A stretch of DNA of 62,982 bases, the filler included, from Reticulomyxa filosa (taxonomy: Eukaryota; Protista; Foraminifera): the NCBI GenBank assembly GCA_000512085.1. It is 12 parts of 12 records of this genome, joined end to end, with 100 filler letters (N's around TTAATTAATTAA, not from the genome) between each part and the next. Parts side by side here need not be neighbours in the genome. Positions count along the whole stretch, not along the records: positions 11,667 to 42,006 come from ASPP01046428.1; 11 more parts are not named here. One strand, 5' to 3'. The translations under genes were made by a program, and so were the position numbers. The notes under the pieces were generated by a model. That model did not search any database. It was not told the DNA's origin and worked only from the letters and a program-made list of their open reading frames with translations. Below are positions 1 to 62,982 of this stretch, piece after piece (position 1 is the first letter of the stretch; the number at the start of each line of letters is the position of its first letter).

Positions 1-169
1 TTATTATTATTATTATTATTATCATTATTATTGTTGTTTATTATTTTAACAATTATCAAATGTACCCTACCACTACCAAAATTATCATCACCTCCCCTCC
101 TTCCCTACCTTTTCTAGTTTTTGCTCTTTAATCAATCTTTTTTTTTGTCAATTGTAAAAAAAAAAAAAG

Positions 170-1869
170 GCTGAAGAGGAAGATACAGATAGTGACATCG
201 AGTCGAAACATTCGATCAACGAAGAATTGAACCGAATGCAAAACCAACTTCGAGAGTACCAAAACGAACTATGGCAAATAAACGCGCGAATGTCTCAGAT
301 AGGCATCAATATCCAGCAGAGCAATCGCGAAGCAACAAATGAAGAACGCGTCGAGCAATTACAGCTCACAGACCGTCGTCAAAAAATAGAATCGAAAGCG
401 CACGCTGTTTGCAATAGTATCAAATACTCCAAAACAAAAATGTCACAAATCCAATTGCGCAAAAAAACCAAGAAAAGCAAAAGTGTGGTCCAAAGTGGCC
501 ATGCTAATGACCGTCCGAGTTGTAATAAGGAATCCAATCACACGAGCAATAACAAGAGTGGCAATGGTAGTGACATTGACGACGACAATGACAAAAAATA
601 CGGTGACGATAACAACACTGCCAACAAGAAAAGCAAAATCAAGCGGCCGAGCATCAGTAGTAGCACTAGTCGTCATCACCATCATCATCATCATCATCCT
701 CCTCCTCACTCGACCAACAGCAGCAGTAGTAGTAAAAGCAAAGGCAAAGCCAACACATTGAAAGCGCACGGCGACGACAGCAGTCGCGTCCGAGGGAAAA
801 CGAGTTCATCCCATTGAGAAATGTGTTGCATCAAATGGTAAAAAAGCATTTTCCAATCTTTCAAACCGTCGAGCATATCATTTTAGATTTGCAGGTTTGG
901 GTTTTTGTTTCTTATCGTTATCAAATCAATTAACATTGATTTGTTATATCATACACCCCATAAGATATCACTATCATGTACAATCATATACATGTATATA
1001 GAATCAAGAGTCGCCACAGTATTTGATCGACTTGAGCAAAATCCAGAAAGACAATGTCCGTGAACAATTTCAAGATCGCGGCTTATTGGTGGGTTGGTTC
1101 AGTGAGTTTTTGAAAGTACAAAAAGTAACCATTCATTGTAGCGGCTATATGCAATCGATTTTTGGCGACTGCGTGAATGCGATAAAGTATCGCCATTATT
1201 GCGACCCTTTTCGTGGCAGTGCGCTCCAGGACTTATCCCCGTTGGTGTCGGCAGTATCCGTGGACGGACGCACGCTGCAGCAGTTGGTCATTGCCGACAG
1301 CTCCGTCCAAGATGTGCACACCAATTTGCTGCGAAGGCACTGGCTGTCGTTGCGCGAGTTGTACTTTTACGCGCCCACGCCTGTCGACGTCAAGTACATG
1401 CACGAACACGAATTCATTTTGGTGTTGTCGCGCCAGTGCACGCAGTTGCGGAAGCTGCACTTGCCAAACATGGTCATTCCCTTTGAGGTCTTGATGATCT
1501 GGCTGCAGCAGCAGCTGGAGTTTGACATTGACCTGTTCGTTCAAAACAAGAAGCTGTGTCTAGAACAAGATGAGCAAAAGAAGCCAAAGAAATCTTGTTC
1601 CAGCGCTACCAACGTCACTGTCTCATCACGACCGATTCATGAGAAGCAGGCCAAGGATATGTTCGTTCCACCGTCGTCGTCATCCTCGTCCTCGTCCTCG
1701 TCCTCGTTGCCATTGCCATCATCATCATCTCAGCAACAACAACAACCTTTGCAACAAGTGGTAATAATGGACCCTTCCGGGCATCATTCATTAAAAAAAA
1801 GCTCCGTGTACCACGGTAATAATGTCGACGTAACTGTTCCTACTACTACTAGTGGTAATAATAATAATG

Positions 1870-1910
<41 letters not shown>

Positions 1911-2363
1911 AATAATAACAAGAATACTACCACTTCTGCCGTGAATAAACGCAAAGATGCCAATAGACATAGTAGTAACGCGAACAGTGACAAAAAAGAA
2001 GAAATGGAAAAAACCCCCGAGGCCAGCCAAAGCAGCGAAAGTTGCTTGTGGAATGAACGCAAATATGCCACTCTTGAGTCCTGTCAACAGATCATGAAAT
2101 ATGGCATGCGTTCCGTCAGAAGAACGGGTGCCAAACAAATTGACCCCAGCTTCTATCTATCCAATTGGGATAAACTCGCTCACGAAATTGTTGTGCAAGA
2201 AGTCTACGGCAAAACTCCCGCCGAATTGCAACTCGACTTGCAGACCTTTACCAAATGCCAATGGCAAGTCCAAAAGGTCAAATATTTGCCCACGCTCTGT
2301 TCTCTTCCCTTTGAACACGATAAAGAGCATTCATGTTGGGTCATTCGACGGATTATTAGATGA
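170..2363 (+). CDS. Unknown protein, 5'-truncated: coiled coil, low-complexity His/Ser/Asn tracts and a possible LRR-like region; apparent frameshift near 730-790 and intron ~895-1001
   Basis: A-run acceptor AG at 168-169 is in frame with ORF 227-817. A shifted frame from ~790 (PRENEFIPLRNVLHQ...LDLQ) ends at a GT donor at 895, and the exon from 1002 joins ORF 1023-2363, which has LRR-like segments (LQQLVIADS, LRELYF, CTQLRKLHLPN). Confidence 0.5.
1856..1920 (+). repeat. (AAT)n/(GAT) microsatellite encoding poly-Asn
   Basis: Visible directly; translates as NNNNDNNNN in ORF 1023-2363. Confidence 0.9.
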
Positions 2364-2965
2364 TATTTCTTTTTTGATACAGCTTAAATAAATCGATAAC
2401 AATATAGAAATGCAGCATATTAAAAAAAAAAAAAAATCAAACAAAATAAATTTTTTTTCCACACCCCTCACCCTCACCTTTCTTTGTTCATTTGTTCCTT
2501 TTGTTGTTGTTTTTTTTGTTGTTTTTTTTTTTTATTATTGTTTTTCAAACGGGTTCCAGGGATTAATTGCGGTTTTCATCAATGCCAAAGCATCAACCTG
2601 GCACTCGGAAAAAAAATAGAGGAAAAAAATAAACAATAAAACAACACCAAGGCCATGTGCATTTTTATCTTGGAAAAGTGTCCTTGCATGCAATAATTTT
2701 TTTTTTTGGTGTAATTTTCAGCGTCTTCGGCACGTTCATGGTTTTTTCGTTTTTTCCTTTTGCCAATTTTGCTTTTCGGATGGCAAATACACATTATTTG
2801 GTCTCACAATAGAAAAAATTTAGAATGAATATTAATTTCTTTGTAATTGATGAAATACTTAAACCAAGCTCACCTTACTGTCAGGTCAATGTAATTTGGT
2901 ACAAAAATTGTAACCGATTTGGGGCTCTCAAAAAGAGGGGGAATTTTTATGACAAAAAAACAGCG

Positions 2966-4883
2966 ATGAACTATCATAAAATATTATTTAGCTTTCTTGC
3001 CATCTTCTTTTTATCAGTGCTGTCAAAAGATGAAAATGAAGCCGATGGCACTATTTTAAAACAACCACGGCTTTACAAAGTTGCAGTGGTAGGAGGTGGC
3101 ATAGGAGGGGCTGCGTTTATTCACTTTTTTAATCAGCTACCAAAAGAGCATCAAGTTCAAATTGATGTGTATGAGGCCAATTACAAAGTTCGTCTGGAAA
3201 AAATAAATTATGTTGTTTGTTTGTTTAATGTTTCGAAAGCAAACAACACACGTAATGAAAATATGTTAAATAAAGTTGGGAGGACGAGTTAATCATTTTT
3301 TTCATGAAGATCACAAGATAGAAATCGGGGCCTCCATATTTATTGGAGAAAATTATTGGGTGCATGAATTGTCAAAAAGCTATGGTTTGACTGCAAATCG
3401 CACCCAAAGTGACCCAAAGAACAAGAAAGGTGACTTTGGAATCTGGGACACAAAGAATGAAGAGTGGATGTTTTTACCCAAGAAAAATATACTTTCTTCG
3501 TTGCTGACAGAAGAGAGCCAAATCAATCAATTGACAGATGGCTTGTACACCTTTTGGCATTTCAGTCCGAAGAAATTTTTGGATTTTGCTGCGTTGGCAA
3601 AAAATTTTATTTCGCGTTTTCGTAAGTATTACACCGAATGGACCAACCAATCATTCCCGAATGCAATTGACTTTTGGAAATTTAGCGATATGTTTGATGC
3701 CACACAACAAAACTGCTCGACATACTTGATGGAACACTTGAGTTTCATTTGGAAGAAGAGAGAGAAGAGGAGAAGGAGAAGGAGAAAAGTATTTCGTTGT
3801 TATTTATTATTCTTTTTTTTTTTTTTTAACCCAATTTTGCAACCATTTTTTTTTTTTTTTTAAAAAAAACTGTTTTCCAAAGATATCGACTCTCTTTCTC
3901 ACCCAATCTTGAACGAGTTTGTGTTGAGCTTAAACCGTGGAAATTACAACCAAAAACTTGACACAAACGCACTGGTGTGTTTAACAAGTATGGCATCGGT
4001 GGTTGGTGGCAGCAATGAAATTTACAGTATAGTAGAAGGGAATCAAGCATTGGTGGATCGAATGATCCGCAACTATATTCCTCGAGAACGAATTTTCCTG
4101 AAACATGACATATTTAGCATTAAGAAACTTAAAAAAAAAACGGATGATGATTACGGCTATCAGTTATATTTGGAAGACAAACGTAAAACGAGAGAGGATG
4201 TGCAACGAATCATTGCTTTAAAACTAGACCCGGAAAAAAAGGAAAATCGAAAATGGAGAGAACGTTTTTATGACTTTGTGGTCATTGCCACTCCTTTGTA
4301 TCAATCAAAAATTAAATTTTTGGGTGATTTTGATCAACACACGCATGAGCAGATGGCCTTGGCCAAAGATGGTCTCCCTTACAAAAAGGTTCATACTACA
4401 TTTATTCAAGGAAGATTAAATACCAAATATTTTTTCAAGTCTGAAAGTGATGAGACAAAACGAACACAAATGAGGGATTCACTGAAAACCATTGGAGTCG
4501 GAAATATATTTAACAACAAAACTTTGTTCAATTTGATTGGAAAGTGGTCTGATCACTCTGGATTGCAACACCCACTTTATAAAATTTTCAGTGACGAAGC
4601 CCTGAGTGACGAAGATCTGAACACTATTTTTATTCAAGATACACACAAATTCATCAAGAAACACGTGTGGAAAGGGGCTTATCCAAAGTACGGGATTAAA
4701 GCAGTTTTTCCTGATATTGTCTTAGATGATGGAGGGATTTATTATAATAATGCTATTGAAGCTGGTACTAGTGCTATGGAAGTTATGATACTGGCAGGAA
4801 AAAATACTGCATTGTTGTTCCACCAGCATCTTACAAAAATTCACTCAAATAGCCAACACTCACAAACTAAAGATGAATTGTGA
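2966..4883 (+). CDS. PCYOX1: Prenylcysteine oxidase/lyase (FAD-dependent), ER-retained; 3 exons
   Basis: Signal peptide, Rossmann motif VAVVGGGIGGA, YE...VGGRV across intron 3188-3275, IEIGASIF, RGNYNQ, YSIVEGNQALV, YDFVVIATPL, YYNNAIEAGTSAMEV, C-terminal KDEL. Confidence 0.88.
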
Positions 4884-5344
4884 AAATCAACATCGAACAC
4901 ATGACAACAAGCAAATAATTTCAATGATTTACCTTACTACTGTTGATTATTCTTATTCTTGCTAAAAAAATGCACAATAGAATCAAAATTTACTTTTCAA
5001 TTGTCCACAAAAAAATCTTTTTGAACAAGTCCAGGTTAAATTATTCCATTGCCACAAACATTACAAAAACGAAATGGTCCTTTTATTTTAATGTTCAAAT
5101 GTGAAATAATTAAAACAATCATTCACAATCGTTTTTGTCTATGCGATCTGCAATTCCTTAAATATGTTCCTACAAATCATACCTTTTTTTTAAGCTTTTG
5201 CATTGTGAGCGTGAAGGTGTTAAACTACCCCAAAATGAAAACAAAAGCAAGTTTAAAGTACATGGACCAAAATAGGTCATGGCATCATTCACAAGAACAA
5301 TACAAAAGGTTACAACTGTCACAAAAACAAAAGAAAGCATAGAT

Positions 5345-5750
5345 AGTAGTTACATAATTTGGAAAAAATTGTTTCAATGTTTCAACCAGAAACTTTAATT
5401 TTCCTTCCAGTTGCGACAACGAACTTTGAAAGTTCGTTCAAAAATTTGATCATTGTATAAGTTTTACACGTGATTTCGCAAATCGCCATGGTCGATTTCT
5501 TGAAGTGGAAATCGGCGTCAATGCTTTGATTGATACTCGCCATGTTTATCTCAGTCCTTCGTAATGTGGACATTCAACCAGGAAACGCTAAACAGTTTCT
5601 TCGTCTCCTTCACAACAGTCGCAACCAGGAGAAAAGTTCTTTTGATCTTAAGCAATTAGTCATTCAGTCATATCTTAAATGTGATAATCATGCAGACGAT
5701 TATGCGTTCGTGCAAATTTAAATTTTGCAGAAAAATCTTTTCGAATGACT
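5345..5750 (-). mobile_element. Degenerate non-LTR (LINE-like) retrotransposon remnant: C-terminal zinc-knuckle region of the RT ORF
   Basis: Minus strand reads NLNLHERIIVCMIITFKI*LND*LLKIKR/SPGCDCCEGDEETV*RFLVECPHYEGLR*TW, matching the C-x2-C...ETxxHxLxxCPxY CCHC motif, with stops and a frameshift. Confidence 0.7.
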
Positions 5751-5866
5751 GACAACAAATAATATTACTGATATATTTCTTCGTATGTTGATTGTGTTAT
5801 GTTAATTTCACTCATTTGCCAAATGTACAGTAAGATAAAAAAGAAAGTTGACACATAAAATGCCAC

Positions 5867-5966
5867 NNNNNNNNNNNNNNNNNNNNNNNNNNNNNNNNNN
5901 NNNNNNNNNNTTAATTAATTAANNNNNNNNNNNNNNNNNNNNNNNNNNNNNNNNNNNNNNNNNNNN
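5867..5966. other. Artificial contig spacer (N44-TTAATTAATTAA-N44)
   Basis: Identical 100-nt unit with stops in all six frames, found 11 times in the window. Confidence 0.98.
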
Positions 5967-5997
<31 letters not shown>

Positions 5998-6014
5998 GGA
6001 TTACAAAGACTTAG

Positions 6015-7351
6015 GTATAATGATTTATACGTCGTTGATCCAAGTCCCCTTTTTGCTCATGACGTGCTGCTTTAAGAGGTACCAGAAAAAGGAACACATT
6101 GAAGAAGGCCAAGTAAGGGATCACAGCGTTGCTTATCATCATCACCGACGCACGACCACTGGCCATGGCGCGTCCATCCCTGCCAACCTTGGCCCTACGA
6201 TCGAACTTACCTCGCGCGACTCGGCGCTCCCCAACCAAGTCCGAGCCCTCCAGATCACTCCCATCCACATCCAAGAGGGCATCGCAGTGCAGAATGGAGA
6301 TGCCACCCCTAACACTCCTTCTTCCCCTTCCCTCGACAACGGAGGAAACTTGAACACTACAACAAGCAAAGAACAACAAAAAGGTGAAGGAGCGGAGCAA
6401 GAACATATACACAATGATGAGGATATCAATGACGGCGAAAGGAAAACAGAAACTACACAACACAATGGCGAATGGCTGATCATTTCTACTCTGCGAAATA
6501 TTACTGGAGAAACAATATCACCTCATTTGCGACAAATTAAAAAAACCACATACAAATATCACACCTTATCGAGATATGAACTTGTGAAGCAATTGGAAAA
6601 TCAAAGTTATTTCACATGCACCATATATAAATTCATAAACATATATATGTACATATTATATGTATACGTATGATATGCTAATGTGGACTGGATGATGCTT
6701 GCTCGAATAAACAACAGACTTGTCATTGTTTGAAAAATATCTCGTTTCGTCTGCATTACGACGGAGGATTTACGAACGTCGCTATCGATTTTATAGCTGG
6801 TGTCGCTATGTGGCATGGATGATTGTGATAATCGGGTGTTCGGTGGGCGTGTTTTTGACCATGTTTTATGTGGTTCGCTTCAATGTGGAAATTGAGGGGA
6901 AAATAAATATAGTTCATCAGTGTCGTCCCAATGTACTGACGGCGTGGACGTTCCTAATCGGTCCAGAATTAACTTTGCTGTCACGCAAAATGCTATGACT
7001 ACTTTTATGAAAGGTATTGACACGGGGAATATTCCTAATGCGAATGCCTTAGTTCCGGGTTGGGAATTAACTGTGGTCGATCGTTGGCTGTTAAATTGCT
7101 TTTTTTCATATTTATTGGGATTGGTGGTCTGGCAACCTTTTTTTCGCTTTTTGTGGGAGTTATATAAATATTGTCGATTTTCTCCAAATGCCATTGGCGA
7201 AACGTATTACTTTTCTCATGATTTCTGTCTTATCACAGAAGAGGAAATGTCACTCATTCAAAATCCCACCTCTTTTTATCAAGTGCTTCCTACTGAAAAA
7301 CCTGAAGAAAATCCTACTTTTGTTTACTTTCAAGATGAAAGATGTCCTTAA
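6015..7351 (+). CDS. 3' part of a multi-pass membrane protein, possibly polycystin/PKDREJ-like; intron ~6606-6717 and apparent frameshift ~6920-6960
   Basis: ORFs 6020-6673, 6720-6998 and 6920-7351 give TM helices (WCRYVAWMIVIIGCSVGVFLTMFYVVRF; RWLLNCFFSYLLGLVVWQPF), a pattern like PKD1-family TM segments. The 5' end is cut by the contig edge. Confidence 0.45.
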
Positions 7352-7842
7352 ATTACAATTACAATTATTATTTTTTTTCTTTTTTTTTTTTCGTTATTAT
7401 AACATATAATTATAGGTGCATTGCTTTTGTTGTTTGTTTATTTTTCTTTTTTTTGTACAAACCCATGCTTTATTACATTGACCGAATGTACTGACACAAA
7501 AACATACATATGTCGTGTAAATTTGAGGGTGTTGTTTGGCTATCATTGAAACGAGATGGAAAGGAGGAAAGAGAGGGTAGTATGTGTGTGTCATTGTAAA
7601 ATAGAAAAAATACGATGCTTGTATTGCAAAAAAAAACAAAGAAACGGTGATACTACTTTTTTTGTTTTGTTTTGTTTTTGCAATTAGTTTGAATACTAAC
7701 AAAAAAAAAATACCAATTGTTTCAAGGACTTGGATGAAGTACAACCACTTTCATCAATTTTTTTTCAATATATTTTTTGCTTTTTAAATAAAAAAAAAGA
7801 ATTAAACTTGTACTCCTTTACTTCCCTCAAGCAAAAAAAAAG

Positions 7843-10800
7843 TTATGATTTTTTTCTGGCAACAAAAACTATATCATATGAGGTTGTGTCTTGTGCCTCC
7901 ACACAATACCATTCACCATTTTTACTTTTTCGGGTCTCTCGACGAACATCATCCAATATTTGTTTAAATGGACATCCACTTTTGTATTTAGATATCACAA
8001 CACTTTTCATGCACTTACTCAACAATGAAAAATCTGCAACTTGATATCCTGATATAGTTGACCAAATGGTCAAAAATCCGTCACCACTATGTCCCAACGA
8101 CTGTACGTTTCCCTTTTTTTGTGTCTTTCCTCTCGTCCTTGTTGTTGCTTGAGCCGTTGGAATGTTTTTACCACGACAGACATCAATGATAAATATCTTT
8201 GGAAGATCATTGAAAGATTCCAGTATATCACAGCCAAATGATTCACGTATTCCGTCAATTGATAAAGATTTTCCATCACTCGTCACTAACATATTTCCAT
8301 TCTCTCCGTGTCCACAAATAATCATTATCAATCCATCATATTTGTGAGTGTTATCATGAAGTTTATACTTTGCAGTGAATTTGGTCAAAAATGATCGCAC
8401 ATCTTTTTCTGTCATTTGTGGAGATTCATTGGTTACAAATGTATAATTCAATTCTTGTTCAAATAATTGTTTGAAATTCTTGACATCCTCGTCTTTCACA
8501 TTTGAAAGATCATCATATTTTTTCTTATCAGTATATTTACTAATTGCAATCATCACAACTAATGCGTTCTTTATTATCTTGTATTTTTCACTTATTATTG
8601 ATTTCCAAAGTATTTTAAATGAAGGTTTTTCCATCATAAATGATTGTTGAACTGCTTCATCTGAATTGATAATATTGTCACTCATATCAACTAACTCAAA
8701 TTTCAAATTCTCTTGTTGCATTTTTTCAAGACATTGCAAATTTAAACAAGAATAAATCTGTTGAATTAACTCTTCAAATGTTAAGTCTTTCAATTTTATC
8801 AATTCCTTCGTTTCATCCACAATGATATATGCTTGTTGCTGTTATTTTTATTTTATTTTTTTGAAAAGTACAAAAATTAAACAAATTAAAAACAAAATAA
8901 AACAAAATAGATAACCAAACTTCATTGACCTTTTCCAATATCAATCTCACACGCACTGTCTTTTGATGTTGTTCACCAAACCTTGTATTAAAAACCCCGA
9001 ATGCATTTTCATAACATTTCTTTGCTTTAGTTTTATTTCCTCTTGCAAGATAAATATCTCCTAAAAGAATATAAGATTCACCAACGTGTGGATGATCATG
9101 ATCTAATTTATTTAATCTCAATTTCAATGCTTTTTCTCCATATTCAATTGATTTATTCAAATCATTCTTATTTTTAAATACGCTTGCCAAATAATGGAAA
9201 GACCAGCCAATATAAGGATCATTATCATTCAGATTTTTAGCTCTAATTTCCAATGATTTTTCAAAATATTGAATTGCTTCTTCATATTTTTCACTCTTTT
9301 CCAATATCAATCCCAGAACATCATAAGATTTTGCAAGCTCTAAATCAAAGCTATTGTTCTTATCATCGTTCAAAATTTCCAAAGCTTTGTCGACATACTC
9401 TTTAGCTTTGTTTATTTGCATTTTTCCTTTTATCCACACCAATCCCAATTCATTCAATGATATTGCAACAAATGCATGTCTTTCATCAAATTTCTTTAAT
9501 AGAATATCCAATGCCTGTTCGTGATATGCTATCGATATTTCATATTCCCCTGCTTCAAAATATGAATTTCCTAAATTATTGAACGATGCCGCAATATTTG
9601 TGTGATCTTTACCTAATTGTCCTAATGAAATTTTCGAGTGTTTTTTGTGACATTCAATTGATTTGGTATATTCTCCTTTTCTATAATGAACGTTTCCCAA
9701 GTGACAGTGACAAATGGCAACCTTTATTTGATTTTCATCCGATTTTTTCGAATAAATGTCCAATGCTTTTTTGTGATGTTTATATGCTTTGTCATATTCT
9801 GCTTTCATATAATAGACTCTTCCCAAATTATTGTAAGAATCAGCAACATCACTGTGACTACTGTCTAATTTTTTTGACCAAATGACTAGCGTTTTTTGAT
9901 AAAATTCAAGTGCTTTGTCGTATTCTCGTTTATTGTCGTGGGCAATTCCCAACATATTGTATGACTCACCAATGTCAATGTGATCTGGCTCCAATTTATC
10001 TAATCTTATTGTCAATGCTTTTTTGTGATATTCAATTGATTTATCAAATTCTCCTTTCTCATTATATACTTTTCCTAGCCAGTAAAAAGCGTGCGCAATG
10101 TCAATGTCTGGATCACTTCGTGTTTGCAATCTAACACAAAGTGCAAAACGAATCAATGAAATTGCCTCATCGAAATTTGATTTCTCGTATAAGTCTATTC
10201 CTGATTTCATAAACTTGTTTGAATCAATGGGTAATAAGACAGTGAAAACATGTTGTTGAAAAGTATAATGAATAACAGATTGTCTGGTATGAATAAGGTG
10301 TTGGGTAATGTGAAAATGACCAATTCCATTAATAACACAATCAATAACATAAACACATCCATCGATTGTAACATTATCAAATGTGATATTTTCTGAATGG
10401 AATGAATAAACAACATATGGTGAAATTACTTTTTTTTCTTTCATATATTTATGTGAGTTAATCATCATTGTAAAAGGAATGTTTTGAAAAAACCATCGAT
10501 CATTTGGTCTTGCAAGTTGATCAAGACTGGTTGAAACAATCACAATTCCGTTCCGTTTTTTTTCGACCATTTGCTCAACTATTGTGTGAGCCACTTTGTT
10601 CGCTTCATTCCATGGTTTATTTTGGTCCAATTCAATATTTTCGATATCTCGTTTTTCATCATTAGGATATTTCATTTCTTTGTCATTGTTTCCTGATTAT
10701 TTATATTTTCAATTCAATTTTTTTAAAAAAAAAAGAAAATATCTCCTTTTTTAAAATAAAAACAAAACTGTCAATGAAATGGACAAAAAAGCAAACAGGA

Positions 10801-11012
10801 TCGGTATCGAATGCACTTCGAAGTTTTTGATCGTTGTCAATACTTTGATCATTTATGTCCACGATTTTAAAATTGAATGGATTTTCTGCTTTTAAATCGG
10901 TTCTGTTGTTGATTAGCTCTTTCACCTTATCTCCCAGACTTTTCAGTGACAAGGAGGCGAATGTCACTTCAGAAATTTTATTTTCGATACAAACAAAAGC
11001 TCGAAAAGACAT
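7843..11012 (-). CDS. Multidomain caspase-family protease: beta-grasp(PB1/CIDE-N-like) - domain X - ~10 TPR - beta-grasp - C14 peptidase; 3 exons (11012-10769, 10692-8921, 8838-7843), ~1003 aa
   Basis: GT-AG introns 10768-10693 (76 nt, phase 1) and 8920-8839 (82 nt, phase 0) join three ORFs in frame. Catalytic IICGHG (His 8308-8310) and PKIFIIDVCRG (Cys 8176-8178) are present, with 42-aa kinesin-light-chain-type TPRs. Confidence 0.85.
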
Positions 11013-11024
11013 ATTAGCCAAATG

Positions 11025-11566
11025 ACTGATGACTGATGCAAAGAAAATCCAAAGGTTCCTCTCGTTTTTTTTTTGTTCCCTTTTCTTGTTGACAGTTTTT
11101 GTGTTGTTGAAGTCTGCAAACTACTCCTTTATACATTACGCCATGGAAAGTGGATTTATACTGTAGTGTTATTAGGATAGTGATAAATTACAGTTGTATC
11201 TTTGTGATGATTTGAAAAGAAAATTCTCTTTTTTTTTGCAAAGATTGAATACAACGAAGTCGAATAAACATATGTCTCTTCATTCTATCAAAATAATAAA
11301 ATATTCCATACACAGATACAGGTTTATTCGACTTCGTTGTATTCAATCTTTGCAAAAAAAAAGAGAATTTTCTTTTCAAATCATCACAAAGATACAACTG
11401 TAATTTATCACTATCCTAATAACACTACAGTATAAATCCACTTTCCATGGCGTAATGTATAAAGGAGTAGTTTGCAGACTTCAACAACACAAAAACTGTC
11501 AACAAGAAAAGGGAACAAAAAAAAAACGAGAGGAACCTTTGGATTTTCTTTGCATCAGTCATCAGT
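11025..11566. repeat. Perfect inverted repeat: 245-bp arms (11025-11269 / 11322-11566), 52-nt spacer, running to the contig end
   Basis: ACTGATGACTGATGCAAAG...CGAATAAAC is mirrored by GTTTATTCG...CTTTGCATCAGTCATCAGT. The ORF track shows near-identical peptides on both strands. Confidence 0.95.
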
Positions 11567-11666
11567 NNNNNNNNNNNNNNNNNNNNNNNNNNNNNNNNNN
11601 NNNNNNNNNNTTAATTAATTAANNNNNNNNNNNNNNNNNNNNNNNNNNNNNNNNNNNNNNNNNNNN
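11567..11666. other. Artificial contig spacer
   Basis: N44-TTAATTAATTAA-N44. Confidence 0.98.
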
Positions 11667-12745
11667 TATATTTCATTTAAGCAAATTATGAAAAGTTTTT
11701 TTTTATAAATCATATTGTAAATTTTTGTGTCAGTTCGTTTTGGGGGATTTTTTTTTTTTGCATGTTCATAAATGATTATGATTATTTCAATTAATTAAGT
11801 CGAACTCGTGAAAAAGAGTTGATACGATACTGTCGTTCAACTTATGGAGCAATACCCTCTCAGCCGAATTCAAATGTAGCGCAAGTTTTCTGAACGAAAA
11901 CTTTTGTTTTCATTTGCAAAAAATTATAATTATGTTTCAATTGTTTTTGTCATTACGATTACTCCTTTGAGCATTTGTAACAAATAATGCAAAATGCAAC
12001 ATATCATTTGCAATTTTTTTGCAAGATGCTGCGATACAATTATCAAAATATTCTGTATTACAACAAAAATTTCATTTTATCATATGAAGAAATGTTTTTA
12101 AGAACAAGAAAATGCAGTAACAAAATGATCTTTATGTCTCCGTATTTTTTTGTTTCATTAGTTGAAGCACCAAAACTTTATTATGGTGTGAACTTATTGA
12201 ATGGAAAATATTTTGTTTGTAAATCATTGCAACATGTCTTTGTGGTGCTTAGATATTAATATATTCAGTTGCATTCGAATAAAACAAATCAAGGCGAAAA
12301 ATCCTTAAACATTTTGCGTATCTTGAAAGCTGGGGAAAATGGTCAAAATTCAAAATTTATGACTCAAAGAAAAACAAAACAAAACAATTCACTTTTTATT
12401 TTTTTTAAATTATCGAAACTAATTTGTCAAAAGTTGTCAGTAGCAGAGCGTCCCAAAAGTTACCAAGAGTTTGTTTTCCCCGCAAAAGGGTGAAAAACTC
12501 CAGATAATAACTCTTGTTTGCTTTGATCATTTATTGATACTTGCGCAACCGATAGGATGGCAGAAGTTACGGATATTTCTCTTTGATCAATCTTTCTAGT
12601 TTTAAATGTTGCGCTTTTTTTGTTATACAGGCAACCGCGGCAGTTTCCAGCCCTAACGTTAGAATTTTTATTGCATAACAATAGAACACCAAAAGACTAG
12701 AATTTTCCCCCTCTAAAAAAAAAAAAAATCATACACAAAAAAAAT

Positions 12746-13034
12746 ATGACCCAAACAGCAAAAAGGACCATTGGTAGTTGTCGAAAAATCACCGAAATTC
12801 AAAACTAAATTTGAAAAAGACGTAAAAGCAGCAGTTTCAGGTGCTTTCAAAAAAGCAGACAATGGACAACACATAGTGCGGGAAATTTGCAAAACGTTGG
12901 AAGAAAAGCACATCAAAGTCAAATTTGCCACTGTCCAAAAGAATATCTGGGCTGCGTGGTGGGGCTACAACTGGGTGCATATGTCGTACACGAAAGAGGA
13001 AGATGTGTGGCATGTGTTTATTGTCTTGGATTAA
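12746..13034 (+). CDS. Small ~95-aa protein, possibly dynein-light-chain/ground-like fold; ATG at 12746 is one base out of frame (A-run 12760-12764)
   Basis: Clean ORF 12771-13034 with a helix-helix-strands pattern (IVREICKTLEEKH...WAAWWGYNWVHMSY...WHVFIVLD). Removing one A gives MTQTAKGPLVVVE. Confidence 0.45.
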
Positions 13035-13569
13035 AACCAAGGAACATTTGTAACTCGCTGTTGAACACAAACAGGAAAAAACATACGTATCAGCATTTTT
13101 GGGACAGACTCATAAGCAGGAAAAAAAAATGTTTCCCTTTTTTTTAAATTGTGCAGTGATCTTTTTTTGTTTCTAAAATTTCAATTTTTTGGGAGGTGTC
13201 ACACATGACCGACCTCTCACAAAATTTATGTTCCAGTTTACAAGGCAGGTTTTTTTTTTCTACCTGTCAAAGAAAAAATATTCACGTCCAGTCAGTTCAA
13301 AGCAGTAATGGATATGTTTCGACAGCAGCATTTAGTCAATGCTTTTTTTTGTCTGGTGCTGCTCAAAAGAAAAAAATGTCTTTTCTTTTTTTAAAAAAAA
13401 AGAAAATTTTTTCAGGATAATTGTTACATTCAAATAAAATATATTTTTCAAAAGAGAGGAAGAACTATTTGCATTCATCTAATATTTGAGATAGCAGTTG
13501 TGTTAGTTTCTCGATACAGTTTGATTATATCACAGTCAGAAAAAAAAAATGCAGAAAATGATTGACTAA

Positions 13570-14100
13570 CACTTGCCACATAAGCTCGACATTTGGTTCC
13601 AGGAGTGATCCAGACAAATATCCTGAGAATCCTTGCTGACCCATTTCACACCAATTCTTGGGATATGAAGTTTCATCTTGTGCAATAACGACATACACAC
13701 GTTACATGGATGAACATGGAAACAAAACAAAAATATAAAAATAAACTTGGTTGCCTTCTACAGCACAAATAGTTGCAACTGTCCAAATGGACTGGGAAGA
13801 CTCATTTTGCAAGCGAATATGTAACGAATGGCCTTTTTCAAATTTGAAAGATTGGGACGCTATTTCCGTCGATTGCCGTTTGACAATATTTGTATCCACT
13901 CCTTTTTCCCTTTTGCTGGCACTATTGATATAGGCATTCTCACTGTTACATGTTGTTAGTTCCTTACTGTTGGAATATTTGCACTGCTGCAGCTGCTCTT
14001 GTGTTTGCTCCGATCGGTGCACAGTCATTGGAGTTTTGGGGTAGTAATTTTTGTTCTTTTTTTGTTATTGTTGCTGCTTGTTTTTTAAATATTATGGCGC
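13570..14100 (-). CDS. Unknown spliced gene, possible Tudor/SH3-like segment; boundaries uncertain
   Basis: ORF 13702-14028 (FKFEKGHSLHIRL...WTVATICAVEGNQ) appears to continue after an intron as VYVVIAQDETSYPKNW... Confidence 0.3.
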
Positions 14101-14749
14101 ATTTATTTTATATTTATTGTTCGCTTGTTTTGTATTGTAAAAAACGTATTTTGTTTTGCTTTTTTTTTTGTTTACATCAATGCTTGGATGTTTGCGTTTT
14201 CCCAAAACCGACACACCCTTTGGGGGTAACAAATCGTTGTCAACAACCCTACTTTGATTGCTGTTGCTCATCTGCAGTTTGTGTTCGTTTTTTAAAAATA
14301 TTATGACGCGTTACGTTCACTTGTTTATGCTGTCTTTGCTTAATCATTTGTCAAAATGATCTTAATTATTTTAACAAATATTTTCGTCAAAATAATGCAA
14401 TCAACACGTAACTTTCCAAGAGACGGAAAACGACGTTTGAAAGAATGATTGGAAAAAAAGGTTCAGTTCTTACAAACACGTTTTTGTAACTTCTTTTTTT
14501 GTTACTGAAGAAAGCATTGAATCTGTATTAAGCAGACACAAACCAAAAAGAGGATAAATATGTTTTTTTGACTTTACTATAGCAAACTAAATTTAAATAT
14601 TTTTTCCTACAACTTCTTTAAAAACGAGGTAAGTTATACTCTAAACTGTATGAAATATCCTATTACTGACCTTAAAAATTAGTGAGAGCTTTTGAAACAA
14701 AGTAATTAAGTCGGCGCTACTTTTAAAAAAATCTCTATCATTTATTCGG

Positions 14750-15224
14750 ATGTCGGTACGTTCTCTATTTTATTTTTAGGGAAAGGGTAATGTTGGTTGC
14801 TAAATGTTGCTATATATCTTATTGGATTTAAAAATTAGCAAAAGAGCTCAATTTTGGACTTGACAAAACACATTGACAAACCGGTGAGAGTGAAATTTCA
14901 AGGTGGACGAGAAGGTAAGCTTAAAGCTTTGTATTTGTTTCAGCTTTCAAATAAGTATGAGATAAATATATACTTTTTGTAGTATTAGGAATATTGAAAG
15001 GATATGACCCATTGGTCAATTTAGTGTTGGATAAAGCTAAAGAGTACATTCGAGATCCCAACGATCCGTACAAACTCACTGACAAAACCAGAGAAATAGG
15101 GCTAGTAGTTTGCAGAGGAAGATCAGTTATGCTGATATGTCCCCAAAGTGGATATGAAGAAATTAAAAATCCTTTCCGCGACGACACTGCTGAAGATTTG
15201 GATGACGATCGACCTGTCATTTAA
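14750..15224 (+). CDS. LSM7: U6 snRNA-associated Sm-like protein LSm7; exons 14750-14755, 14839-14914, 14983-15224
   Basis: Spliced product MSQKSSILDLTKHIDKPVRVKFQGGREVLGILKGYDPLVNLVLD...LGLVVCRG-like (IGLVVCRG)...EEIKNPF matches the LSm7 consensus; GT-AG introns are in phase. Confidence 0.95.
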
Positions 15225-15597
15225 TCTTCAATTTTAAATCTTTATTTACTTTTTTTAGGTTTTTTTTGGACAAATCGCTCCAACAACATTGATTTACTTC
15301 TGTCATCATTCAAAACTATCTTTTTTCCCCTTCTGTGTTGATTTCTATTCATTACGACAAAAAATAAGCTTTCGACCGAATTCGGTTTCGACAAACATTA
15401 CTTTTAAAGCGTAATCTCACACAAACTAAGAGACGAGAAAACCTTCAAACAATAAAAAGTGAATGCAACTTGATTGAACTGAAATACAAATTTACCTTTT
15501 TTCTCCAGTACACGTCTACAAAGGACAAAAAAAAAAGAAAAGGGCTACCTGAATATTCAGTTAATTTTTCGAAATAAAAAAAACTCTTGAATCGGCA

Positions 15598-16539
15598 ATG
15601 CGGTCTTTGTATTGCAAGAATCGCGTCAAAAACGTGTCTAGACATTTTAGTTTGGATAGGACCGTATGGCGATATTTTAGTGTGCATGAAGAACAAGCAA
15701 GCGCCGCAACGCCGAAGCCTCTTAACTGGAAACAGATGCAAAATTTGTGGAACAAGAACAGTGCAAAGCAAAATCTGAAGACATTAGAGAATGACAAGAC
15801 AGGTAAGCGTTTGATAGACAATTTCCAGCATACCTTGTCCACAATGGACAGGCGTTTGAAGCACGTATCAACGGTGAACGACAGCTGTTTAGAGCAGCTG
15901 GAGCAAAAGTGCAGCCACTTGCACTACCATTTCAAAGTCGGATGGGAAAAACACAAGAACGTGTTAAATGAAGTGAAAATGTGCACGAACAAGCAAGTGC
16001 TAGCACCCTCCGAAAAAATGTTGGAGTATTTGGAAAAAATGGAGTCCTCTGTTGTTTCGATCAATGATTTGGAGTGGGTCATTCAATTCCCCTCCGATCA
16101 GTCGCTCCTTGCACTCACATCGATGGTTTCCCCCTTGCACCGCGTTGGGAATATCGACTGGCATTGCCAATTGCGCAAACAGTTTTTGCCGGCCGAAGAC
16201 AGGTACAAACTTGGACTCTTTTTTGGGCCATCCAAAATTCATAGTCGGGCTAAAGTCATGAGCGTCAAAGCAAAAATTGAGGCACCCATTGTTTGTAAAT
16301 CACAACTACCTTCCTCCACATCCAATGAGTGGAAAGAAGAAACTGAAAATTTTAAGTTAGATGCTGATTTTATTCACGCTGCTCCCGATAGCAGTGACAA
16401 AAGCTTCATGCTTCGAGGAAAATTTTTCCCTCTTTTGCAAGAACTTATTCAGGAAAATTCTGGAAATTTCGCTCCCAAAAATTTTGAAATACTTGTTACA
16501 TTTCGAGTTATTCACCAAAATGTTTGTTATTATTCTTAG
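15598..16539 (+). CDS. Intronless 313-aa protein: basic N-terminal presequence-like leader, coiled coil, C-terminal MATH/TRAF-like domain
   Basis: LEWVIQF...MVSPLHRVGNIDWHCQL...KLGLFF...VKAKI...RGKFFPL...FEILVTFRV follows the MATH strand pattern. Confidence 0.55.
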   Translation: MRSLYCKNRVKNVSRHFSLDRTVWRYFSVHEEQASAATPKPLNWKQMQNLWNKNSAKQNLKTLENDKTGKRLIDNFQHTLSTMDRRLKHVSTVNDSCLEQLEQKCSHLHYHFKVGWEKHKNVLNEVKMCTNKQVLAPSEKMLEYLEKMESSVVSINDLEWVIQFPSDQSLLALTSMVSPLHRVGNIDWHCQLRKQFLPAEDRYKLGLFFGPSKIHSRAKVMSVKAKIEAPIVCKSQLPSSTSNEWKEETENFKLDADFIHAAPDSSDKSFMLRGKFFPLLQELIQENSGNFAPKNFEILVTFRVIHQNVCYYS

Positions 16540-16902
16540 CACTATGCTTTTTTTTTATAGGGCATTTGAAATAATAAAACACACAGTAACAATTTTAAAA
16601 CACTAATTATTAAAAGCTTTTTTCCCTCACTTCATCTCTTTTCGATTTTTTTTGTAGCTAAAGTTATTTAAATTAATTTTAATGTTGTGATATCTGCAAG
16701 CAAAGGCAATATAAATGTAACTATTTATTTAATTATTGTCAATAAAAGCTCATGTAATAACTTCACCAAATGTAAAACAAAAATTTTTCAATTTCGGCCC
16801 CTTTTTTTTGTGTTTGGTCTGTTTACCCTTTTTCTTTCATTATTGATTTATCTCCCCTTTCTCTGTTCTCTGAGACAAATTATTCTTTCTGCGACCATAA
16901 GA

Positions 16903-18468
16903 ATGTCATCATCAGCGGACAAATATGATCCAGACAGTAGTATAAATCTTCTCGCACAGCGCAAAGGTTCCAGTAAAGCATACACTGACCCACCACACCT
17001 ACCGTTCCAAAACACAAACTGGAAAGCAAACAAAAACGATTTTCACTGGGTCTATAGTGACGAGCCCCACGCAACAAGACGCAAAGAGATATTGGCCGCA
17101 CACCCAGACATAAAGAAGCTCTTCGGTCCAGAGCCGCTGACAGCCTGGATCACCCTCGCTGTGGTCGCCTCTCAAGTATGGATCGCCTCTTGGATAGCAA
17201 CACAACCATGGTGGGTTATCATTTTGATCTGCTATTGCTATGGATGCACTGTGGTAATGTTTTTTTTTTATTACGGTCATGTGATGGACACATACCAAAA
17301 AAAAAATAAAATAAAAAACTTGCGAATAGTCGTTTGGTTTTATAAAAATAATTTATTTATTTTTTTGGTATTTAATGACGTGTATATATAATGTGTGTTG
17401 GATGTTCAACAATATCTGTTTGATAATTGTAAAAAACAAAACCTATAAAAAAATAATAAAAAAAGAACCACACACTGCAATTGGCTAACCATGAAATATC
17501 GCACAACTTGGTATTTGACAATTTGTATGCAAACCTGATTTTGGGAATTATTGCAGTTATTTTTTTTTATTTTTATGTATTTGTAAAAAAAAATTGTAAG
17601 TTGGTGATGTGACAATTGGGGGTGACCAATAGAACTTGGCAACGGGCATACCTTCGTCAGTCACATTTCGCATGTATCATATGGACCATCATCAATACCA
17701 AGGGGTTGACGTTGTGGACACAGATATTCCTTCTGAATTTGAATTGAAGGTTTTTCGAACACGCTTTTTAAAAGTTTAGTTTCCTTAAAAAAAAAAGAAA
17801 AATCTTTTTTTTTAAGGGATCTTTGATCAAACACTTGGATCAAAACCTACGAAAATTAAATGACGAACAAATAGTTTATATGGACGATTGGTCAATCCTT
17901 TGCTTATGGCTTACGTCCAGTGTTTACAGCACCAAAACCGATAACGAAACTGCAAGTGATAAATACTGTTGTTTGCATTGCTTTTGATTTGTGGATTTAT
18001 CGAAGTTTTGGCAAAGGGGCATTACTTTATTTAATTATTTGCTCGTTCTTGGGATTGGGATTTCATCCTAGTGCAGGACACTTTATCGCTGAACATTACG
18101 AATTTGTCAAGGGCTATGAAACTTATTCCTATTATGGAATCATCAACTTTGTCAATTTTAATGTCGGATATCACAATGAACACCACGATTTCCCTAAAAT
18201 CGCTTGGAGTCGACTTCCTTTGGTATTGCTTATTGTCTTTTTTTATTTTTATTATTGTTGTAAGGTGGATACAATCCAATTTCGAGTACCAAAAAATTTT
18301 TTATGTGTACCTCTGTACATACTTTAGGTTCGTAAAATCGCGCCTGAATGGTATGAGCATTTGCCTCATCATGAATCGTACATTAAAGTAATATGGCACT
18401 ATATCATGGACGAAGGAGTTGGACCCTGGAGCCGAATCAAGCGAGTTGGAACCAAAAAACAAGATTAA
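16903..18468 (+). CDS. DEGS1: Sphingolipid delta-4 desaturase (DES1/DEGS), multi-exon
   Basis: [65 protein letters not shown] His boxes; stop TAA at 18466-18468. Confidence 0.95.
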
Positions 18469-18966
18469 TAATTTTCCATTTTAAAACAGAATAAATACAG
18501 TAAGGGACACAAAAAGGACAGAGAAAAAGAAAGAAGGGAGAAAAATAACGTACTTTTTGTGAATTGGGGCTGTGATTTTTTTTTTTAATTTGTAAATCAA
18601 TCAGACCATTATCGAATAAATATAATTCAACAAATGGCGGTTGTTTCAATAAACTATTACTTTTGTAACGTGCCAAATGAAATATTTCAAGCCAGACTTG
18701 CAAAAAAAATATCAATTTTTTATCACGGTTTTATTTTTCGCATCGTTCAAAGCAAGCAAAACAAATACAAAACTTCAAAAAAAGAGATTCTAGATGTGTC
18801 ACATTTCTTTGTAATATTTCAAAATTTGTAAAAAAAGAATTTTAGAAATGATATAGGTTATGTTGCCAACACTTTTAAGGAGTAATGTTTATGATTTAAA
18901 CACTTAATGAATTGTAATTTTTTTTTTTGTGCTAAAAAAAGCAAATAAAAAAAAATTAATTTTTTC

Positions 18967-19802
18967 CTAACGGTTTAGAAACAAATTTTTTACGTTTTGA
19001 ATGGCAAGTTCCCATGTTCCAAAAAGTAAATGTTTAAGTTTTTCTTTTCTTTCTCTCATTTGATATTGATATTTTTTGTCAAGGGATTTACTTTTAAGAG
19101 GTTTGCTTTGTTTTTGTTGTCGTTTTTGTTTGATTTTGGAGTATCTTTCATTTTCTTTTTCAATAGCTAATCGTTCCTTATATTTTTCATAAGCAATTTG
19201 CTGTTCTCGCATCTGTTGTTTACGAATTTGACGCGATTTTAATTTTTTAAAAATTTTAGTGTCACTTTGTTTATCATCTGCACTCTGTGAATTGGTCGTT
19301 TTTTATTTGAATCATGTTTCTCTTGTTCGTCATCACTCTTATTTTCTTCCTCGTCTCTTGGTAATGAGTCATCACCCAAACGAGACAGCTCTTCTTTGTA
19401 AATTTCAAATGCAACTTTTTCATCGACTTTTATTTATTTATTTGTTTATTTGTTTGTTGGATTTGATTATTCCACTTTCTTTTATTTTTTTCCTCTTTTC
19501 AACTGTATTGAGCATATTTGCCACTCCCAAGCAGCTTCGTTTCATTGCTGTTGACGCTTTGTTTGTTCCAAAATTGATATGAAAAACGTTGGGACATTAC
19601 TATAATAATGCCTCCAAATATCATAAACATTAGAACAAAGTATAAGCCTATCACTATTAGGCCGCTTGAAGATATATCCAGTGTCGTTGGGATGTACTGC
19701 AGTAAGCTACTAAGGCCCAGATATTTGTCTGAAGATTGACCTGTGTGTTTCTTCAGTAGTTTTTCAAAGTCACTAAAACGTTGCTCCAGACGGTCTGCCA
19801 TT
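18967..19802 (-). CDS. Unknown single-pass membrane protein with a basic coiled-coil tail, probably spliced
   Basis: ORF 19499-19837 (MADRLEQRF... with TM helix GLIVIGLYFVLMFMIFGGIIIV) plus downstream ORF 18967-19212; the joins are unresolved. Confidence 0.4.
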
Positions 19803-20102
19803 TTTATTTGTACTCTTATTTTATGATTGATGAACAAATCAAAATGTTATATCCCTTTTTGATTGCGGCTATTCTTTGAGTGTAACGCTGGATACGCAAA
19901 TGAAATATAAACACAACGAACATGGTTTATTTTAAAATTGTTTAAGAGGATAAGCAAAAATTGAAAAGAGTTAAAAAGGAAAAAAAAAGACTTAGAATTG
20001 AACGTATAAACCAAAAAAGGTCTACAAAAGAAAGTAGAGTTTTTTTAAAACAAAACGGGGAAGATTGCTTTTTTTTTTTAAATATAGATAATTGTTTGAT
20101 AG

Positions 20103-21995
20103 ATGAATGCCGTAGCTCTACTGCGTTGTGCATTACACGAACATAAAATATTACCACCTTCAATACGAGAAGATGGAAACTTTTTGTACTTTGATGATCG
20201 CAATCATGAGTGTTTTGACTTGAACACACTGACACCATTGCTGGGTCCGAACAACAACCCATTGAGCCTAAAGCAAGTGTACTTGGTGGCAAAGTATTAC
20301 AAGACCGACGACTTTGCAGATTATTTGGTGGCCGTGAGTGATGCCGACCAAGTAAGACTCAGTGACTTGCGAGCCCTGAATCACTATCTTCACGGCCAGA
20401 CTGACATATTTCCAGGGCTGAGTCATCCAACGCCATTGGAGGCCCCACCATTGCCACCGCCGCCACATTCAGTGAAAATGGAGCAAAGCGAATTCGACAA
20501 TAATATCCAAACACAGGCAGCAACGACCACAATTCCAACAAAGGACAATTTGCACGAGCATATCGACTATGACAATAATAACAATAACAATAATAATAAC
20601 AATAATAATGGTGATAATAATAACAATGACAATGACAATGACAATGACAACAATAATTATTATAACTATGACGAATATCATTATGCTACTAATCTCAAGG
20701 ACGAATATGCAGCGGACCCCTCTTTCAACCCACGCTCTACTTATCCTCAGGACGAGTTTTCGCATGACATTTCGGACACGCAGTCCGCCAAAAAACGAAA
20801 AGACACAGTGGATGGGGGCGTCGCGGACTCGCACAGCCAGCCAAGGAAAAGAAAAAAGTTTGAAGTGGATCCCCCTTTCGCCTCTACTTTCTTATCATCT
20901 GTACCATCATCATCATCGTCGTCATCTTCTTTTTCTTCGTCCTCGACAATGATCAAGATAAAGAATCCCCCAGACGAAAGCAAGCTGAGAGAATCCTTAA
21001 GTGCAGGATATGATGACACTATTCCATTTTGGAAAACACTTCCCAAAACCCCAGCCTGTTCAGTATCCTCCTTTTTTTTTTTTAGTGTGTGCATGCATGC
21101 ATGTGCGACTATACAATAAATTTTTGAATAAGAAAAAAAAAAATTGAAATATAATATTAATTGTAATGTAGAGTGTGATAACAACGAACGCGGAAAAAAC
21201 TTGGACGAAAGATTACCGAAAGCAAATGCGAACGAACATCGATCGCAACTCAGTACTGACATCGCAGAACAAGAAAAGCTTTGATTCGATGAATTTGCAA
21301 ATGTTGAGAATCACTCGAGTTGTGGAAGATATGAAAAAGTCGAAGAAGCCTGTCCGTTCGACGTTTGTACCGTCGTTGGACGAGCTGCAAACCTCGCAGC
21401 GCACAGAAAACCCAATAATATTGGTACCCAATTGTTTGCAGACATTGTTAAACCCGACCAACGTCAAAGACTTTCTCGAAAAAGGGATTTTCAACAGACC
21501 CGTCAAAATTTCCGAATCCAAAGAAGAGCGTGTCTTTTTGAAAAAACCGAGTGTTATCGCAAAAGATAGCTCCTCCAAACTCGCTACTTTCGAAGTCGTC
21601 TCCACACCGTCCCCCGATGATTGGGACAGAATCGCTGCTGTTTTTGTCTTGGGTTTGTTCTTATTTTTTTTTTTAATTATGCATACATATATACATATAT
21701 GTATATGTATACTCATTCTTTCCTTTTTTTTTTTAAAAAAAAAAAAGGGAAACCATGGCAGTTCAAAAAGTGGCAAAACGGATGGAACACGCCCGAGAGG
21801 ATATTCAATCGATGTGCGGGGTTCTTTTTGCATTACAATGACGACACGCCGGGAGATCCGGTGCGACAATGGAGAGTCAAGTTCTTGCCCATTAGCAAGT
21901 CCAGCAGACATGAAGATGCCAAAGTGGCTCACGAATTTTGGAACACATTGTATAACAGTTTGAGAAATCATCCCAATAAACGGCTGTTTTACTGA
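20103..21995 (+). CDS. CDC73: PAF1 complex subunit CDC73/parafibromin
   Basis: N-terminal YLVAVSDADQVRLSDLRALNHYLHG, then RNSVL, PIILVP...TLLNPTNVKDFLE, and DDWDRIAAVFVLG|KPWQFKKW...ISKSSRHED across intron 21653-21747. Confidence 0.92.
20571..20665 (+). repeat. (AAT/AAC/GAC)n microsatellite, poly-Asn/Asp inside CDC73
   Basis: Visible directly. Confidence 0.85.
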
Positions 21996-22436
21996 TACAC
22001 CAAAGTCTAGATACAATACAATAATGGATTTATGTGACTTTTCTGTGTTTTTTTCTTTTCTTCCAAATTGATTTTGGATCGATCAAGTCACAACAACACA
22101 CTGAAAAAGATACAGATTATAGTTCATTTTTTTTATGAATTCAATTGGGGGAAAAAGAAAAGGGCCTACATTATATTTTTTTTCCTCATAGAATTTTTTT
22201 ATACCAAAAAAAATCAGTCTGCAAAAGAATCAAACCATCAATTGTAAACAGTAAATTGAAACAAAAACTGTGCATTGATATCTTCAAAAGCAGTTGAAAG
22301 TCTTCGATGAAAATTAATACTAAAAAATATTTTTAATTACTTACGATCGGTTTTAGGGGACGTTTTTTTGCCAACGTTCCTTTCCAAGAAAAAGGAGGAA
22401 AAGATAATTTCATTTAAATAATCACTTAAAAGAGAA

Positions 22437-24491
22437 ATGTCTTCAGTTGAAGCTTTGGTGACAATTGGAGCAAGAGAAGATAAAATTAGCTTGATCTGTT
22501 CAACTCTTGAAACGTTGAAAAGACAAATAATCGAAACGAGTAAAGAGACCGAACAAGGAAAGGAATTGACAAAAATAACTGACTGTAATGGTTCTGAGAT
22601 TGAGACAGATCAACACTTTCAAAACGTCGTTCAACGCCTTCATCCACTCCATTTATATGCATATTTCCAGCCAAGTATTTCTTTATTTTCTATCGATTGC
22701 ATCAGTTAAGTTAAGTAAGCAGATAAACAGACAACATCACAAAAAAAAGAAAGGCAATCCTATCAAGTGAAATGCCCATTAGTATTATTAGCCGGAGCAA
22801 TGAAATACGAACAACGGCCATACTTAGAATGTATAAAACAAGACTTGGATTTATTCCAAAACTTATTCGAAAACAAATTTGGTTACCGATTGTTCAGCAC
22901 TTATAATTCGCAACATCCAAATACTGAATCACTGACTCTAAACGATTTGAATAATTTTATTTTGGAACGTCGTTTGGATTTGCTACGTGATTCAGATGAA
23001 CAGCCTTATGATGCGTTGATTTTCGTATGGTGTGGATATACAAAATTTAAAGGCAATACAAATGCATTGTTGATCACAAGCGATAATAAAACGAAAGATT
23101 TCCAAGATATTCAAAATGAGCTTGTTATGCACGCCGACTATTTTGCAGAAAAACCAAAGATATTTATCAATATTTCATATGGAGAGGAAGAAGAAAACGG
23201 TGTATGTAATATATGGCATAATCAAAATGTACATATATTTACAGTTGTTGCAACCATTCCTTCTATCAGGCCGTCATTCGACAATTCAGAACATAGGATT
23301 GAAAAGAAAGAAAGTATTTCTACTGAAATTTTTTGTCGAGTATTTCAAAGTAATGTCAATCAGAGTTTGCAATTCGTTATTGAACATGTGAATGAAATTG
23401 TGCAAGGCCAAACATTGTCAAAAAAGATGATCTGTTCTGATGTGTATTTGATCCCAAGATTACGTGGTAATCACGATATCAATATCACAACAGAAATTTT
23501 GGATTTCAAAAAACATTGGAATAAATATTGGAGAAAATCAAACGCAGAAGCAATGAAAATTGTTATGCAAATGATTAACAGCAATGAGCAAGGATTGATT
23601 ATTGTTGCCAATTATACCAACGCATGGCAGATGGCAATAGGCAAATCCTCTATTCGATTGGATGACAATACACTTTCACTTCGTAGATTGATACACAGCA
23701 ACAATACGAAAAAAAAACAGTTTGAAGACTATTGTTTGTATGTAATAACAAGTCGAGCGGTGATATTAAGTGACATAGAAATTGATGGAAATGTATATTC
23801 TGTCAATTGTGAAATTCAATGCAAGGGGAAAAATGTGAAGATTACAACACAATTATTTGTAACAAAGGATACACTTGTGGATCAACAAGTAATGCAGTCA
23901 ATCTCTCCAATTCGGTGGGATACTACAATACATTTTGATATTTTTGTAACAATTCAAGATCTTGAGAACAAAGCAGACCAATTTTTAGCTATGCGGTCTT
24001 TTGATGAGGCTATTGACTATTCAGAACAAGCTTTGCAACTTTCAATTCGTAAGTTGGGTATAAATCACCCTTATGTCGCAATCATATATAATACGCTTGG
24101 CGTCGTCTGCAGAAACGACAGACAACACGACAAAGCAATAGAATATTATGAAAAAGCATTAGACATCTTTGTGAGCATATTTGGAAGCACACATTTACAT
24201 ATTGGTACTACGCATTACAATTTAGGACAATCGTATTTTTATAAAGGACAATATGACAAAGCAGTCGAATGTTATGAGTATTCATTGAAAATAAGAAAAG
24301 GCATTTTTAAAATGAATGATAGATATATCGCCGATGCGTGCTGGAATTTGGGATCGACATTAAAAAAAAAAGGAGAACCAAAGAATGCAGGGAAATGTTA
24401 TGAAGAAGCATGGAAAATTTATAGTGCTATATTCGGAGAATGGAATAAAGAAACTTTACAGGCAAAAATAAATGTGAAAGAATTTGTATAA
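22437..24491 (+). CDS. Pseudo-caspase TPR protein: beta-grasp - catalytically dead caspase fold - domain X - 4 TPR; exons 22437-22674, 22723-24491 (~668 aa)
   Basis: Caspase-fold motifs PLVLLAGAMKY, DLDLFQNLF, YDALIFVWCGY (His->Tyr 23037-23039) and KPKIFINISYG (Cys->Tyr 23178-23180); 42-aa TPRs at the C-terminus; a 48-nt GT-AG intron restores frame. Confidence 0.78.
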
Positions 24492-25193
24492 AATAAGTTG
24501 CGAATACATGAAAATACCCTTTTTGTCAAAGTTTTGACGTTTTATTGAAGCAATAGCAAAATCGACTGTCCTATCCCTTTACTGCAATCTTCTTTTGGAG
24601 AATCTTTTGCCTCCATTGACACGTCGAGATATTCCTTTTTTTAAAAGACAGTTTTTAAATCTTTTATGCAATTGTGATAACGACATAAAGATAAAGAGCA
24701 CACAAAAGAAATACTTTTAAAAAAGCAAAATATATTTTTTGTTTATGGAAAGCAATCAGTGAAAAAAGTTACCTCCAGCTCTTAGCTTTTGAATAAAAAC
24801 AGATAACTTCTTTTTCTTTTTTAGCTATACACGGAAAAGAGCGTCAGAATTTCTTGACAAAGCTCAGATTTTTCTAGACTTATACCACTTTGATTTTTTA
24901 TTTTTTAATACAACTTAAACAAACCATAATTCCAATATAAAATTTATGTGTATCTAAAAAATCTTGACATGTACAATTTTTCATTGAGAAAATCAATTAT
25001 CTTCATTGATACAGTTACATTTTCTTTTTAATTTCTGCTATATATAACGGATCGCGTTAACAAAATATTAGCTGAACACAATTAAGTATTCGCTTTGAAT
25101 ATCGTGTTATTGACTGTTGAATTATTTTACGGGTACAACAAGACTTTTTTGACTGCTCTTTTACCTAAGTCAATTTGGCCTTTCGTTCTCATC

Positions 25194-28100
25194 ATGCGGA
25201 AGAAAAAGATACAACAGAAAAACTGCTATTTGTATTTTTGAAGGCTAAAACCGATATAAATGATAGACAGGTGTCAGAGATTGTGCGCTACTTGTGTCAA
25301 ACGTTAGAGCTAAACAAAACAGAAGACATGGCATTTGTAGAGCCAGAAGAATGGAAAAGTATATTAGATCAGGTAAAATTAGGTCTCATTTCAAAGAGAA
25401 AAGTATTGAATGCAGTAAACGAAATGCGAAAAAAAGAAAACAAGGCGCTACTAAATATCAAAGATATAACAGACATCAGACTGTTTCAACATGACTCTAG
25501 GTTAAAGTTATACCTAAATTTTTACGACAAGAATATCTTTTTTTTTTCTCTTTTATGTTATTGCCCTAACAACAGTAGACAAAGAAGGTGTTAGTGTATT
25601 GTTAACACAGACTCCATTTACAATTTTTTTAGGCAAAAAAAAACAGGGAGGGACAGCAACACTATAATGAATTGGGATATATGCACAAACTATTGAAAAC
25701 AGTGCGAATGTTCCACAACAACCGATGAAACCAGAAGTTGACAATACCGATTGTTCCAGTGAGCTATCTGTTACGATTGGTTCTAGAATATTGAATATGG
25801 CCAGTGAACACAGCTATATTACAAACGATGAAGATGATCCGATCGACTTGGAACAAATAGACGTTTCATACGTGGACGAGAAGAAAACAACTTTGGAAAA
25901 CATAACTCAGGCTATCCCGCGGGATCGTGACCAACAAACGAAGAGAATCAGAATGTATCTGTGTTGTTCAACACTTGAGGATGGTCATGTTCGAAGTGTC
26001 TCTTTTCCTGACATTCCCGAAGGTATGTCTTCTTTTGCTTTCAATTAAACAACAGAATGGAATATCAGTGGGACCATTCAAAAAAAAAAAAAAGAAGTTA
26101 ACAGGAGACATAAATTGAAACTCGTACATGAAAATACTCCCTGGTTATATTGGACTGACTTTAACGTCGCCTCCAATTCCAAGTTATCATTCAACATATT
26201 TGATCGAACAAAACAAACTGCAACTGAAACAGTCTCAGCGTTCTCTCACGCAATTATTGTGGAAGAACAGCCAGCAAAGTTTAGGGCCAGTGAAAAAAGT
26301 GAAAGGATATTGGAGCACTTGGTTTGTGAAATTGAAAATGAGCAATCCCTTTGTTTTGCTTTGGCTGTTTTCAATCATTTAAAAACACAACTTTATCCAT
26401 CGACACCAGAAGACATTAAACGTATACTTGCTGATAACACTCCAAGTTTGGATCAATCTAATGTGAGTTCCAAACAGGTATGCACTCTTTTTTATTTTAT
26501 TTTATTTTTTTATCTTGGCGTTTGTGATTGAGGGATTGGGATTGAATGGAATGAAAAGAGGGCAATTCGCATTACAAAACAGGTATACCAAGTATTATTT
26601 ATGAATAAGATTTGGAATGAATGGAATATGGAACAATGCTTATCTTCAAAGCAATTGTTTACCATCGTAAAAATGATTGCCAAAGATAAACCAGCAGATC
26701 AATACCATTCCTCTGTCATTCAAAGCATAGGATCCATTTTCTATTTTTTCGCGAGTATGGCTCAGAGAAATAGTAAAAATGGAGCTCCTTGCACTCCCTT
26801 TGATAAATTTCGATTGATCCCATGTATCAACTACTTGGCTCTATCAAACTGGATAATAGAACAGCAATTCTTTACACTTTTTATTGACGTTTTCCACAAA
26901 ATTGATTTCCAAAGTAGTAAAGTGCAATCCATTGATGAAAGCGATTTAATCGAAGTCTTCACATTTGATTTTAAATTGCGGATAAATGAAACATTTACTC
27001 CCACCGTTTGGATTGAAGACAATTTGAAAGACTTATTACGGTATCACAGTCATATGATACAACCCACTCTACAATTTTTGCTTGATCACAGAAATTATGA
27101 TACAACAGCAAAATTGAATCCATGGAAGCGACTGTTGCGCGATCAAAAATGCTGGTTCTTATTTCAGTCACTGTACCAAACAAACTTTGAAGAGTGGAAT
27201 ACATTCATTGCAAGTCTACGACAATGTGTAGTTAATTTTGCGGAAATCTCCGACATGCTATTGCAAGGCTTTCAATCCCAACAGTTTCAATCATTGATTA
27301 CAAAATCACCGACCATCATTCACAACTTCTTAGAATTCATACGGGGGCAGACATCCATGTGAGTGTATTTTTTTTTTTCCTCTTTGTTTTCGGAAAAAAC
27401 AAACAAATTGTTGATTCGATCATAATAAACAGATGGACAGATGGAAATAGTATTGCAAAGACAATTGGGTCCTTTCATAAGAAAATTGAAAGTCAAAGAT
27501 TGGCTGCAATAGTGAAATGGATATGGACTGTTTCGTAACTTACTTAAACATAAACATATATATACATGTATATATATGTTTATGTTTAACTTAATTCAAC
27601 AACAAATAGAAAAAGGGTGCAAATACAAGTGCAAGTGGTGAAAGCGAAACGCTTACTGTCAGTATCTTAGACCAACTCTCAAAAAATGAAACAAATCGCA
27701 GACATTGGGTTGACTTATTAGCAGATCCTAATGTCGATTCTGCAAATCCTGTTTTGCAGAAATTACTCAGGGAGTCCTTCAGAAACTGGTTAAACACAAA
27801 AGAGGAGGCACCATTTCACTCCAAAGTCATTGAATTACTATCTTTGTCCACATTTCAAAATTTCGATTCTCGTCGTAAGGATTTCATAGAGGTTTTGAAT
27901 AATCGACATCACGAGCTGCAGTTGAACAGTGGCAAATGGACACGTGACCAAATCAGGATAATCCACGATTGCGAAGATAAATGAGTCAGATTTGTGGAAG
28001 AAAGTGATTGATAGAATGAAAAACATTCCAAAGATAGAAGCGTTGAATGAAGAAAATATGGGGTCGGTAAGTGAAAAACTTTGTCAAAATTTAGGCTATT

Positions 28101-31100
28101 GTTTTAAATGCTGGCTATGGTTCGAACAAGATAATCCAATGCGAGTGCCATTGTTTACCTTTTTCAAAAATGTGTTGACCAGTTTAATTACAAACGAACA
28201 ATTGCTTTCCATTCACGCTTGCGACTATTTGACGGAACATTTGGGGGACATCCAAAGACTTGATTCTTTCTCTCATCCAACAAATTTGGCACAATTGATA
28301 GAGAGACTGGAGAATACGCTGGAAGAGTATAAACAATTTTTTGATTTGATTGACATATTCAAACAAATAAATTTCTGTTTGGACATGACTTGCCCGGTCG
28401 GTTGGAAGAGCTGAACAAAAAAAATGAGCATTGGAAAATGCAAGGATTTTTTAAAGTCAAACTTAGCTATGCGCAAGAACTCCAACTATTGAGAGAACAT
28501 GAACAATCAATGAAGATCGTACTTGATCGGAACAAAAGTTCGATTTTCCACAAAATTTGGAGAATATACCACAAAAAGTACGAATCAGCTGCACTTCAAA
28601 CATCTTTGTTAATTTTCGACAAAGTGTTTCGAGATGCAAATCAAAAGTGGGAAAATTTCAAACTGGTTTGTTTTATTCTTTTATTTTAAAAAAGGATTGT
28701 AGCTGCAAGATAATGTATACGTACTGCTTTACACAAATAAAATTGCACAGGATCTTCAAAATGGGACGATCAGGTACGAAGATTTGGAATTGATGCTCAC
28801 TAGGGGTCAAATTGAGACAAATGAGATGATAAAGTGCTTAGAGAATGAAATACAGTATTTATTTCCTGACCTTGATGATGAAAAGCGACGATCTGTCGTA
28901 CGTGACGTGGGAGGCAAGATTAAAAAAAAGATGGATTTAAAAGAGCAGCTCCAATCTTGGAGGGTGTTGAAGGAGGTTACGGAGCGAGTCAAGGAGTATC
29001 ATCCTGGCAAAGACAAAATAAAAGAAGATGACAGATGGAAAGAATATGTTGAAGCATTGGCACAAATGGAAATAATAACAAATGGCAAGAAAGATATTTC
29101 CATTAACGAAGCATCGCGATACTACGATGCATGTTTCAATTGTGTGGGCGAAGGTGCCAAAGCCTGTATGGAAGCTGGCCTTTTTGCGGTATTGAATCAT
29201 TGCGAAAATGAAATAAAAATATTGGCAAGTAATGCAAACTTTACAAATAAAGAGAAATTTGAAGAGACATTGCGTGCATTGGGAGAAAGTAGTCACCGAG
29301 GTCTTGAGAATTTGGCACATTGTTTGGAGCGTGTGAATCAAGTCATGCAATCCAAGTTGTGGCAATATCAATTGGAAAATATGACCAATTTGTCCAGGGC
29401 TATATTATCATTATATTCCAACAGCCAAGAATTTGTGGATATGCTAAAAAAATGTTGTGACGTAAACTTGGTTCGAATCCCTTCATTGGTCAATGAAGAT
29501 GACAAAGTTCGAACAGAAAAAAGTTTGGAGCAATTGAAAGAGGCAATGGTGTATGGACAATGGAAATTTGGAGTGTGTGAAGATATTCTGCAAGGAGATA
29601 AAAATAACGAGTTGATTTTAAAAATCACTGCTAATACGATTTGGCATTATAACGAAATTGGAGAAAATATTGTCGTGTATTACTTGGGGTGGACAAAAAA
29701 GAATTGAAAAAAATTGAACTTATGATTAAGCATTTTGAAGAATGCAAAGAAATAAGTACAATTCGGGTTGAGTTTTGGAAACAAGGAGGACGCAGCAATG
29801 ACAATAATGATAAAATGAGATACTGAGATTCACAGACGAGTGACTTTACAAATGTAAAGAACTTTGGAAACAACGCTTAATGAAATGGAAACAATACTCT
29901 CTTCGATTAAGAGAAATGTTCCCGGCACTCAATTTTTTTTGTTCAATGAAATCCACTCTTTAATTCAGCAAATCGAAACTTTGCTCTTACCTAGTTGTCT
30001 TGATCGTTCCGTCCAAGCACGGAAATCTATTAAACCATTTCTTCAAAAAGTCAATTGTCAAATCACTGATCAAGATGTCGATAAGATATTGCAAGACTGG
30101 GGAGATCTTGATATGGTCGTGTTGATATATCATCATACCTATGACACTGACGATGATGAGAGTTTCAAAAAGTCTGGAGACTCTATTGCAAAATTTGGAC
30201 TGATTCTTCATTCATTATGGACTTGCTCTTTACACAATCGTATTACCAAAACATATCCAACTGGATTAAACGCTGGCAAACCGAGTTTAATCCTTCATCC
30301 GAATAATTCACTGTTATTTGAAGTCCTTGGTTTATTTGAATCGCAACAGTGTATTCCACGAGCGGAACACATTTTGATTTGTAATGAAAACACAACGGAA
30401 GAGGATGTCACTTGTTTGATCTTTCGAGCCATCGCCAATAGCAAACAAATGCAAACAGATATGTATCGTGACTCTGTGAAACCGTTTTATTGCTTGGCAT
30501 ATCCAGAAAATTTGACGTCGTCAATATTGGATCAAGTTTGTCAAGTTGTACATGATCTTTTATTGAATGACGTTCAATTGGAAAAACTAAAGCATTGCTT
30601 TTATCTATTTGTAGTCATATCCAGAGAAGCTAATAACGATTTGTGCAAGCTTTTGGAGCCATTCTGTGTTCCATTTCCAAATATAGCATCTCAAAGTCTT
30701 TCAAATAAAATACTGTCGCAACTTTATCGTCATTCGTCGACGAATACTCAATCCCGTAACATTGATATAGAGCCACCGTGGATACAGTTGTATACGTCGG
30801 AGCGGGTTGGAATGGGCAAAAGCCGATTTATTCAAAGAGATATTGAAAAGATTCGAAAGATACATCAAAAAAGCGACAAGATAGTGAAAGATGTTTGTGT
30901 TGCATTTAATGGCAAAGACATCGATTGGGAACAAACAATGAATAGTCTTTGGAGTTATTATCCTTGTCCTGCCGATTCATTGGTCATTTATCATTTAAAT
31001 ATTTCATCTTGTGTTTCCACGCAAATTAATGACTTTTTATTCCAATTGTTATTTTTGCAACACATTGACTCCAATTCTCAAATGCCTCAATGTTTTCATG

Positions 31101-34100
31101 TCAATTCCAATATGATCTTTTTAATTGAAATTCCCTCCACTTTGGATGAGCTCAGTCTCAATCCATTTCAAAGCTTTTTTTATTCGCTCTTTTCCGCTGC
31201 TCAATTCCCGACTGTCCAAGTGTCCAAACAAAACAATCCATTCGAATTTGAAAAGGAAGCACAAGACACTATCAAATGGATGTGGCAATATTTTAATGGA
31301 GATTTGAAGTTTCTTTCACCTTTTTTTTTATTTATTTTCTTTTTAAAAAGATATGCGTACGTAGTGCAATAGTACATTTTTTCAAAAAAAAAGAACAACA
31401 GATAATCCATTTGACGCATGTATACCTGATCTTGACGGCATACAATTAATGGAAAAACACTTTGCTGAAATAGGTAGAGCAAATTTAGCGCATCAGCGTT
31501 CATTTTTCAAATATTTGTATCAGCAGTTTGCACCTCTGGTGCAATCTCCATTGAAGGAAAAAGCTATTCAATCGAGACACGTTATCACGAAATCTGTTAT
31601 CGATATGGCCAAGACCTTATACTGTTGCTCACATGATTATGTTCAACCCAACCCGACAGAAAAGAGCGAAAGAATTGAAAGCACTGGCGATGAAGAGTTT
31701 CATTTGTGTAAAAAATGGCGTAACACCCGAGGTTTTTTCTTGGTCAATCAAGACAAAGGTTCGAACAATATATACATATATGTATATAACTTATTTATAT
31801 TTGTCATTTCTAAAAATAAAACAAAAAAATATGAATGTATTTGTCACAGAGAATATTTCGGTATTAGTTAATGACTCTAGCTTACAATTCAATATTTTGA
31901 AAAACTTGAATTGGCAACAAGACTTGAAACAAATAGAAACAACTTTTCTAGTTTCGACATTTTTATTTCCTTTTGCAACTTCACATTGCAAAGTGTTTGA
32001 TACTTGCAATAAAAACAAAAAAAAAATGAAGGTGAAAGAATCGGGAACACAAGGATTGGAGACAGAGGGATTGCTATTTCAAACAGAAAAAGAAAGGAAG
32101 TTGAGAGTGTTATTGCACATTTTGGGGACTCCAAAGCAAGGGATAATGAACAACTACAAAGAAAAAAAAAAAGAAGAAGAACAAGAAGAAGAAGAAGAAG
32201 AAAAAAAAGATGTTCCAACAAATGCAGAGATAAAAAATCTGCATGATCAAATTGTGAACAAGTTATGCAAAGATGAAGAATGGTCCAATTATGTGTTGAC
32301 ATTTGACAATCTCCTGAAAATGGTTGCCATTTTCATGAAAATTCGGACCAATACTCCTGTCATTTTGATGGGCGAAACGGGATGTGGCAAGACATCTTTG
32401 ATCAAATTTTTGGGACACACTGCCAATGTGAAACTGATTGCAGTGGATGTCCATGGAGGATTTGGAAGGGATGAACTCCGTCGAGTGATGGAAGAGTGCA
32501 ACACAATATCCAGAGACAACAAAACAGAGATATGGGTATTTGTAGATGAAGTGAATACATCTCCAGATATCGGATGGTTCAAGGAGTTGATTTGCGATCA
32601 TAGTTTGGATGGAGTGAAGATTAGCGACCAAATAAAGATTATTGCGGCATGTAATCCTTATCGACCACGAAAAATAAAGGATACTGAAAATAAAAATATA
32701 AGTGTAAATGATCCGAACAAATGGGTGTATCATGTATTTCCATTGTGTGAAACCATGAAAGAGTATGTTTGGCTCTTTGGTCAGTTGTCCGAGTTGGATG
32801 AAAAGCAATACATCCGATCAATGGTCAAACAATTGAAGGAAAAATTTGACAAACAAAATGTTGTTTACAAAGAAATTGAAAAATGCGAACCAAAGATTGC
32901 AGATGATATTATGAAGTCACATCACTTCTTACGTAAGCACTTGGCCAATGAATCTATTGTGTCATTGCGTGATGTGAGCAGATGTCTCAAGTTTTTCCAT
33001 TGGTTAATGCAACACTCCCAGACAAATGAAATATCATCATGGATAGAAAGGGCATTAAACATTTCATTGGGTTTATGCTATTACTTTCGATTGGATGAAA
33101 GTAGAAAAGAAAAATATGACAAATGTATATCCGGAAGAAATAGACATCAATTTTCAAAAATGTTGAACAAAGAAATAGACAATTTGTCCGAATCCTTTGA
33201 AGTCCAAAGCCAAGTAGTAATGCATCACATTTTGAAAAAAAATCTGTTTGTTTATTTTTCTGTCTTGCCACTGCTACTCCTATAATACTGGTTGGCAAGC
33301 CTGGCACTTCCAAAACCTTATCTTTGAGAATCATGCTTAATTCCTTATCTCATCGCAATATCAAAAAGTTTCACGCAGAATTGAAAAAGCATCAATTTCA
33401 TTTCAATATGAAATCGTTGCATTGCATCTCATTCCAAGGCACAAGAAATTGCAAACCAAATGCGATCAAAGAAATATGGGATCAAACTGAAAGATATTCC
33501 AATGGCCAAAAAAAAAAAGAGCCCAAAGATCAAACAATTACCACATTCTTATTATTTGATGAAATTGGCTTGGCAGAACAATCGCCCTATAATCCCTTGA
33601 AAAAATTGCATCAATTGTTGGAGGATCCCAAAATCCCATTCGTTGGTATTTCCAATTGGAATTTGGACGCCGCAAAGATGAATCGAATGGTCATGCATTT
33701 CATTCCTTCCCTGGGCCACAGTGAGTTGATGGAAACTGCACAATCCATTGTCCCTAAGAGTATTTTTGAGGAGCAAGATATTACACATATAATAAAAATA
33801 TATGAAAAGATTGTTAACAGTGAAACAGATGCATTTAGTCCTAATGGGAACAAGCATTTTTTTGGGGCACGTGATTTTTATGCGCTGGTCAAGCATCAAG
33901 CTACTCTCGCCGAAAAATTACAAAAAAAATCATTGCAAGGATATCTTCGCAACTTTGGTGGGCTTGATCCAAGTAATTCCAGAGAACAATTATGCATGAT
34001 TTTAGAAAAAGAATTGGGCCAAACAGAAAGCGAAATTTCTCAAGAATTCCAAGCATTGACCCCTGTCATATGTGTACAAAGAAATTTAATGGAGAAGAAA

Positions 34101-37100
34101 TTCACACAAGCATCAAATGATCTGATGGTCACTAGGCATTGCATGATTATAAGCGAAAAGCATTATTCTTGGCAACTGCTTTTGGAATACAATATTTTGA
34201 ATTACGATCACGTGTTTTTATTTGGAAGTTATTTCGAAAACGACACCTGTTCGAACATTAGCAACTACAATCAATTAAATAACATTATTGATCACATGGA
34301 CACTGGGAAAACTGTTATTTTAAGCAATTTGGAAGACATTTACGAAAGTTTATACGAAATGTTGAATCAGAGATACGAAAAAAAATCTTCAGGTGTTGTG
34401 TCAACTTTTTTTTAGTGTCAAAATCATTTTAAAATAAATAATCATTTTTAAAAAATAAAATAAAATAATAAAAAGAAAACGTGTATTGCCGAGTGGCACT
34501 AGGAAATGAAAGCAGAGATTGCCATGTTCATAAAAATTTCAAATGTGTTGTCATTGTTCAGAAAAAGGAAGCCCACGGTCGAGATATGCCAGTTGACTTG
34601 TTTTTTTAAAAAAAAATTTTTTGTCAAAAAATACTTTACTTTTACAAACACAAAAACCAATGAAAAGATTGCATTTCTCAGTCGTTTTGAGAAACAATTC
34701 ATTTCTTATCGTGATTCATTACCAAAACATCTCGAAGAACATGTTCATGATGCAATAAATATTTTATTGGAATATTTTGCAAAGAAACGTCCAACTGAAG
34801 TATTTTGTGGATATGGTGATGATACTATGTCTTCAGCATTACTGTATTTGGGTATACGAAAAGCAATGAAAACAAAAGAAAGCAAGGACGATGAAAAAAA
34901 GGAACAAATTCAAACAACAAATATAACATTGGATGCCGTTAAATTTGACGACAAGGAATTGAGACCACAGTTATTAGATTTGTTTCTCCCATTGTGTCGA
35001 CCAGAAGAAGCTGTCAAAATGAAGATTGATGAAGATATAAAATTTTATTCATTGGTAAGTTTACACGTTTTTTAAAAATATTTCTCATCACGATCCCTTT
35101 TGTTGATACAAACAAAAAAAAAAAAGGGAGAGTCTGTGGAAAATCAGCAGAAGAAATCCAACAATCAAATGCTAATGGTAATTACGAGTGATATAGAGTG
35201 CAATGTTCCAATAGAGTGGCTTCATCGTACAAAAAAAATTGTGTCATTCAAAAAAATGAGCGAATTTAAACAAGCAATCAAAGAATTTTTCAATAGCCAA
35301 ATATCGAATGATGTGCTCATCTTTCAATATTGTTATACGTCTACCACCACGAATCAATTGGAACAAGTAATACATATTCTCCAGGTCAAACACCATCTGT
35401 TTTATAGTGACCCAAATAACAGTGAAAAAAAGAAATTGATCGTTTTGCTTATTCACGTTGATAGAGAATTATCATTTCCTTTAATATTTCGACAGTTAAA
35501 AAAAGAGTCACTTTGAAAATTGGAGTCTGTGGTTTATTGTATCTTTTTGTTTGTTCGGAAAAAAAAAAAAGGAAGTGGAAGATTGTTTACGTGGACTATT
35601 TATTGCTAACAAATTCTATGTCATTGCAAGAAGACTTGAAAAAACCATTGACGGATGTAATTGATAGACAAGCCAAACAAGCTAATCTTTCAATTCAAAT
35701 TTGTTTATTTTTGTTTGTTTAGGACTAATCAATGATATGTACGATAAAAACAGAAAAATTTGGTTGTTACATATAGAACTTTTCCAAATGTGCTCATCGG
35801 GCATTTGGAAGATTGCACTTTCCAAACTCTTTCAACACTCTGAAAGAAAAAAAGTTATTGAAGCTGCTGTTCAATGACGAAGAGTTTGAAGAATGTAGAA
35901 ACATACTTGTAGAGAGATCGAAGGGACTCTTGCACAAAGTTACAGAAACACGGTTCATGCATGAAATTTTGCAGGAAGTGGGGAATGGTGAAAAAAAAAT
36001 GGAGGGATCTTTTTTTGAAAAGCGTCAAAACAATATTGACACTTTGTTAGTTTTGATTTTCGTCAATGTGCTTTTTGTCATTTATCAAAACGGTGGTTTT
36101 GCAGTTTTGTAAAACTTTATATGTGTATATATTATTTATTATATGTGCATATAACATAAAATATTTATTGAAACAAAAAAATTAAAAGAAATATGTTGAA
36201 AGCAAGCAAAAAGAAAAGAAAGATGGATTTCAGTGGTACGCAAGATTGTTTGAAAAAGCATTAAAAAATCGAAAATTGATCGAAATAAAGCCGCCAAGTA
36301 TTAATACCAGCCGTTTGCTTTTAGATGCAATTCACCCTCAATTATATGTTCTTCAAAACAATTTTGAAAATTTTTTCCCTTTCAGTCATTGCATTCACAA
36401 GTGGTGTCAACTTCAGCTTTGCACCCATTTTGACACGCTACAAACTAACTTGGATTCATTGGTGAAAGTCTTGAGACAAAACTTAATTGACGATGAGTAT
36501 TCTGCGAAAGCCATGCGCGAATATGTAATGGATTTGGTTCGAAACTGCTTTTTGGAGCATAAACATACTTCAGAGCAACAAAGTATTCTACGAGATGTCA
36601 TTGTGTCTATGACGCTGTTATTGTGTAATGAATTGTCTATTGCAACCATTGAAGCGATTTTACATACGTTCCATTCCATCATTTCCCATTACTCATATCT
36701 GATCTTTGCTGCTTCCATGCCTTTAAATAGCCCTTTTGATGTAAATGGACAAGTGATGTGTGAAGATCGTCCTGGACAATGGTTGGCGAATATGACTCTA
36801 TCTCTTTGGGACTCCATTCTATTGACAACCGATTTTGCCACAAATGTGAGTCCATCAGTTTTTCCCGAGTCAATTTCAATTGTGTTGAATTTCATGTACA
36901 AATATTTGCTAGCTACAAATGTCGATTCGATGAATAGAGTATTGGCAAGAGCTCGGGCAATTGAAATAAAGCGTCTTGGAGTAATGTATTTGAAGACAGA
37001 CAAATTTTTCAATGAAGAAAAGCTTTTGATTAGACAAGGTTTTTTGGGGATGAAACAATCGTCACTAGTATTTTGAAAAGCTATTCCGCACATCGAAATA

Positions 37101-40100
37101 CATCCAATGAAAAATACCCTCTCTTTGTCCAGGATTTACTCATCGCAATCCAACGCGTGGAAGGAAATGGGATGAATGAAAGCAAATCTAAAATATATAC
37201 CTCCATTTTGTCCAAACTGTATTCCGAGCTTGGAGACATGTCCATTGCTAAAACACAAGTTCTAAAAGAAATGGTGACATATGGATGCTTTCTTAGCAAT
37301 CTCGATCCATGTTCGACGGAGGCAACGCTGTTGAATCGTTGTTTGGAGTCCATACTTTTGAGTGGACAAATAAATGAAAATACTGAGAGTTGGAAGAAGT
37401 GGCGTCGTCAAATTGTCAAAGTAAGGGGAATGAGATTAACGTGGTTGTGGAAATTTCAACAGCGAAAGTGCGTTTGGCTACGCTTATCACTGCCATGATT
37501 CACGAAAATATGGACTTGTCAAAACTGAATAATAATAGTCGCATGAACGAATTATTACAAAAAATGAACCAGTTGTTGGCTATCAATCATTCATACAACA
37601 CTCTTTGCACGTGTGGTTTTTGAAACAACTTTACATGTGCAAAGGGATTCATTGGATTGAAATGGTTTTACTCATTCAGTGGTCCGTCAGCACTTTCCTC
37701 TGCTTGAAAAAGTCAGTTCAAAGAATGTGTTCAGATTGTTGAGTGCAAGGACATTGTGCAATAATGATTTCAATCCATTTATTGGAATCTACGAAAAAGA
37801 ATTACAGAGACGTATTGCATAAAAATATAACCCAAAACTTTGTCTCTGCCAATGATCTACCTGTTTCCTGTCAAATGATTGCCGAGTCTTTGTCACTGAT
37901 TCATTTGTCTGATCACAGCTACTCGGAAAAACAATTACATAGTTACTTTTCTCTCTCTGTCTCTCTCCAATTTATCACAAAAACAAAACAAATAATTAAA
38001 GCAAATAAAAATATATCAATGACTTTTATACAGACTTGCGTACGCATATCCAAACATGTGACAAGGAACTTGCCAAACAAAAAATATTTTGGCAAATTTT
38101 CACTCATCTCACATCTCCTAGAGACACTCGATTGCTTTTTTGGAAGTGTATCAAAGACTCACTTGACTTGATTGTGATAAGACTATGTTTCCATTTTATG
38201 GCGATTATTCCTTTCATGAAACGCAATCCATTCCGATTTCTGTTTGATCCTGATTCATTCTTGGTCAACATGAATTACAATCCCAGTTCGGACGAGCATT
38301 TGAAAATTCGCTGTTCGCACAACCATTCATTTATGATCAATACGTCGTTACCTAAAAATATGACATGTCCATGGAGAGGTTGTGGTGCCACAGTTGCCAA
38401 GGTGTCTGGCAATAGCTCGTTTCTCAAATTGGGGAATGCAATAAACTCAAAGAGCATTTGGTTTATATTGAAGAGATATTATACGTCTCCTCAAAAAATA
38501 GAGCCATGTGGTTTGAGACCGTTGATGTCAACATTATTGCGATTTTTGTATCATTTGTTATTACTGCTGCGAAATGAAGGAGCCCCACAAGATGGAGGCA
38601 AAATTCAAGAACTGATGAGACAAAACGACAAAAATGGCATCTCCAATCTTTTATTGAAAAAGATAAAACAAGATTTCAAAAGTTTGGAAATACAAACAGG
38701 TTTGAACGAAGAGCTATTGAGTATTGCTCTCCATTTGTGGATCAAAGATTTCTTTGAAAAGTTTGAAACGTGGTATCCTCAAGGATTGACCCGTGGCGAT
38801 TTAGCAGAGATCTTTGAATTTGAAAGGAAGGTGGATAAAGAATATGCTACATTTTTTAATTCAAAAGCCAAGTTTATTGAATTCCGAAATAAAAGTGAAC
38901 TTGCACCGAACAATAACAAACAGCTTATAAATTTGATGAACGAAACTGAAAAGATGAAAGGGGCGAACAATCATGATGGAAAAACTTATCTTCCAAACTT
39001 GTTTTTTGAAGTTCAATCATTGTCATGGATGAATTTGGTGAATGTATTTAATAACAATCCTCTTTGTCACAAGAGTATCCTTTGATTGCCAATTGTTGAA
39101 TTGGGACGAAAGCATTTGGTATATTCAATATCTACCCGCTATTGTCAACTTGATCAAGCTTGTGCACACGGAATACTCGCGACAGCTGCTGCCAGATGAA
39201 CTGCGTCAAATTCGTGTGAGTAATATATTGAAGAAACAATGTAAATGTAAGATATGGTGGCATGACTTTGTACGCTGTTGGAACTACTTTGCATTGGATT
39301 GTGAACAGCTAAGCAATGATCAAGATTTTTCAATTGAACGATTATTTGTTGCCAATTCCAATGCAGGCAATACACAATTAAATATTTACAAAATAATCCA
39401 ACTGTTGGAAACTCAAAACAATCAATTTTTGAAAACGTATTGGCAATTCAAGCACTTACACACCCAAGAAATTGAAGAAAAAAAATATGACAATTTGCAA
39501 CAGCCCACACCAAAATGCTCGTATGATATCACTGAAAAAGATATTTTATGTTTCGATAAAATTCATTGCAATGATATTACCCAACAGCGAAGCATTCTAA
39601 CACTGCAGTATAATCAAAGTAACAAATCCAAATGCTTTAGCTTGGCATCCATTGAAAATGATATATATCACACCTTTGTTCATGGCCGAGAACCAATTAT
39701 AATCGTTATTCCTTTATTTGAATATCGTAATGATCTTGATATTCAAAGTTGCATTGCAACTATTGAAACGCGTTATGAAGATTTCAAATATGCGCAATTC
39801 CAGTCTTTTTGGGATAAATTGAACTTGTCAGCTGCTTCATCTTTGAAAAAACAAAAAGCATTGGGAATGTTAAACGATGTAATTGTCTATTTATATCAAA
39901 ATCTTCAAAATCTTCAAGTGGATATGCCATTAACTAAATTACTTAAAAAATTACAATTTGAAGAGAAAGATTGGGTTTTGTTTTCCGAAAGATATTGTCT
40001 CAATGACAAAACAGAGCAACTCTGTGTCAAACATGTTGGAGTGTTGTGGCGTCAATTGCATAATGTAGTTCAATCTGAACGTTTGGATGAAGGTTCAATT

Positions 40101-40445
40101 GCTCCATTTGTTCTTGAAATTTATCGAAAACCTTTAACCAATGAAGCACAAACACGAATCAAAGAATTTGTTAAAAAAACTTCAATGGGTACTATGAAGG
40201 ATCTATTAGCGGCTTGGCGTGAGATTGCTTATAAACAAGGGCAGATCAAACGAAATGCCGAAATTGAAGATTTTACTCATATGCTAAAACAATATCGTGA
40301 TTTACAATATTTTCCACATCAATTTTTGAAATGGAAGCATTGTGCTGCTGCATACCAATATGCATATCAAGAATGGAAGATACAAAACCAATCACCAAAA
40401 AAACCATCGTTAATGAAGAGGATGCTGGCAAAAATGCCTTTTTGA
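25194..40445 (+). CDS. RNF213/mysterin-like giant dynein-related AAA+ ATPase (>4000 aa), N-terminal SAM-like domain and degenerate RZ finger; many introns and apparent single-base frameshifts
   Basis: RNF213-family motifs in order: TSERVGMGKS, FDNLLKMVAI...PVILMGETGCGKT, FVDEVNT...FKELICD, IIAACNPYR, SLRDVSRCLKFF, VGKPGTSKTLS, FDEIGLAEQSPYNPLKKLHQLLE, GISNWNLDAAKMNR, FFGARDFYALVK, IYESLYEMLNQRY, AFLSRFEKQ. Confidence 0.88.
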
Positions 40446-40926
40446 AAAAACCATTTTATCTTTTATTTTTTAATATAATTAATTCTCTTTAGTAAAAATA
40501 CAAGTGTTTATAAATAGACATACATCTTTTCTAATTTGAAAATTAATTTTTCTTTATTGACTAGGCACTTTATTTGTTCCTTTCAGTAAATCAATATCAC
40601 AAACTTTGGTCGATTTTCTCCATAAAATGAACATTTAAACCTAATTTTGTTTTAAAAACATCTATAGATATTGTAGTTCTTAAATATGAAATTGGTTTCA
40701 AATAACTTTTTTTAGATTAGTTAAAAACATCGTTTTTTTCATATAATTTTTGAAAATTTCGCACATAAATCAAACACGTGTTGCTTAAATCTTTTTGTGA
40801 ATGATTTTTGATTTTGATGAAAATGCTTTTTTATTATCTATTTCGAAAATTTGAAAATATTGTATTGATTAATTTTATTGTTGGGAAAGACTTTCTTTAA
40901 ATTATAAAAATTTTGTAATATCCTTA

Positions 40927-41964
40927 TTATTGTCCCCAAATACAAATATTACCGTTACTTGAACCATTACATAAATTGACGTCCCAAACATAATAATCAG
41001 AATTTTTTTTATGTTTTGATTCTAAGAATTGAAGAGAATATATTTCACGATCTCCTTCAATTAGATATAATTGCTTATTTATTCGAATATCCCAAAAACG
41101 AATTGTACGATCACTTGATCCAGAACATATCACATTTGGATTAATAATTGATGTTGTATTATTGTTTACAAATGGTGAATATTCAACAACATTAACAGTT
41201 TGAGTATGTTCTTTAAATATATTTATTTCTTTTTTTGATCGAATATCCCATAAACGAACACTTGTATCATATGATCCATAACATATTATATTTGTTTGAT
41301 ATGGTGAATATTTTATACTGTTTACACTACTTTGTGTTTCAAAGATAATTATTTCTTTAAATGTTTCAACATCCCATAAACGAATAGTATTATCCCATGA
41401 TCCAGAACAAATAGTATATCCATTACCACCAATTATACCAATATTTTTATTTTCATTATTATTATTATGTAATGATGAAAATTCTACACACCAAACAGCC
41501 CATTTATGTCCATTAAAAATATTTAATGATTGAAATGTCTTAATATCCCATAAACGAATAGTATTATCATATGATCCAGAACATAAATATCTACCATTAT
41601 TAAATGATGAAAATGAAATTCCACAAACACCTTGTGTATGTCCATTTAATACTTGAAATTTACTTGTTGTTTTAAAATCTCAAAAATGAATAATTTTGTC
41701 TAATGATGAAGAGCAAATAGCAGGACGATGATAATAATTATGATATGGAGAAAATTTCACACAATATATATCATTTGAATATCCATAAAAAACTTTAACC
41801 TGTTGCTTAGTATCAATATTCCATACACGAATTGTGCTATCTTTTGATCCAGAACAAAGATATCGAGCACCATTGAATGTTGAATAATCAATACTCCATA
41901 CAATATCACTATGTCCAGTTAATTCTTTAGGTAATATAGATGATGAAATAAATGTATCAATCAT
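40927..41964 (-). pseudogene. WD40-repeat gene (~7 repeats, very AT-rich) with one in-frame TGA at 41680-41682; probably 5'-truncated at the contig end
   Basis: Repeated GH...VWSIDYS...LCSGSxDxTIRxWD units. The frame continues past HF*DFKTT, where FWD is expected, to ...ICIWGQ*. Confidence 0.8.
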
Positions 41965-42006
41965 AAATAGGGTAGATATCTATATTTAATATTAAATATT
42001 TATAAT

Positions 42007-42106
42007 NNNNNNNNNNNNNNNNNNNNNNNNNNNNNNNNNNNNNNNNNNNNTTAATTAATTAANNNNNNNNNNNNNNNNNNNNNNNNNNNNNNNNNNNNNN
42101 NNNNNN
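42007..42106. other. Artificial contig spacer
   Basis: N44-TTAATTAATTAA-N44. Confidence 0.98.
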
Positions 42107-42290
42107 TTTTCTCGAAAATTTTCAAAAATGAATAAAATATTCAAATTTTTTAAATAATTAGTAAAGATGTAATAAAAAATGAAAATGATATTTAAAAAGT
42201 ACACGATTGTAGATATTAAAAAAAAAAATTAGGTCTGAATGTTGTTTTTTCATGTAGAAAATCAATCATCTCTATAAGGTGCCGTTTTAG
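42107..42290 (+). repeat. Dispersed repeat, copy 1 (homologous to 58173-58284), carrying an extra ~72 nt
   Basis: TTTTCTCGAAAATTTTCAAAAATGAATAAAATATTCAAATTTTTTAAATAATTAG...GTCTGAATGTTG...ATCATCTCTATAAGGTGCCGTTTTAG aligns with 58173-58284. Confidence 0.8.
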
Positions 42291-42912
42291 ATGTCAACTT
42301 TACTTTGATTCTACTGTATATTTATGAGTATTGATTTGTGAACATTGTATTGATATATTATATTACTATACTTCATCTTCGATTACAAAAACAATAATAT
42401 ACTTATATATTTCAATAAAAAATTTAACAACTGAATACTGGCAGAAATTGTATAAAATATAAAGATTCAACTGTTAATAAAGATATTTCATGTTATATTT
42501 TCGACAAATACACTAGAAAAAAGCTGTTATTAAGTGTATTTGTACAAAGGAAAGCGATAGAATATATAATTCTTTTTTTGCGAAAGAACTTGACTAGCTT
42601 AATGTCATTGTGAAGACATTCCAAACGTATTACTTCATATACACAAACGTAGCATTTCATTAAAAATACACATTATAGACTAAAAACTTGATGAAAGCTA
42701 TTGCTTCACCGATGTTTTATTATTTTCTCTTTTTCAAAAACGTATTGTCTTAGCATTGTTGAAAGTTTTTGCTTTGTGCAACTGTGTAAAATTTTTTTTA
42801 GGAGTTTTATGAAGTTCATAATTTTGTGTTTGTCTATTAAGTCCAGATTAAACGCAAAGAAAATGGATCGATTGAAATCGAATTAACTTGGAAAGAGTAA
42901 AACTAAAAAAAG

Positions 42913-44536
42913 CTAAGGCAATTGCACAACGATAGGTTGATCTTCGTCATCAGTAGCATCAAAGTTCTTTTGAAACTTTTGAAGCAAAAGTGTTTTCAAA
43001 AAGGAAACCTGAGTACTCATAGGTTTAGACATTTGTGTTTCAGACAAAATTTGCATCAAGTTGTGTAAGCTCTTGTTTAAGAAGTTTGTGCTAGTTAGTT
43101 CATTGGTAAAGAAATCATCTGGCAACTCTTTCAATTGGATAGATATAATCCGAATGAATTTCAAATACAAATCTTTGTAGAGTTCTACTCCCTCTTCGCA
43201 ATTGCATAGCAAATCAACAATTCGTTTCCATTGTTCCAATCCAGACAACGTGCGACCGATCAAGAAGCAAACAAAGCTATACTGCATTTCGGCGAGCAGT
43301 TCACTTTCGTCTATATCCAAACATGCGCACATGCAGCTATTGTATAAACATATATGTACATAAGTATATGATATACAGTGTTGAGTGAGAAGGGATAGCG
43401 AAACAAAAGAAACTAAGTGAGCTCGAACAAACCAGTGAGTTTTTCCAGCACGTATTTCAAAATGGGTGTTCTATCCATATGCAATTTGGTCAGCTGTGAG
43501 GCAGTGAAGATAGTACTAGATTGGCTTTCATTGTCCTGACCATCTCCACGTTTGTCATTATTTGAATCCGAAACCGATTTTTGTTTGTGTTTGTTCTGAT
43601 TCGAGAGAGCTTGGCGTTGGAATGATGCAACAGAAGGTATATTACAATAATAAGGATGGTACCTTTTCAATTCAAATCTTGCCATATCATATTGTTTGCC
43701 GTGATCCAATCGACTAGTCTTCTCGGCGTGCATTTCCAACTCTTTTCGATTTGTTTCTGCTTCCTCTTCCGTTTCTTGTCTTCGGTCACGTTCATTGCGA
43801 TGTGCGTCCTTTTCTTCTTTCTTCGAATCTTCCTCGCACATTGCCATTTTGCCACTCGTACGTTTCCATTCTTCTTCAACTTTTTTTTTATTATCACACA
43901 CACATATGTACATTTGGGCATATTGTTTTGCAAATACGTATTCACAACAAAAAGAGACACACAAAAAAAATTCTTTAATAAACGTTGAATTTCCGCAAAT
44001 GCGCTTGTGATAAGTTTGTCGATTGGGGATAAACGATCGATCGTCTTTTCGGTTATTAGATTGGTCAATGCTTTCCAATTTGAATACTTATTTAATGGAT
44101 ATGGCCCTAAATTTTCATCGAATTCCATTCTTTCTACGCCTGTTTTTATTTTTTTGTGTTTTATTTATCTTTGTCAATTTATATCATCTTCTTTTTTTTT
44201 AAAAAAAAACCTTTGCTGCAATCTCTCTGCTTGCTCTTTGTCCGGATATGCGATCATGCAATCCAAATCTTTTTGCCACAAATAGCTGTTGACTTGTTTC
44301 AAATTTAACCACAGAAAAAATCCCATTCGATTGTAATTATCATTACAAAGGCATGTATGAATGAAGTGCGGTCCTGGGGGGATCATCTTCACTCCTTTGA
44401 ACTGGTCTCCTATTTCAAAGGTTAGATAATCTATTCCAAATAATGTTTTTTCTGGCAATTCCAGGCATAACAGAGCGGCACCATTTTTCGCGAGCTCTGT
44501 CGCACGATCAGGAGAAATTTTCAATGATTCGGACAT
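42913..44536 (-). CDS. AAR2: U5 snRNP assembly factor AAR2, multi-exon
   Basis: LPEKTLFGIDY...FKGVKMIPPGPHFIH, FDENLGPYP...WKALTN, ELLAEMQYSFVCFLIG...LEQWKRIVDLLCNC, QLKELPDDFF...NFL. Confidence 0.93.
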
Positions 44537-45136
44537 GATAGGATTATTTATCCCAAAGGGGGAGAACAGATAACGCACTTTTTCTTTAGTTAGACTCAAC
44601 TAGCAAGTTAACAGCACTAGTCCAAGCGAACATATCTCTTAATAAAAAATGAAAAAATAATCGAATGCGTTATTTATGCTTGCAATATTTGCTTAAAAAT
44701 TTTTGTAGTAGAAGAAATTCTTCGTTATATCTAAATGCTCGTCATTGTTTCCGCTACAAATTTTACAAGTTTTTGCACTACATTGACCATAACTTCGGAG
44801 TACAATGTCAGTGGCTCTATCATTGTGTTTTTTAAATTGATCGAGTTAAATGTAAGCACTGTCAGTGTATAATATATTTGAATTATTGTACTTTGTTTTG
44901 GTGATTCAACAGAGATAAGATGTATTATGCTATGATTAAAAGCCTGATTGATTATAGTGTAGAATCTTGTGTTCATTTAGGTGCCACATTGGTATCATTG
45001 TAATTATCTGTCAATCAGTTTAGTAACAAAAAAGGTTCAAGTAAATTTAACTTAGATCATAGTTAGTATTATGTTGTAATACATTATGAGTGTGAATTAC
45101 CTTGTGCTTTATATATAAATATATGACAAGTAACTT

Positions 45137-45236
45137 NNNNNNNNNNNNNNNNNNNNNNNNNNNNNNNNNNNNNNNNNNNNTTAATTAATTAANNNNNNNN
45201 NNNNNNNNNNNNNNNNNNNNNNNNNNNNNNNNNNNN
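45137..45236. other. Artificial contig spacer
   Basis: N44-TTAATTAATTAA-N44. Confidence 0.98.
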
Positions 45237-46253
45237 TTTTTTGTGTCAATACTTTTATTTTATTTGTCAAAAAAAAAAAAATAAGTAAACATTTTTTTTT
45301 TTGACATATCTGTTTAAGACGAAGGAACGGTGAAGATTGATGCAATAAAAAAAAAAATAATTATTGACAATTTTGAGCATTACGACTCAACATTTTAATA
45401 ATGTTCCTGTTATTGACGTTTTTGGTATTTTGAGTCGTTTTTGTGTCAAATCAAAATTATACTCAAAAATATTTTATTAAAAAAATGTTTTGATTTCGAA
45501 AAAATAATTTAAAATAAATTTTTAACATTAATCAGATTGAACTTGAATTTTTTTGAAAAAATTAAAATTAAAATTAAATGACAATGAGTAATTAGAATGG
45601 ATTCCTCCTGGCCTCTAAGAGGTAGTCTACACATTAAACGAATTAAAACATACAATAGGGCCGTCATTCAACAATCTAGTGCCAACAATAAACATTTTAA
45701 AAAATAATGCACTTTTGTTAATTTGTTGTGAAAATTTCATTGTTGAATCAGTTTTTTGTGTGCTGACAAATAATTGAAAGAAAATATTAAAAATAATAGA
45801 TTTCTTGACAATAACTGACACCAGTCATTATTTTTTGTGATCGTTACACACTTTTTAAGTTTTTTTATTGCATGATCGGCCAGAGAAATACTATTCTGAA
45901 ATTTTTGTTTAAAACAGTTACATTTTTTAGCAAAAATTAAGTTGGGATATAAGTAACTGTCGCAAAAAAAAAATTATCAATGGCAAGTATTAATTAAATT
46001 TGACTTTATTGATAATTTCCAAATAAAAGAAAACTTTTTTTTCTGAACAACCCTTGATGCACCACACATATTTGCACTCCAACTGCATCACGCTTGTATA
46101 CGCAAAACCCGGAGTGACAAAAAGTTTGGAGCCTTCACTAACATTTGCTTTGAAGAAGACGATTAACAATAAAATAAAAATAATTATAAAAAAAAAACGA
46201 GAGAGTAAGATAATGCAAATTTATCTACCTTCCCATGTGTGAATGCTTGATTT

Positions 46254-47838
46254 CTAGTATCTCACGTTTGTGTTTGACACACAATACTTTTGACCAGAGT
46301 TTCTTTGGTCATTAGATTGAACGACAATAATCTTACTGCATTCATTTTGTGTATTGTTGGAATATTTCGGATCGGTCGCAAGCGCTTGAACTGCATTTGC
46401 GTTTTTCCACGTGATATGGATATGATCTCTTAAGTACTTCCACCAATTACTTTGCTTTGGAGTCTTTCTCATATTTTCAAGTTGAACTACAGTGGGTGAC
46501 TTAAAGCTCGACTCCTCCGTGGGATACGTATTTGGTGAAGATTTTAGTTTCATTTGCTCGCAGTTTTGTACATTTTTGTCTTCTGTGGCATTGTCATTGG
46601 ACATATTTAAATTTTCAAATGGTTGCAAAACTACCTCCATTTTTTGAGTAGCTCCAAGATTTCCCTTCATGTCACTCTGACTTTCTTCCTCTCCGTTTTT
46701 GTACTGCTTGTTCAAGTTCGCTTCGCTGTTTTCATTGGATATAATTGGCTGGACTTGCTGCATTTTTGTAGCTCCAACAACGATCGAAAGAGAGCTATTG
46801 CTCGGTTTTTCTGACTCCGGATTGACCACCATCGAATTTCTTTGTTTCATTACAATAATATTACTAGATTCATTAGATTGATCTTCTCCTGTTTTTGCAG
46901 GCAACATTGCCTGGCCTTCTTTGCTGAGAGATTTTTGTGAGCGCTTCATTAGCCAGTCATAGGTAGTTGTGTGATGACATATCAAATATAGGTGAAACAA
47001 AATCAGTTGAGTAAGCGAGAATACACATAAACCGGCCAACACGATATGAAAATTCAACAACACTGACAATAGTATGTGCAATGAATAAGGTATAAAGAGA
47101 TGATCCTGCTTGTAATTTATGTTCAAAAAGTTATTTTGCAATTGCACAATCACTGCTAAGAATATCTCATAAATGAGGAGACAATCTAAAAAAGTTCATT
47201 TTTTTTTAAAAGTGTGTTTATTCAGTTATCCAATTTGCTTGTTTATAATTTTATGTATTTGTTATCGGACACTTAACCACAAGAGGTCATGGTTAAAAAA
47301 AACGCGGAGTAGTTTTGGTCTGAAACACAGTTGTTCAGCCAAATGCAATGATGATCAAAATTAGAAGTACAACGATCACAAGCTCGGCAATGCTTGGAGT
47401 ATTGAGAAACATAGCAATCACATCTCTTACACCATTTGAGATCATTCAAGATACCATTTTTTGTGTACTTTGCAGTCAATTTCTCGATTTCAACTAACGG
47501 ATTCGGGTACCCTCGTTCTCGCAAGAACGGATCCACAACGTTTGCAGTGGTTGCCAAATAAGCAGAAGTGAACACAACAGAGGCAAAAAAAAAATGGCAA
47601 ATATTCATCCAAATACACTGTCGATTATTATAGCAGCCTACTGCGATATGAAAATTTACATTTAAATAAGCAAATACAACCCAAGATGTCACCTATTTTG
47701 CAATAAATATTGGAACAAGCAAACAAATAAAAATTCATTTATAAACTCATAAAGTATTGAGTGCATCAATAAATAAAGAGCTTTAATGTAAACCTGTGAC
47801 GGGTGTTTGGGACTATCCATACCATTAATTCGTCCCAT
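46254..47838 (-). CDS. DHHC palmitoyltransferase (ZDHHC1/11-like), multi-exon; the 3' end may extend to ~46000
   Basis: MGRINGMDSPKHPSQ start, then CKRCDCYVSQYSKHCRACDRCTSNFDHHCIWLNNCV...NY and QLILFHLYL...TTYDW. Confidence 0.9.
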
Positions 47839-48287
47839 TTTCTGTTTTTAAATATGTTTGGCTTCAATTTTTGTTTTTTTAATCTCTGTATTTGCGTTGT
47901 GTAAGTTTGCTTTGACGCCAGAATTTCATTTTGGCGTATATATGTATTATATATAATATAAGACTCAAAAATGAGTACAGTTTTAAAATATAATTTTGCA
48001 ACATTTTTTTCATATCAATGAACAATTTTTCATATTCTTGCTCTTATTTTAACTCATTAAATAAGCTCATAAACTTAGGTATAACATTTATTTTTTCTAT
48101 TGGATGCATACAAATGCGATATTACGCCAAAATTGACAATAGTAAAAAATATTTAACAAAACATGTTTAAAAAGTCAAAAAAAAAAGATTTTCCAAGAGA
48201 TGTAATGCTTACTTGCTGAACCTCCAAGGAGTAGATTTGGAAGTTGTTGACGAAAAGTATTTCTTAGTGTAATCCTCCAGTGAATAA

Positions 48288-48768
48288 ATGAGGTGTTTAC
48301 AAAGAGAAATGTTGAAGTCACATCCAAGTCGTTCATTGATATTGCCCAAAACAAATCCATCACAAACGTTGAAAGCAAGGATATTTCCGTCGATTTCTTG
48401 TAGCAGTTATTGGACACATTGGCAATGTTTGACGAGACAGCCTAATGGCAATGAACAGACAAGCATAGGGTCGAGCGCAGTGTTACTCGTTTCTAAGAGA
48501 CACGCCCGCACCCCAGTGACGCGAAATAAAAAAATGGAAGAGTTTCAGACGTATGTGGAGTCGATAAAAGAAAAGAAGAAAATGTTTTTACAGTCGATTA
48601 CGGAGAAGCTTGAGATCGATCAAAAGAATGCTATACCATTACGAGAAGCCATAAAGCGTGCTTGTCGATTATCCAAAGTGCACTCCGACGAAACTGTTGA
48701 AGTTATAATCCCACTCATTACCCATTTGATCATGAAAAAAACACCCAAAAGTTACTTTGTGAAATTTG
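48288..48768 (+). CDS. First exon of an unknown helical protein, truncated by the contig end (start may be 48534)
   Basis: ORF 48288-48806 has coding-like composition and a GT donor followed by a T-run at ~48769. Confidence 0.4.
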
Positions 48769-48921
48769 GTAAAATTTTTTTTTTTTTTTTTTTTTTTTGT
48801 GTTTGAGCCCCTTTTTTCGAAATGTTACACCCTTTCCTCACATTCACTCATTCTCTTCTTTCCTATTTTCCTCTTCTTACCTCTTTCAAGAGTTCATTTA
48901 AAAAAAAAAAAAAAAAAAAAA

Positions 48922-49021
48922 NNNNNNNNNNNNNNNNNNNNNNNNNNNNNNNNNNNNNNNNNNNNTTAATTAATTAANNNNNNNNNNNNNNNNNNNNNNN
49001 NNNNNNNNNNNNNNNNNNNNN
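48922..49021. other. Artificial contig spacer
   Basis: N44-TTAATTAATTAA-N44. Confidence 0.98.
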
Positions 49022-49516
49022 GAGACATTTGTCTCCATACAAAGCTCAACATCTGATCTTGCCACTGAATTGATCTCCTTGTTCACCAATGCTGGAATGA
49101 TATAAATCTTACTGTGTTCAATGTCTTAAATTGTGTGAATAAATTCTTTGTGTTGCCTTCATGCAGTGAATTGATACTGTTGATGTTTTTCTAATTGCGA
49201 TATCCTTCGCAATTGCTTGGCAGCTTTCTTATATAGCATCAGACTCCTTGGTACTGCTTTGTCCAATGTCTCAGTGTTACCCAATACAATAGGATCAATA
49301 GATTGCATCCAATTGTCAATATTCCTTTTTAATCTCAATATAAATTGCTTCTCAGATTCCAAGTCTCAATCTTTTGTCGTTCAATTCGTGGTGAAGACCA
49401 CGTGATCTTGATATTGAACGTGATTGGGAGATGATCTGAGTGCACATCCAATTCAACATCATCTGTTCTCCAATTGCTAACAAATGGAACATAATGTGAT
49501 ATCAATGCTTGATGTC
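49022..49516 (-). mobile_element. Degenerate LINE fragment: end of APE endonuclease domain and linker
   Basis: SSIDITLC/...VSNWRTDDVELDVHSDHLPITFNI (the SDHxP motif of APE endonucleases), followed by frameshifted linker sequence. Confidence 0.75.
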
Positions 49517-50212
49517 TTTTTTTTTTAGCAAGAATGAGACCTTTCCAAGTTAAAATGAGCACCTCGTCCCAAAAGGGACACAGTACTCTAATAAAAGCAA
49601 ACAAAAAAAAGGAAAAGAGCAACAAAACATATCAAAAACTTAAGTTTTAATTTAATCTTTAAAATATCAAAAAAAAACAAATAAAATCTCAAAAGTTGTA
49701 TGGCGAGATCAATCAACAGTTGTAACCCAAAATGGACATTCGAAACAAAATAATATTAACAAGAATAGCGAACAAAATTAAGACAATTTTTTATTAAAGC
49801 AATATCAACAGCATTCACATCTTTTCTTGAATAATAAGTGTTTAAACTTATTTTTTGTTTTAGTTTGCTTTAATTTGTTAAAAGAGGTGAATCTCAATAT
49901 TTCCATGAGACTTCAACACTTCGAAAACAAGGCTCAGAGGATTCGGTTGAGCATTTGCATTGCTCCTGTAATTCCCCCTGACCATTCCACAGCCAATTTG
50001 TTTTTACAACTGTTGATTGATCTCGCCATACAACTTTTGAGATTTTATTTGTTTTTTTTTTGATATTTTAAAGATTAAATTAAAACTTAAGTTTTTGATA
50101 TGTTTTGTTGCTCTTTTCCTTTTTTTTGTTTGCTTTTATTAGAGTACTGTGTCCCTTTTGGGACGAGGTGCTCATTTTAACTTGGAAAGGTCTCATTCTT
50201 GCTAAAAAAAAA
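49517..50212. repeat. Two near-identical ~209-bp poly(A)-tailed elements head-to-head (49517-49725 minus, 50004-50212 plus)
   Basis: TTACAACTGTTGATTGATCTCGCC...GTCCCTTTTGGGAC...TCTCATTCTTGCT(A)n occurs on both strands. Confidence 0.9.
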
Positions 50213-50312
50213 NNNNNNNNNNNNNNNNNNNNNNNNNNNNNNNNNNNNNNNNNNNNTTAATTAATTAANNNNNNNNNNNNNNNNNNNNNNNNNNNNNNNN
50301 NNNNNNNNNNNN
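50213..50312. other. Artificial contig spacer
   Basis: N44-TTAATTAATTAA-N44. Confidence 0.98.
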
Positions 50313-50340
50313 GGGGGGGGGGAGGGGAGGAAAAAAAAGT

Positions 50341-51756
50341 TCAGTGAGTAAGCAAGAACTGAATAAACTCATCAAAGTGGTCCGAGTTCCATCCCTTTTC
50401 AGCAATCTCACTGGACCTGACGAACCAGCCATTTTGTTTGACATCGACAATGACATGTGTGGTGGGTAGTAGTCTTCTTTCTGCAATATCGTGTTTGTGT
50501 TGTGCCAAGAACTTCCAAGGCCCGATATCGGGCAGGTAGGCACGCTTTGCCTTGTTCGCAATGGCAGCATGCAGACAAAAAGAAGAAGTGCCACAAATGA
50601 GATGCGGCGCATAAATCATCATGGCAAAATCGTTGACAATATCGTTGTTCATTACTTCAAACACAACACCTTGGTACCGATCGCTGAGTGCATTTCGAAT
50701 TTCCCATACCAATCGGCGGCATTGTTCTATGCTGTCTATTTCACGGCGAAGATGAGCACCCTCCTTTGCAATTTGCGATAAAATGTACACCGTTTGTTGT
50801 TGTTGTTGTTGTTTCTGTTTGGATGGTCGTTGTTGTTGTTGTTTCTGTTTGGATGATCGTTGTTGTTGCTGTTGTTGTTGTTGTTGTTGTTGTTGTTGAA
50901 GAATACCATCAAGAATGAAAGTGTAATACTTCATCGTCATAAAATGATACAAGTCATGTCCATGATTTAAAATGTCTCCACAGCGCAAATGAATTACAAC
51001 ATCATTGTTACCATTTCTTTTTTTTTTGCCAAAGGGGGTGGAGATATAAAAAAAAAAATTTTTTTTTTTCCTCCCTTTTTTTTTTTTTTATAAAAATTTT
51101 TAATTATTAAACTGGCTAAATTTTTCCTGGAAAATCGCTTGTTGATCAGTGTGAATGCGGAAATATTGCTGCAGGGCATAATCGGTTTCGTTGATGATGA
51201 CGCTCATAAAGTGCTCGTTGTAGTAGGCGATGAGCTGCGAAATGACGTGCGAGTACCTCGTTTCATCCTCGGCGCTGAGGTCCACTTCCACTTCTTCCAA
51301 CTGTCGTTTGAAGTGCATATAGTCGCTTCTCTCGTCCACCATGTTCATATCGTTGCTCACGCTCGAAAACAACACTTTCGTCGGCAGGTACTGCAGATAT
51401 GTGTTTGACACTTTTGGAAACCAAGATAGCCATGTCGCGTGACGCAAGTCAAAGTTCTTGCCTTGCCAATATGCTATCGCCCGTCCATACCAATAGATTG
51501 ATAAAATGTTCCCGAGACCTGCGTTGCGGTGGATTGGCGCCAGGCGAAAGGAACTTGTTGTCACGCTCTCTCCAGATATTACATACAGTCGCTCATGAAA
51601 ACATAACAACAAGTTGTCCGAAAATATTGCCACAAGTATCAGCGTCGCCAAACAACAACACAGAAAACGCCAGACGAAGCGACGCGAGATCTTATTAAAC
51701 CAAAATAAAAAATATCTATGACTTGATCGAGAGGGAAATTGGAATATTGGCAACAT
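50341..51756 (-). CDS. Type II membrane glycosyltransferase, GT11/alpha-1,2-fucosyltransferase-like, with internal poly-Gln; one intron ~51110-51010
   Basis: N-terminal TM anchor, AGLGNILS, VIHLRCGD, DFAMMIYAPHLICGTSSFCLHAA (GT11/GT23 motifs). Confidence 0.7.
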
Positions 51757-52251
51757 GGCACACAATCATAGATTTAGTTGTATTATTTTGGATAATTTAA
51801 TAAATAAGGGGAGGATCAACACATTCTTTTCAAAAAAAAAAAAAACAACAAAAAAACTATGAATGAAATTTAGCTTTTATTAGTGCATTATAAACTATAA
51901 TCACACAATGTTTGTTCTTTCCAACAATTAAATGACCTAAAGAGGTACAACTGCATATATTACAACGTGAAAGCGCATTTCGAATCAATGATTGCAATTG
52001 AAGAAGGAGAGGGGGGGGAAAAAAAAAAGGAGAAGAAATTCTAAACAGTTGCCAACAAATGTAGTATTTATGAGTTTTTAATAAAATGCAAACCATTTAA
52101 AAAAAAAGGATGTTTCGGTGTCGTATTAAAACGTGCAAGAGTGAGAAGGGAGGGGGGGGGGAGGGGAAAAAAAAGCCACATTCATATACTAAAGTACAAT
52201 CAGCCAAAGATGAGAAAAAATAGGGTTACAATATACAAAAAAAAAAAAAAA

Positions 52252-52351
52252 NNNNNNNNNNNNNNNNNNNNNNNNNNNNNNNNNNNNNNNNNNNNTTAAT
52301 TAATTAANNNNNNNNNNNNNNNNNNNNNNNNNNNNNNNNNNNNNNNNNNNN
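52252..52351. other. Artificial contig spacer
   Basis: N44-TTAATTAATTAA-N44. Confidence 0.98.
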
Positions 52352-52361
52352 GGGGGGGGGT

Positions 52362-52397
<36 letters not shown>

Positions 52398-52427
52398 GTC
52401 TTTCAAACTTATTTAAACAAAGCAAAC

Positions 52428-53005
52428 CTCCAGAAGAAAAGTCATCATCGCTCGAAGCGGGCTGACGACCACCATCTTCCCAAGCACTGCTTTCGCTGTC
52501 GTCGTGCAGCAACGAACGCATGGCCTTAGACCTGTTTCGGTCCGTTTTCGCTTTGATATCGGCTTGTATGGTCACTTGCTTCTTTTTCTCTTCCAACATT
52601 TCGCGCATGCTCTCCAAGAAGAAAACCCCTTCGTCGGTGATCTTTTCGCTGACGTCGTACTGATGTTTTTCGCAAAAGTCGTGAATGAAGCACGCCTCCT
52701 CTTCGCTCACGTCTTGGTTTATCGTTTGCTTGAATTGTCTTATTACTATTTATTTATTTATTTTTTTTTTTTTTTTAGTATGTTTGGTTTGGCTCTGCAC
52801 TTTTTGACACATGCAACACAAACAACTCCATGTTCGCAACTCTCATTCAATCGCAGTCGCCGTTGCTTCGCTAAGCCTTCCTGCCAATCATTCTTCTGAG
52901 ATTGCAGTCGTTGTGCCAGCAGCGCCTTTAGTCAATATTTGTTTGTGTGTCCGACACATAACTTTTTTACTTTTCATTTTTTGCAAAACATTGGATGCAA
53001 TCAAG

Positions 53006-53036
<31 letters not shown>

Positions 53037-54035
53037 TGTGTTAAGATAATCAACTTTCTGCTCTTCTGTCAAGTCGTTATCGTCAAAACCAAATCCATCC
53101 AATTTCATTTCTGACTCCGATTCGGATCCAGATGCGGACTCGGACTCTGTGTTGCAAGTTTTGTGATCCTCCGCTGCTGGTGTCTCATTCGAGTTTGAAC
53201 CACCATCGGCCTTGTATATTTTTGTTGTTATTTATCCATTCACATTCCAATGGTTATTTTGTATAAGGAGGAACAAAAGTAAACAATTTAAAATAAATAA
53301 ATAAAGTTTTTTTTTTTTTTTTTGCTTTGTTGGGATACTCCTCAAAAAAAAAAAAAAAAATTTTGTATAAACTTCTTTGACAGGAACGGCAATCGAATTA
53401 GTCAACACCTTTGTGCTTTCTCCCTCACTTTCAGTCAGGTCATCCAAGTCGATGATATCGCTCGATCTGTTCTTTGCCTTGCTCGAGCTTGCGGTAACAG
53501 CTGGATTTGGCTCAGATGGGCTAGTGATTTCGCACGACGGACAGATGAATATTTCCTTCGGGATTTTTATCCGTGTCAATTCCTTGTCATTGTATTTGCG
53601 ACTGTCGTATTTGCACAGACATTCGAAATGCCAATATCTCGGACAACTATCATTCGAACATTTCACCGAACCACCGACCATATCGTCGTTCTTGCAACAA
53701 CCCCATTCCCATTTTTCCTCTATGCTTGATTGCGCTAAGGCCGTTGCCACTTTGTCGCTCTTCTTTTTTGTATCTTCGTTTGCTTCACTCACCTCCGTTG
53801 TCGTGTTCAACTCTTCCTCTATGTTTTTTGCTTCGTCATCAGTCTTCTTCGCGACTGCCTTTTTTTTTGTTGTTGTTGTTGTTGTTGTCATTGTTATTGT
53901 CTTGTTTTTAATCTTGGAAATGCAAAAGGCAGGATGATAAAAAAAAATAATAAATCAAAAAAACAGTCTTGCAGAACGGCGTTTCCGCACTTTTGTTCGT
54001 TTTTGTACCTTTCTTGAACTCCGTCGACGACCCAT
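52428..54035 (-). CDS. PHD-finger nuclear protein, multi-exon, 3'-truncated
   Basis: Basic start MGRRRSSRKVQKR at 54035; CCKNDD...VKCSNDSCPRYWHFECL...FICPSC (C4HC3); acidic low-complexity exons downstream. Confidence 0.7.
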
Positions 54036-54843
54036 ACTACGAAAAAATTTTTAGCTAAATCAATGCTAGATTCTATAAATTCCGAAAATGAGAATGGTGG
54101 CGTATCTTTGGTTTTAGTTCATCATACAAAAGTTTTCTCTTCCTTCGCCCCTTTGTAATTTTTTTCTTGTTTTCTTTTTTTTGAGGGGAATATCACTGTC
54201 ATTGTCCTCAACTAGTTTTAAATTACTTCAGTTAGCACGTTCTTTTCTCTTATCCCAAACAAAATGATAATTGTAAGGAATAAAAATTTAAACGCATGTT
54301 GTAGATTCAAGTTTTAAAAATAAAAAGGACTTGTGTTGAAATAAGCTATATTTATTGTAATATTTGTCTTAGACATCACTGGTTTGATACAATTACGAAG
54401 TGATTTTCACGAGTACATGTACAACGCTGACAATTCACAGCTTAAAATGTTATTTACTTTTATATGCTATTGAAACGTATCTAAAATGTAGCATAATTCT
54501 GTTTGATCGCTTCAATTGTGTTCAGGGGTGTCCATTCTTCTGGACTACATGCAAAAGAGGTCGAAGTTAAAGTAATAATATCTCTCAGTAAACCATGGAA
54601 TCTCGTGAACTCTTTGTTCGCTTCATTTTGACTAATTTTCTCATTGAGGATTTGGTAATATATTTTTAAATGACTTTCAAAATTAAAAAAGGCAAAAAAG
54701 AGGGTCATGGACAGTGCAAAAAAAAGCACATTATGTTTCAACAAATAAAATAAGAAAATGACACTTTACACACGCACATGCTTAAAATGTACAACATCTC
54801 CAAAAAAAATAGACAATATCAAAAAAGCAAAAAAAACACAAAA

Positions 54844-55460
54844 TTATGTATGGCCATTGTGTTTGTTTCGTGCTAAATGTACTTCAACCGTTTGTCTAAC
54901 TTCATCCCAGTAATCAACAAAGGACTTTCTGACATCAGTGATTATGGAGTGACTCAAATGTCGCAGATTGGAAAACACACTCCAGCTCTGATTTTCGTTA
55001 TGCGCATCACGTGAAAAGCGTGATGGATTATTGCTTTCGCACGTGGAATCATCACTAGAGGTTTCGTTGTCATCTCTGTCGTGATCCGATGGTTTCGAGA
55101 CGTTGGGCCGGCCCATCACAGTCCAAACGCTGGACAAATAGGAGCGGACATACTCTTGAGTGTTGGTGGCACGTTCAATTGGATGGGGAGAAGGACGGTC
55201 CATGGTCGCATGAAGTAAGTCATTCCCCATGTTGGGATCGATATATACGGGAGAGGAGGCGTCGACAAAGTCTCCGCAAATAATGCCTAAAAACTCACGA
55301 AAATATTCGTGTTCATCCAGACAGGCCATTGTTTTGCTCCATTCCTCCAGCCCAACTTGGACGAGTTCCATTTTTTCAGAGTCGTTTGTGTCCATGTACT
55401 TCTCTGCCTCTTCGCCTAATTTCATCAATTGATTATAACTTTGCATCAACAACACCATAA
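54844..55460 (-). CDS. Last exon of an unknown protein (5' part lost at the contig end)
   Basis: 204-aa ORF preceded by a TAG acceptor; no recognisable motif. Confidence 0.5.
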
Positions 55461-55502
55461 CCTATATCATTCATAGATCATTACAAAAAAAAAAAAAAAA
55501 AA

Positions 55503-55602
55503 NNNNNNNNNNNNNNNNNNNNNNNNNNNNNNNNNNNNNNNNNNNNTTAATTAATTAANNNNNNNNNNNNNNNNNNNNNNNNNNNNNNNNNNNNNNNNNN
55601 NN
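55503..55602. other. Artificial contig spacer
   Basis: N44-TTAATTAATTAA-N44. Confidence 0.98.
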
Positions 55603-56400
55603 GCAGATAATTTACATATTTTGAGAATTGGGCGAAAGTGGCACAGTTAATAATCGAATGGAGAGTTTGCCCCGATGCCCAGGCCATTGCATATAAGGCT
55701 AGATTATTGCCATCACCAAACCGGATAAAAAGAACAGGGCCTAAATTCTGCAAATGTCTAGTCCAGTGCGGCATTCATTGCATCAGCTCTAACAGCGAGC
55801 CAACAATTAACATTGATCCATTCCCATATCCAAAACGTTGAATGGACATCAATCCGAGGTTGAAGGTGCCATTACTCATTACAATAAAAATACACAGCCA
55901 CAATAACATCATTGACTGGGCCTTCATTCTAAACCAAGTTCGCACGTATACAAAGCTAGCTTCGTGATAAAATGACCCCAGAACACAGCACATTGGTTAA
56001 GACGATATCCAAGCCACATGCATCTAGTTTTCTCAATGCTCGCCCCAGCAAATTCCAGCGCTCGTTCTTCGACAACTGCGAGTTTCGTTCATCGCTGCGT
56101 TTCGCCTGGGACAAAGGCATACCTTCAATACCAAGTGCTAATCAAATCCCGCTTGCACAACACCAATGGATAAGTATTGCAACCATGCTTTGTGTTGCCC
56201 GCCATGATGGAGTAGCCACTTGAATTTCCGACAATTAAAGCGAGCCTGTATTCCACACGAGAGTGAGGTAGCATAGACCAGACGATATAAGTTTGAAATG
56301 GTTTTGAGATAAATTCGACATGAAATGCCTGGACGTGGGAATTACCAACCAGAACATTATCTATCAAGACACACAGAGCAAACAACAAGGACAATTGAGC
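55603..56400 (-). pseudogene. Disrupted multi-pass membrane protein, possibly MFS-like
   Basis: Hydrophobic segments (PSWRATQSMVAIL; MMLLWLCIFIVMSNG...IQRFGYGNGSMLIVG; LALYAMAWASG) are split across frames by stops and frameshifts. Confidence 0.35.
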
Positions 56401-57094
56401 ATTAGAAAGATATTATATATTGAAAGTAACTAAGCACCGGCTCCTCTGCAAACATGCAAATAAATCGTATACTTGAACGAGATTACCATCATCAAAATAT
56501 AACATATAATTATTATTATCTTGTAATAATTGTTGTAGGTCATGCATATCGGTATATGCATTAATACATTTATTAATTCGTCCAAGCTTCCTCAATTTGA
56601 TTGCAAAGATATCAAGATAGTATCAAAAGAAAACAAAAATACTTAAAATAAACTCTATTCATCAAGTTTGATCCCCTTTTGTTTTTACCAAATTTACAAT
56701 TGTTAATTTTTTTGTTTTTGGTATAATTGTTTCAATATAAAAACAAAATGATATATATTTTTTCATATAATATGAGTTGCGCTTTTTCGTTTTATGGATA
56801 AGCAAAGATTATGACAAGTGCAGAAAATTAAGTAGTTTGTGTTATATTAATAGTTGACATTTTGGGTCATGCTTTATAATATATATATTTCTTTTTCCTA
56901 ATGCTTGTTTTTCCATTTGTGAGAACTTTTATGAAAACTGTCTAGTATATTTTTATATCACTAGCTATACTCTTCATAGAGCTCGCATCCTTGAAAATTG
57001 TAACGCTACTATTGAATGGCGACCATGCAAGAAGGATAGTCGGCTCCATAGTCTACACTAGTTCTCTTCATAGTGTAGCTGCTGTATTATAAGG

Positions 57095-57194
57095 NNNNNN
57101 NNNNNNNNNNNNNNNNNNNNNNNNNNNNNNNNNNNNNNTTAATTAATTAANNNNNNNNNNNNNNNNNNNNNNNNNNNNNNNNNNNNNNNNNNNN
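57095..57194. other. Artificial contig spacer
   Basis: N44-TTAATTAATTAA-N44. Confidence 0.98.
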
Positions 57195-58172
57195 TGTTTG
57201 GGGATAAAAATTTATTTCATTTTTTTTTCTAACAAAAAGAGGATATTGTATATTTTCTCTATGTACTTGTAATATAATCACAAATCAATGAAATGAGGCA
57301 AAAAAAAATTTTGTCCATATCGCCATATTACAAAATTTTATTCATCCCAAATATGAATTGGATCATAACATAAATTAACATTGTTTAATTTCTTTTTTAA
57401 TGACATAAATTTAAAACATATTATTTCTTTATCTTTTTCATCTCCTTTAATTACATTTGAAACTGGTTATTGTGGTAATGAGTCGACAAATGCACCAAAG
57501 ATATACACAAACAACTCTGCAAGATAAATGAGTAGAATCGTCTGAAAAGTTTAAAAAAGAAAGACAAGGAAGGAAAAAAGTTGAATGAAGTTGAAAGAAA
57601 AGCGCATTTTTTGAAATTACATTATATCAATCTTAAATAAAAAAAAATGAAAATTACAATTTTTTTTCAAAACAATTTTGAGAGGATTATGTTATCCTTT
57701 TTTTTTATGCATGATGAAATAAATTAATGATTTTTGTCTAAATAACTCCTTCATTATCTTGAGGGAAAAAAAAATGTTTACTTATTTTTTCATCTTACAC
57801 AAATTATCTGATATTGAATTTGAATATTAAAAACATATGGATGTAGTATTTTTACAAAATACTAAATGATTTTTTGATGAATTTCAATCATTTTTTAAAA
57901 AAATTGATTAGCGCATATGCAATTTCTTATTCTTTTTTGATTCCTTTTAAAGTTGAATATGTTTCATGTTACTGTTGACTTTTTCTGATTTACAATATAA
58001 TAGAACACATATGCTACTTTATGAAGATAACCAATTTACTCCACGAAACAAACATTTGATCATAATTATTTTTAACAATATCTTGTTGCTTTTTAAATAA
58101 GTTTGTTATTAGTTTTTAGTTTAGAAATTTTGTGATCGTAAAGAAAAAGTACTATTTTCTTTAAAGTCAACT

Positions 58173-58284
58173 TTTTCTCAAAAATTTTCAAAAATCAATA
58201 AAATATTCAAATTTTTTAAACAATTAGGTCTAAATGTCGTTTCACATGAAGAAAATTCATCATCTCTATAAGATGCTGTTTTAG
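58173..58284 (+). repeat. Dispersed repeat, copy 2 (homologous to 42107-42290, lacking the 72-nt insert)
   Basis: Alignment by eye. Confidence 0.8.
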
Positions 58285-58415
58285 GTATTGAATTCTGTAA
58301 TGTTCTGCGAATGATAAACTTACAAACAAAAATGCAAATTTTCGGGCATTGAATAGAAAATTACATCTTATGTTCACACAAATGTACAAAAGAGATTATC
58401 CAAAAGATAAATGTG

Positions 58416-58979
58416 TCAAGTAAATGACTTCGAGAATTTGTCTCTGTATGCTTCCACAAAATCATTTCCATTTGCACCTCCTGCATTCCTGAGAACTTCC
58501 TCAGAGACTAGATTAGTCAATTGCCCTGAACCTCTATCTGAATTAATGTCCAACTGTTCGCATCGGCCATTTGTAGCCGTAGCTATAGCTGCAAAACCTT
58601 GTTTTGCAAAGGTTCCAATAAAAAAGGCATGAACTGGAACATCATGTTTTTTCAAACGATTAAGTTCATCTTCATAGTATGTTGGCTTAGAGAACAGCAA
58701 TGTTTTTTCCCAATAAGCTTCTTTGGATTTTCTTTTGGATTGTACATCTTCCCTTGTATTTACTGGAGCATCACCAATTAAAATAACCTGCGAAACTTCT
58801 CCTTTCTCAATTTCTCTATTGACATGAGCCAATCCAACTTCAATTGCCCCATTTCCTAGTCCATATTCTGATCTAATTTTGTCCATAAAATTGCGCAAGT
58901 TTTCAGGTTTCGATTCCCAAGGAGAACACTGCAGAAGTAAATCTTCTGGTGCATTATAATTACGATACACAACAAATTG
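58416..58979 (-). CDS. C-terminal von Willebrand factor A (vWA) domain of a 5'-truncated protein
   Basis: QFVVYRNY...LRNFMDKI...AIEVGL...VILIGDAP...LKKHDVPVHAFFI...FAAIATATNG. Confidence 0.78.
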   Translation of the reverse strand, partial: QFVVYRNYNAPEDLLLQCSPWESKPENLRNFMDKIRSEYGLGNGAIEVGLAHVNREIEKGEVSQVILIGDAPVNTREDVQSKRKSKEAYWEKTLLFSKPTYYEDELNRLKKHDVPVHAFFIGTFAKQGFAAIATATNGRCEQLDINSDRGSGQLTNLVSEEVLRNAGGANGNDFVEAYRDKFSKSFT

Positions 58980-59079
58980 NNNNNNNNNNNNNNNNNNNNN
59001 NNNNNNNNNNNNNNNNNNNNNNNTTAATTAATTAANNNNNNNNNNNNNNNNNNNNNNNNNNNNNNNNNNNNNNNNNNNN
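58980..59079. other. Artificial contig spacer
   Basis: N44-TTAATTAATTAA-N44. Confidence 0.98.
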
Positions 59080-59723
59080 TGCTTAGATGACAAAATAGAA
59101 ATAGAAATGGGTACGTTGTGATAAGAAAATATCAGATAATCCTTATTTCAATTTGTCCAATTGTATTATGTTATAATTTTATTAGTGTTTTGATAAAATT
59201 TGTAGTTTTACCTAATCGTTTATTTCTAAACATTAAATTAAAAATTTCAACTAACAAACTTCTTAAAATTGTGCAATCAATGCAACTTTATAACAACAAG
59301 AATAAAAAACATTAAAACCAATGTACAAATTAAAAGGTAAGCAACACATCAATTTCAGCTGAAACAACTGTTTCATTTGCTAGATATGACAAGTATGTAC
59401 ATAAAAAGCTGACAATATCAAGTTGTGAAATGGCTTTGAAGTTAATGGAGTAACGTGCAAAGTTTTTTAAATTTCATCAAAATTTTCTAACTTCAAGCGA
59501 CAACTTTCAAAATTGTATATTTATTTTGTTATATTTTGATATTTCATTTTTGAAAATATTTTATCAAAAGAAAATTTCACTTATTTTTTCTCAATTAATT
59601 ATTGATAAAGGTTATGTATGATATTCATGTCAAAAAGTTGTTTTCAACCGCTACCTTTTTTTTTTAGAAAAATATTGGATGCGAAAACAATATTTTGACA
59701 AGTAGTGAGAAAAAAATCAAAAA

Positions 59724-60086
59724 ATGTCCGTCGATGCAGGACAGCCAATCAAAATAAATAAAATATGCACGTATGAAAACAGCTCGCGTAAACGTATGGC
59801 GAGTTGCTTGCGAGAAGATGTGCATGGCAGGATCACGGAAAGAATAGAATACACACAATCATCAAAAAGGCGGAAATTGACCGCGAAGGAGGTGTCACGA
59901 AGAGTGCATTTACCAGAACACCACATCATAATGGTCGTCGAGCAACCATCCGGATTTGCTTGGTTTCGACGACAAAAAAGCGGTGGATCATCTCCTCTTC
60001 CTCTTGTAAACACAGCAGCGCCAGTAGCAATCACAACAATAGCAGTGGCACCAATAACAACAGCAACAACAGCAACAACAGCAACA
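59724..60086 (+). CDS. N-terminus of an unknown protein, truncated in a (CAA/CAG) repeat
   Basis: ATG after an A-rich leader, higher GC, NLS-like KRRK; open to the contig end. Confidence 0.45.
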
Positions 60087-60186
60087 NNNNNNNNNNNNNN
60101 NNNNNNNNNNNNNNNNNNNNNNNNNNNNNNTTAATTAATTAANNNNNNNNNNNNNNNNNNNNNNNNNNNNNNNNNNNNNNNNNNNN
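60087..60186. other. Artificial contig spacer
   Basis: N44-TTAATTAATTAA-N44. Confidence 0.98.
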
Positions 60187-60437
60187 GAGCTTGTTCAACT
60201 GTTCATAGATTTGAGCTTTCTTAAAAAAAACTTTTTCTTAGTCTAGAACTTTTTTTCCATCATCGTAAAAAAAATATTGATAAGTTTTTTGATAAAATAT
60301 TTTAATAAAAATAAGTTATTTTGATAAAATATGACCATTGAAATTTAAATTACAAACTTCTTTTTTTATGGATATTGTGCTGTTGGATAGTGGTAAAAAC
60401 TCTTTTTTTCTTTTCTTGGTGAGGTTGGAGTTCTCTA

Positions 60438-61310
60438 GTGTTCGCGTTGGACGTTGACCACGCTTTTCAATATTTACTCCCGAATAGCGCGCATGTCATT
60501 CAATTCAAAGTTGGCCGTTACAATTCCGCAATTCACAACAAGGCCACTTCTCACCAGCCAATCACTATCACCAATTATATTAACAATTTCACATGTGATC
60601 ACTCCGATTATCAAACAAAATATCGCACCAACTATTACACCAACAATCGCACCAACTCTAAGATCAATTACTATAATACAAATCGCGATCATAAATATCA
60701 AATGTCAAATTTATGGGTACAGCAGAATTCGCAAAAATAAAATAATGAATGTGGAGCATTGGATATTTGTGTTGCATCTTTCAGTTAATTTTTGTATTTG
60801 TTTCAATTAAAAAAATAAATAACCAAGAAAAGATTGATAAAAGTATGAAAAATTTTTTTTAATTTGTATATACATATACAAATATAAAATATAAACAGAC
60901 ATTGACATTGTTTATGCACAACATTGTGCTTGGACACTTGACAAAGTCCAAAACGGCGACATAAAAGCCAAGACAATGCGCGCACTAGTAGTTGGACCGT
61001 TGGTGCTGTTGGTATTGTGAGCTATGGCTTGGACTGTTTCAATAGTCCTGGTAGCATGTTGGCTTATGACGAGCCAGGTGTGAATGAGATATTATATATC
61101 CATGCACACTAATGCACCAGGTAATTGTTCGTACAAGTTGAAGAACTTGCAATAAGTGTTGGAAGGGAGTAATTGGCTGGTATTATGCTCCACTGGCCAT
61201 AATTTAATCGGATGGTGAACTCAATGTGTTGAACACATCTATGCCAACAATGGCCCACAAATGGAGAACGATAAATGGCCGACTTCTGCGCCCGCAGCAA
61301 CAAACAATAG
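60438..61310 (+). pseudogene. Decayed gene for a secreted-type protein with PT-rich repeats and Cys/Trp-rich segments
   Basis: IAPTITPTIAPT, WTVGAVGIVSYGLDCFNSPGSMLAYDEPG and PTSAPAAT, interrupted by stops. Confidence 0.35.
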
Positions 61311-62015
61311 TAAGCACACTAAACTATGACACGATCAATTAATATATATCAACAATTTACATGACATAAGTATATATATATACACTTTTTTTAATATGTA
61401 GAATTTTACACAAAAACAACGTATAACTTGATAAGGTATATGTCACTACATTATTGAAATATATATATATACAAGCTATCCAACAGTGATCCATTTGCAA
61501 CAAGAAGAAAAAGGGGTAGAAACCAACCCCGTCTCCGAAAGCAGCCCAAAAGGTTTGTTCTATCTTTTTTTTATATAAAAATATGTCAATACGTTGTGTG
61601 TTTGTGCACAGGAGTCCCCCGCATGAAACACGTTAACTGTATTTAACCCCCTCCACCAAAAAAAAACATTGGGGTCGAAGGCCATCCGGTGTGCAAAATA
61701 ATGAATAATGGTTTGTTATATTTTATATGTGTTTATCTTTCTTTTGTTAAAATAATGTGATTGTGTGCATATCATAAATAGGAATTCCCCTTCACAAAGA
61801 AAAAAATATTTGTATATTCTTTCGTCCCACCATACTCCACACAAAAAACAAAAATACGTTGTTTAGTGTTTGTAGCACAGTGAAAAAATTGAAGTGAAAT
61901 TTGAATTCTATTTTTACAGGTAAATATATTTTTTCTTGTGTTCTATAAAGACATAAAAAATAATTTTGTTGTTTGTGTAATATGTGTACCAGGATCCAAA
62001 AGAAAAAAAGAACTT

Positions 62016-62320
62016 TTAGAAAAAGTGATGGTGGGAAAAAATTGAGAAATAAAAAAGGGAGAAAAAAATAATAGAAAAGGAGGGGAAAAAAAATGGATGA
62101 TAGAAAAAGGAGAAAATAGAAAATTGAAAAAGGGGGGAAAAAAGGTATAATTGGAAAAAAAGGAGGGGAAAATAGAAATAAATTAGAAAAAAAAGATTAT
62201 TGAAAAAAATGGGAAAAAAAAATAAAAAGATGAACAAAAAAGAAAAAAAAATAAGAAAAAGAAAAAAATAGAGAAAAAAAATATGATAAAAAGAAGAAGA
62301 AAAAAAAAATAATGAAAACA
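62016..62320 (+). repeat. Purine-rich (A/G) low-complexity block
   Basis: Almost only A runs broken by G/T; may be low-quality sequence. Confidence 0.6.
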
Positions 62321-62982
62321 TAATTGGAGCATTGACTCCAAAAATCGTTTCTATCCTAGAGGATAGCACAATAATTAGTTAAGTAAATAAAAATATTTTT
62401 TTTTATGTTTAGCTTGTTTCAACAAAAAAAAATATAGATTGAAAGTGTGGCAGCGAACAAGTTCCAATATTTAAAAATAATCACAAATCACACTTTCTTA
62501 TCACTTTGTATATGTTTCTTCATTTTTTTGCACACTAAAATACGTATTGCTTTTTTAAATATAGGTGGCAAGGAAAAACAAGAGTATAGTGTTATGTGAT
62601 GTTTGGTGGCAAAATGAAGACTACTTGCTTAGCACCACGTCTACTCGAATACCAATTTTAATGAATGCATTTGCATTGATCAATCTCTGCGTTATCTATT
62701 CTCAAATGTTCGCGAAATACTGTTGAAAGATTTCCACAACAATCGTATCAATATTATCCTTCGTATTTCCCAACAAGAGCTCAACTTTGATTCAAACACG
62801 GTACCTCTATCTATATATTCCCAGCAAGGCATCATACAATGTCTTCACACATTTACGCTACATTTGTGAGCAATTATAGTTTGTTACGAAGCCATCTTGA
62901 AGTGTTCTGTGTTTTTTGGATTGAGTAGATTGAATTAATTGTATCGATAATGAAAAGCAAGGACGTGCCTGTATTACAAGTG

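What the first reader, a model, noticed from the sequence alone, without database searches (positions are those of the whole stretch)
7843..11012. Candidate self-contained sensor-protease: beta-grasp / domain X / TPR array / beta-grasp / active caspase in one gene
Seen: three ORFs that look like separate genes are joined in frame by two canonical 76- and 82-nt introns into one ~1003-aa protein with an intact His-Gly / Cys dyad. Known: 42-aa TPR arrays act as sensors in fungal and bacterial NLR-like and TPR-CHAT/caspase defence proteins, and animal initiator caspases are recruited through death folds (CARD/DED). Inferred: this is an NTPase-free, death-fold-free receptor-caspase fusion in a protist, the core of a possibly undescribed immune or cell-death pathway.
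Basis: partly seen in the sequence, partly recalled or inferred. Interest (0 to 1): 0.88.

Follow-up and report, generated by a model that had tools for sequence, protein, structure and literature searches.

The report
Foraminiferan TPR–PB1-like–caspase-like protease gene
This is a real three-exon gene of the foraminiferan Reticulomyxa filosa that fuses a repeat "sensor" array and two small PB1-like (ubiquitin-fold) domains to a caspase-shaped protease. It is one member of a large, already partly annotated family, and its active-site pocket looks built for basic residues rather than aspartate.

Summary
On the minus strand, ATG 11012 to TAA 7843 gives three exons joined in frame by a 76-nt and an 82-nt GT..AG intron, for 1003 codons. 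The introns are 13-15% GC and the exons 31-35%. Against two paralogous contigs, intron indels break the frame while exon indels are multiples of three.

The order of parts is:
- a small N-terminal domain
- an unknown 155-aa domain
- a cap plus nine 42-aa TPR units
- a PB1-like beta-grasp
- a caspase-fold protease with His/Cys intact

The organism is Reticulomyxa filosa. Its caspase-like proteins are already published, and GenBank models of paralogues carry both junctions, so neither the protist caspase nor the fusion is new.

Three things seem undescribed:
- The prodomain is PB1-like.
- The PB1-caspase exon is combined with TPR, Kelch or TRAF-zinc-finger parts in R. filosa. In other foraminifera the caspase domain follows SAM, RCC1 or Kelch parts.
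- The Asp-binding Arg/Gln/Arg triad is replaced by Ser/Asp/Asp, and a conserved Arg-Gly sits in the linker. This predicts Arg/Lys specificity, as in paracaspases.

No RNA data were available. Function (sensing, oligomerisation, cell death or immunity) is inferred only.

The parts
7843..11012 (-). Whole gene: three exons, two introns, 1003 codons plus TAA
   Evidence: reading; Pfam. The paralogue locus L001 aligns end to end at 91.7% identity.
10769..11012 (-). Exon 1: start codon 11012-11010 and an 81-aa small domain (PB1-like-1, inferred)
   Evidence: No Pfam hit. A profile-profile match to the pre-caspase domain family gives E 1.2e-4, probability 54%, over 69 columns. dN/dS is 0.56 against L002. 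The same N-terminus 'MSF...' is seen in P0180 and P0181.
10693..10768 (-). Intron 1: 76 nt, GT..AG, phase 1
   Evidence: GC is 13.2%. Indels of 3+7 nt against L001 and 2+1 nt against L002. The same junction is modelled in P0041, P0043, P0180 and P0181.
10226..10692 (-). Exon 2, first part: domain X (about 155 aa), fold unknown
   Evidence: Found only in six R. filosa paralogues. No hit in Pfam, PDB, PADLOC or Atlas. The AF2 model is unusable, pLDDT 41.7. dN/dS is 0.28-0.38, so it is constrained coding sequence.
8966..10225 (-). Exon 2, second part: TPR array of one capping unit plus nine 42-aa units (kinesin-light-chain / TPR_12 type)
   Evidence: TPR_12 1.8e-74 and TPR_10 1.8e-45. Lag-42 autocorrelation peak and register. 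dN/dS 0.38.
8839..8920 (-). Intron 2: 82 nt, GT..AG, phase 0
   Evidence: GC is 14.6%. A 1-nt indel against L001. The same junction '..INE|QQAYIIVDETK' is in the GenBank model P0040. An intron lies directly before the PB1-caspase exon in the Kelch, TRAF and other forms too.
8599..8838 (-). Exon 3, residues 1-80: PB1-like beta-grasp prodomain (PB1-like-2)
   Evidence: In the AF2 model (mean pLDDT 90.3 over all 331 residues) this domain's 10-residue blocks score 88-97, and its elements run strand-strand-helix-helix-strand-helix-strand. VIA-align best small-domain matches are PB1 domains: 1wmh Z 8.5, rmsd 2.4, 71 aa; then MEKK3, MAP2K5, Bem1, NBR1, p62 and TFG at Z 7.6-8.4. Atlas feature leads are ubiquitin-fold oligomerisers, all below 0.9. 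There is no Pfam PB1 hit.
7858..8589 (-). Exon 3, residues 84-327: caspase-fold protease domain. It holds His177 (8310-8308), Cys221 (8178-8176), S1 positions Ser112 (8505-8503), Asp219 (8184-8182) and Asp269 (8034-8032), and the disordered basic linker 231-248 (8148-8095) with Arg236-Gly237 (8133-8128)
   Evidence: Peptidase_C14 9.3e-19. Caspase-3 Z 27.8, caspase-9 26.8, caspase-8 26.6, MALT1 21.2, metacaspase 17.5. Foldseek E 1e-14 to caspases. Atlas matches are animal caspases. S1 equivalences come from the gap-free alignment to caspase-3.
7843..7845 (-). Stop codon TAA

Best explanation
Window 7843-11012 (minus strand) is one spliced gene of the foraminiferan Reticulomyxa filosa. It encodes a protein of about 1003 aa with these parts in order:
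- PB1-like small domain
- unknown 155-aa domain X
- nine-and-a-half kinesin-light-chain-type TPR units
- PB1-like beta-grasp prodomain
- caspase-fold cysteine protease

It belongs to a foraminifera-wide, strongly expanded family. In R. filosa a single PB1-like + protease exon is combined with different front ends (TPR, Kelch propeller, TRAF zinc finger). In other foraminifera the caspase domain follows SAM, RCC1 or Kelch parts.

Shown here:
- the gene structure
- the domains and the intact His/Cys dyad
- the caspase-like and PB1-like folds
- the family and its architectures
- replacement of the caspase Asp-binding triad (Arg/Gln/Arg) by Ser/Asp/Asp
- a family-conserved Arg/Lys-Gly in the disordered linker between the large- and small-subunit parts of the protease (intersubunit linker)

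Inferred mechanism:
1. The TPR solenoid, perhaps with domain X, binds a protein ligand or partner.
2. The PB1-like domains (a polymerising SAM domain takes this position in relatives) drive head-to-tail self-association. This brings protease domains together, as CARD and DED do for initiator caspases and BCL10 filaments do for MALT1.
3. The protease then dimerises, probably cuts its own linker after Arg236, and cleaves substrates after Arg/Lys rather than Asp.

The biological output (regulated cell death, defence, or self/non-self control in this syncytial, network-fusing amoeba) is conjecture.
For: Gene structure:
- Reading of the sequence.
- Intron GC of 13-15% against 31-35% in exons.
- Frame-breaking indels occur only in introns: 3, 7, 1, 2 and 1 nt. 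The only exon indels are 21 and 12 nt.
- dN/dS is 0.28-0.56 over exon 1, domain X and the TPR array.
- Both junctions are present in GenBank models of paralogues: P0040 for junction 2; P0041, P0043, P0180 and P0181 for junction 1.

Domains:
- Pfam TPR_12 1.8e-74 and Peptidase_C14 9.3e-19.
- AF2 model of exon 3 with pLDDT 90.3.
- VIA-align: caspases Z 26.6-27.8, above MALT1 (21.2) and metacaspases (17.5). Residues 1-80 match PB1 domains at Z 7.6-8.5.

Family:
- 36 named R. filosa paralogues and 44 clusters at E<1e-30.
- Kelch, TRAF and TPR front ends.
- A phase-0 intron directly before the PB1-caspase exon in four architectures.
- Tandem genes on L004.
- Transcriptome-derived Kelch-, SAM- and RCC1-SAM-caspase proteins in Nonionella stella and Bolivina argentea.

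S1 pocket and linker:
- The alignment to caspase-3 puts Asp219 at Q161, Asp269 at R207 and Ser112 at R64.
- In 40 family members the Q161 position is Asp in 38 and the R207 position is Asp or Glu in 31. The R64 position is never Arg.
- The linker residue is Arg/Lys in 38 of 40 and is followed by Gly in 33.
- The linker is the only low-confidence stretch of the model.

That MALT1 and metacaspases use acidic residues at these positions to bind Arg/Lys is my own knowledge of those structures.
Against: - No transcript evidence: no RNA run was listed. The GenBank paralogue models are predictions and contain implausible 27-42-nt 'introns'.
- The window's own protein was not found among annotated proteins.
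- Between the window and its closest paralogue the PB1-caspase exon shows dN/dS of about 0.8-1.1 (11 synonymous and 39 non-synonymous changes). This fits relaxed constraint as well as diversifying selection.
- The PB1 assignment is structural only. Z of about 8 is near the level common for small folds, there is no Pfam PB1 match, and the canonical beta-1 Lys is not evident.
- The first small domain is linked to the second at only 54% probability.
- Domain X is unexplained.
- Nothing tests ligand binding, oligomerisation, cleavage specificity or cell death.
Confidence: 0.55

Rival explanations
1. The protein is a scaffolded regulatory protease unrelated to death or defence. Kinesin-light-chain-type TPRs would dock it on a cargo or cytoskeletal partner of the very active reticulopodial transport system, and it would carry out limited proteolysis there.
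For: The TPR units are of the kinesin-light-chain / NPHP3 type (TPR_12, TPR_NPHP3). The TPR array and domain X evolve under ordinary purifying selection, dN/dS 0.28-0.38, not the strong diversification typical of immune sensors. Paracaspase- and metacaspase-type enzymes often have non-death roles (own knowledge).
Against: The family shows features typical of defence or death systems. These are many paralogues with swapped repeat sensors, tandem copies, catalytically dead members and a fast-evolving protease exon.
Confidence: 0.25
2. This copy is a young duplicate that is drifting towards a pseudogene or is not expressed. The architecture is real for the family but this locus has no function of its own.
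For: It is 91.7% identical to the paralogue on ASPP01004204.1. dN/dS in exon 3 is about 0.9. The window's protein is absent from the annotated proteins found. No RNA run was listed. The region immediately upstream of the start codon lies in a 253-nt terminal palindrome that may be an assembly fold-back.
Against: All 1003 codons are open, with intact splice sites, dyad and S1 residues. The chance of such open frames is below 1e-12. Exon 1, domain X and the TPR array show purifying selection.
Confidence: 0.12
3. The three ORFs are separate genes or unrelated open frames, and the GT..AG pairs are coincidental.
For: There is no direct RNA evidence. ORF 2 has its own ATG 17 nt after the first acceptor.
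Against: ORF 3 has no ATG before the middle of its first folded domain. The inter-ORF stretches are 13-15% GC and carry frame-breaking indels, while the flanking exons do not. Paralogue models join the same parts. The intron position before the PB1-caspase exon recurs in four architectures. Foraminiferal transcriptomes hold sensor-caspase fusions.
Confidence: 0.03

Closest known systems
Reticulomyxa filosa 'caspase family p20 domain-containing' proteins (GenBank RFI_ models such as RFI_04677 and RFI_26638; discussed by Klim et al. 2018, PMC5982838; used as outgroup by Krasovec et al. 2023, PMC10959488)
   Same: Same organism and same family. They are 42-88% identical. RFI_04677 has the same domain X + TPR + PB1-like + caspase order and the same exon junction.
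   Different: This locus is a distinct copy (91.7% DNA identity to the nearest) and was not found among annotated proteins. The papers treat only the protease domain and call it a caspase. In the papers I could search, none describes the prodomain, the sensor fusions or the S1 pocket.
Animal initiator caspases (caspase-8, -9, -2, CED-3, Dronc)
   Same: They are the best structural matches: Z 23-28 with 204-230 aligned residues and Atlas TM 0.65-0.70. They share the His-Gly and Cys-Arg-Gly motifs, the p20/linker/p10 layout, and an N-terminal homotypic-interaction prodomain directly before the protease.
   Different: The prodomain is a PB1-like beta-grasp, not a death fold. The Arg/Gln/Arg Asp-binding triad is Ser/Asp/Asp. 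The sensor repeats are in the same polypeptide rather than in a separate Apaf-1- or NLR-type adaptor.
Paracaspase MALT1
   Same: Caspase fold (Z 21.2). It has acidic residues at the S1 positions, including the Asp two residues before the catalytic Cys, and Arg specificity (own knowledge). It is activated by oligomerisation on a filament.
   Different: There are no death or Ig domains. The fold is nearer to true caspases than to MALT1. The motif is Cys-Arg-Gly rather than Cys-Arg-Lys. No Pfam or sequence evidence of orthology.
Bacterial TPR-CHAT (Csx29 of type III-E CRISPR), cyanobacterial orthocaspases and prokaryotic caspase homologues fused to TPR or WD40 (PMC3501461, PMC7475262), and fungal NLR-like proteins with TPR/WD/ANK sensors
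   Same: Repeat sensor and caspase-fold protease sit in one polypeptide, and the TPR type is the same 42-aa kind. PADLOC recognises the TPR part (1.4e-30).
   Different: The protease here is caspase-like, not CHAT or metacaspase-like (SAVED-CHAT Z 14.6). There is no NTPase and no CRISPR partner. It is a eukaryotic spliced gene with a PB1-like adaptor.
Bivalve caspase with a PB1 prodomain (Mytilus coruscus, PMC10967218)
   Same: A PB1 domain stands in the prodomain position of a caspase.
   Different: That is an animal caspase, reported with no sensor repeats, and its PB1 domain is recognisable by SMART. The foraminiferal domain is PB1-like by fold only.

Membership tests
Caspases sensu stricto (MEROPS C14A) | Caspase/hemoglobinase fold with large- and small-subunit parts joined by a linker | tested here: met
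   AF2 pLDDT 90.3. Caspase-3 Z 27.8, rmsd 2.8, 223 aa; caspase-9 Z 26.8; caspase-8 Z 26.6. Foldseek E 1.4e-14.
Caspases sensu stricto (MEROPS C14A) | Catalytic His-Gly and Cys within a QACxG-type pentapeptide | tested here: met
   His177-Gly178 and Cys221-Arg222-Gly223 are present. The pentapeptide is D-V-C-R-G, so the Gln is replaced.
Caspases sensu stricto (MEROPS C14A) | Asp-binding S1 triad (caspase-3 Arg64, Gln161, Arg207) | tested here: not met
   The equivalents are Ser112, Asp219 and Asp269 by gap-free alignment to caspase-3. The same holds family-wide: Asp in 38/40, Asp or Glu in 31/40, and no Arg at the first position.
Caspases sensu stricto (MEROPS C14A) | Cleavage after Asp | not testable with these tools
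   Needs an enzyme assay.
Initiator caspases | Death-fold prodomain (CARD or DED) | tested here: not met
   No Pfam death-fold hit. The prodomain model is a beta-grasp matching PB1 domains.
Paracaspases (MALT1-like) | Acidic S1 pocket, including Asp two residues before the catalytic Cys | tested here: met
   Asp219-Val-Cys221 and Asp269. The third position is Ser, not Asp.
Paracaspases (MALT1-like) | Death domain and Ig domains flanking the protease; closest fold to MALT1 | tested here: not met
   No such Pfam domains. MALT1 Z 21.2 is below caspases at 26.6-27.8.
Metacaspases | D-x-C-H-S-G active-site motif and metacaspase-type fold | tested here: not met
   The motif is D-V-C-R-G. Metacaspase structures score Z 15.2-17.5, well below caspases.
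PB1 domain (Pfam PF00564) | Ubiquitin-like beta-grasp of PB1 topology | tested here: met
   Secondary-structure order. The small-domain matches are mostly PB1 domains, at Z 7.6-8.5, rmsd 1.9-3.1, 66-72 aa. The Z level is modest for a small fold.
PB1 domain (Pfam PF00564) | Sequence match to the family profile | tested here: not met
   No PB1 hit for the window domain or for any of 21 paralogue domains, even at E up to 10. Atlas PB1 and CIDE-N leads are below 0.9.
PB1 domain (Pfam PF00564) | OPCA (the PB1 acidic interaction motif) and/or beta-1 Lys; head-to-tail binding | tested here: inconclusive
   An acidic stretch (Asp52, Asp55, Ser59-Asp60-Glu61; Asp60 at 90% or more conserved) lies where the OPCA motif would be. 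No clear beta-1 Lys. Binding is not testable here.
TPR repeats (TPR_12 / kinesin-light-chain type) | Tandem helix-turn-helix units matching TPR profiles, with a 42-aa period | tested here: met
   TPR_12 1.8e-74, TPR_10 1.8e-45, TPR_NPHP3 1.5e-41. Lag-42 peak and nine units plus a cap.
NLR / STAND receptors | Central NACHT or NB-ARC NTPase | tested here: not met
   No NTPase family in Pfam for any exon. By eye there is no Walker A motif in domain X.
Bacterial TPR-CHAT (Csx29-like) | CHAT-type protease domain | tested here: not met
   No CHAT Pfam or PADLOC hit on exon 3. SAVED-CHAT Z is 14.6, against 27.8 for caspase-3.

The most novel reading that the evidence does not exclude
Foraminifera have evolved their own NTPase-free, death-fold-free sensor-protease system. 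A caspase-fold protease with an acidic, Arg/Lys-directed pocket is activated by polymerising beta-grasp (PB1-like) or SAM adaptors encoded right in front of it. It is wired by exon shuffling to interchangeable repeat sensors (TPR, Kelch, RCC1). The system would serve defence or self/non-self control in giant syncytial cells whose networks fuse, a functional parallel to inflammasomes, the CBM (CARD-BCL10-MALT1) complex and fungal heterokaryon incompatibility. It would also mean that the 'caspases outside animals' used to root caspase trees are not Asp-specific enzymes.
Probability: 0.3. Interest if true: 0.75.

Novelty: new variant of a known kind. Interest (0 to 1): 0.55.

Why it matters
Reticulomyxa caspase-like proteins are cited as evidence that true caspases predate animals, and they are used as the outgroup in caspase phylogenies. 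If their S1 pocket is acidic and they cut after Arg/Lys, that argument needs rewording. The caspase/paracaspase split in specificity would then not follow the split in fold.

The family also offers a compact natural example of sensor, polymerising adaptor and protease in one chain without an NTPase switch. A PB1-like domain (SAM in relatives) stands where animals use death folds. That makes the induced-proximity principle testable in a third eukaryotic supergroup.

The gene itself is one ordinary member of that family.

Tried and rejected
- RNA evidence: the look-up of sequencing runs listed no run.
- Domain X: Pfam at E up to 10 gave only noise. There were no usable Atlas feature hits, no PDB sequence hits with a 7-sequence profile and no PADLOC hit. 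AF2 on the shallow alignment failed (pLDDT 41.7), so I did not search with that model.
- Small domains: no Pfam match, singly or over 21 members, and no PDB sequence match. Net charge of the two PB1-like domains gave no acidic/basic complementarity.
- The roughly 74-aa 'KKWxKWW' module of paralogues was tested as a possible SAM domain, with no Pfam support.
- The idea of three separate genes was rejected (see rivals).
- Contamination from an animal was rejected. The contig has R. filosa-type AT-rich short introns, and dozens of R. filosa paralogues on other contigs match it.
- The joined 1003-aa protein was never built or searched.
- Literature searches for a described TPR/Kelch/PB1 architecture of foraminiferal caspases found none in the held library. 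The Reticulomyxa genome paper itself did not turn up in any of these searches and could not be read.
Full report
**1. What is in the sequence**

The piece 5967-11566 carries three long minus-strand ORFs: 11021-10701, 10675-8813 and 8820-7843. Reading the strand gives:
- ATG at 11012.
- Exon 1, 11012-10769.
- A 76-nt intron, 10768-10693, beginning GTTTTG and ending TCAG.
- Exon 2, 10692-8921.
- An 82-nt intron, 8920-8839, beginning GTTTGG and ending ACAG.
- Exon 3, 8838-7846, then TAA.

Intron 1 splits a codon (phase 1) and intron 2 lies between codons (phase 0). The frame runs through 81+1+590+331 = 1003 codons.

Open frames of 620 and 325 codons at this base composition have chance probabilities of about 5e-23 and 2e-12.

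Every search used the references window:10770-11012:-, window:8921-10690:- and window:7846-8838:-. Residue numbers below are per exon. Adding 672 to exon-3 numbers gives the inferred full-length numbers.

**2. Are the introns real?**

No RNA run was listed for this stretch, so the test is comparative.

- Composition: the two introns are 13.2% and 14.6% GC, against 31-35% in the exons.
- The contig ASPP01004204.1 of the R. filosa assembly (locus L001) aligns over its whole 2810 nt to window 10805-8017 at 91.7% identity. In that alignment the only exon indels are 21 and 12 nt. Intron 1 has indels of 3 and 7 nt, and intron 2 has one of 1 nt.
- A more distant paralogue (L002, about 82-85% identical in the compared coding parts) has no internal indel in 837 coding nt, but 2-nt and 1-nt indels in intron 1.
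- dN/dS is 0.56 for exon 1, 0.28-0.38 for domain X and 0.38 for the TPR array. These parts are constrained coding sequence.
- ORF 3 has no ATG until the middle of its first folded domain, so it cannot be translated as a separate eukaryotic gene without losing that domain.
- GenBank gene models of paralogues use the same junctions. P0040 (RFI_04677) reads '...INE|QQAYIIVDETK'. P0041, P0043, P0180 and P0181 read '...FIHFI(H/D)|...' into domain X.

Those GenBank models are predictions, and some contain implausible 27-42-nt introns. I give them moderate weight. Taken together, I put the single-gene reading at about 0.85-0.9.

**3. Organism and family**

All close relatives are Reticulomyxa filosa proteins: 36 named hits at 42-80% identity to exon 3. 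An exhaustive search gave 686 clusters at E<=1e-3 and 44 at E<=1e-30.

The caspase-like proteins of this foraminiferan are already in the literature. Klim et al. 2018 group them with animal caspases (PMC5982838). Krasovec et al. 2023 use one as the outgroup (PMC10959488). See also PMC10565124. The window's own product was not among the annotated proteins returned.

**4. Domains**

- **TPR array.** Exon 2 residues 156-575 are one capping unit plus nine 42-residue TPR units of the kinesin-light-chain / TPR_12 type.
- **Domain X.** Exon 2 residues 1-155 occur only in six R. filosa paralogues. They match nothing in Pfam, PDB, PADLOC or the Atlas, and the domain could not be folded (pLDDT 41.7).
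- **Exon 3.** It was folded with a 40-sequence family alignment at pLDDT 90.3.
- **Protease.** Residues 84-327 form a caspase fold. The best matches are caspase-3 (Z 27.8), caspase-9 (26.8), caspase-8 (26.6), CED-3 and Dronc. These rank ahead of MALT1 (21.2), metacaspases (15-17.5), legumain and SAVED-CHAT (14.6). Foldseek and the Atlas agree.
- **PB1-like prodomain.** Residues 1-80 form a compact beta-grasp. Most of its matches are PB1 domains: Par6/PKC-iota Z 8.5, MEKK3 8.4, MAP2K5 8.1, Bem1 8.0, NBR1 7.8, p62 filament 7.6, TFG 7.6. A FERM lobe and ISG15 score at the same level. Language-model features point to ubiquitin-fold self-association modules (GRHL1_C, TDP-43_N, PB1, CIDE-N, Par3 N-terminus), all below the 0.9 level. 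No Pfam profile matches. So the domain is PB1-like by fold, not a demonstrated family member.
- **Exon 1 domain.** It aligns over its whole length to the profile of this domain with E 1.2e-4 but only 54% probability. Calling it a second PB1-like domain is an inference.

**5. The active site**

His177-Gly178 and Cys221-Arg222-Gly223 are intact. The three residues that bind the substrate Asp in caspases are Arg64, Gln161 and Arg207 in caspase-3 numbering (own knowledge). They align without gaps to Ser112, Asp219 and Asp269.

Across 40 family members:

| Position | Count |
|---|---|
| Gln161 equivalent | Asp in 38 of 40 |
| Arg207 equivalent | Asp or Glu in 31 of 40 |
| Arg64 equivalent | never Arg |
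| Linker residue 236 | Arg or Lys in 38 of 40 |
| Linker residue 237 | Gly in 33 of 40 |

An Asp two residues before the catalytic Cys, plus an acidic residue on the following loop, is the arrangement of MALT1 and metacaspases, which cut after Arg/Lys (own knowledge). The only disordered stretch of the model, residues 231-248, is the intersubunit linker. It is rich in Arg and Lys and holds the conserved Arg/Lys-Gly pair.

I therefore predict cleavage after basic residues and self-processing at Arg236. This is a caspase by fold but probably not by specificity. It is an inference from alignment, not an assay.

**6. Family architecture**

Pfam scans of long relatives show the same PB1-like + protease module behind different front ends:
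- Kelch propellers: P0045, P0048, P0051, P0012, P0054.
- A TRAF zinc finger: P0063.
- TPR: P0040 and this gene.
- An Hsp70 in a partial model: P0126.

Mapping the models on their contigs shows an intron directly in front of the PB1-protease exon in the TPR, Kelch, TRAF and other forms. It is phase 0 in four of five. This is the pattern expected of exon shuffling.

Many paralogues carry one or two extra exons of about 74 aa (the 'KKWxKWW' module) between sensor and PB1-like domain. This gene lacks them, and the module has no Pfam match.

Relatives in the foraminifera Nonionella stella and Bolivina argentea come from EukProt datasets that I take to be transcriptome assemblies (my own knowledge, not shown by a call). 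They include Kelch-caspase, SAM-caspase and RCC1-SAM-caspase proteins. In those, a SAM domain sits where R. filosa has the PB1-like domain. SAM, like PB1, is a head-to-tail polymeriser (own knowledge).

Some paralogues have lost the catalytic Cys (P0001, P0046, P0052), and two caspase genes lie in tandem on L004.

**7. Mechanism**

Shown: the parts, their order, the folds and the pocket residues.

Inferred:
1. The TPR solenoid, perhaps with domain X, binds a partner.
2. The PB1-like domains self-associate and bring protease domains together, as CARD/DED or BCL10 filaments do.
3. The protease dimerises, cuts its linker after Arg236 and then cleaves substrates after Arg/Lys.

A role in defence, death or self/non-self control is suggested only by analogy. 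The supporting family traits are swapped sensors, tandem copies, dead paralogues, and dN/dS of about 0.8-1.1 in the PB1-protease exon against the nearest paralogue. That last figure rests on only 11 synonymous and 39 non-synonymous changes.

Rivals are a non-death regulatory protease docked by its kinesin-light-chain-type TPRs, and a drifting, unexpressed duplicate.

**8. Novelty**

Already known:
- Caspase-like proteins in R. filosa.
- The fused gene model of a paralogue in GenBank.
- Repeat-sensor/caspase-fold fusions in bacteria and fungi.
- A PB1 prodomain on a mussel caspase (PMC10967218).

I found no description, in the papers I could search, of:
- the PB1-like prodomain of the foraminiferal family
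- its modular sensor architectures
- its acidic S1 pocket

I rate this a new variant of a known kind, of moderate interest.

Noticed in passing
window 11025-11277 and 11314-11566: A 253-nt inverted repeat, 99% complementary, with a 36-nt spacer. Its outer arm ends exactly at the end of the piece and its inner arm ends 13 nt upstream of the start codon. Six other R. filosa contigs have no inverted repeat of 80 nt or more. It may be an assembly fold-back or a real palindrome covering the gene's promoter and 5' leader.
   Followed up: partly
window 8017-10805 against L001:1-2810: The divergence is mosaic. Synonymous divergence is 0.14-0.19 in exon 2 but 0.07 in intron 2 and exon 3 (47/333 against 11/156 synonymous differences, Fisher p 0.025). 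This suggests a more recent exchange or gene conversion of the PB1-protease exon between paralogues.
   Followed up: partly
L003:1559-1780 and 1841-2068; L005:2028-2249; L004:3907-4185; L006:3098-3343: A module of about 74-93 aa rich in 'KKWxKWW...WLL' is encoded on its own phase-0-flanked exon(s) between the sensor and the PB1-like domain in many paralogues (two copies in P0045). It also follows the TPR array in P0042. It is absent from the window gene and has no Pfam match.
   Followed up: partly
L004:725-1687 and 1829-5108: Two caspase-family genes lie in tandem on one contig: a short PB1-like + caspase gene (320 aa) followed by a Kelch-caspase gene (952 aa).
   Followed up: no
P0126 (RFI 'heat shock protein 70, partial'), residues 1-476 and 578-652: An Hsp70 domain is followed by the PB1-like prodomain at the broken end of a partial model. 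It is either a true Hsp70-PB1-caspase fusion or two merged genes.
   Followed up: no
Alignment A1: P0001, P0046, P0052, P0027 and others: Several paralogues have lost the catalytic Cys (His, Gly or Pro in its place) or the His, while the rest of the domain is kept. They may be pseudo-protease regulators in the manner of c-FLIP.
   Followed up: no
L001:2592-2618; L002:2988-3029 and 3852-3881: The GenBank models of the paralogues splice out 27-, 42- and 30-nt stretches inside the caspase or TPR coding sequence. The stretch on L001 aligns without gaps to open reading frame in the window. These look like prediction artefacts, so the public models of this family need revision.
   Followed up: partly
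P0119, P0158, P0146, P0166 (Nonionella stella, Bolivina argentea): Other foraminifera have SAM-caspase, RCC1-SAM-caspase and Kelch-caspase proteins, and a 2694-aa Reelin-repeat protein ending in a caspase domain. A kinase-caspase (P0178) comes from an unnamed ENA contig.
   Followed up: partly
window 5967-7700, plus strand: ORFs at 6020-6673, 6720-6998 and 6920-7351 converge on the caspase gene. The region includes a 55% GC stretch around 6117-6416 and hydrophobic segments. There is no Pfam hit, and it was not identified.
   Followed up: partly

What the first reader, a model, noticed from the sequence alone, without database searches (positions are those of the whole stretch)
22437..24491. 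Domain-permuted pseudo-caspase paralogue (His->Tyr, Cys->Tyr): possible cFLIP-like regulator
Seen: it has the same four modules as the 7843-11012 gene but ordered beta-grasp - caspase - X - TPR. CGHG has become CGYT and PKIFIIDVCRG has become PKIFINISYGE, yet the 574-codon ORF is uninterrupted. Known: dead caspase paralogues (cFLIP) tune initiator caspases by heterodimerising. Inferred: active/inactive pairs built by module shuffling form a sensor-decoy or sensor-helper network that evolved independently of animals.
Basis: partly seen in the sequence, partly recalled or inferred. Interest (0 to 1): 0.8.

Follow-up and report, generated by a model that had tools for sequence, protein, structure and literature searches.

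The report
Dead caspase-TPR protein of a foraminiferan
This is an intact gene of the foraminiferan Reticulomyxa filosa whose caspase-fold domain has tyrosines in place of both catalytic residues yet is still under purifying selection. It is one of about sixty paralogues with the same build, nearly all also catalytically dead, so it is a lineage-specific pseudo-caspase family and not a single decoy.

Summary
The gene (22437-24491, + strand; two exons, 48-nt intron) encodes the 668-aa protein RFI_38943 of Reticulomyxa filosa. Its modules run: N-terminal beta-grasp, caspase fold, an unknown domain X, then kinesin-light-chain-type TPRs.

- **Caspase fold:** it is real (caspase-9 Z 19.2, cFLIP-L Z 17.3; family profile versus Dronc E 3e-5).
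- **Dead dyad:** Tyr185 and Tyr232 sit exactly on the catalytic His and Cys. No other His is conserved, so no alternative dyad is apparent.
- **Selection:** the dead domain is constrained (dN/dS about 0.28 against the nearest paralogue, p 1e-8).

Two parts of the interpretation need correcting.

- **Not an odd paralogue:** in its R. filosa-specific clade 55 of 62 sequences lack one or both catalytic residues. The clade nests among dyad-intact relatives from other foraminifera and from unnamed metagenome contigs.
- **No permutation seen:** beta-grasp - caspase - X - TPR is the standard order (31 full-length paralogues). At least ten paralogues lack the caspase module altogether. None of about 180 relatives has the modules in another order.

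A cFLIP-like pairing with the few dyad-intact paralogues of the same build is possible but untested. Expression could not be checked. I rate it a new variant of a known kind (pseudo-caspase), of moderate interest.

The parts
22437..22674 (+). Exon 1: residues 1-79 plus the first base of codon 80. It encodes the N-terminal beta-grasp (ubiquitin-like) domain.
   Evidence: The translation equals P0001 residues 1-79. The predicted topology is beta-beta-alpha-beta-alpha-beta with pLDDT 81-89. Sequence matches are weak: CIDE-N E 0.005 and the PB1 domain of Bem1 E 0.015.
22675..22722 (+). 48-nt intron (GT..AG), length a multiple of three, containing in-frame stops.
   Evidence: Read from the sequence. 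Removing it reproduces the database protein exactly. There is no RNA evidence.
22723..24491 (+). Exon 2: residues 80-668 and the stop codon. It holds the caspase-fold, X and TPR modules in one exon.
   Evidence: The translation of 22725-24488 equals P0001 residues 81-668. The ORF is listed.
22758..23471 (+). Caspase-fold domain (residues 92-329), covering the p20-like and p10-like parts, without the catalytic dyad.
   Evidence: VIA-align gives caspase-9 Z 19.2, CED-3 18.5, cFLIP-L 17.3, MALT1 15.5 and metacaspases 12-14. All top 50 Foldseek matches are caspases or MALT1. The family profile matches Dronc at E 3.3e-5. Five of 25 paralogues hit PF00656, best 3.8e-10; this protein itself does not.
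23037..23039 (+). Codon TAT = Tyr185, at the position of the catalytic His.
   Evidence: It aligns to the catalytic His of Dronc and to His in 61 of 72 relatives outside the clade.
23178..23180 (+). Codon TAT = Tyr232, at the position of the catalytic Cys.
   Evidence: It aligns to the Cys of caspase-3 (QACRG) and of Dronc, and to the Cys of the dyad-intact relatives. The Arg-Gly that follows the Cys is also lost.
23475..23963 (+). Domain X (residues 331-493), alpha/beta then beta-rich, of unknown family. C442, C446 and H483 are conserved.
   Evidence: It has no credible Pfam or PDB sequence match and no usable Atlas hit. pLDDT is mostly 80-95. Conservation is shown. It could not be folded and searched alone.
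23964..24488 (+). C-terminal TPR domain of the kinesin-light-chain type (residues 494-668).
   Evidence: TPR_12 scores E 1.3e-34. Foldseek finds KLC1 and KLC2 TPR domains at E 1e-11, TM (target) 0.7-0.79.

Best explanation
The gene encodes RFI_38943 of the foraminiferan Reticulomyxa filosa, a four-module protein.

- **N-terminal beta-grasp domain.** It resembles PB1 and CIDE-N domains and probably mediates homotypic association (inferred).
- **Complete caspase-fold domain.** Tyr185 and Tyr232 replace the catalytic His and Cys, so it cannot work as a canonical cysteine protease.
- **Domain X.** It is conserved and of unknown fold family.
- **Kinesin-light-chain-type TPR domain.** It probably binds peptides or cargo (inferred).

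The protein belongs to an R. filosa-specific radiation of about sixty paralogues with this same order, nearly nine in ten of which have lost one or both catalytic residues. The dead domain is kept by purifying selection. It therefore most likely serves as a non-catalytic interaction or dimerisation surface within a TPR scaffold.

Shown: the fold, the loss of the dyad, the selective constraint, the family structure, and an origin independent of animal cFLIP. Inferred: the scaffold function, and possible pairing with the few dyad-intact paralogues of the same build.
For: - **Gene model and identity:**
- **Caspase fold:**. The family profile matches Dronc at E 3.3e-5, with Tyr on the His and Cys columns.
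- **Dyad columns across 164 aligned domains:**. In the clade 7 of 62 are H+C, 17 are Y+Y and 13 are H+Y. Outside the clade 61 of 72 are H+C.
- **No alternative dyad:** no other His is conserved at 80% or more in the domain.
- **Tree:** the 47-row clade has SH-aLRT 95 and nests among dyad-intact relatives. All 29 clade rows for which a source name was seen are R. filosa. The outer relatives come from Bolivina, Nonionella and unnamed metagenome contigs.
- **Selection on the dead domain:** against the nearest paralogue, which is also Y/Y, NG86 dN/dS is 0.28 and uncorrected pN/pS is 0.41, binomial p 1.2e-8. A young paralogue pair gives 0.47, p 0.04.
- **Architecture census:** 31 N-CASP-X-TPR, 10 N-X-TPR, none permuted.
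- **Precedent:** Cys to Tyr also marks cFLIP-L (R315/Y360, PMC7586951), and Y-Y pairs occur in bacterial pseudo-orthocaspases (PMC7889975).
Against: - There is no expression or protein evidence.
- The protein itself gives no PF00656 hit. The assignment rests on the family profile and on predicted structures (pLDDT about 78-80).
- dS to the nearest paralogue is near saturation (about 1), so that ratio is rough. The younger pair is only marginally significant for this domain.
- Paralogues without any caspase module show that the module is dispensable in some copies.
- The function of X is unknown, and no interaction has been tested.
Confidence: 0.6

Rival explanations
1. A strict cFLIP-like regulator. 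The dead caspase domain heterodimerises with a dyad-intact paralogue that the shared N-terminal beta-grasp domain brings close, and so raises or lowers that enzyme's activity.
For: - The caspase fold scores about as high against cFLIP-L as against true caspases (Z 17.3).
- cFLIP-L has the same Cys to Tyr change (PMC7586951).
- The last strand of the domain is conserved (DIYLIP; L322 nearly invariant). That this strand is the equivalent of the caspase dimer-interface strand is my inference.
- Dyad-intact R. filosa paralogues carry the same N domain, and their loci continue into X and TPR (P0042, P0045).
Against: - Dead copies outnumber dyad-intact ones about 8 to 1 in the clade.
- Some paralogues lack the module entirely.
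- Both dyad-intact loci examined are split by a frame change in the assembly, so it is uncertain that they are functional.
- No interaction data or multimer prediction were available.
Confidence: 0.2
2. A cryptic protease. The domain still cleaves peptide bonds using non-canonical residues, for example the nearly invariant Cys183 two residues before the former His position.
For: Cys183 is conserved in 23 of 25 paralogues, where dyad-intact relatives mostly have Ser. The strands leading to the active site are invariant (YDGLIFVWCG, KPK).
Against: - No His is conserved at 80% or more anywhere in the domain to act as a general base.
- The Arg-Gly that follows the catalytic Cys is lost too.
- The residue at the Cys position varies widely among paralogues (Y, N, W, D, E, H, T, I, F), as expected for a site freed from catalysis.
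Confidence: 0.05
3. A decaying, non-functional gene copy in a large and fast-turning-over family. The intact ORF would simply reflect a young age.
For: - The family is large, with many fragments and split models in a draft assembly.
- H to Y and C to Y are both single G:C to A:T transitions (from the genetic code). These are the changes expected from mutation pressure in a genome of about 33% G+C.
- There is no expression evidence.
Against: - An uninterrupted 668-codon reading frame in AT-rich DNA.
- Non-synonymous changes are far fewer than neutral expectation in every module against a paralogue only 58% identical (p from 1e-8 to 1e-9 for CASP, X and TPR).
- That paralogue shares the Y/Y state, so the constraint most likely acted after the dyad was lost (inference).
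Confidence: 0.08

Closest known systems
cFLIP-L (CFLAR), the vertebrate pseudo-caspase
   Same: A caspase fold without the dyad, with the catalytic Cys replaced by Tyr. An N-terminal homotypic-interaction module precedes the pseudo-protease domain. Structural similarity is Z 17.3 to PDB 3h13 (PMC7586951).
   Different: - cFLIP has tandem DEDs, Arg (not Tyr) at the His position, and no X or TPR modules.
- It is a single gene derived from caspase-8/10.
- Here the N-terminus is a beta-grasp domain, about 55 dead paralogues exist, and the clade nests within foraminiferal caspase-like proteins, so the origin is independent.
- Heterodimerisation is not shown.
Caspase-like proteins of Reticulomyxa filosa reported by Klim et al. 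2018 (PMC5982838); ETO10778.1 is used as an outgroup in metazoan caspase trees (PMC10959488)
   Same: The same organism and the same Peptidase C14 superfamily. The similarity is closer to animal caspases than to metacaspases, as I also find.
   Different: In the passages I read, those papers treat the R. filosa proteins as caspase homologues. They do not mention loss of the dyad, the beta-grasp - caspase - X - TPR architecture or the size of the dead clade. A full-text search for foraminifera together with caspase-like and TPR found nothing.
Bacterial pseudo-orthocaspases (e.g. SyOC of Synechocystis)
   Same: C14-fold proteins in which the His-Cys dyad is replaced by pairs such as Y-S, Y-G, Y-C and Y-Y. 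They are common beside active paralogues (PMC7889975).
   Different: They are prokaryotic, have only the p20 part, and belong to the metacaspase-like branch with other accessory domains. The domain here has both the p20-like and p10-like parts and is nearest to animal-type caspases.
Kinesin light chain TPR domain (TPR_12)
   Same: The C-terminal 175 residues match KLC1 and KLC2 TPR domains in sequence and predicted fold.
   Different: There is no heptad-repeat region for binding a kinesin heavy chain. The TPRs are fused to caspase-fold and X domains, and the number of TPR units varies widely among paralogues (2 to 12 matches to my TPR unit profile, some overlapping).

Membership tests
Peptidase C14 (caspase) fold, clan CD | Caspase/hemoglobinase alpha/beta fold with p20-like and p10-like parts | tested here: met
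   VIA-align gives caspase-9 Z 19.2 (197 residues aligned, rmsd 2.7). All top 50 Foldseek matches are caspases or MALT1. The nearest Atlas clusters are animal caspases. These results rest on a predicted model (pLDDT 77.6).
Peptidase C14 (caspase) fold, clan CD | Sequence match to Pfam PF00656 above threshold | tested here: not met
   The domain of this protein gives no PF00656 hit even at E 10. Five of 25 paralogues do, best 3.8e-10. The family profile finds Dronc at E 3.3e-5.
Active caspases (C14A) | Catalytic His-Cys dyad (SHG ... QACxG) | tested here: not met
   Tyr185 and Tyr232 occupy the two columns. The Arg-Gly after the Cys is also lost. No alternative His is conserved.
cFLIP-type pseudo-caspase | Caspase fold lacking the dyad, kept under selection | tested here: met
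   dN/dS is 0.28, p 1.2e-8.
cFLIP-type pseudo-caspase | Death-effector-domain prodomain and descent from caspase-8/10 | tested here: not met
   Pfam finds no DED. The N-terminus is a beta-grasp domain. The clade nests within foraminiferal relatives.
cFLIP-type pseudo-caspase | Heterodimerises with an active paralogue and modulates it | not testable with these tools
   No multimer prediction or interaction data were available. Candidate partners exist (P0042, P0045, P0051, P0055).
PB1 / CIDE-N beta-grasp interaction domains | Profile match above threshold and a ubiquitin-like beta-grasp topology | tested here: inconclusive
   CIDE-N scores E 0.005, 17.4 bits against a cut-off of 23.5. The PB1 domain of Bem1 scores E 0.015 with the family profile. 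The predicted topology fits a beta-grasp.
Kinesin-light-chain-type TPR (TPR_12) | Pfam TPR_12 above threshold and a KLC-like superhelix | tested here: met
   TPR_12 scores 118.6 bits against a cut-off of 30.1. KLC1 TPR matches at E 1e-11.
STAND / NLR-like sensors | Central P-loop NTPase (NACHT or NB-ARC) between the effector and repeat domains | tested here: not met
   The protein has no Walker A motif. Domain X has no NACHT or NB-ARC Pfam hit.

The most novel reading that the evidence does not exclude
The roughly sixty beta-grasp - (pseudo)caspase - X - TPR paralogues, together with the caspase-less N-X-TPR forms and the few dyad-intact copies, could form an NTPase-free sensor/helper repertoire. 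It would be analogous to NLR networks. Variable TPR arrays would sense ligands, the beta-grasp domains would co-assemble, and the dead caspase domains would recruit or gate the rare active caspase-like paralogues. The output would be a cell-death or self/non-self response in a giant syncytial foraminiferan.
Probability: 0.1. Interest if true: 0.8.

Novelty: new variant of a known kind. Interest (0 to 1): 0.45.

Why it matters
Caspase homologues of Reticulomyxa are already used to argue that caspase-type proteases predate animals, and they serve as outgroups for animal caspase trees. This analysis shows that a large share of them are not proteases. One R. filosa-specific clade of about sixty paralogues has mostly lost the dyad, yet keeps the fold under selection inside a fixed beta-grasp - caspase - X - TPR architecture.

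This matters in two ways.
- It warns against counting these genes as "caspases" when reconstructing ancestral apoptosis machinery.
- It offers an independent, much larger natural experiment in pseudo-caspase evolution than the single vertebrate cFLIP. It includes intermediate states (H/Y, Y/C) and complete loss of the module.

Tried and rejected
- **Whole-genome search:** no genome is held for this window.
- **Pfam on the protein itself:** no caspase hit. The assignment needed the family profile and structure.
- **Foldseek with the full-length model:** only TPR matches were returned. A second model without the TPRs was needed.
- **Domain X:** no credible Pfam or PDB sequence match, no Atlas feature hit and only weak Atlas structure rows (TM 0.36 or less). 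In the structure searches the caspase part filled the lists. I therefore do not claim that X is a new fold.
- **STAND/NLR membership:** considered and rejected, because there is no P-loop.
- **Alternative dyad:** considered and rejected, because no His is conserved.
- **Hidden degenerate caspase exons in the N-X-TPR paralogues:** rejected. Gene spans exceed coding length by only 90-122 nt.
- **YN00 dN/dS:** failed on several partitions because of saturation, so I report NG86 values and raw counts.
- **Literature:** searches for R. filosa with tetratricopeptide, and for foraminifera with caspase-like and TPR, found no description of this family.

Full report
**What is there**

The piece (11667-42006) is a whole 30,340-bp contig of the foraminiferan Reticulomyxa filosa. 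The word search returns a 100% identical database protein, RFI_38943 (P0001, 668 aa), whose longest contig has exactly that length. G+C is about 33%.

It is part of exon 2 of a two-exon gene:
- exon 1: 22437-22674
- intron: 22675-22722, 48 nt, GT..AG, with in-frame stops
- exon 2: 22723-24491

The translations of the two exons equal P0001 residues 1-79 and 81-668, and the split codon gives residue 80.

I did not build or submit a joined spliced sequence. For whole-protein work I used the database protein P0001 by its id.

**The four modules**

1. **Residues 1-79.** The predicted topology is beta-beta-alpha-beta-alpha-beta at pLDDT 81-89. Sequence matches are weak: CIDE-N E 0.005, below Pfam's cut-off, and the PB1 domain of Bem1 E 0.015 with the family profile. 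"Beta-grasp interaction domain" is a fair description. Membership of PB1 or CIDE-N is inconclusive.
2. **Residues 92-329.** Pfam finds nothing in this protein.
   - A profile of 25 paralogues puts only caspases at the top of the PDB list (Dronc E 3.3e-5, caspase-3 about 0.03).
   - Five paralogues hit PF00656, best 3.8e-10.
   - An AlphaFold model of residues 88-493 (pLDDT 77.6) matches only caspases and MALT1 in the top 50 Foldseek rows.
   - VIA-align gives caspase-9 Z 19.2, CED-3 18.5, cFLIP-L 17.3, MALT1 15.5 and metacaspases 12-14.
   - The nearest ESM Atlas clusters are animal caspases.
   - So this is a full caspase fold, closer to animal-type caspases than to metacaspases.
3. **Residues 331-493 (X).** The module is conserved among paralogues and well modelled. 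It has no credible match in Pfam, in PDB sequences or in the Atlas. It could not be searched alone by structure.
4. **Residues 494-668.** TPR_12 scores E 1.3e-34, and the fold matches the TPR domains of kinesin light chains at E 1e-11.

**The dyad**

In the HMMER alignments to Dronc and caspase-3, the Tyr of VWCGY sits on the catalytic His. The Tyr of KPKIFINISY sits on the catalytic Cys.

The same two columns carry His and Cys in 61 of 72 more distant relatives, with the flanking motifs conserved (SGHG; PK.F...ACRG). The residues are Tyr185 (TAT, 23037-23039) and Tyr232 (TAT, 23178-23180). The Arg-Gly after the Cys is also lost.

No His is conserved at 80% or more anywhere in the domain, so I see no alternative dyad. 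A nearly invariant Cys183 replaces the Ser of the dyad-intact relatives; I note it but cannot explain it.

Both H to Y (CAY to TAY) and C to Y (TGY to TAY) are single G:C to A:T transitions. This follows from the genetic code. My inference is that mutation bias in this AT-rich genome, and not selection for Tyr, may explain why Tyr is the commonest replacement at both sites.

**The family**

The exhaustive profile search found 307 proteins at E 0.001 or better, of which 53 score at 1e-30 or better.

A tree of 83 near-complete domains was built with the two dyad columns left out. It shows a clade of 47 rows (SH-aLRT 95), marked by the motif VWCG, that contains this gene. The sister of this gene is RFI paralogue P0002, which is also Y/Y (support 98).

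All 29 rows of that clade for which a source name was seen are R. filosa. The clade nests among dyad-intact relatives from Bolivina argentea, Nonionella stella and unnamed metagenome contigs.

| Group | Sequences with both positions aligned | H+C | Other states |
|---|---|---|---|
| Sequences with the clade's signature Trp182 | 62 | 7 | 17 Y+Y, 13 H+Y, 4 Y+C, 21 other pairs |
| Sequences without it | 72 | 61 | 11 |

The gene is therefore a typical member of a mostly dead radiation, not an exceptional dead paralogue.

**Architecture**

I built local profiles for N, CASP, X and one TPR unit and scanned all fetched proteins:

| Architecture | Proteins |
|---|---|
| N-CASP-X-TPR | 31 |
| CASP-X-TPR | 11 |
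| N-X-TPR | 10 |
| N-CASP | 16 |
| N-CASP-X | 5 |
| CASP only (mostly the distant relatives) | 99 |

The N-CASP and N-CASP-X proteins include short and partial gene models.

I could not inspect the gene at 7843-11012, so "permuted" remains unchecked. It lies in a distant, mostly dyad-intact part of the tree.

The N-X-TPR forms are real. In two of them the gene span exceeds the coding length by only 90 and 122 nt, so no degenerate caspase segment is hidden there. In P0029 the N domain is joined to X by a linker of about 20 residues.

Two dyad-intact members of the clade (RFI_25175 = P0045 and RFI_15520 = P0042) are annotated as short N-CASP proteins. Their loci continue into X and TPR after a change of frame. 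Whether that is an assembly error, an intron or a disruption is open.

**Selection**

Codon alignments were taken from tblastn matches.

| Comparison | Module | NG86 dN/dS | Raw pN/pS | One-sided binomial p |
|---|---|---|---|---|
| This gene vs nearest paralogue (58% identical, also Y/Y) | CASP | 0.28 | 0.41 | 1.2e-8 |
| | X | 0.25 | 0.36 | 1.2e-7 |
| | TPR | 0.19 | 0.35 | 1.2e-9 |
| | N | 0.40 | 0.52 | 0.01 |
| Young pair, both Y/N (P0012 vs locus L003; 92% identical) | CASP | 0.47 | 0.48 | 0.04 |
| | X | 0.46 | 0.47 | 0.14 |
| | TPR | 0.28 | 0.30 | 0.003 |

For the first comparison dS is about 1, so those ratios are rough. The dead domain is constrained, somewhat less so than the TPRs.

**Mechanism**

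Shown:
- a caspase fold without a dyad;
- kept under purifying selection;
- inside a fixed multi-module protein;
- in a lineage-specific radiation that arose independently of animal cFLIP.

Inferred: the domain acts as a non-catalytic binding or dimerisation surface in a scaffold whose TPRs bind ligands and whose beta-grasp domain mediates assembly.

A cFLIP-like pairing with the rare dyad-intact paralogues is possible:
- they share the same N domain and apparently the same architecture;
- cFLIP-L shows the same Cys to Tyr change (PMC7586951);
- the last strand of the domain is conserved.

Two facts speak against a simple decoy-per-enzyme scheme. Dead copies outnumber intact ones about 8 to 1, and some paralogues lack the module altogether.

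**Comparison with what is known**

- Caspase homologues in Reticulomyxa have been reported and used as outgroups (PMC5982838, PMC10959488, PMC10565124). The passages I read do not mention dyad loss or this architecture.
- Pseudo-caspases and pseudo-orthocaspases, including Y-Y variants, are a known kind (PMC7586951, PMC7889975).
- I therefore rate this a new variant of a known kind.

**Limits**

- No structure coordinates were available to inspect the active site or the dimer interface.
- The R. filosa assembly is fragmentary, so counts of paralogues and of intact copies are approximate.
- Only 30 of the proteins found by the large search could be looked up for source names.

Noticed in passing
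window 20103-21963 (+): The upstream neighbour appears to be a multi-exon Cdc73/parafibromin homologue. ORF 21175-21963 matches CDC73_C at E 2.5e-13. An earlier ORF (20103-21119) contains long Asn and Asp runs.
   Followed up: partly
window 16687-17391 (+): This ORF carries the sphingolipid delta4-desaturase N-terminal domain (Lipid_DES, E 1.4e-20).
   Followed up: partly
window about 26100-40445 (+): A long series of same-strand ORFs looks like one very large multi-exon gene. ORF 31633-33285 has an AAA ATPase P-loop (GETGCGKTS; AAA E 2.8e-5). The other ORFs have no Pfam match.
   Followed up: partly
L004 2740-2760 and L005 2551-2643: The two dyad-intact paralogues of the clade (RFI_25175, RFI_15520) are annotated as short N-CASP proteins followed by a separate TPR gene. 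Homology runs straight on into X and TPR after a change of frame. This could be an assembly error, an unrecognised intron or a real disruption.
   Followed up: partly
L003 1669-3329: The gene model RFI_03590 (P0019) lacks 14 and 34 residues relative to its 92%-identical paralogue P0012. tblastn shows continuous homology through those stretches, so the 'introns' of that model are probably mis-called.
   Followed up: partly
P0024-P0037 (e.g. L006 1501-2862, L007 1501-3086): At least ten R. filosa paralogues have the architecture N - X - TPR with no caspase module at the DNA level. The caspase module is therefore present or absent as a unit between N and X.
   Followed up: yes
window 23808-23822 and 23931-23933 (residues C442, C446, H483 of domain X): Domain X has a nearly invariant CxxxC pair, plus a conserved His in a downstream His-x-Asp motif (H483, D485) and a conserved His344. 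This could be a metal-binding site.
   Followed up: no
window 23031-23033 (Cys183): A nearly invariant Cys lies two residues before the former catalytic His, where the dyad-intact relatives mostly have Ser. It is a signature of the dead clade (motif VWCG) with no explanation.
   Followed up: partly
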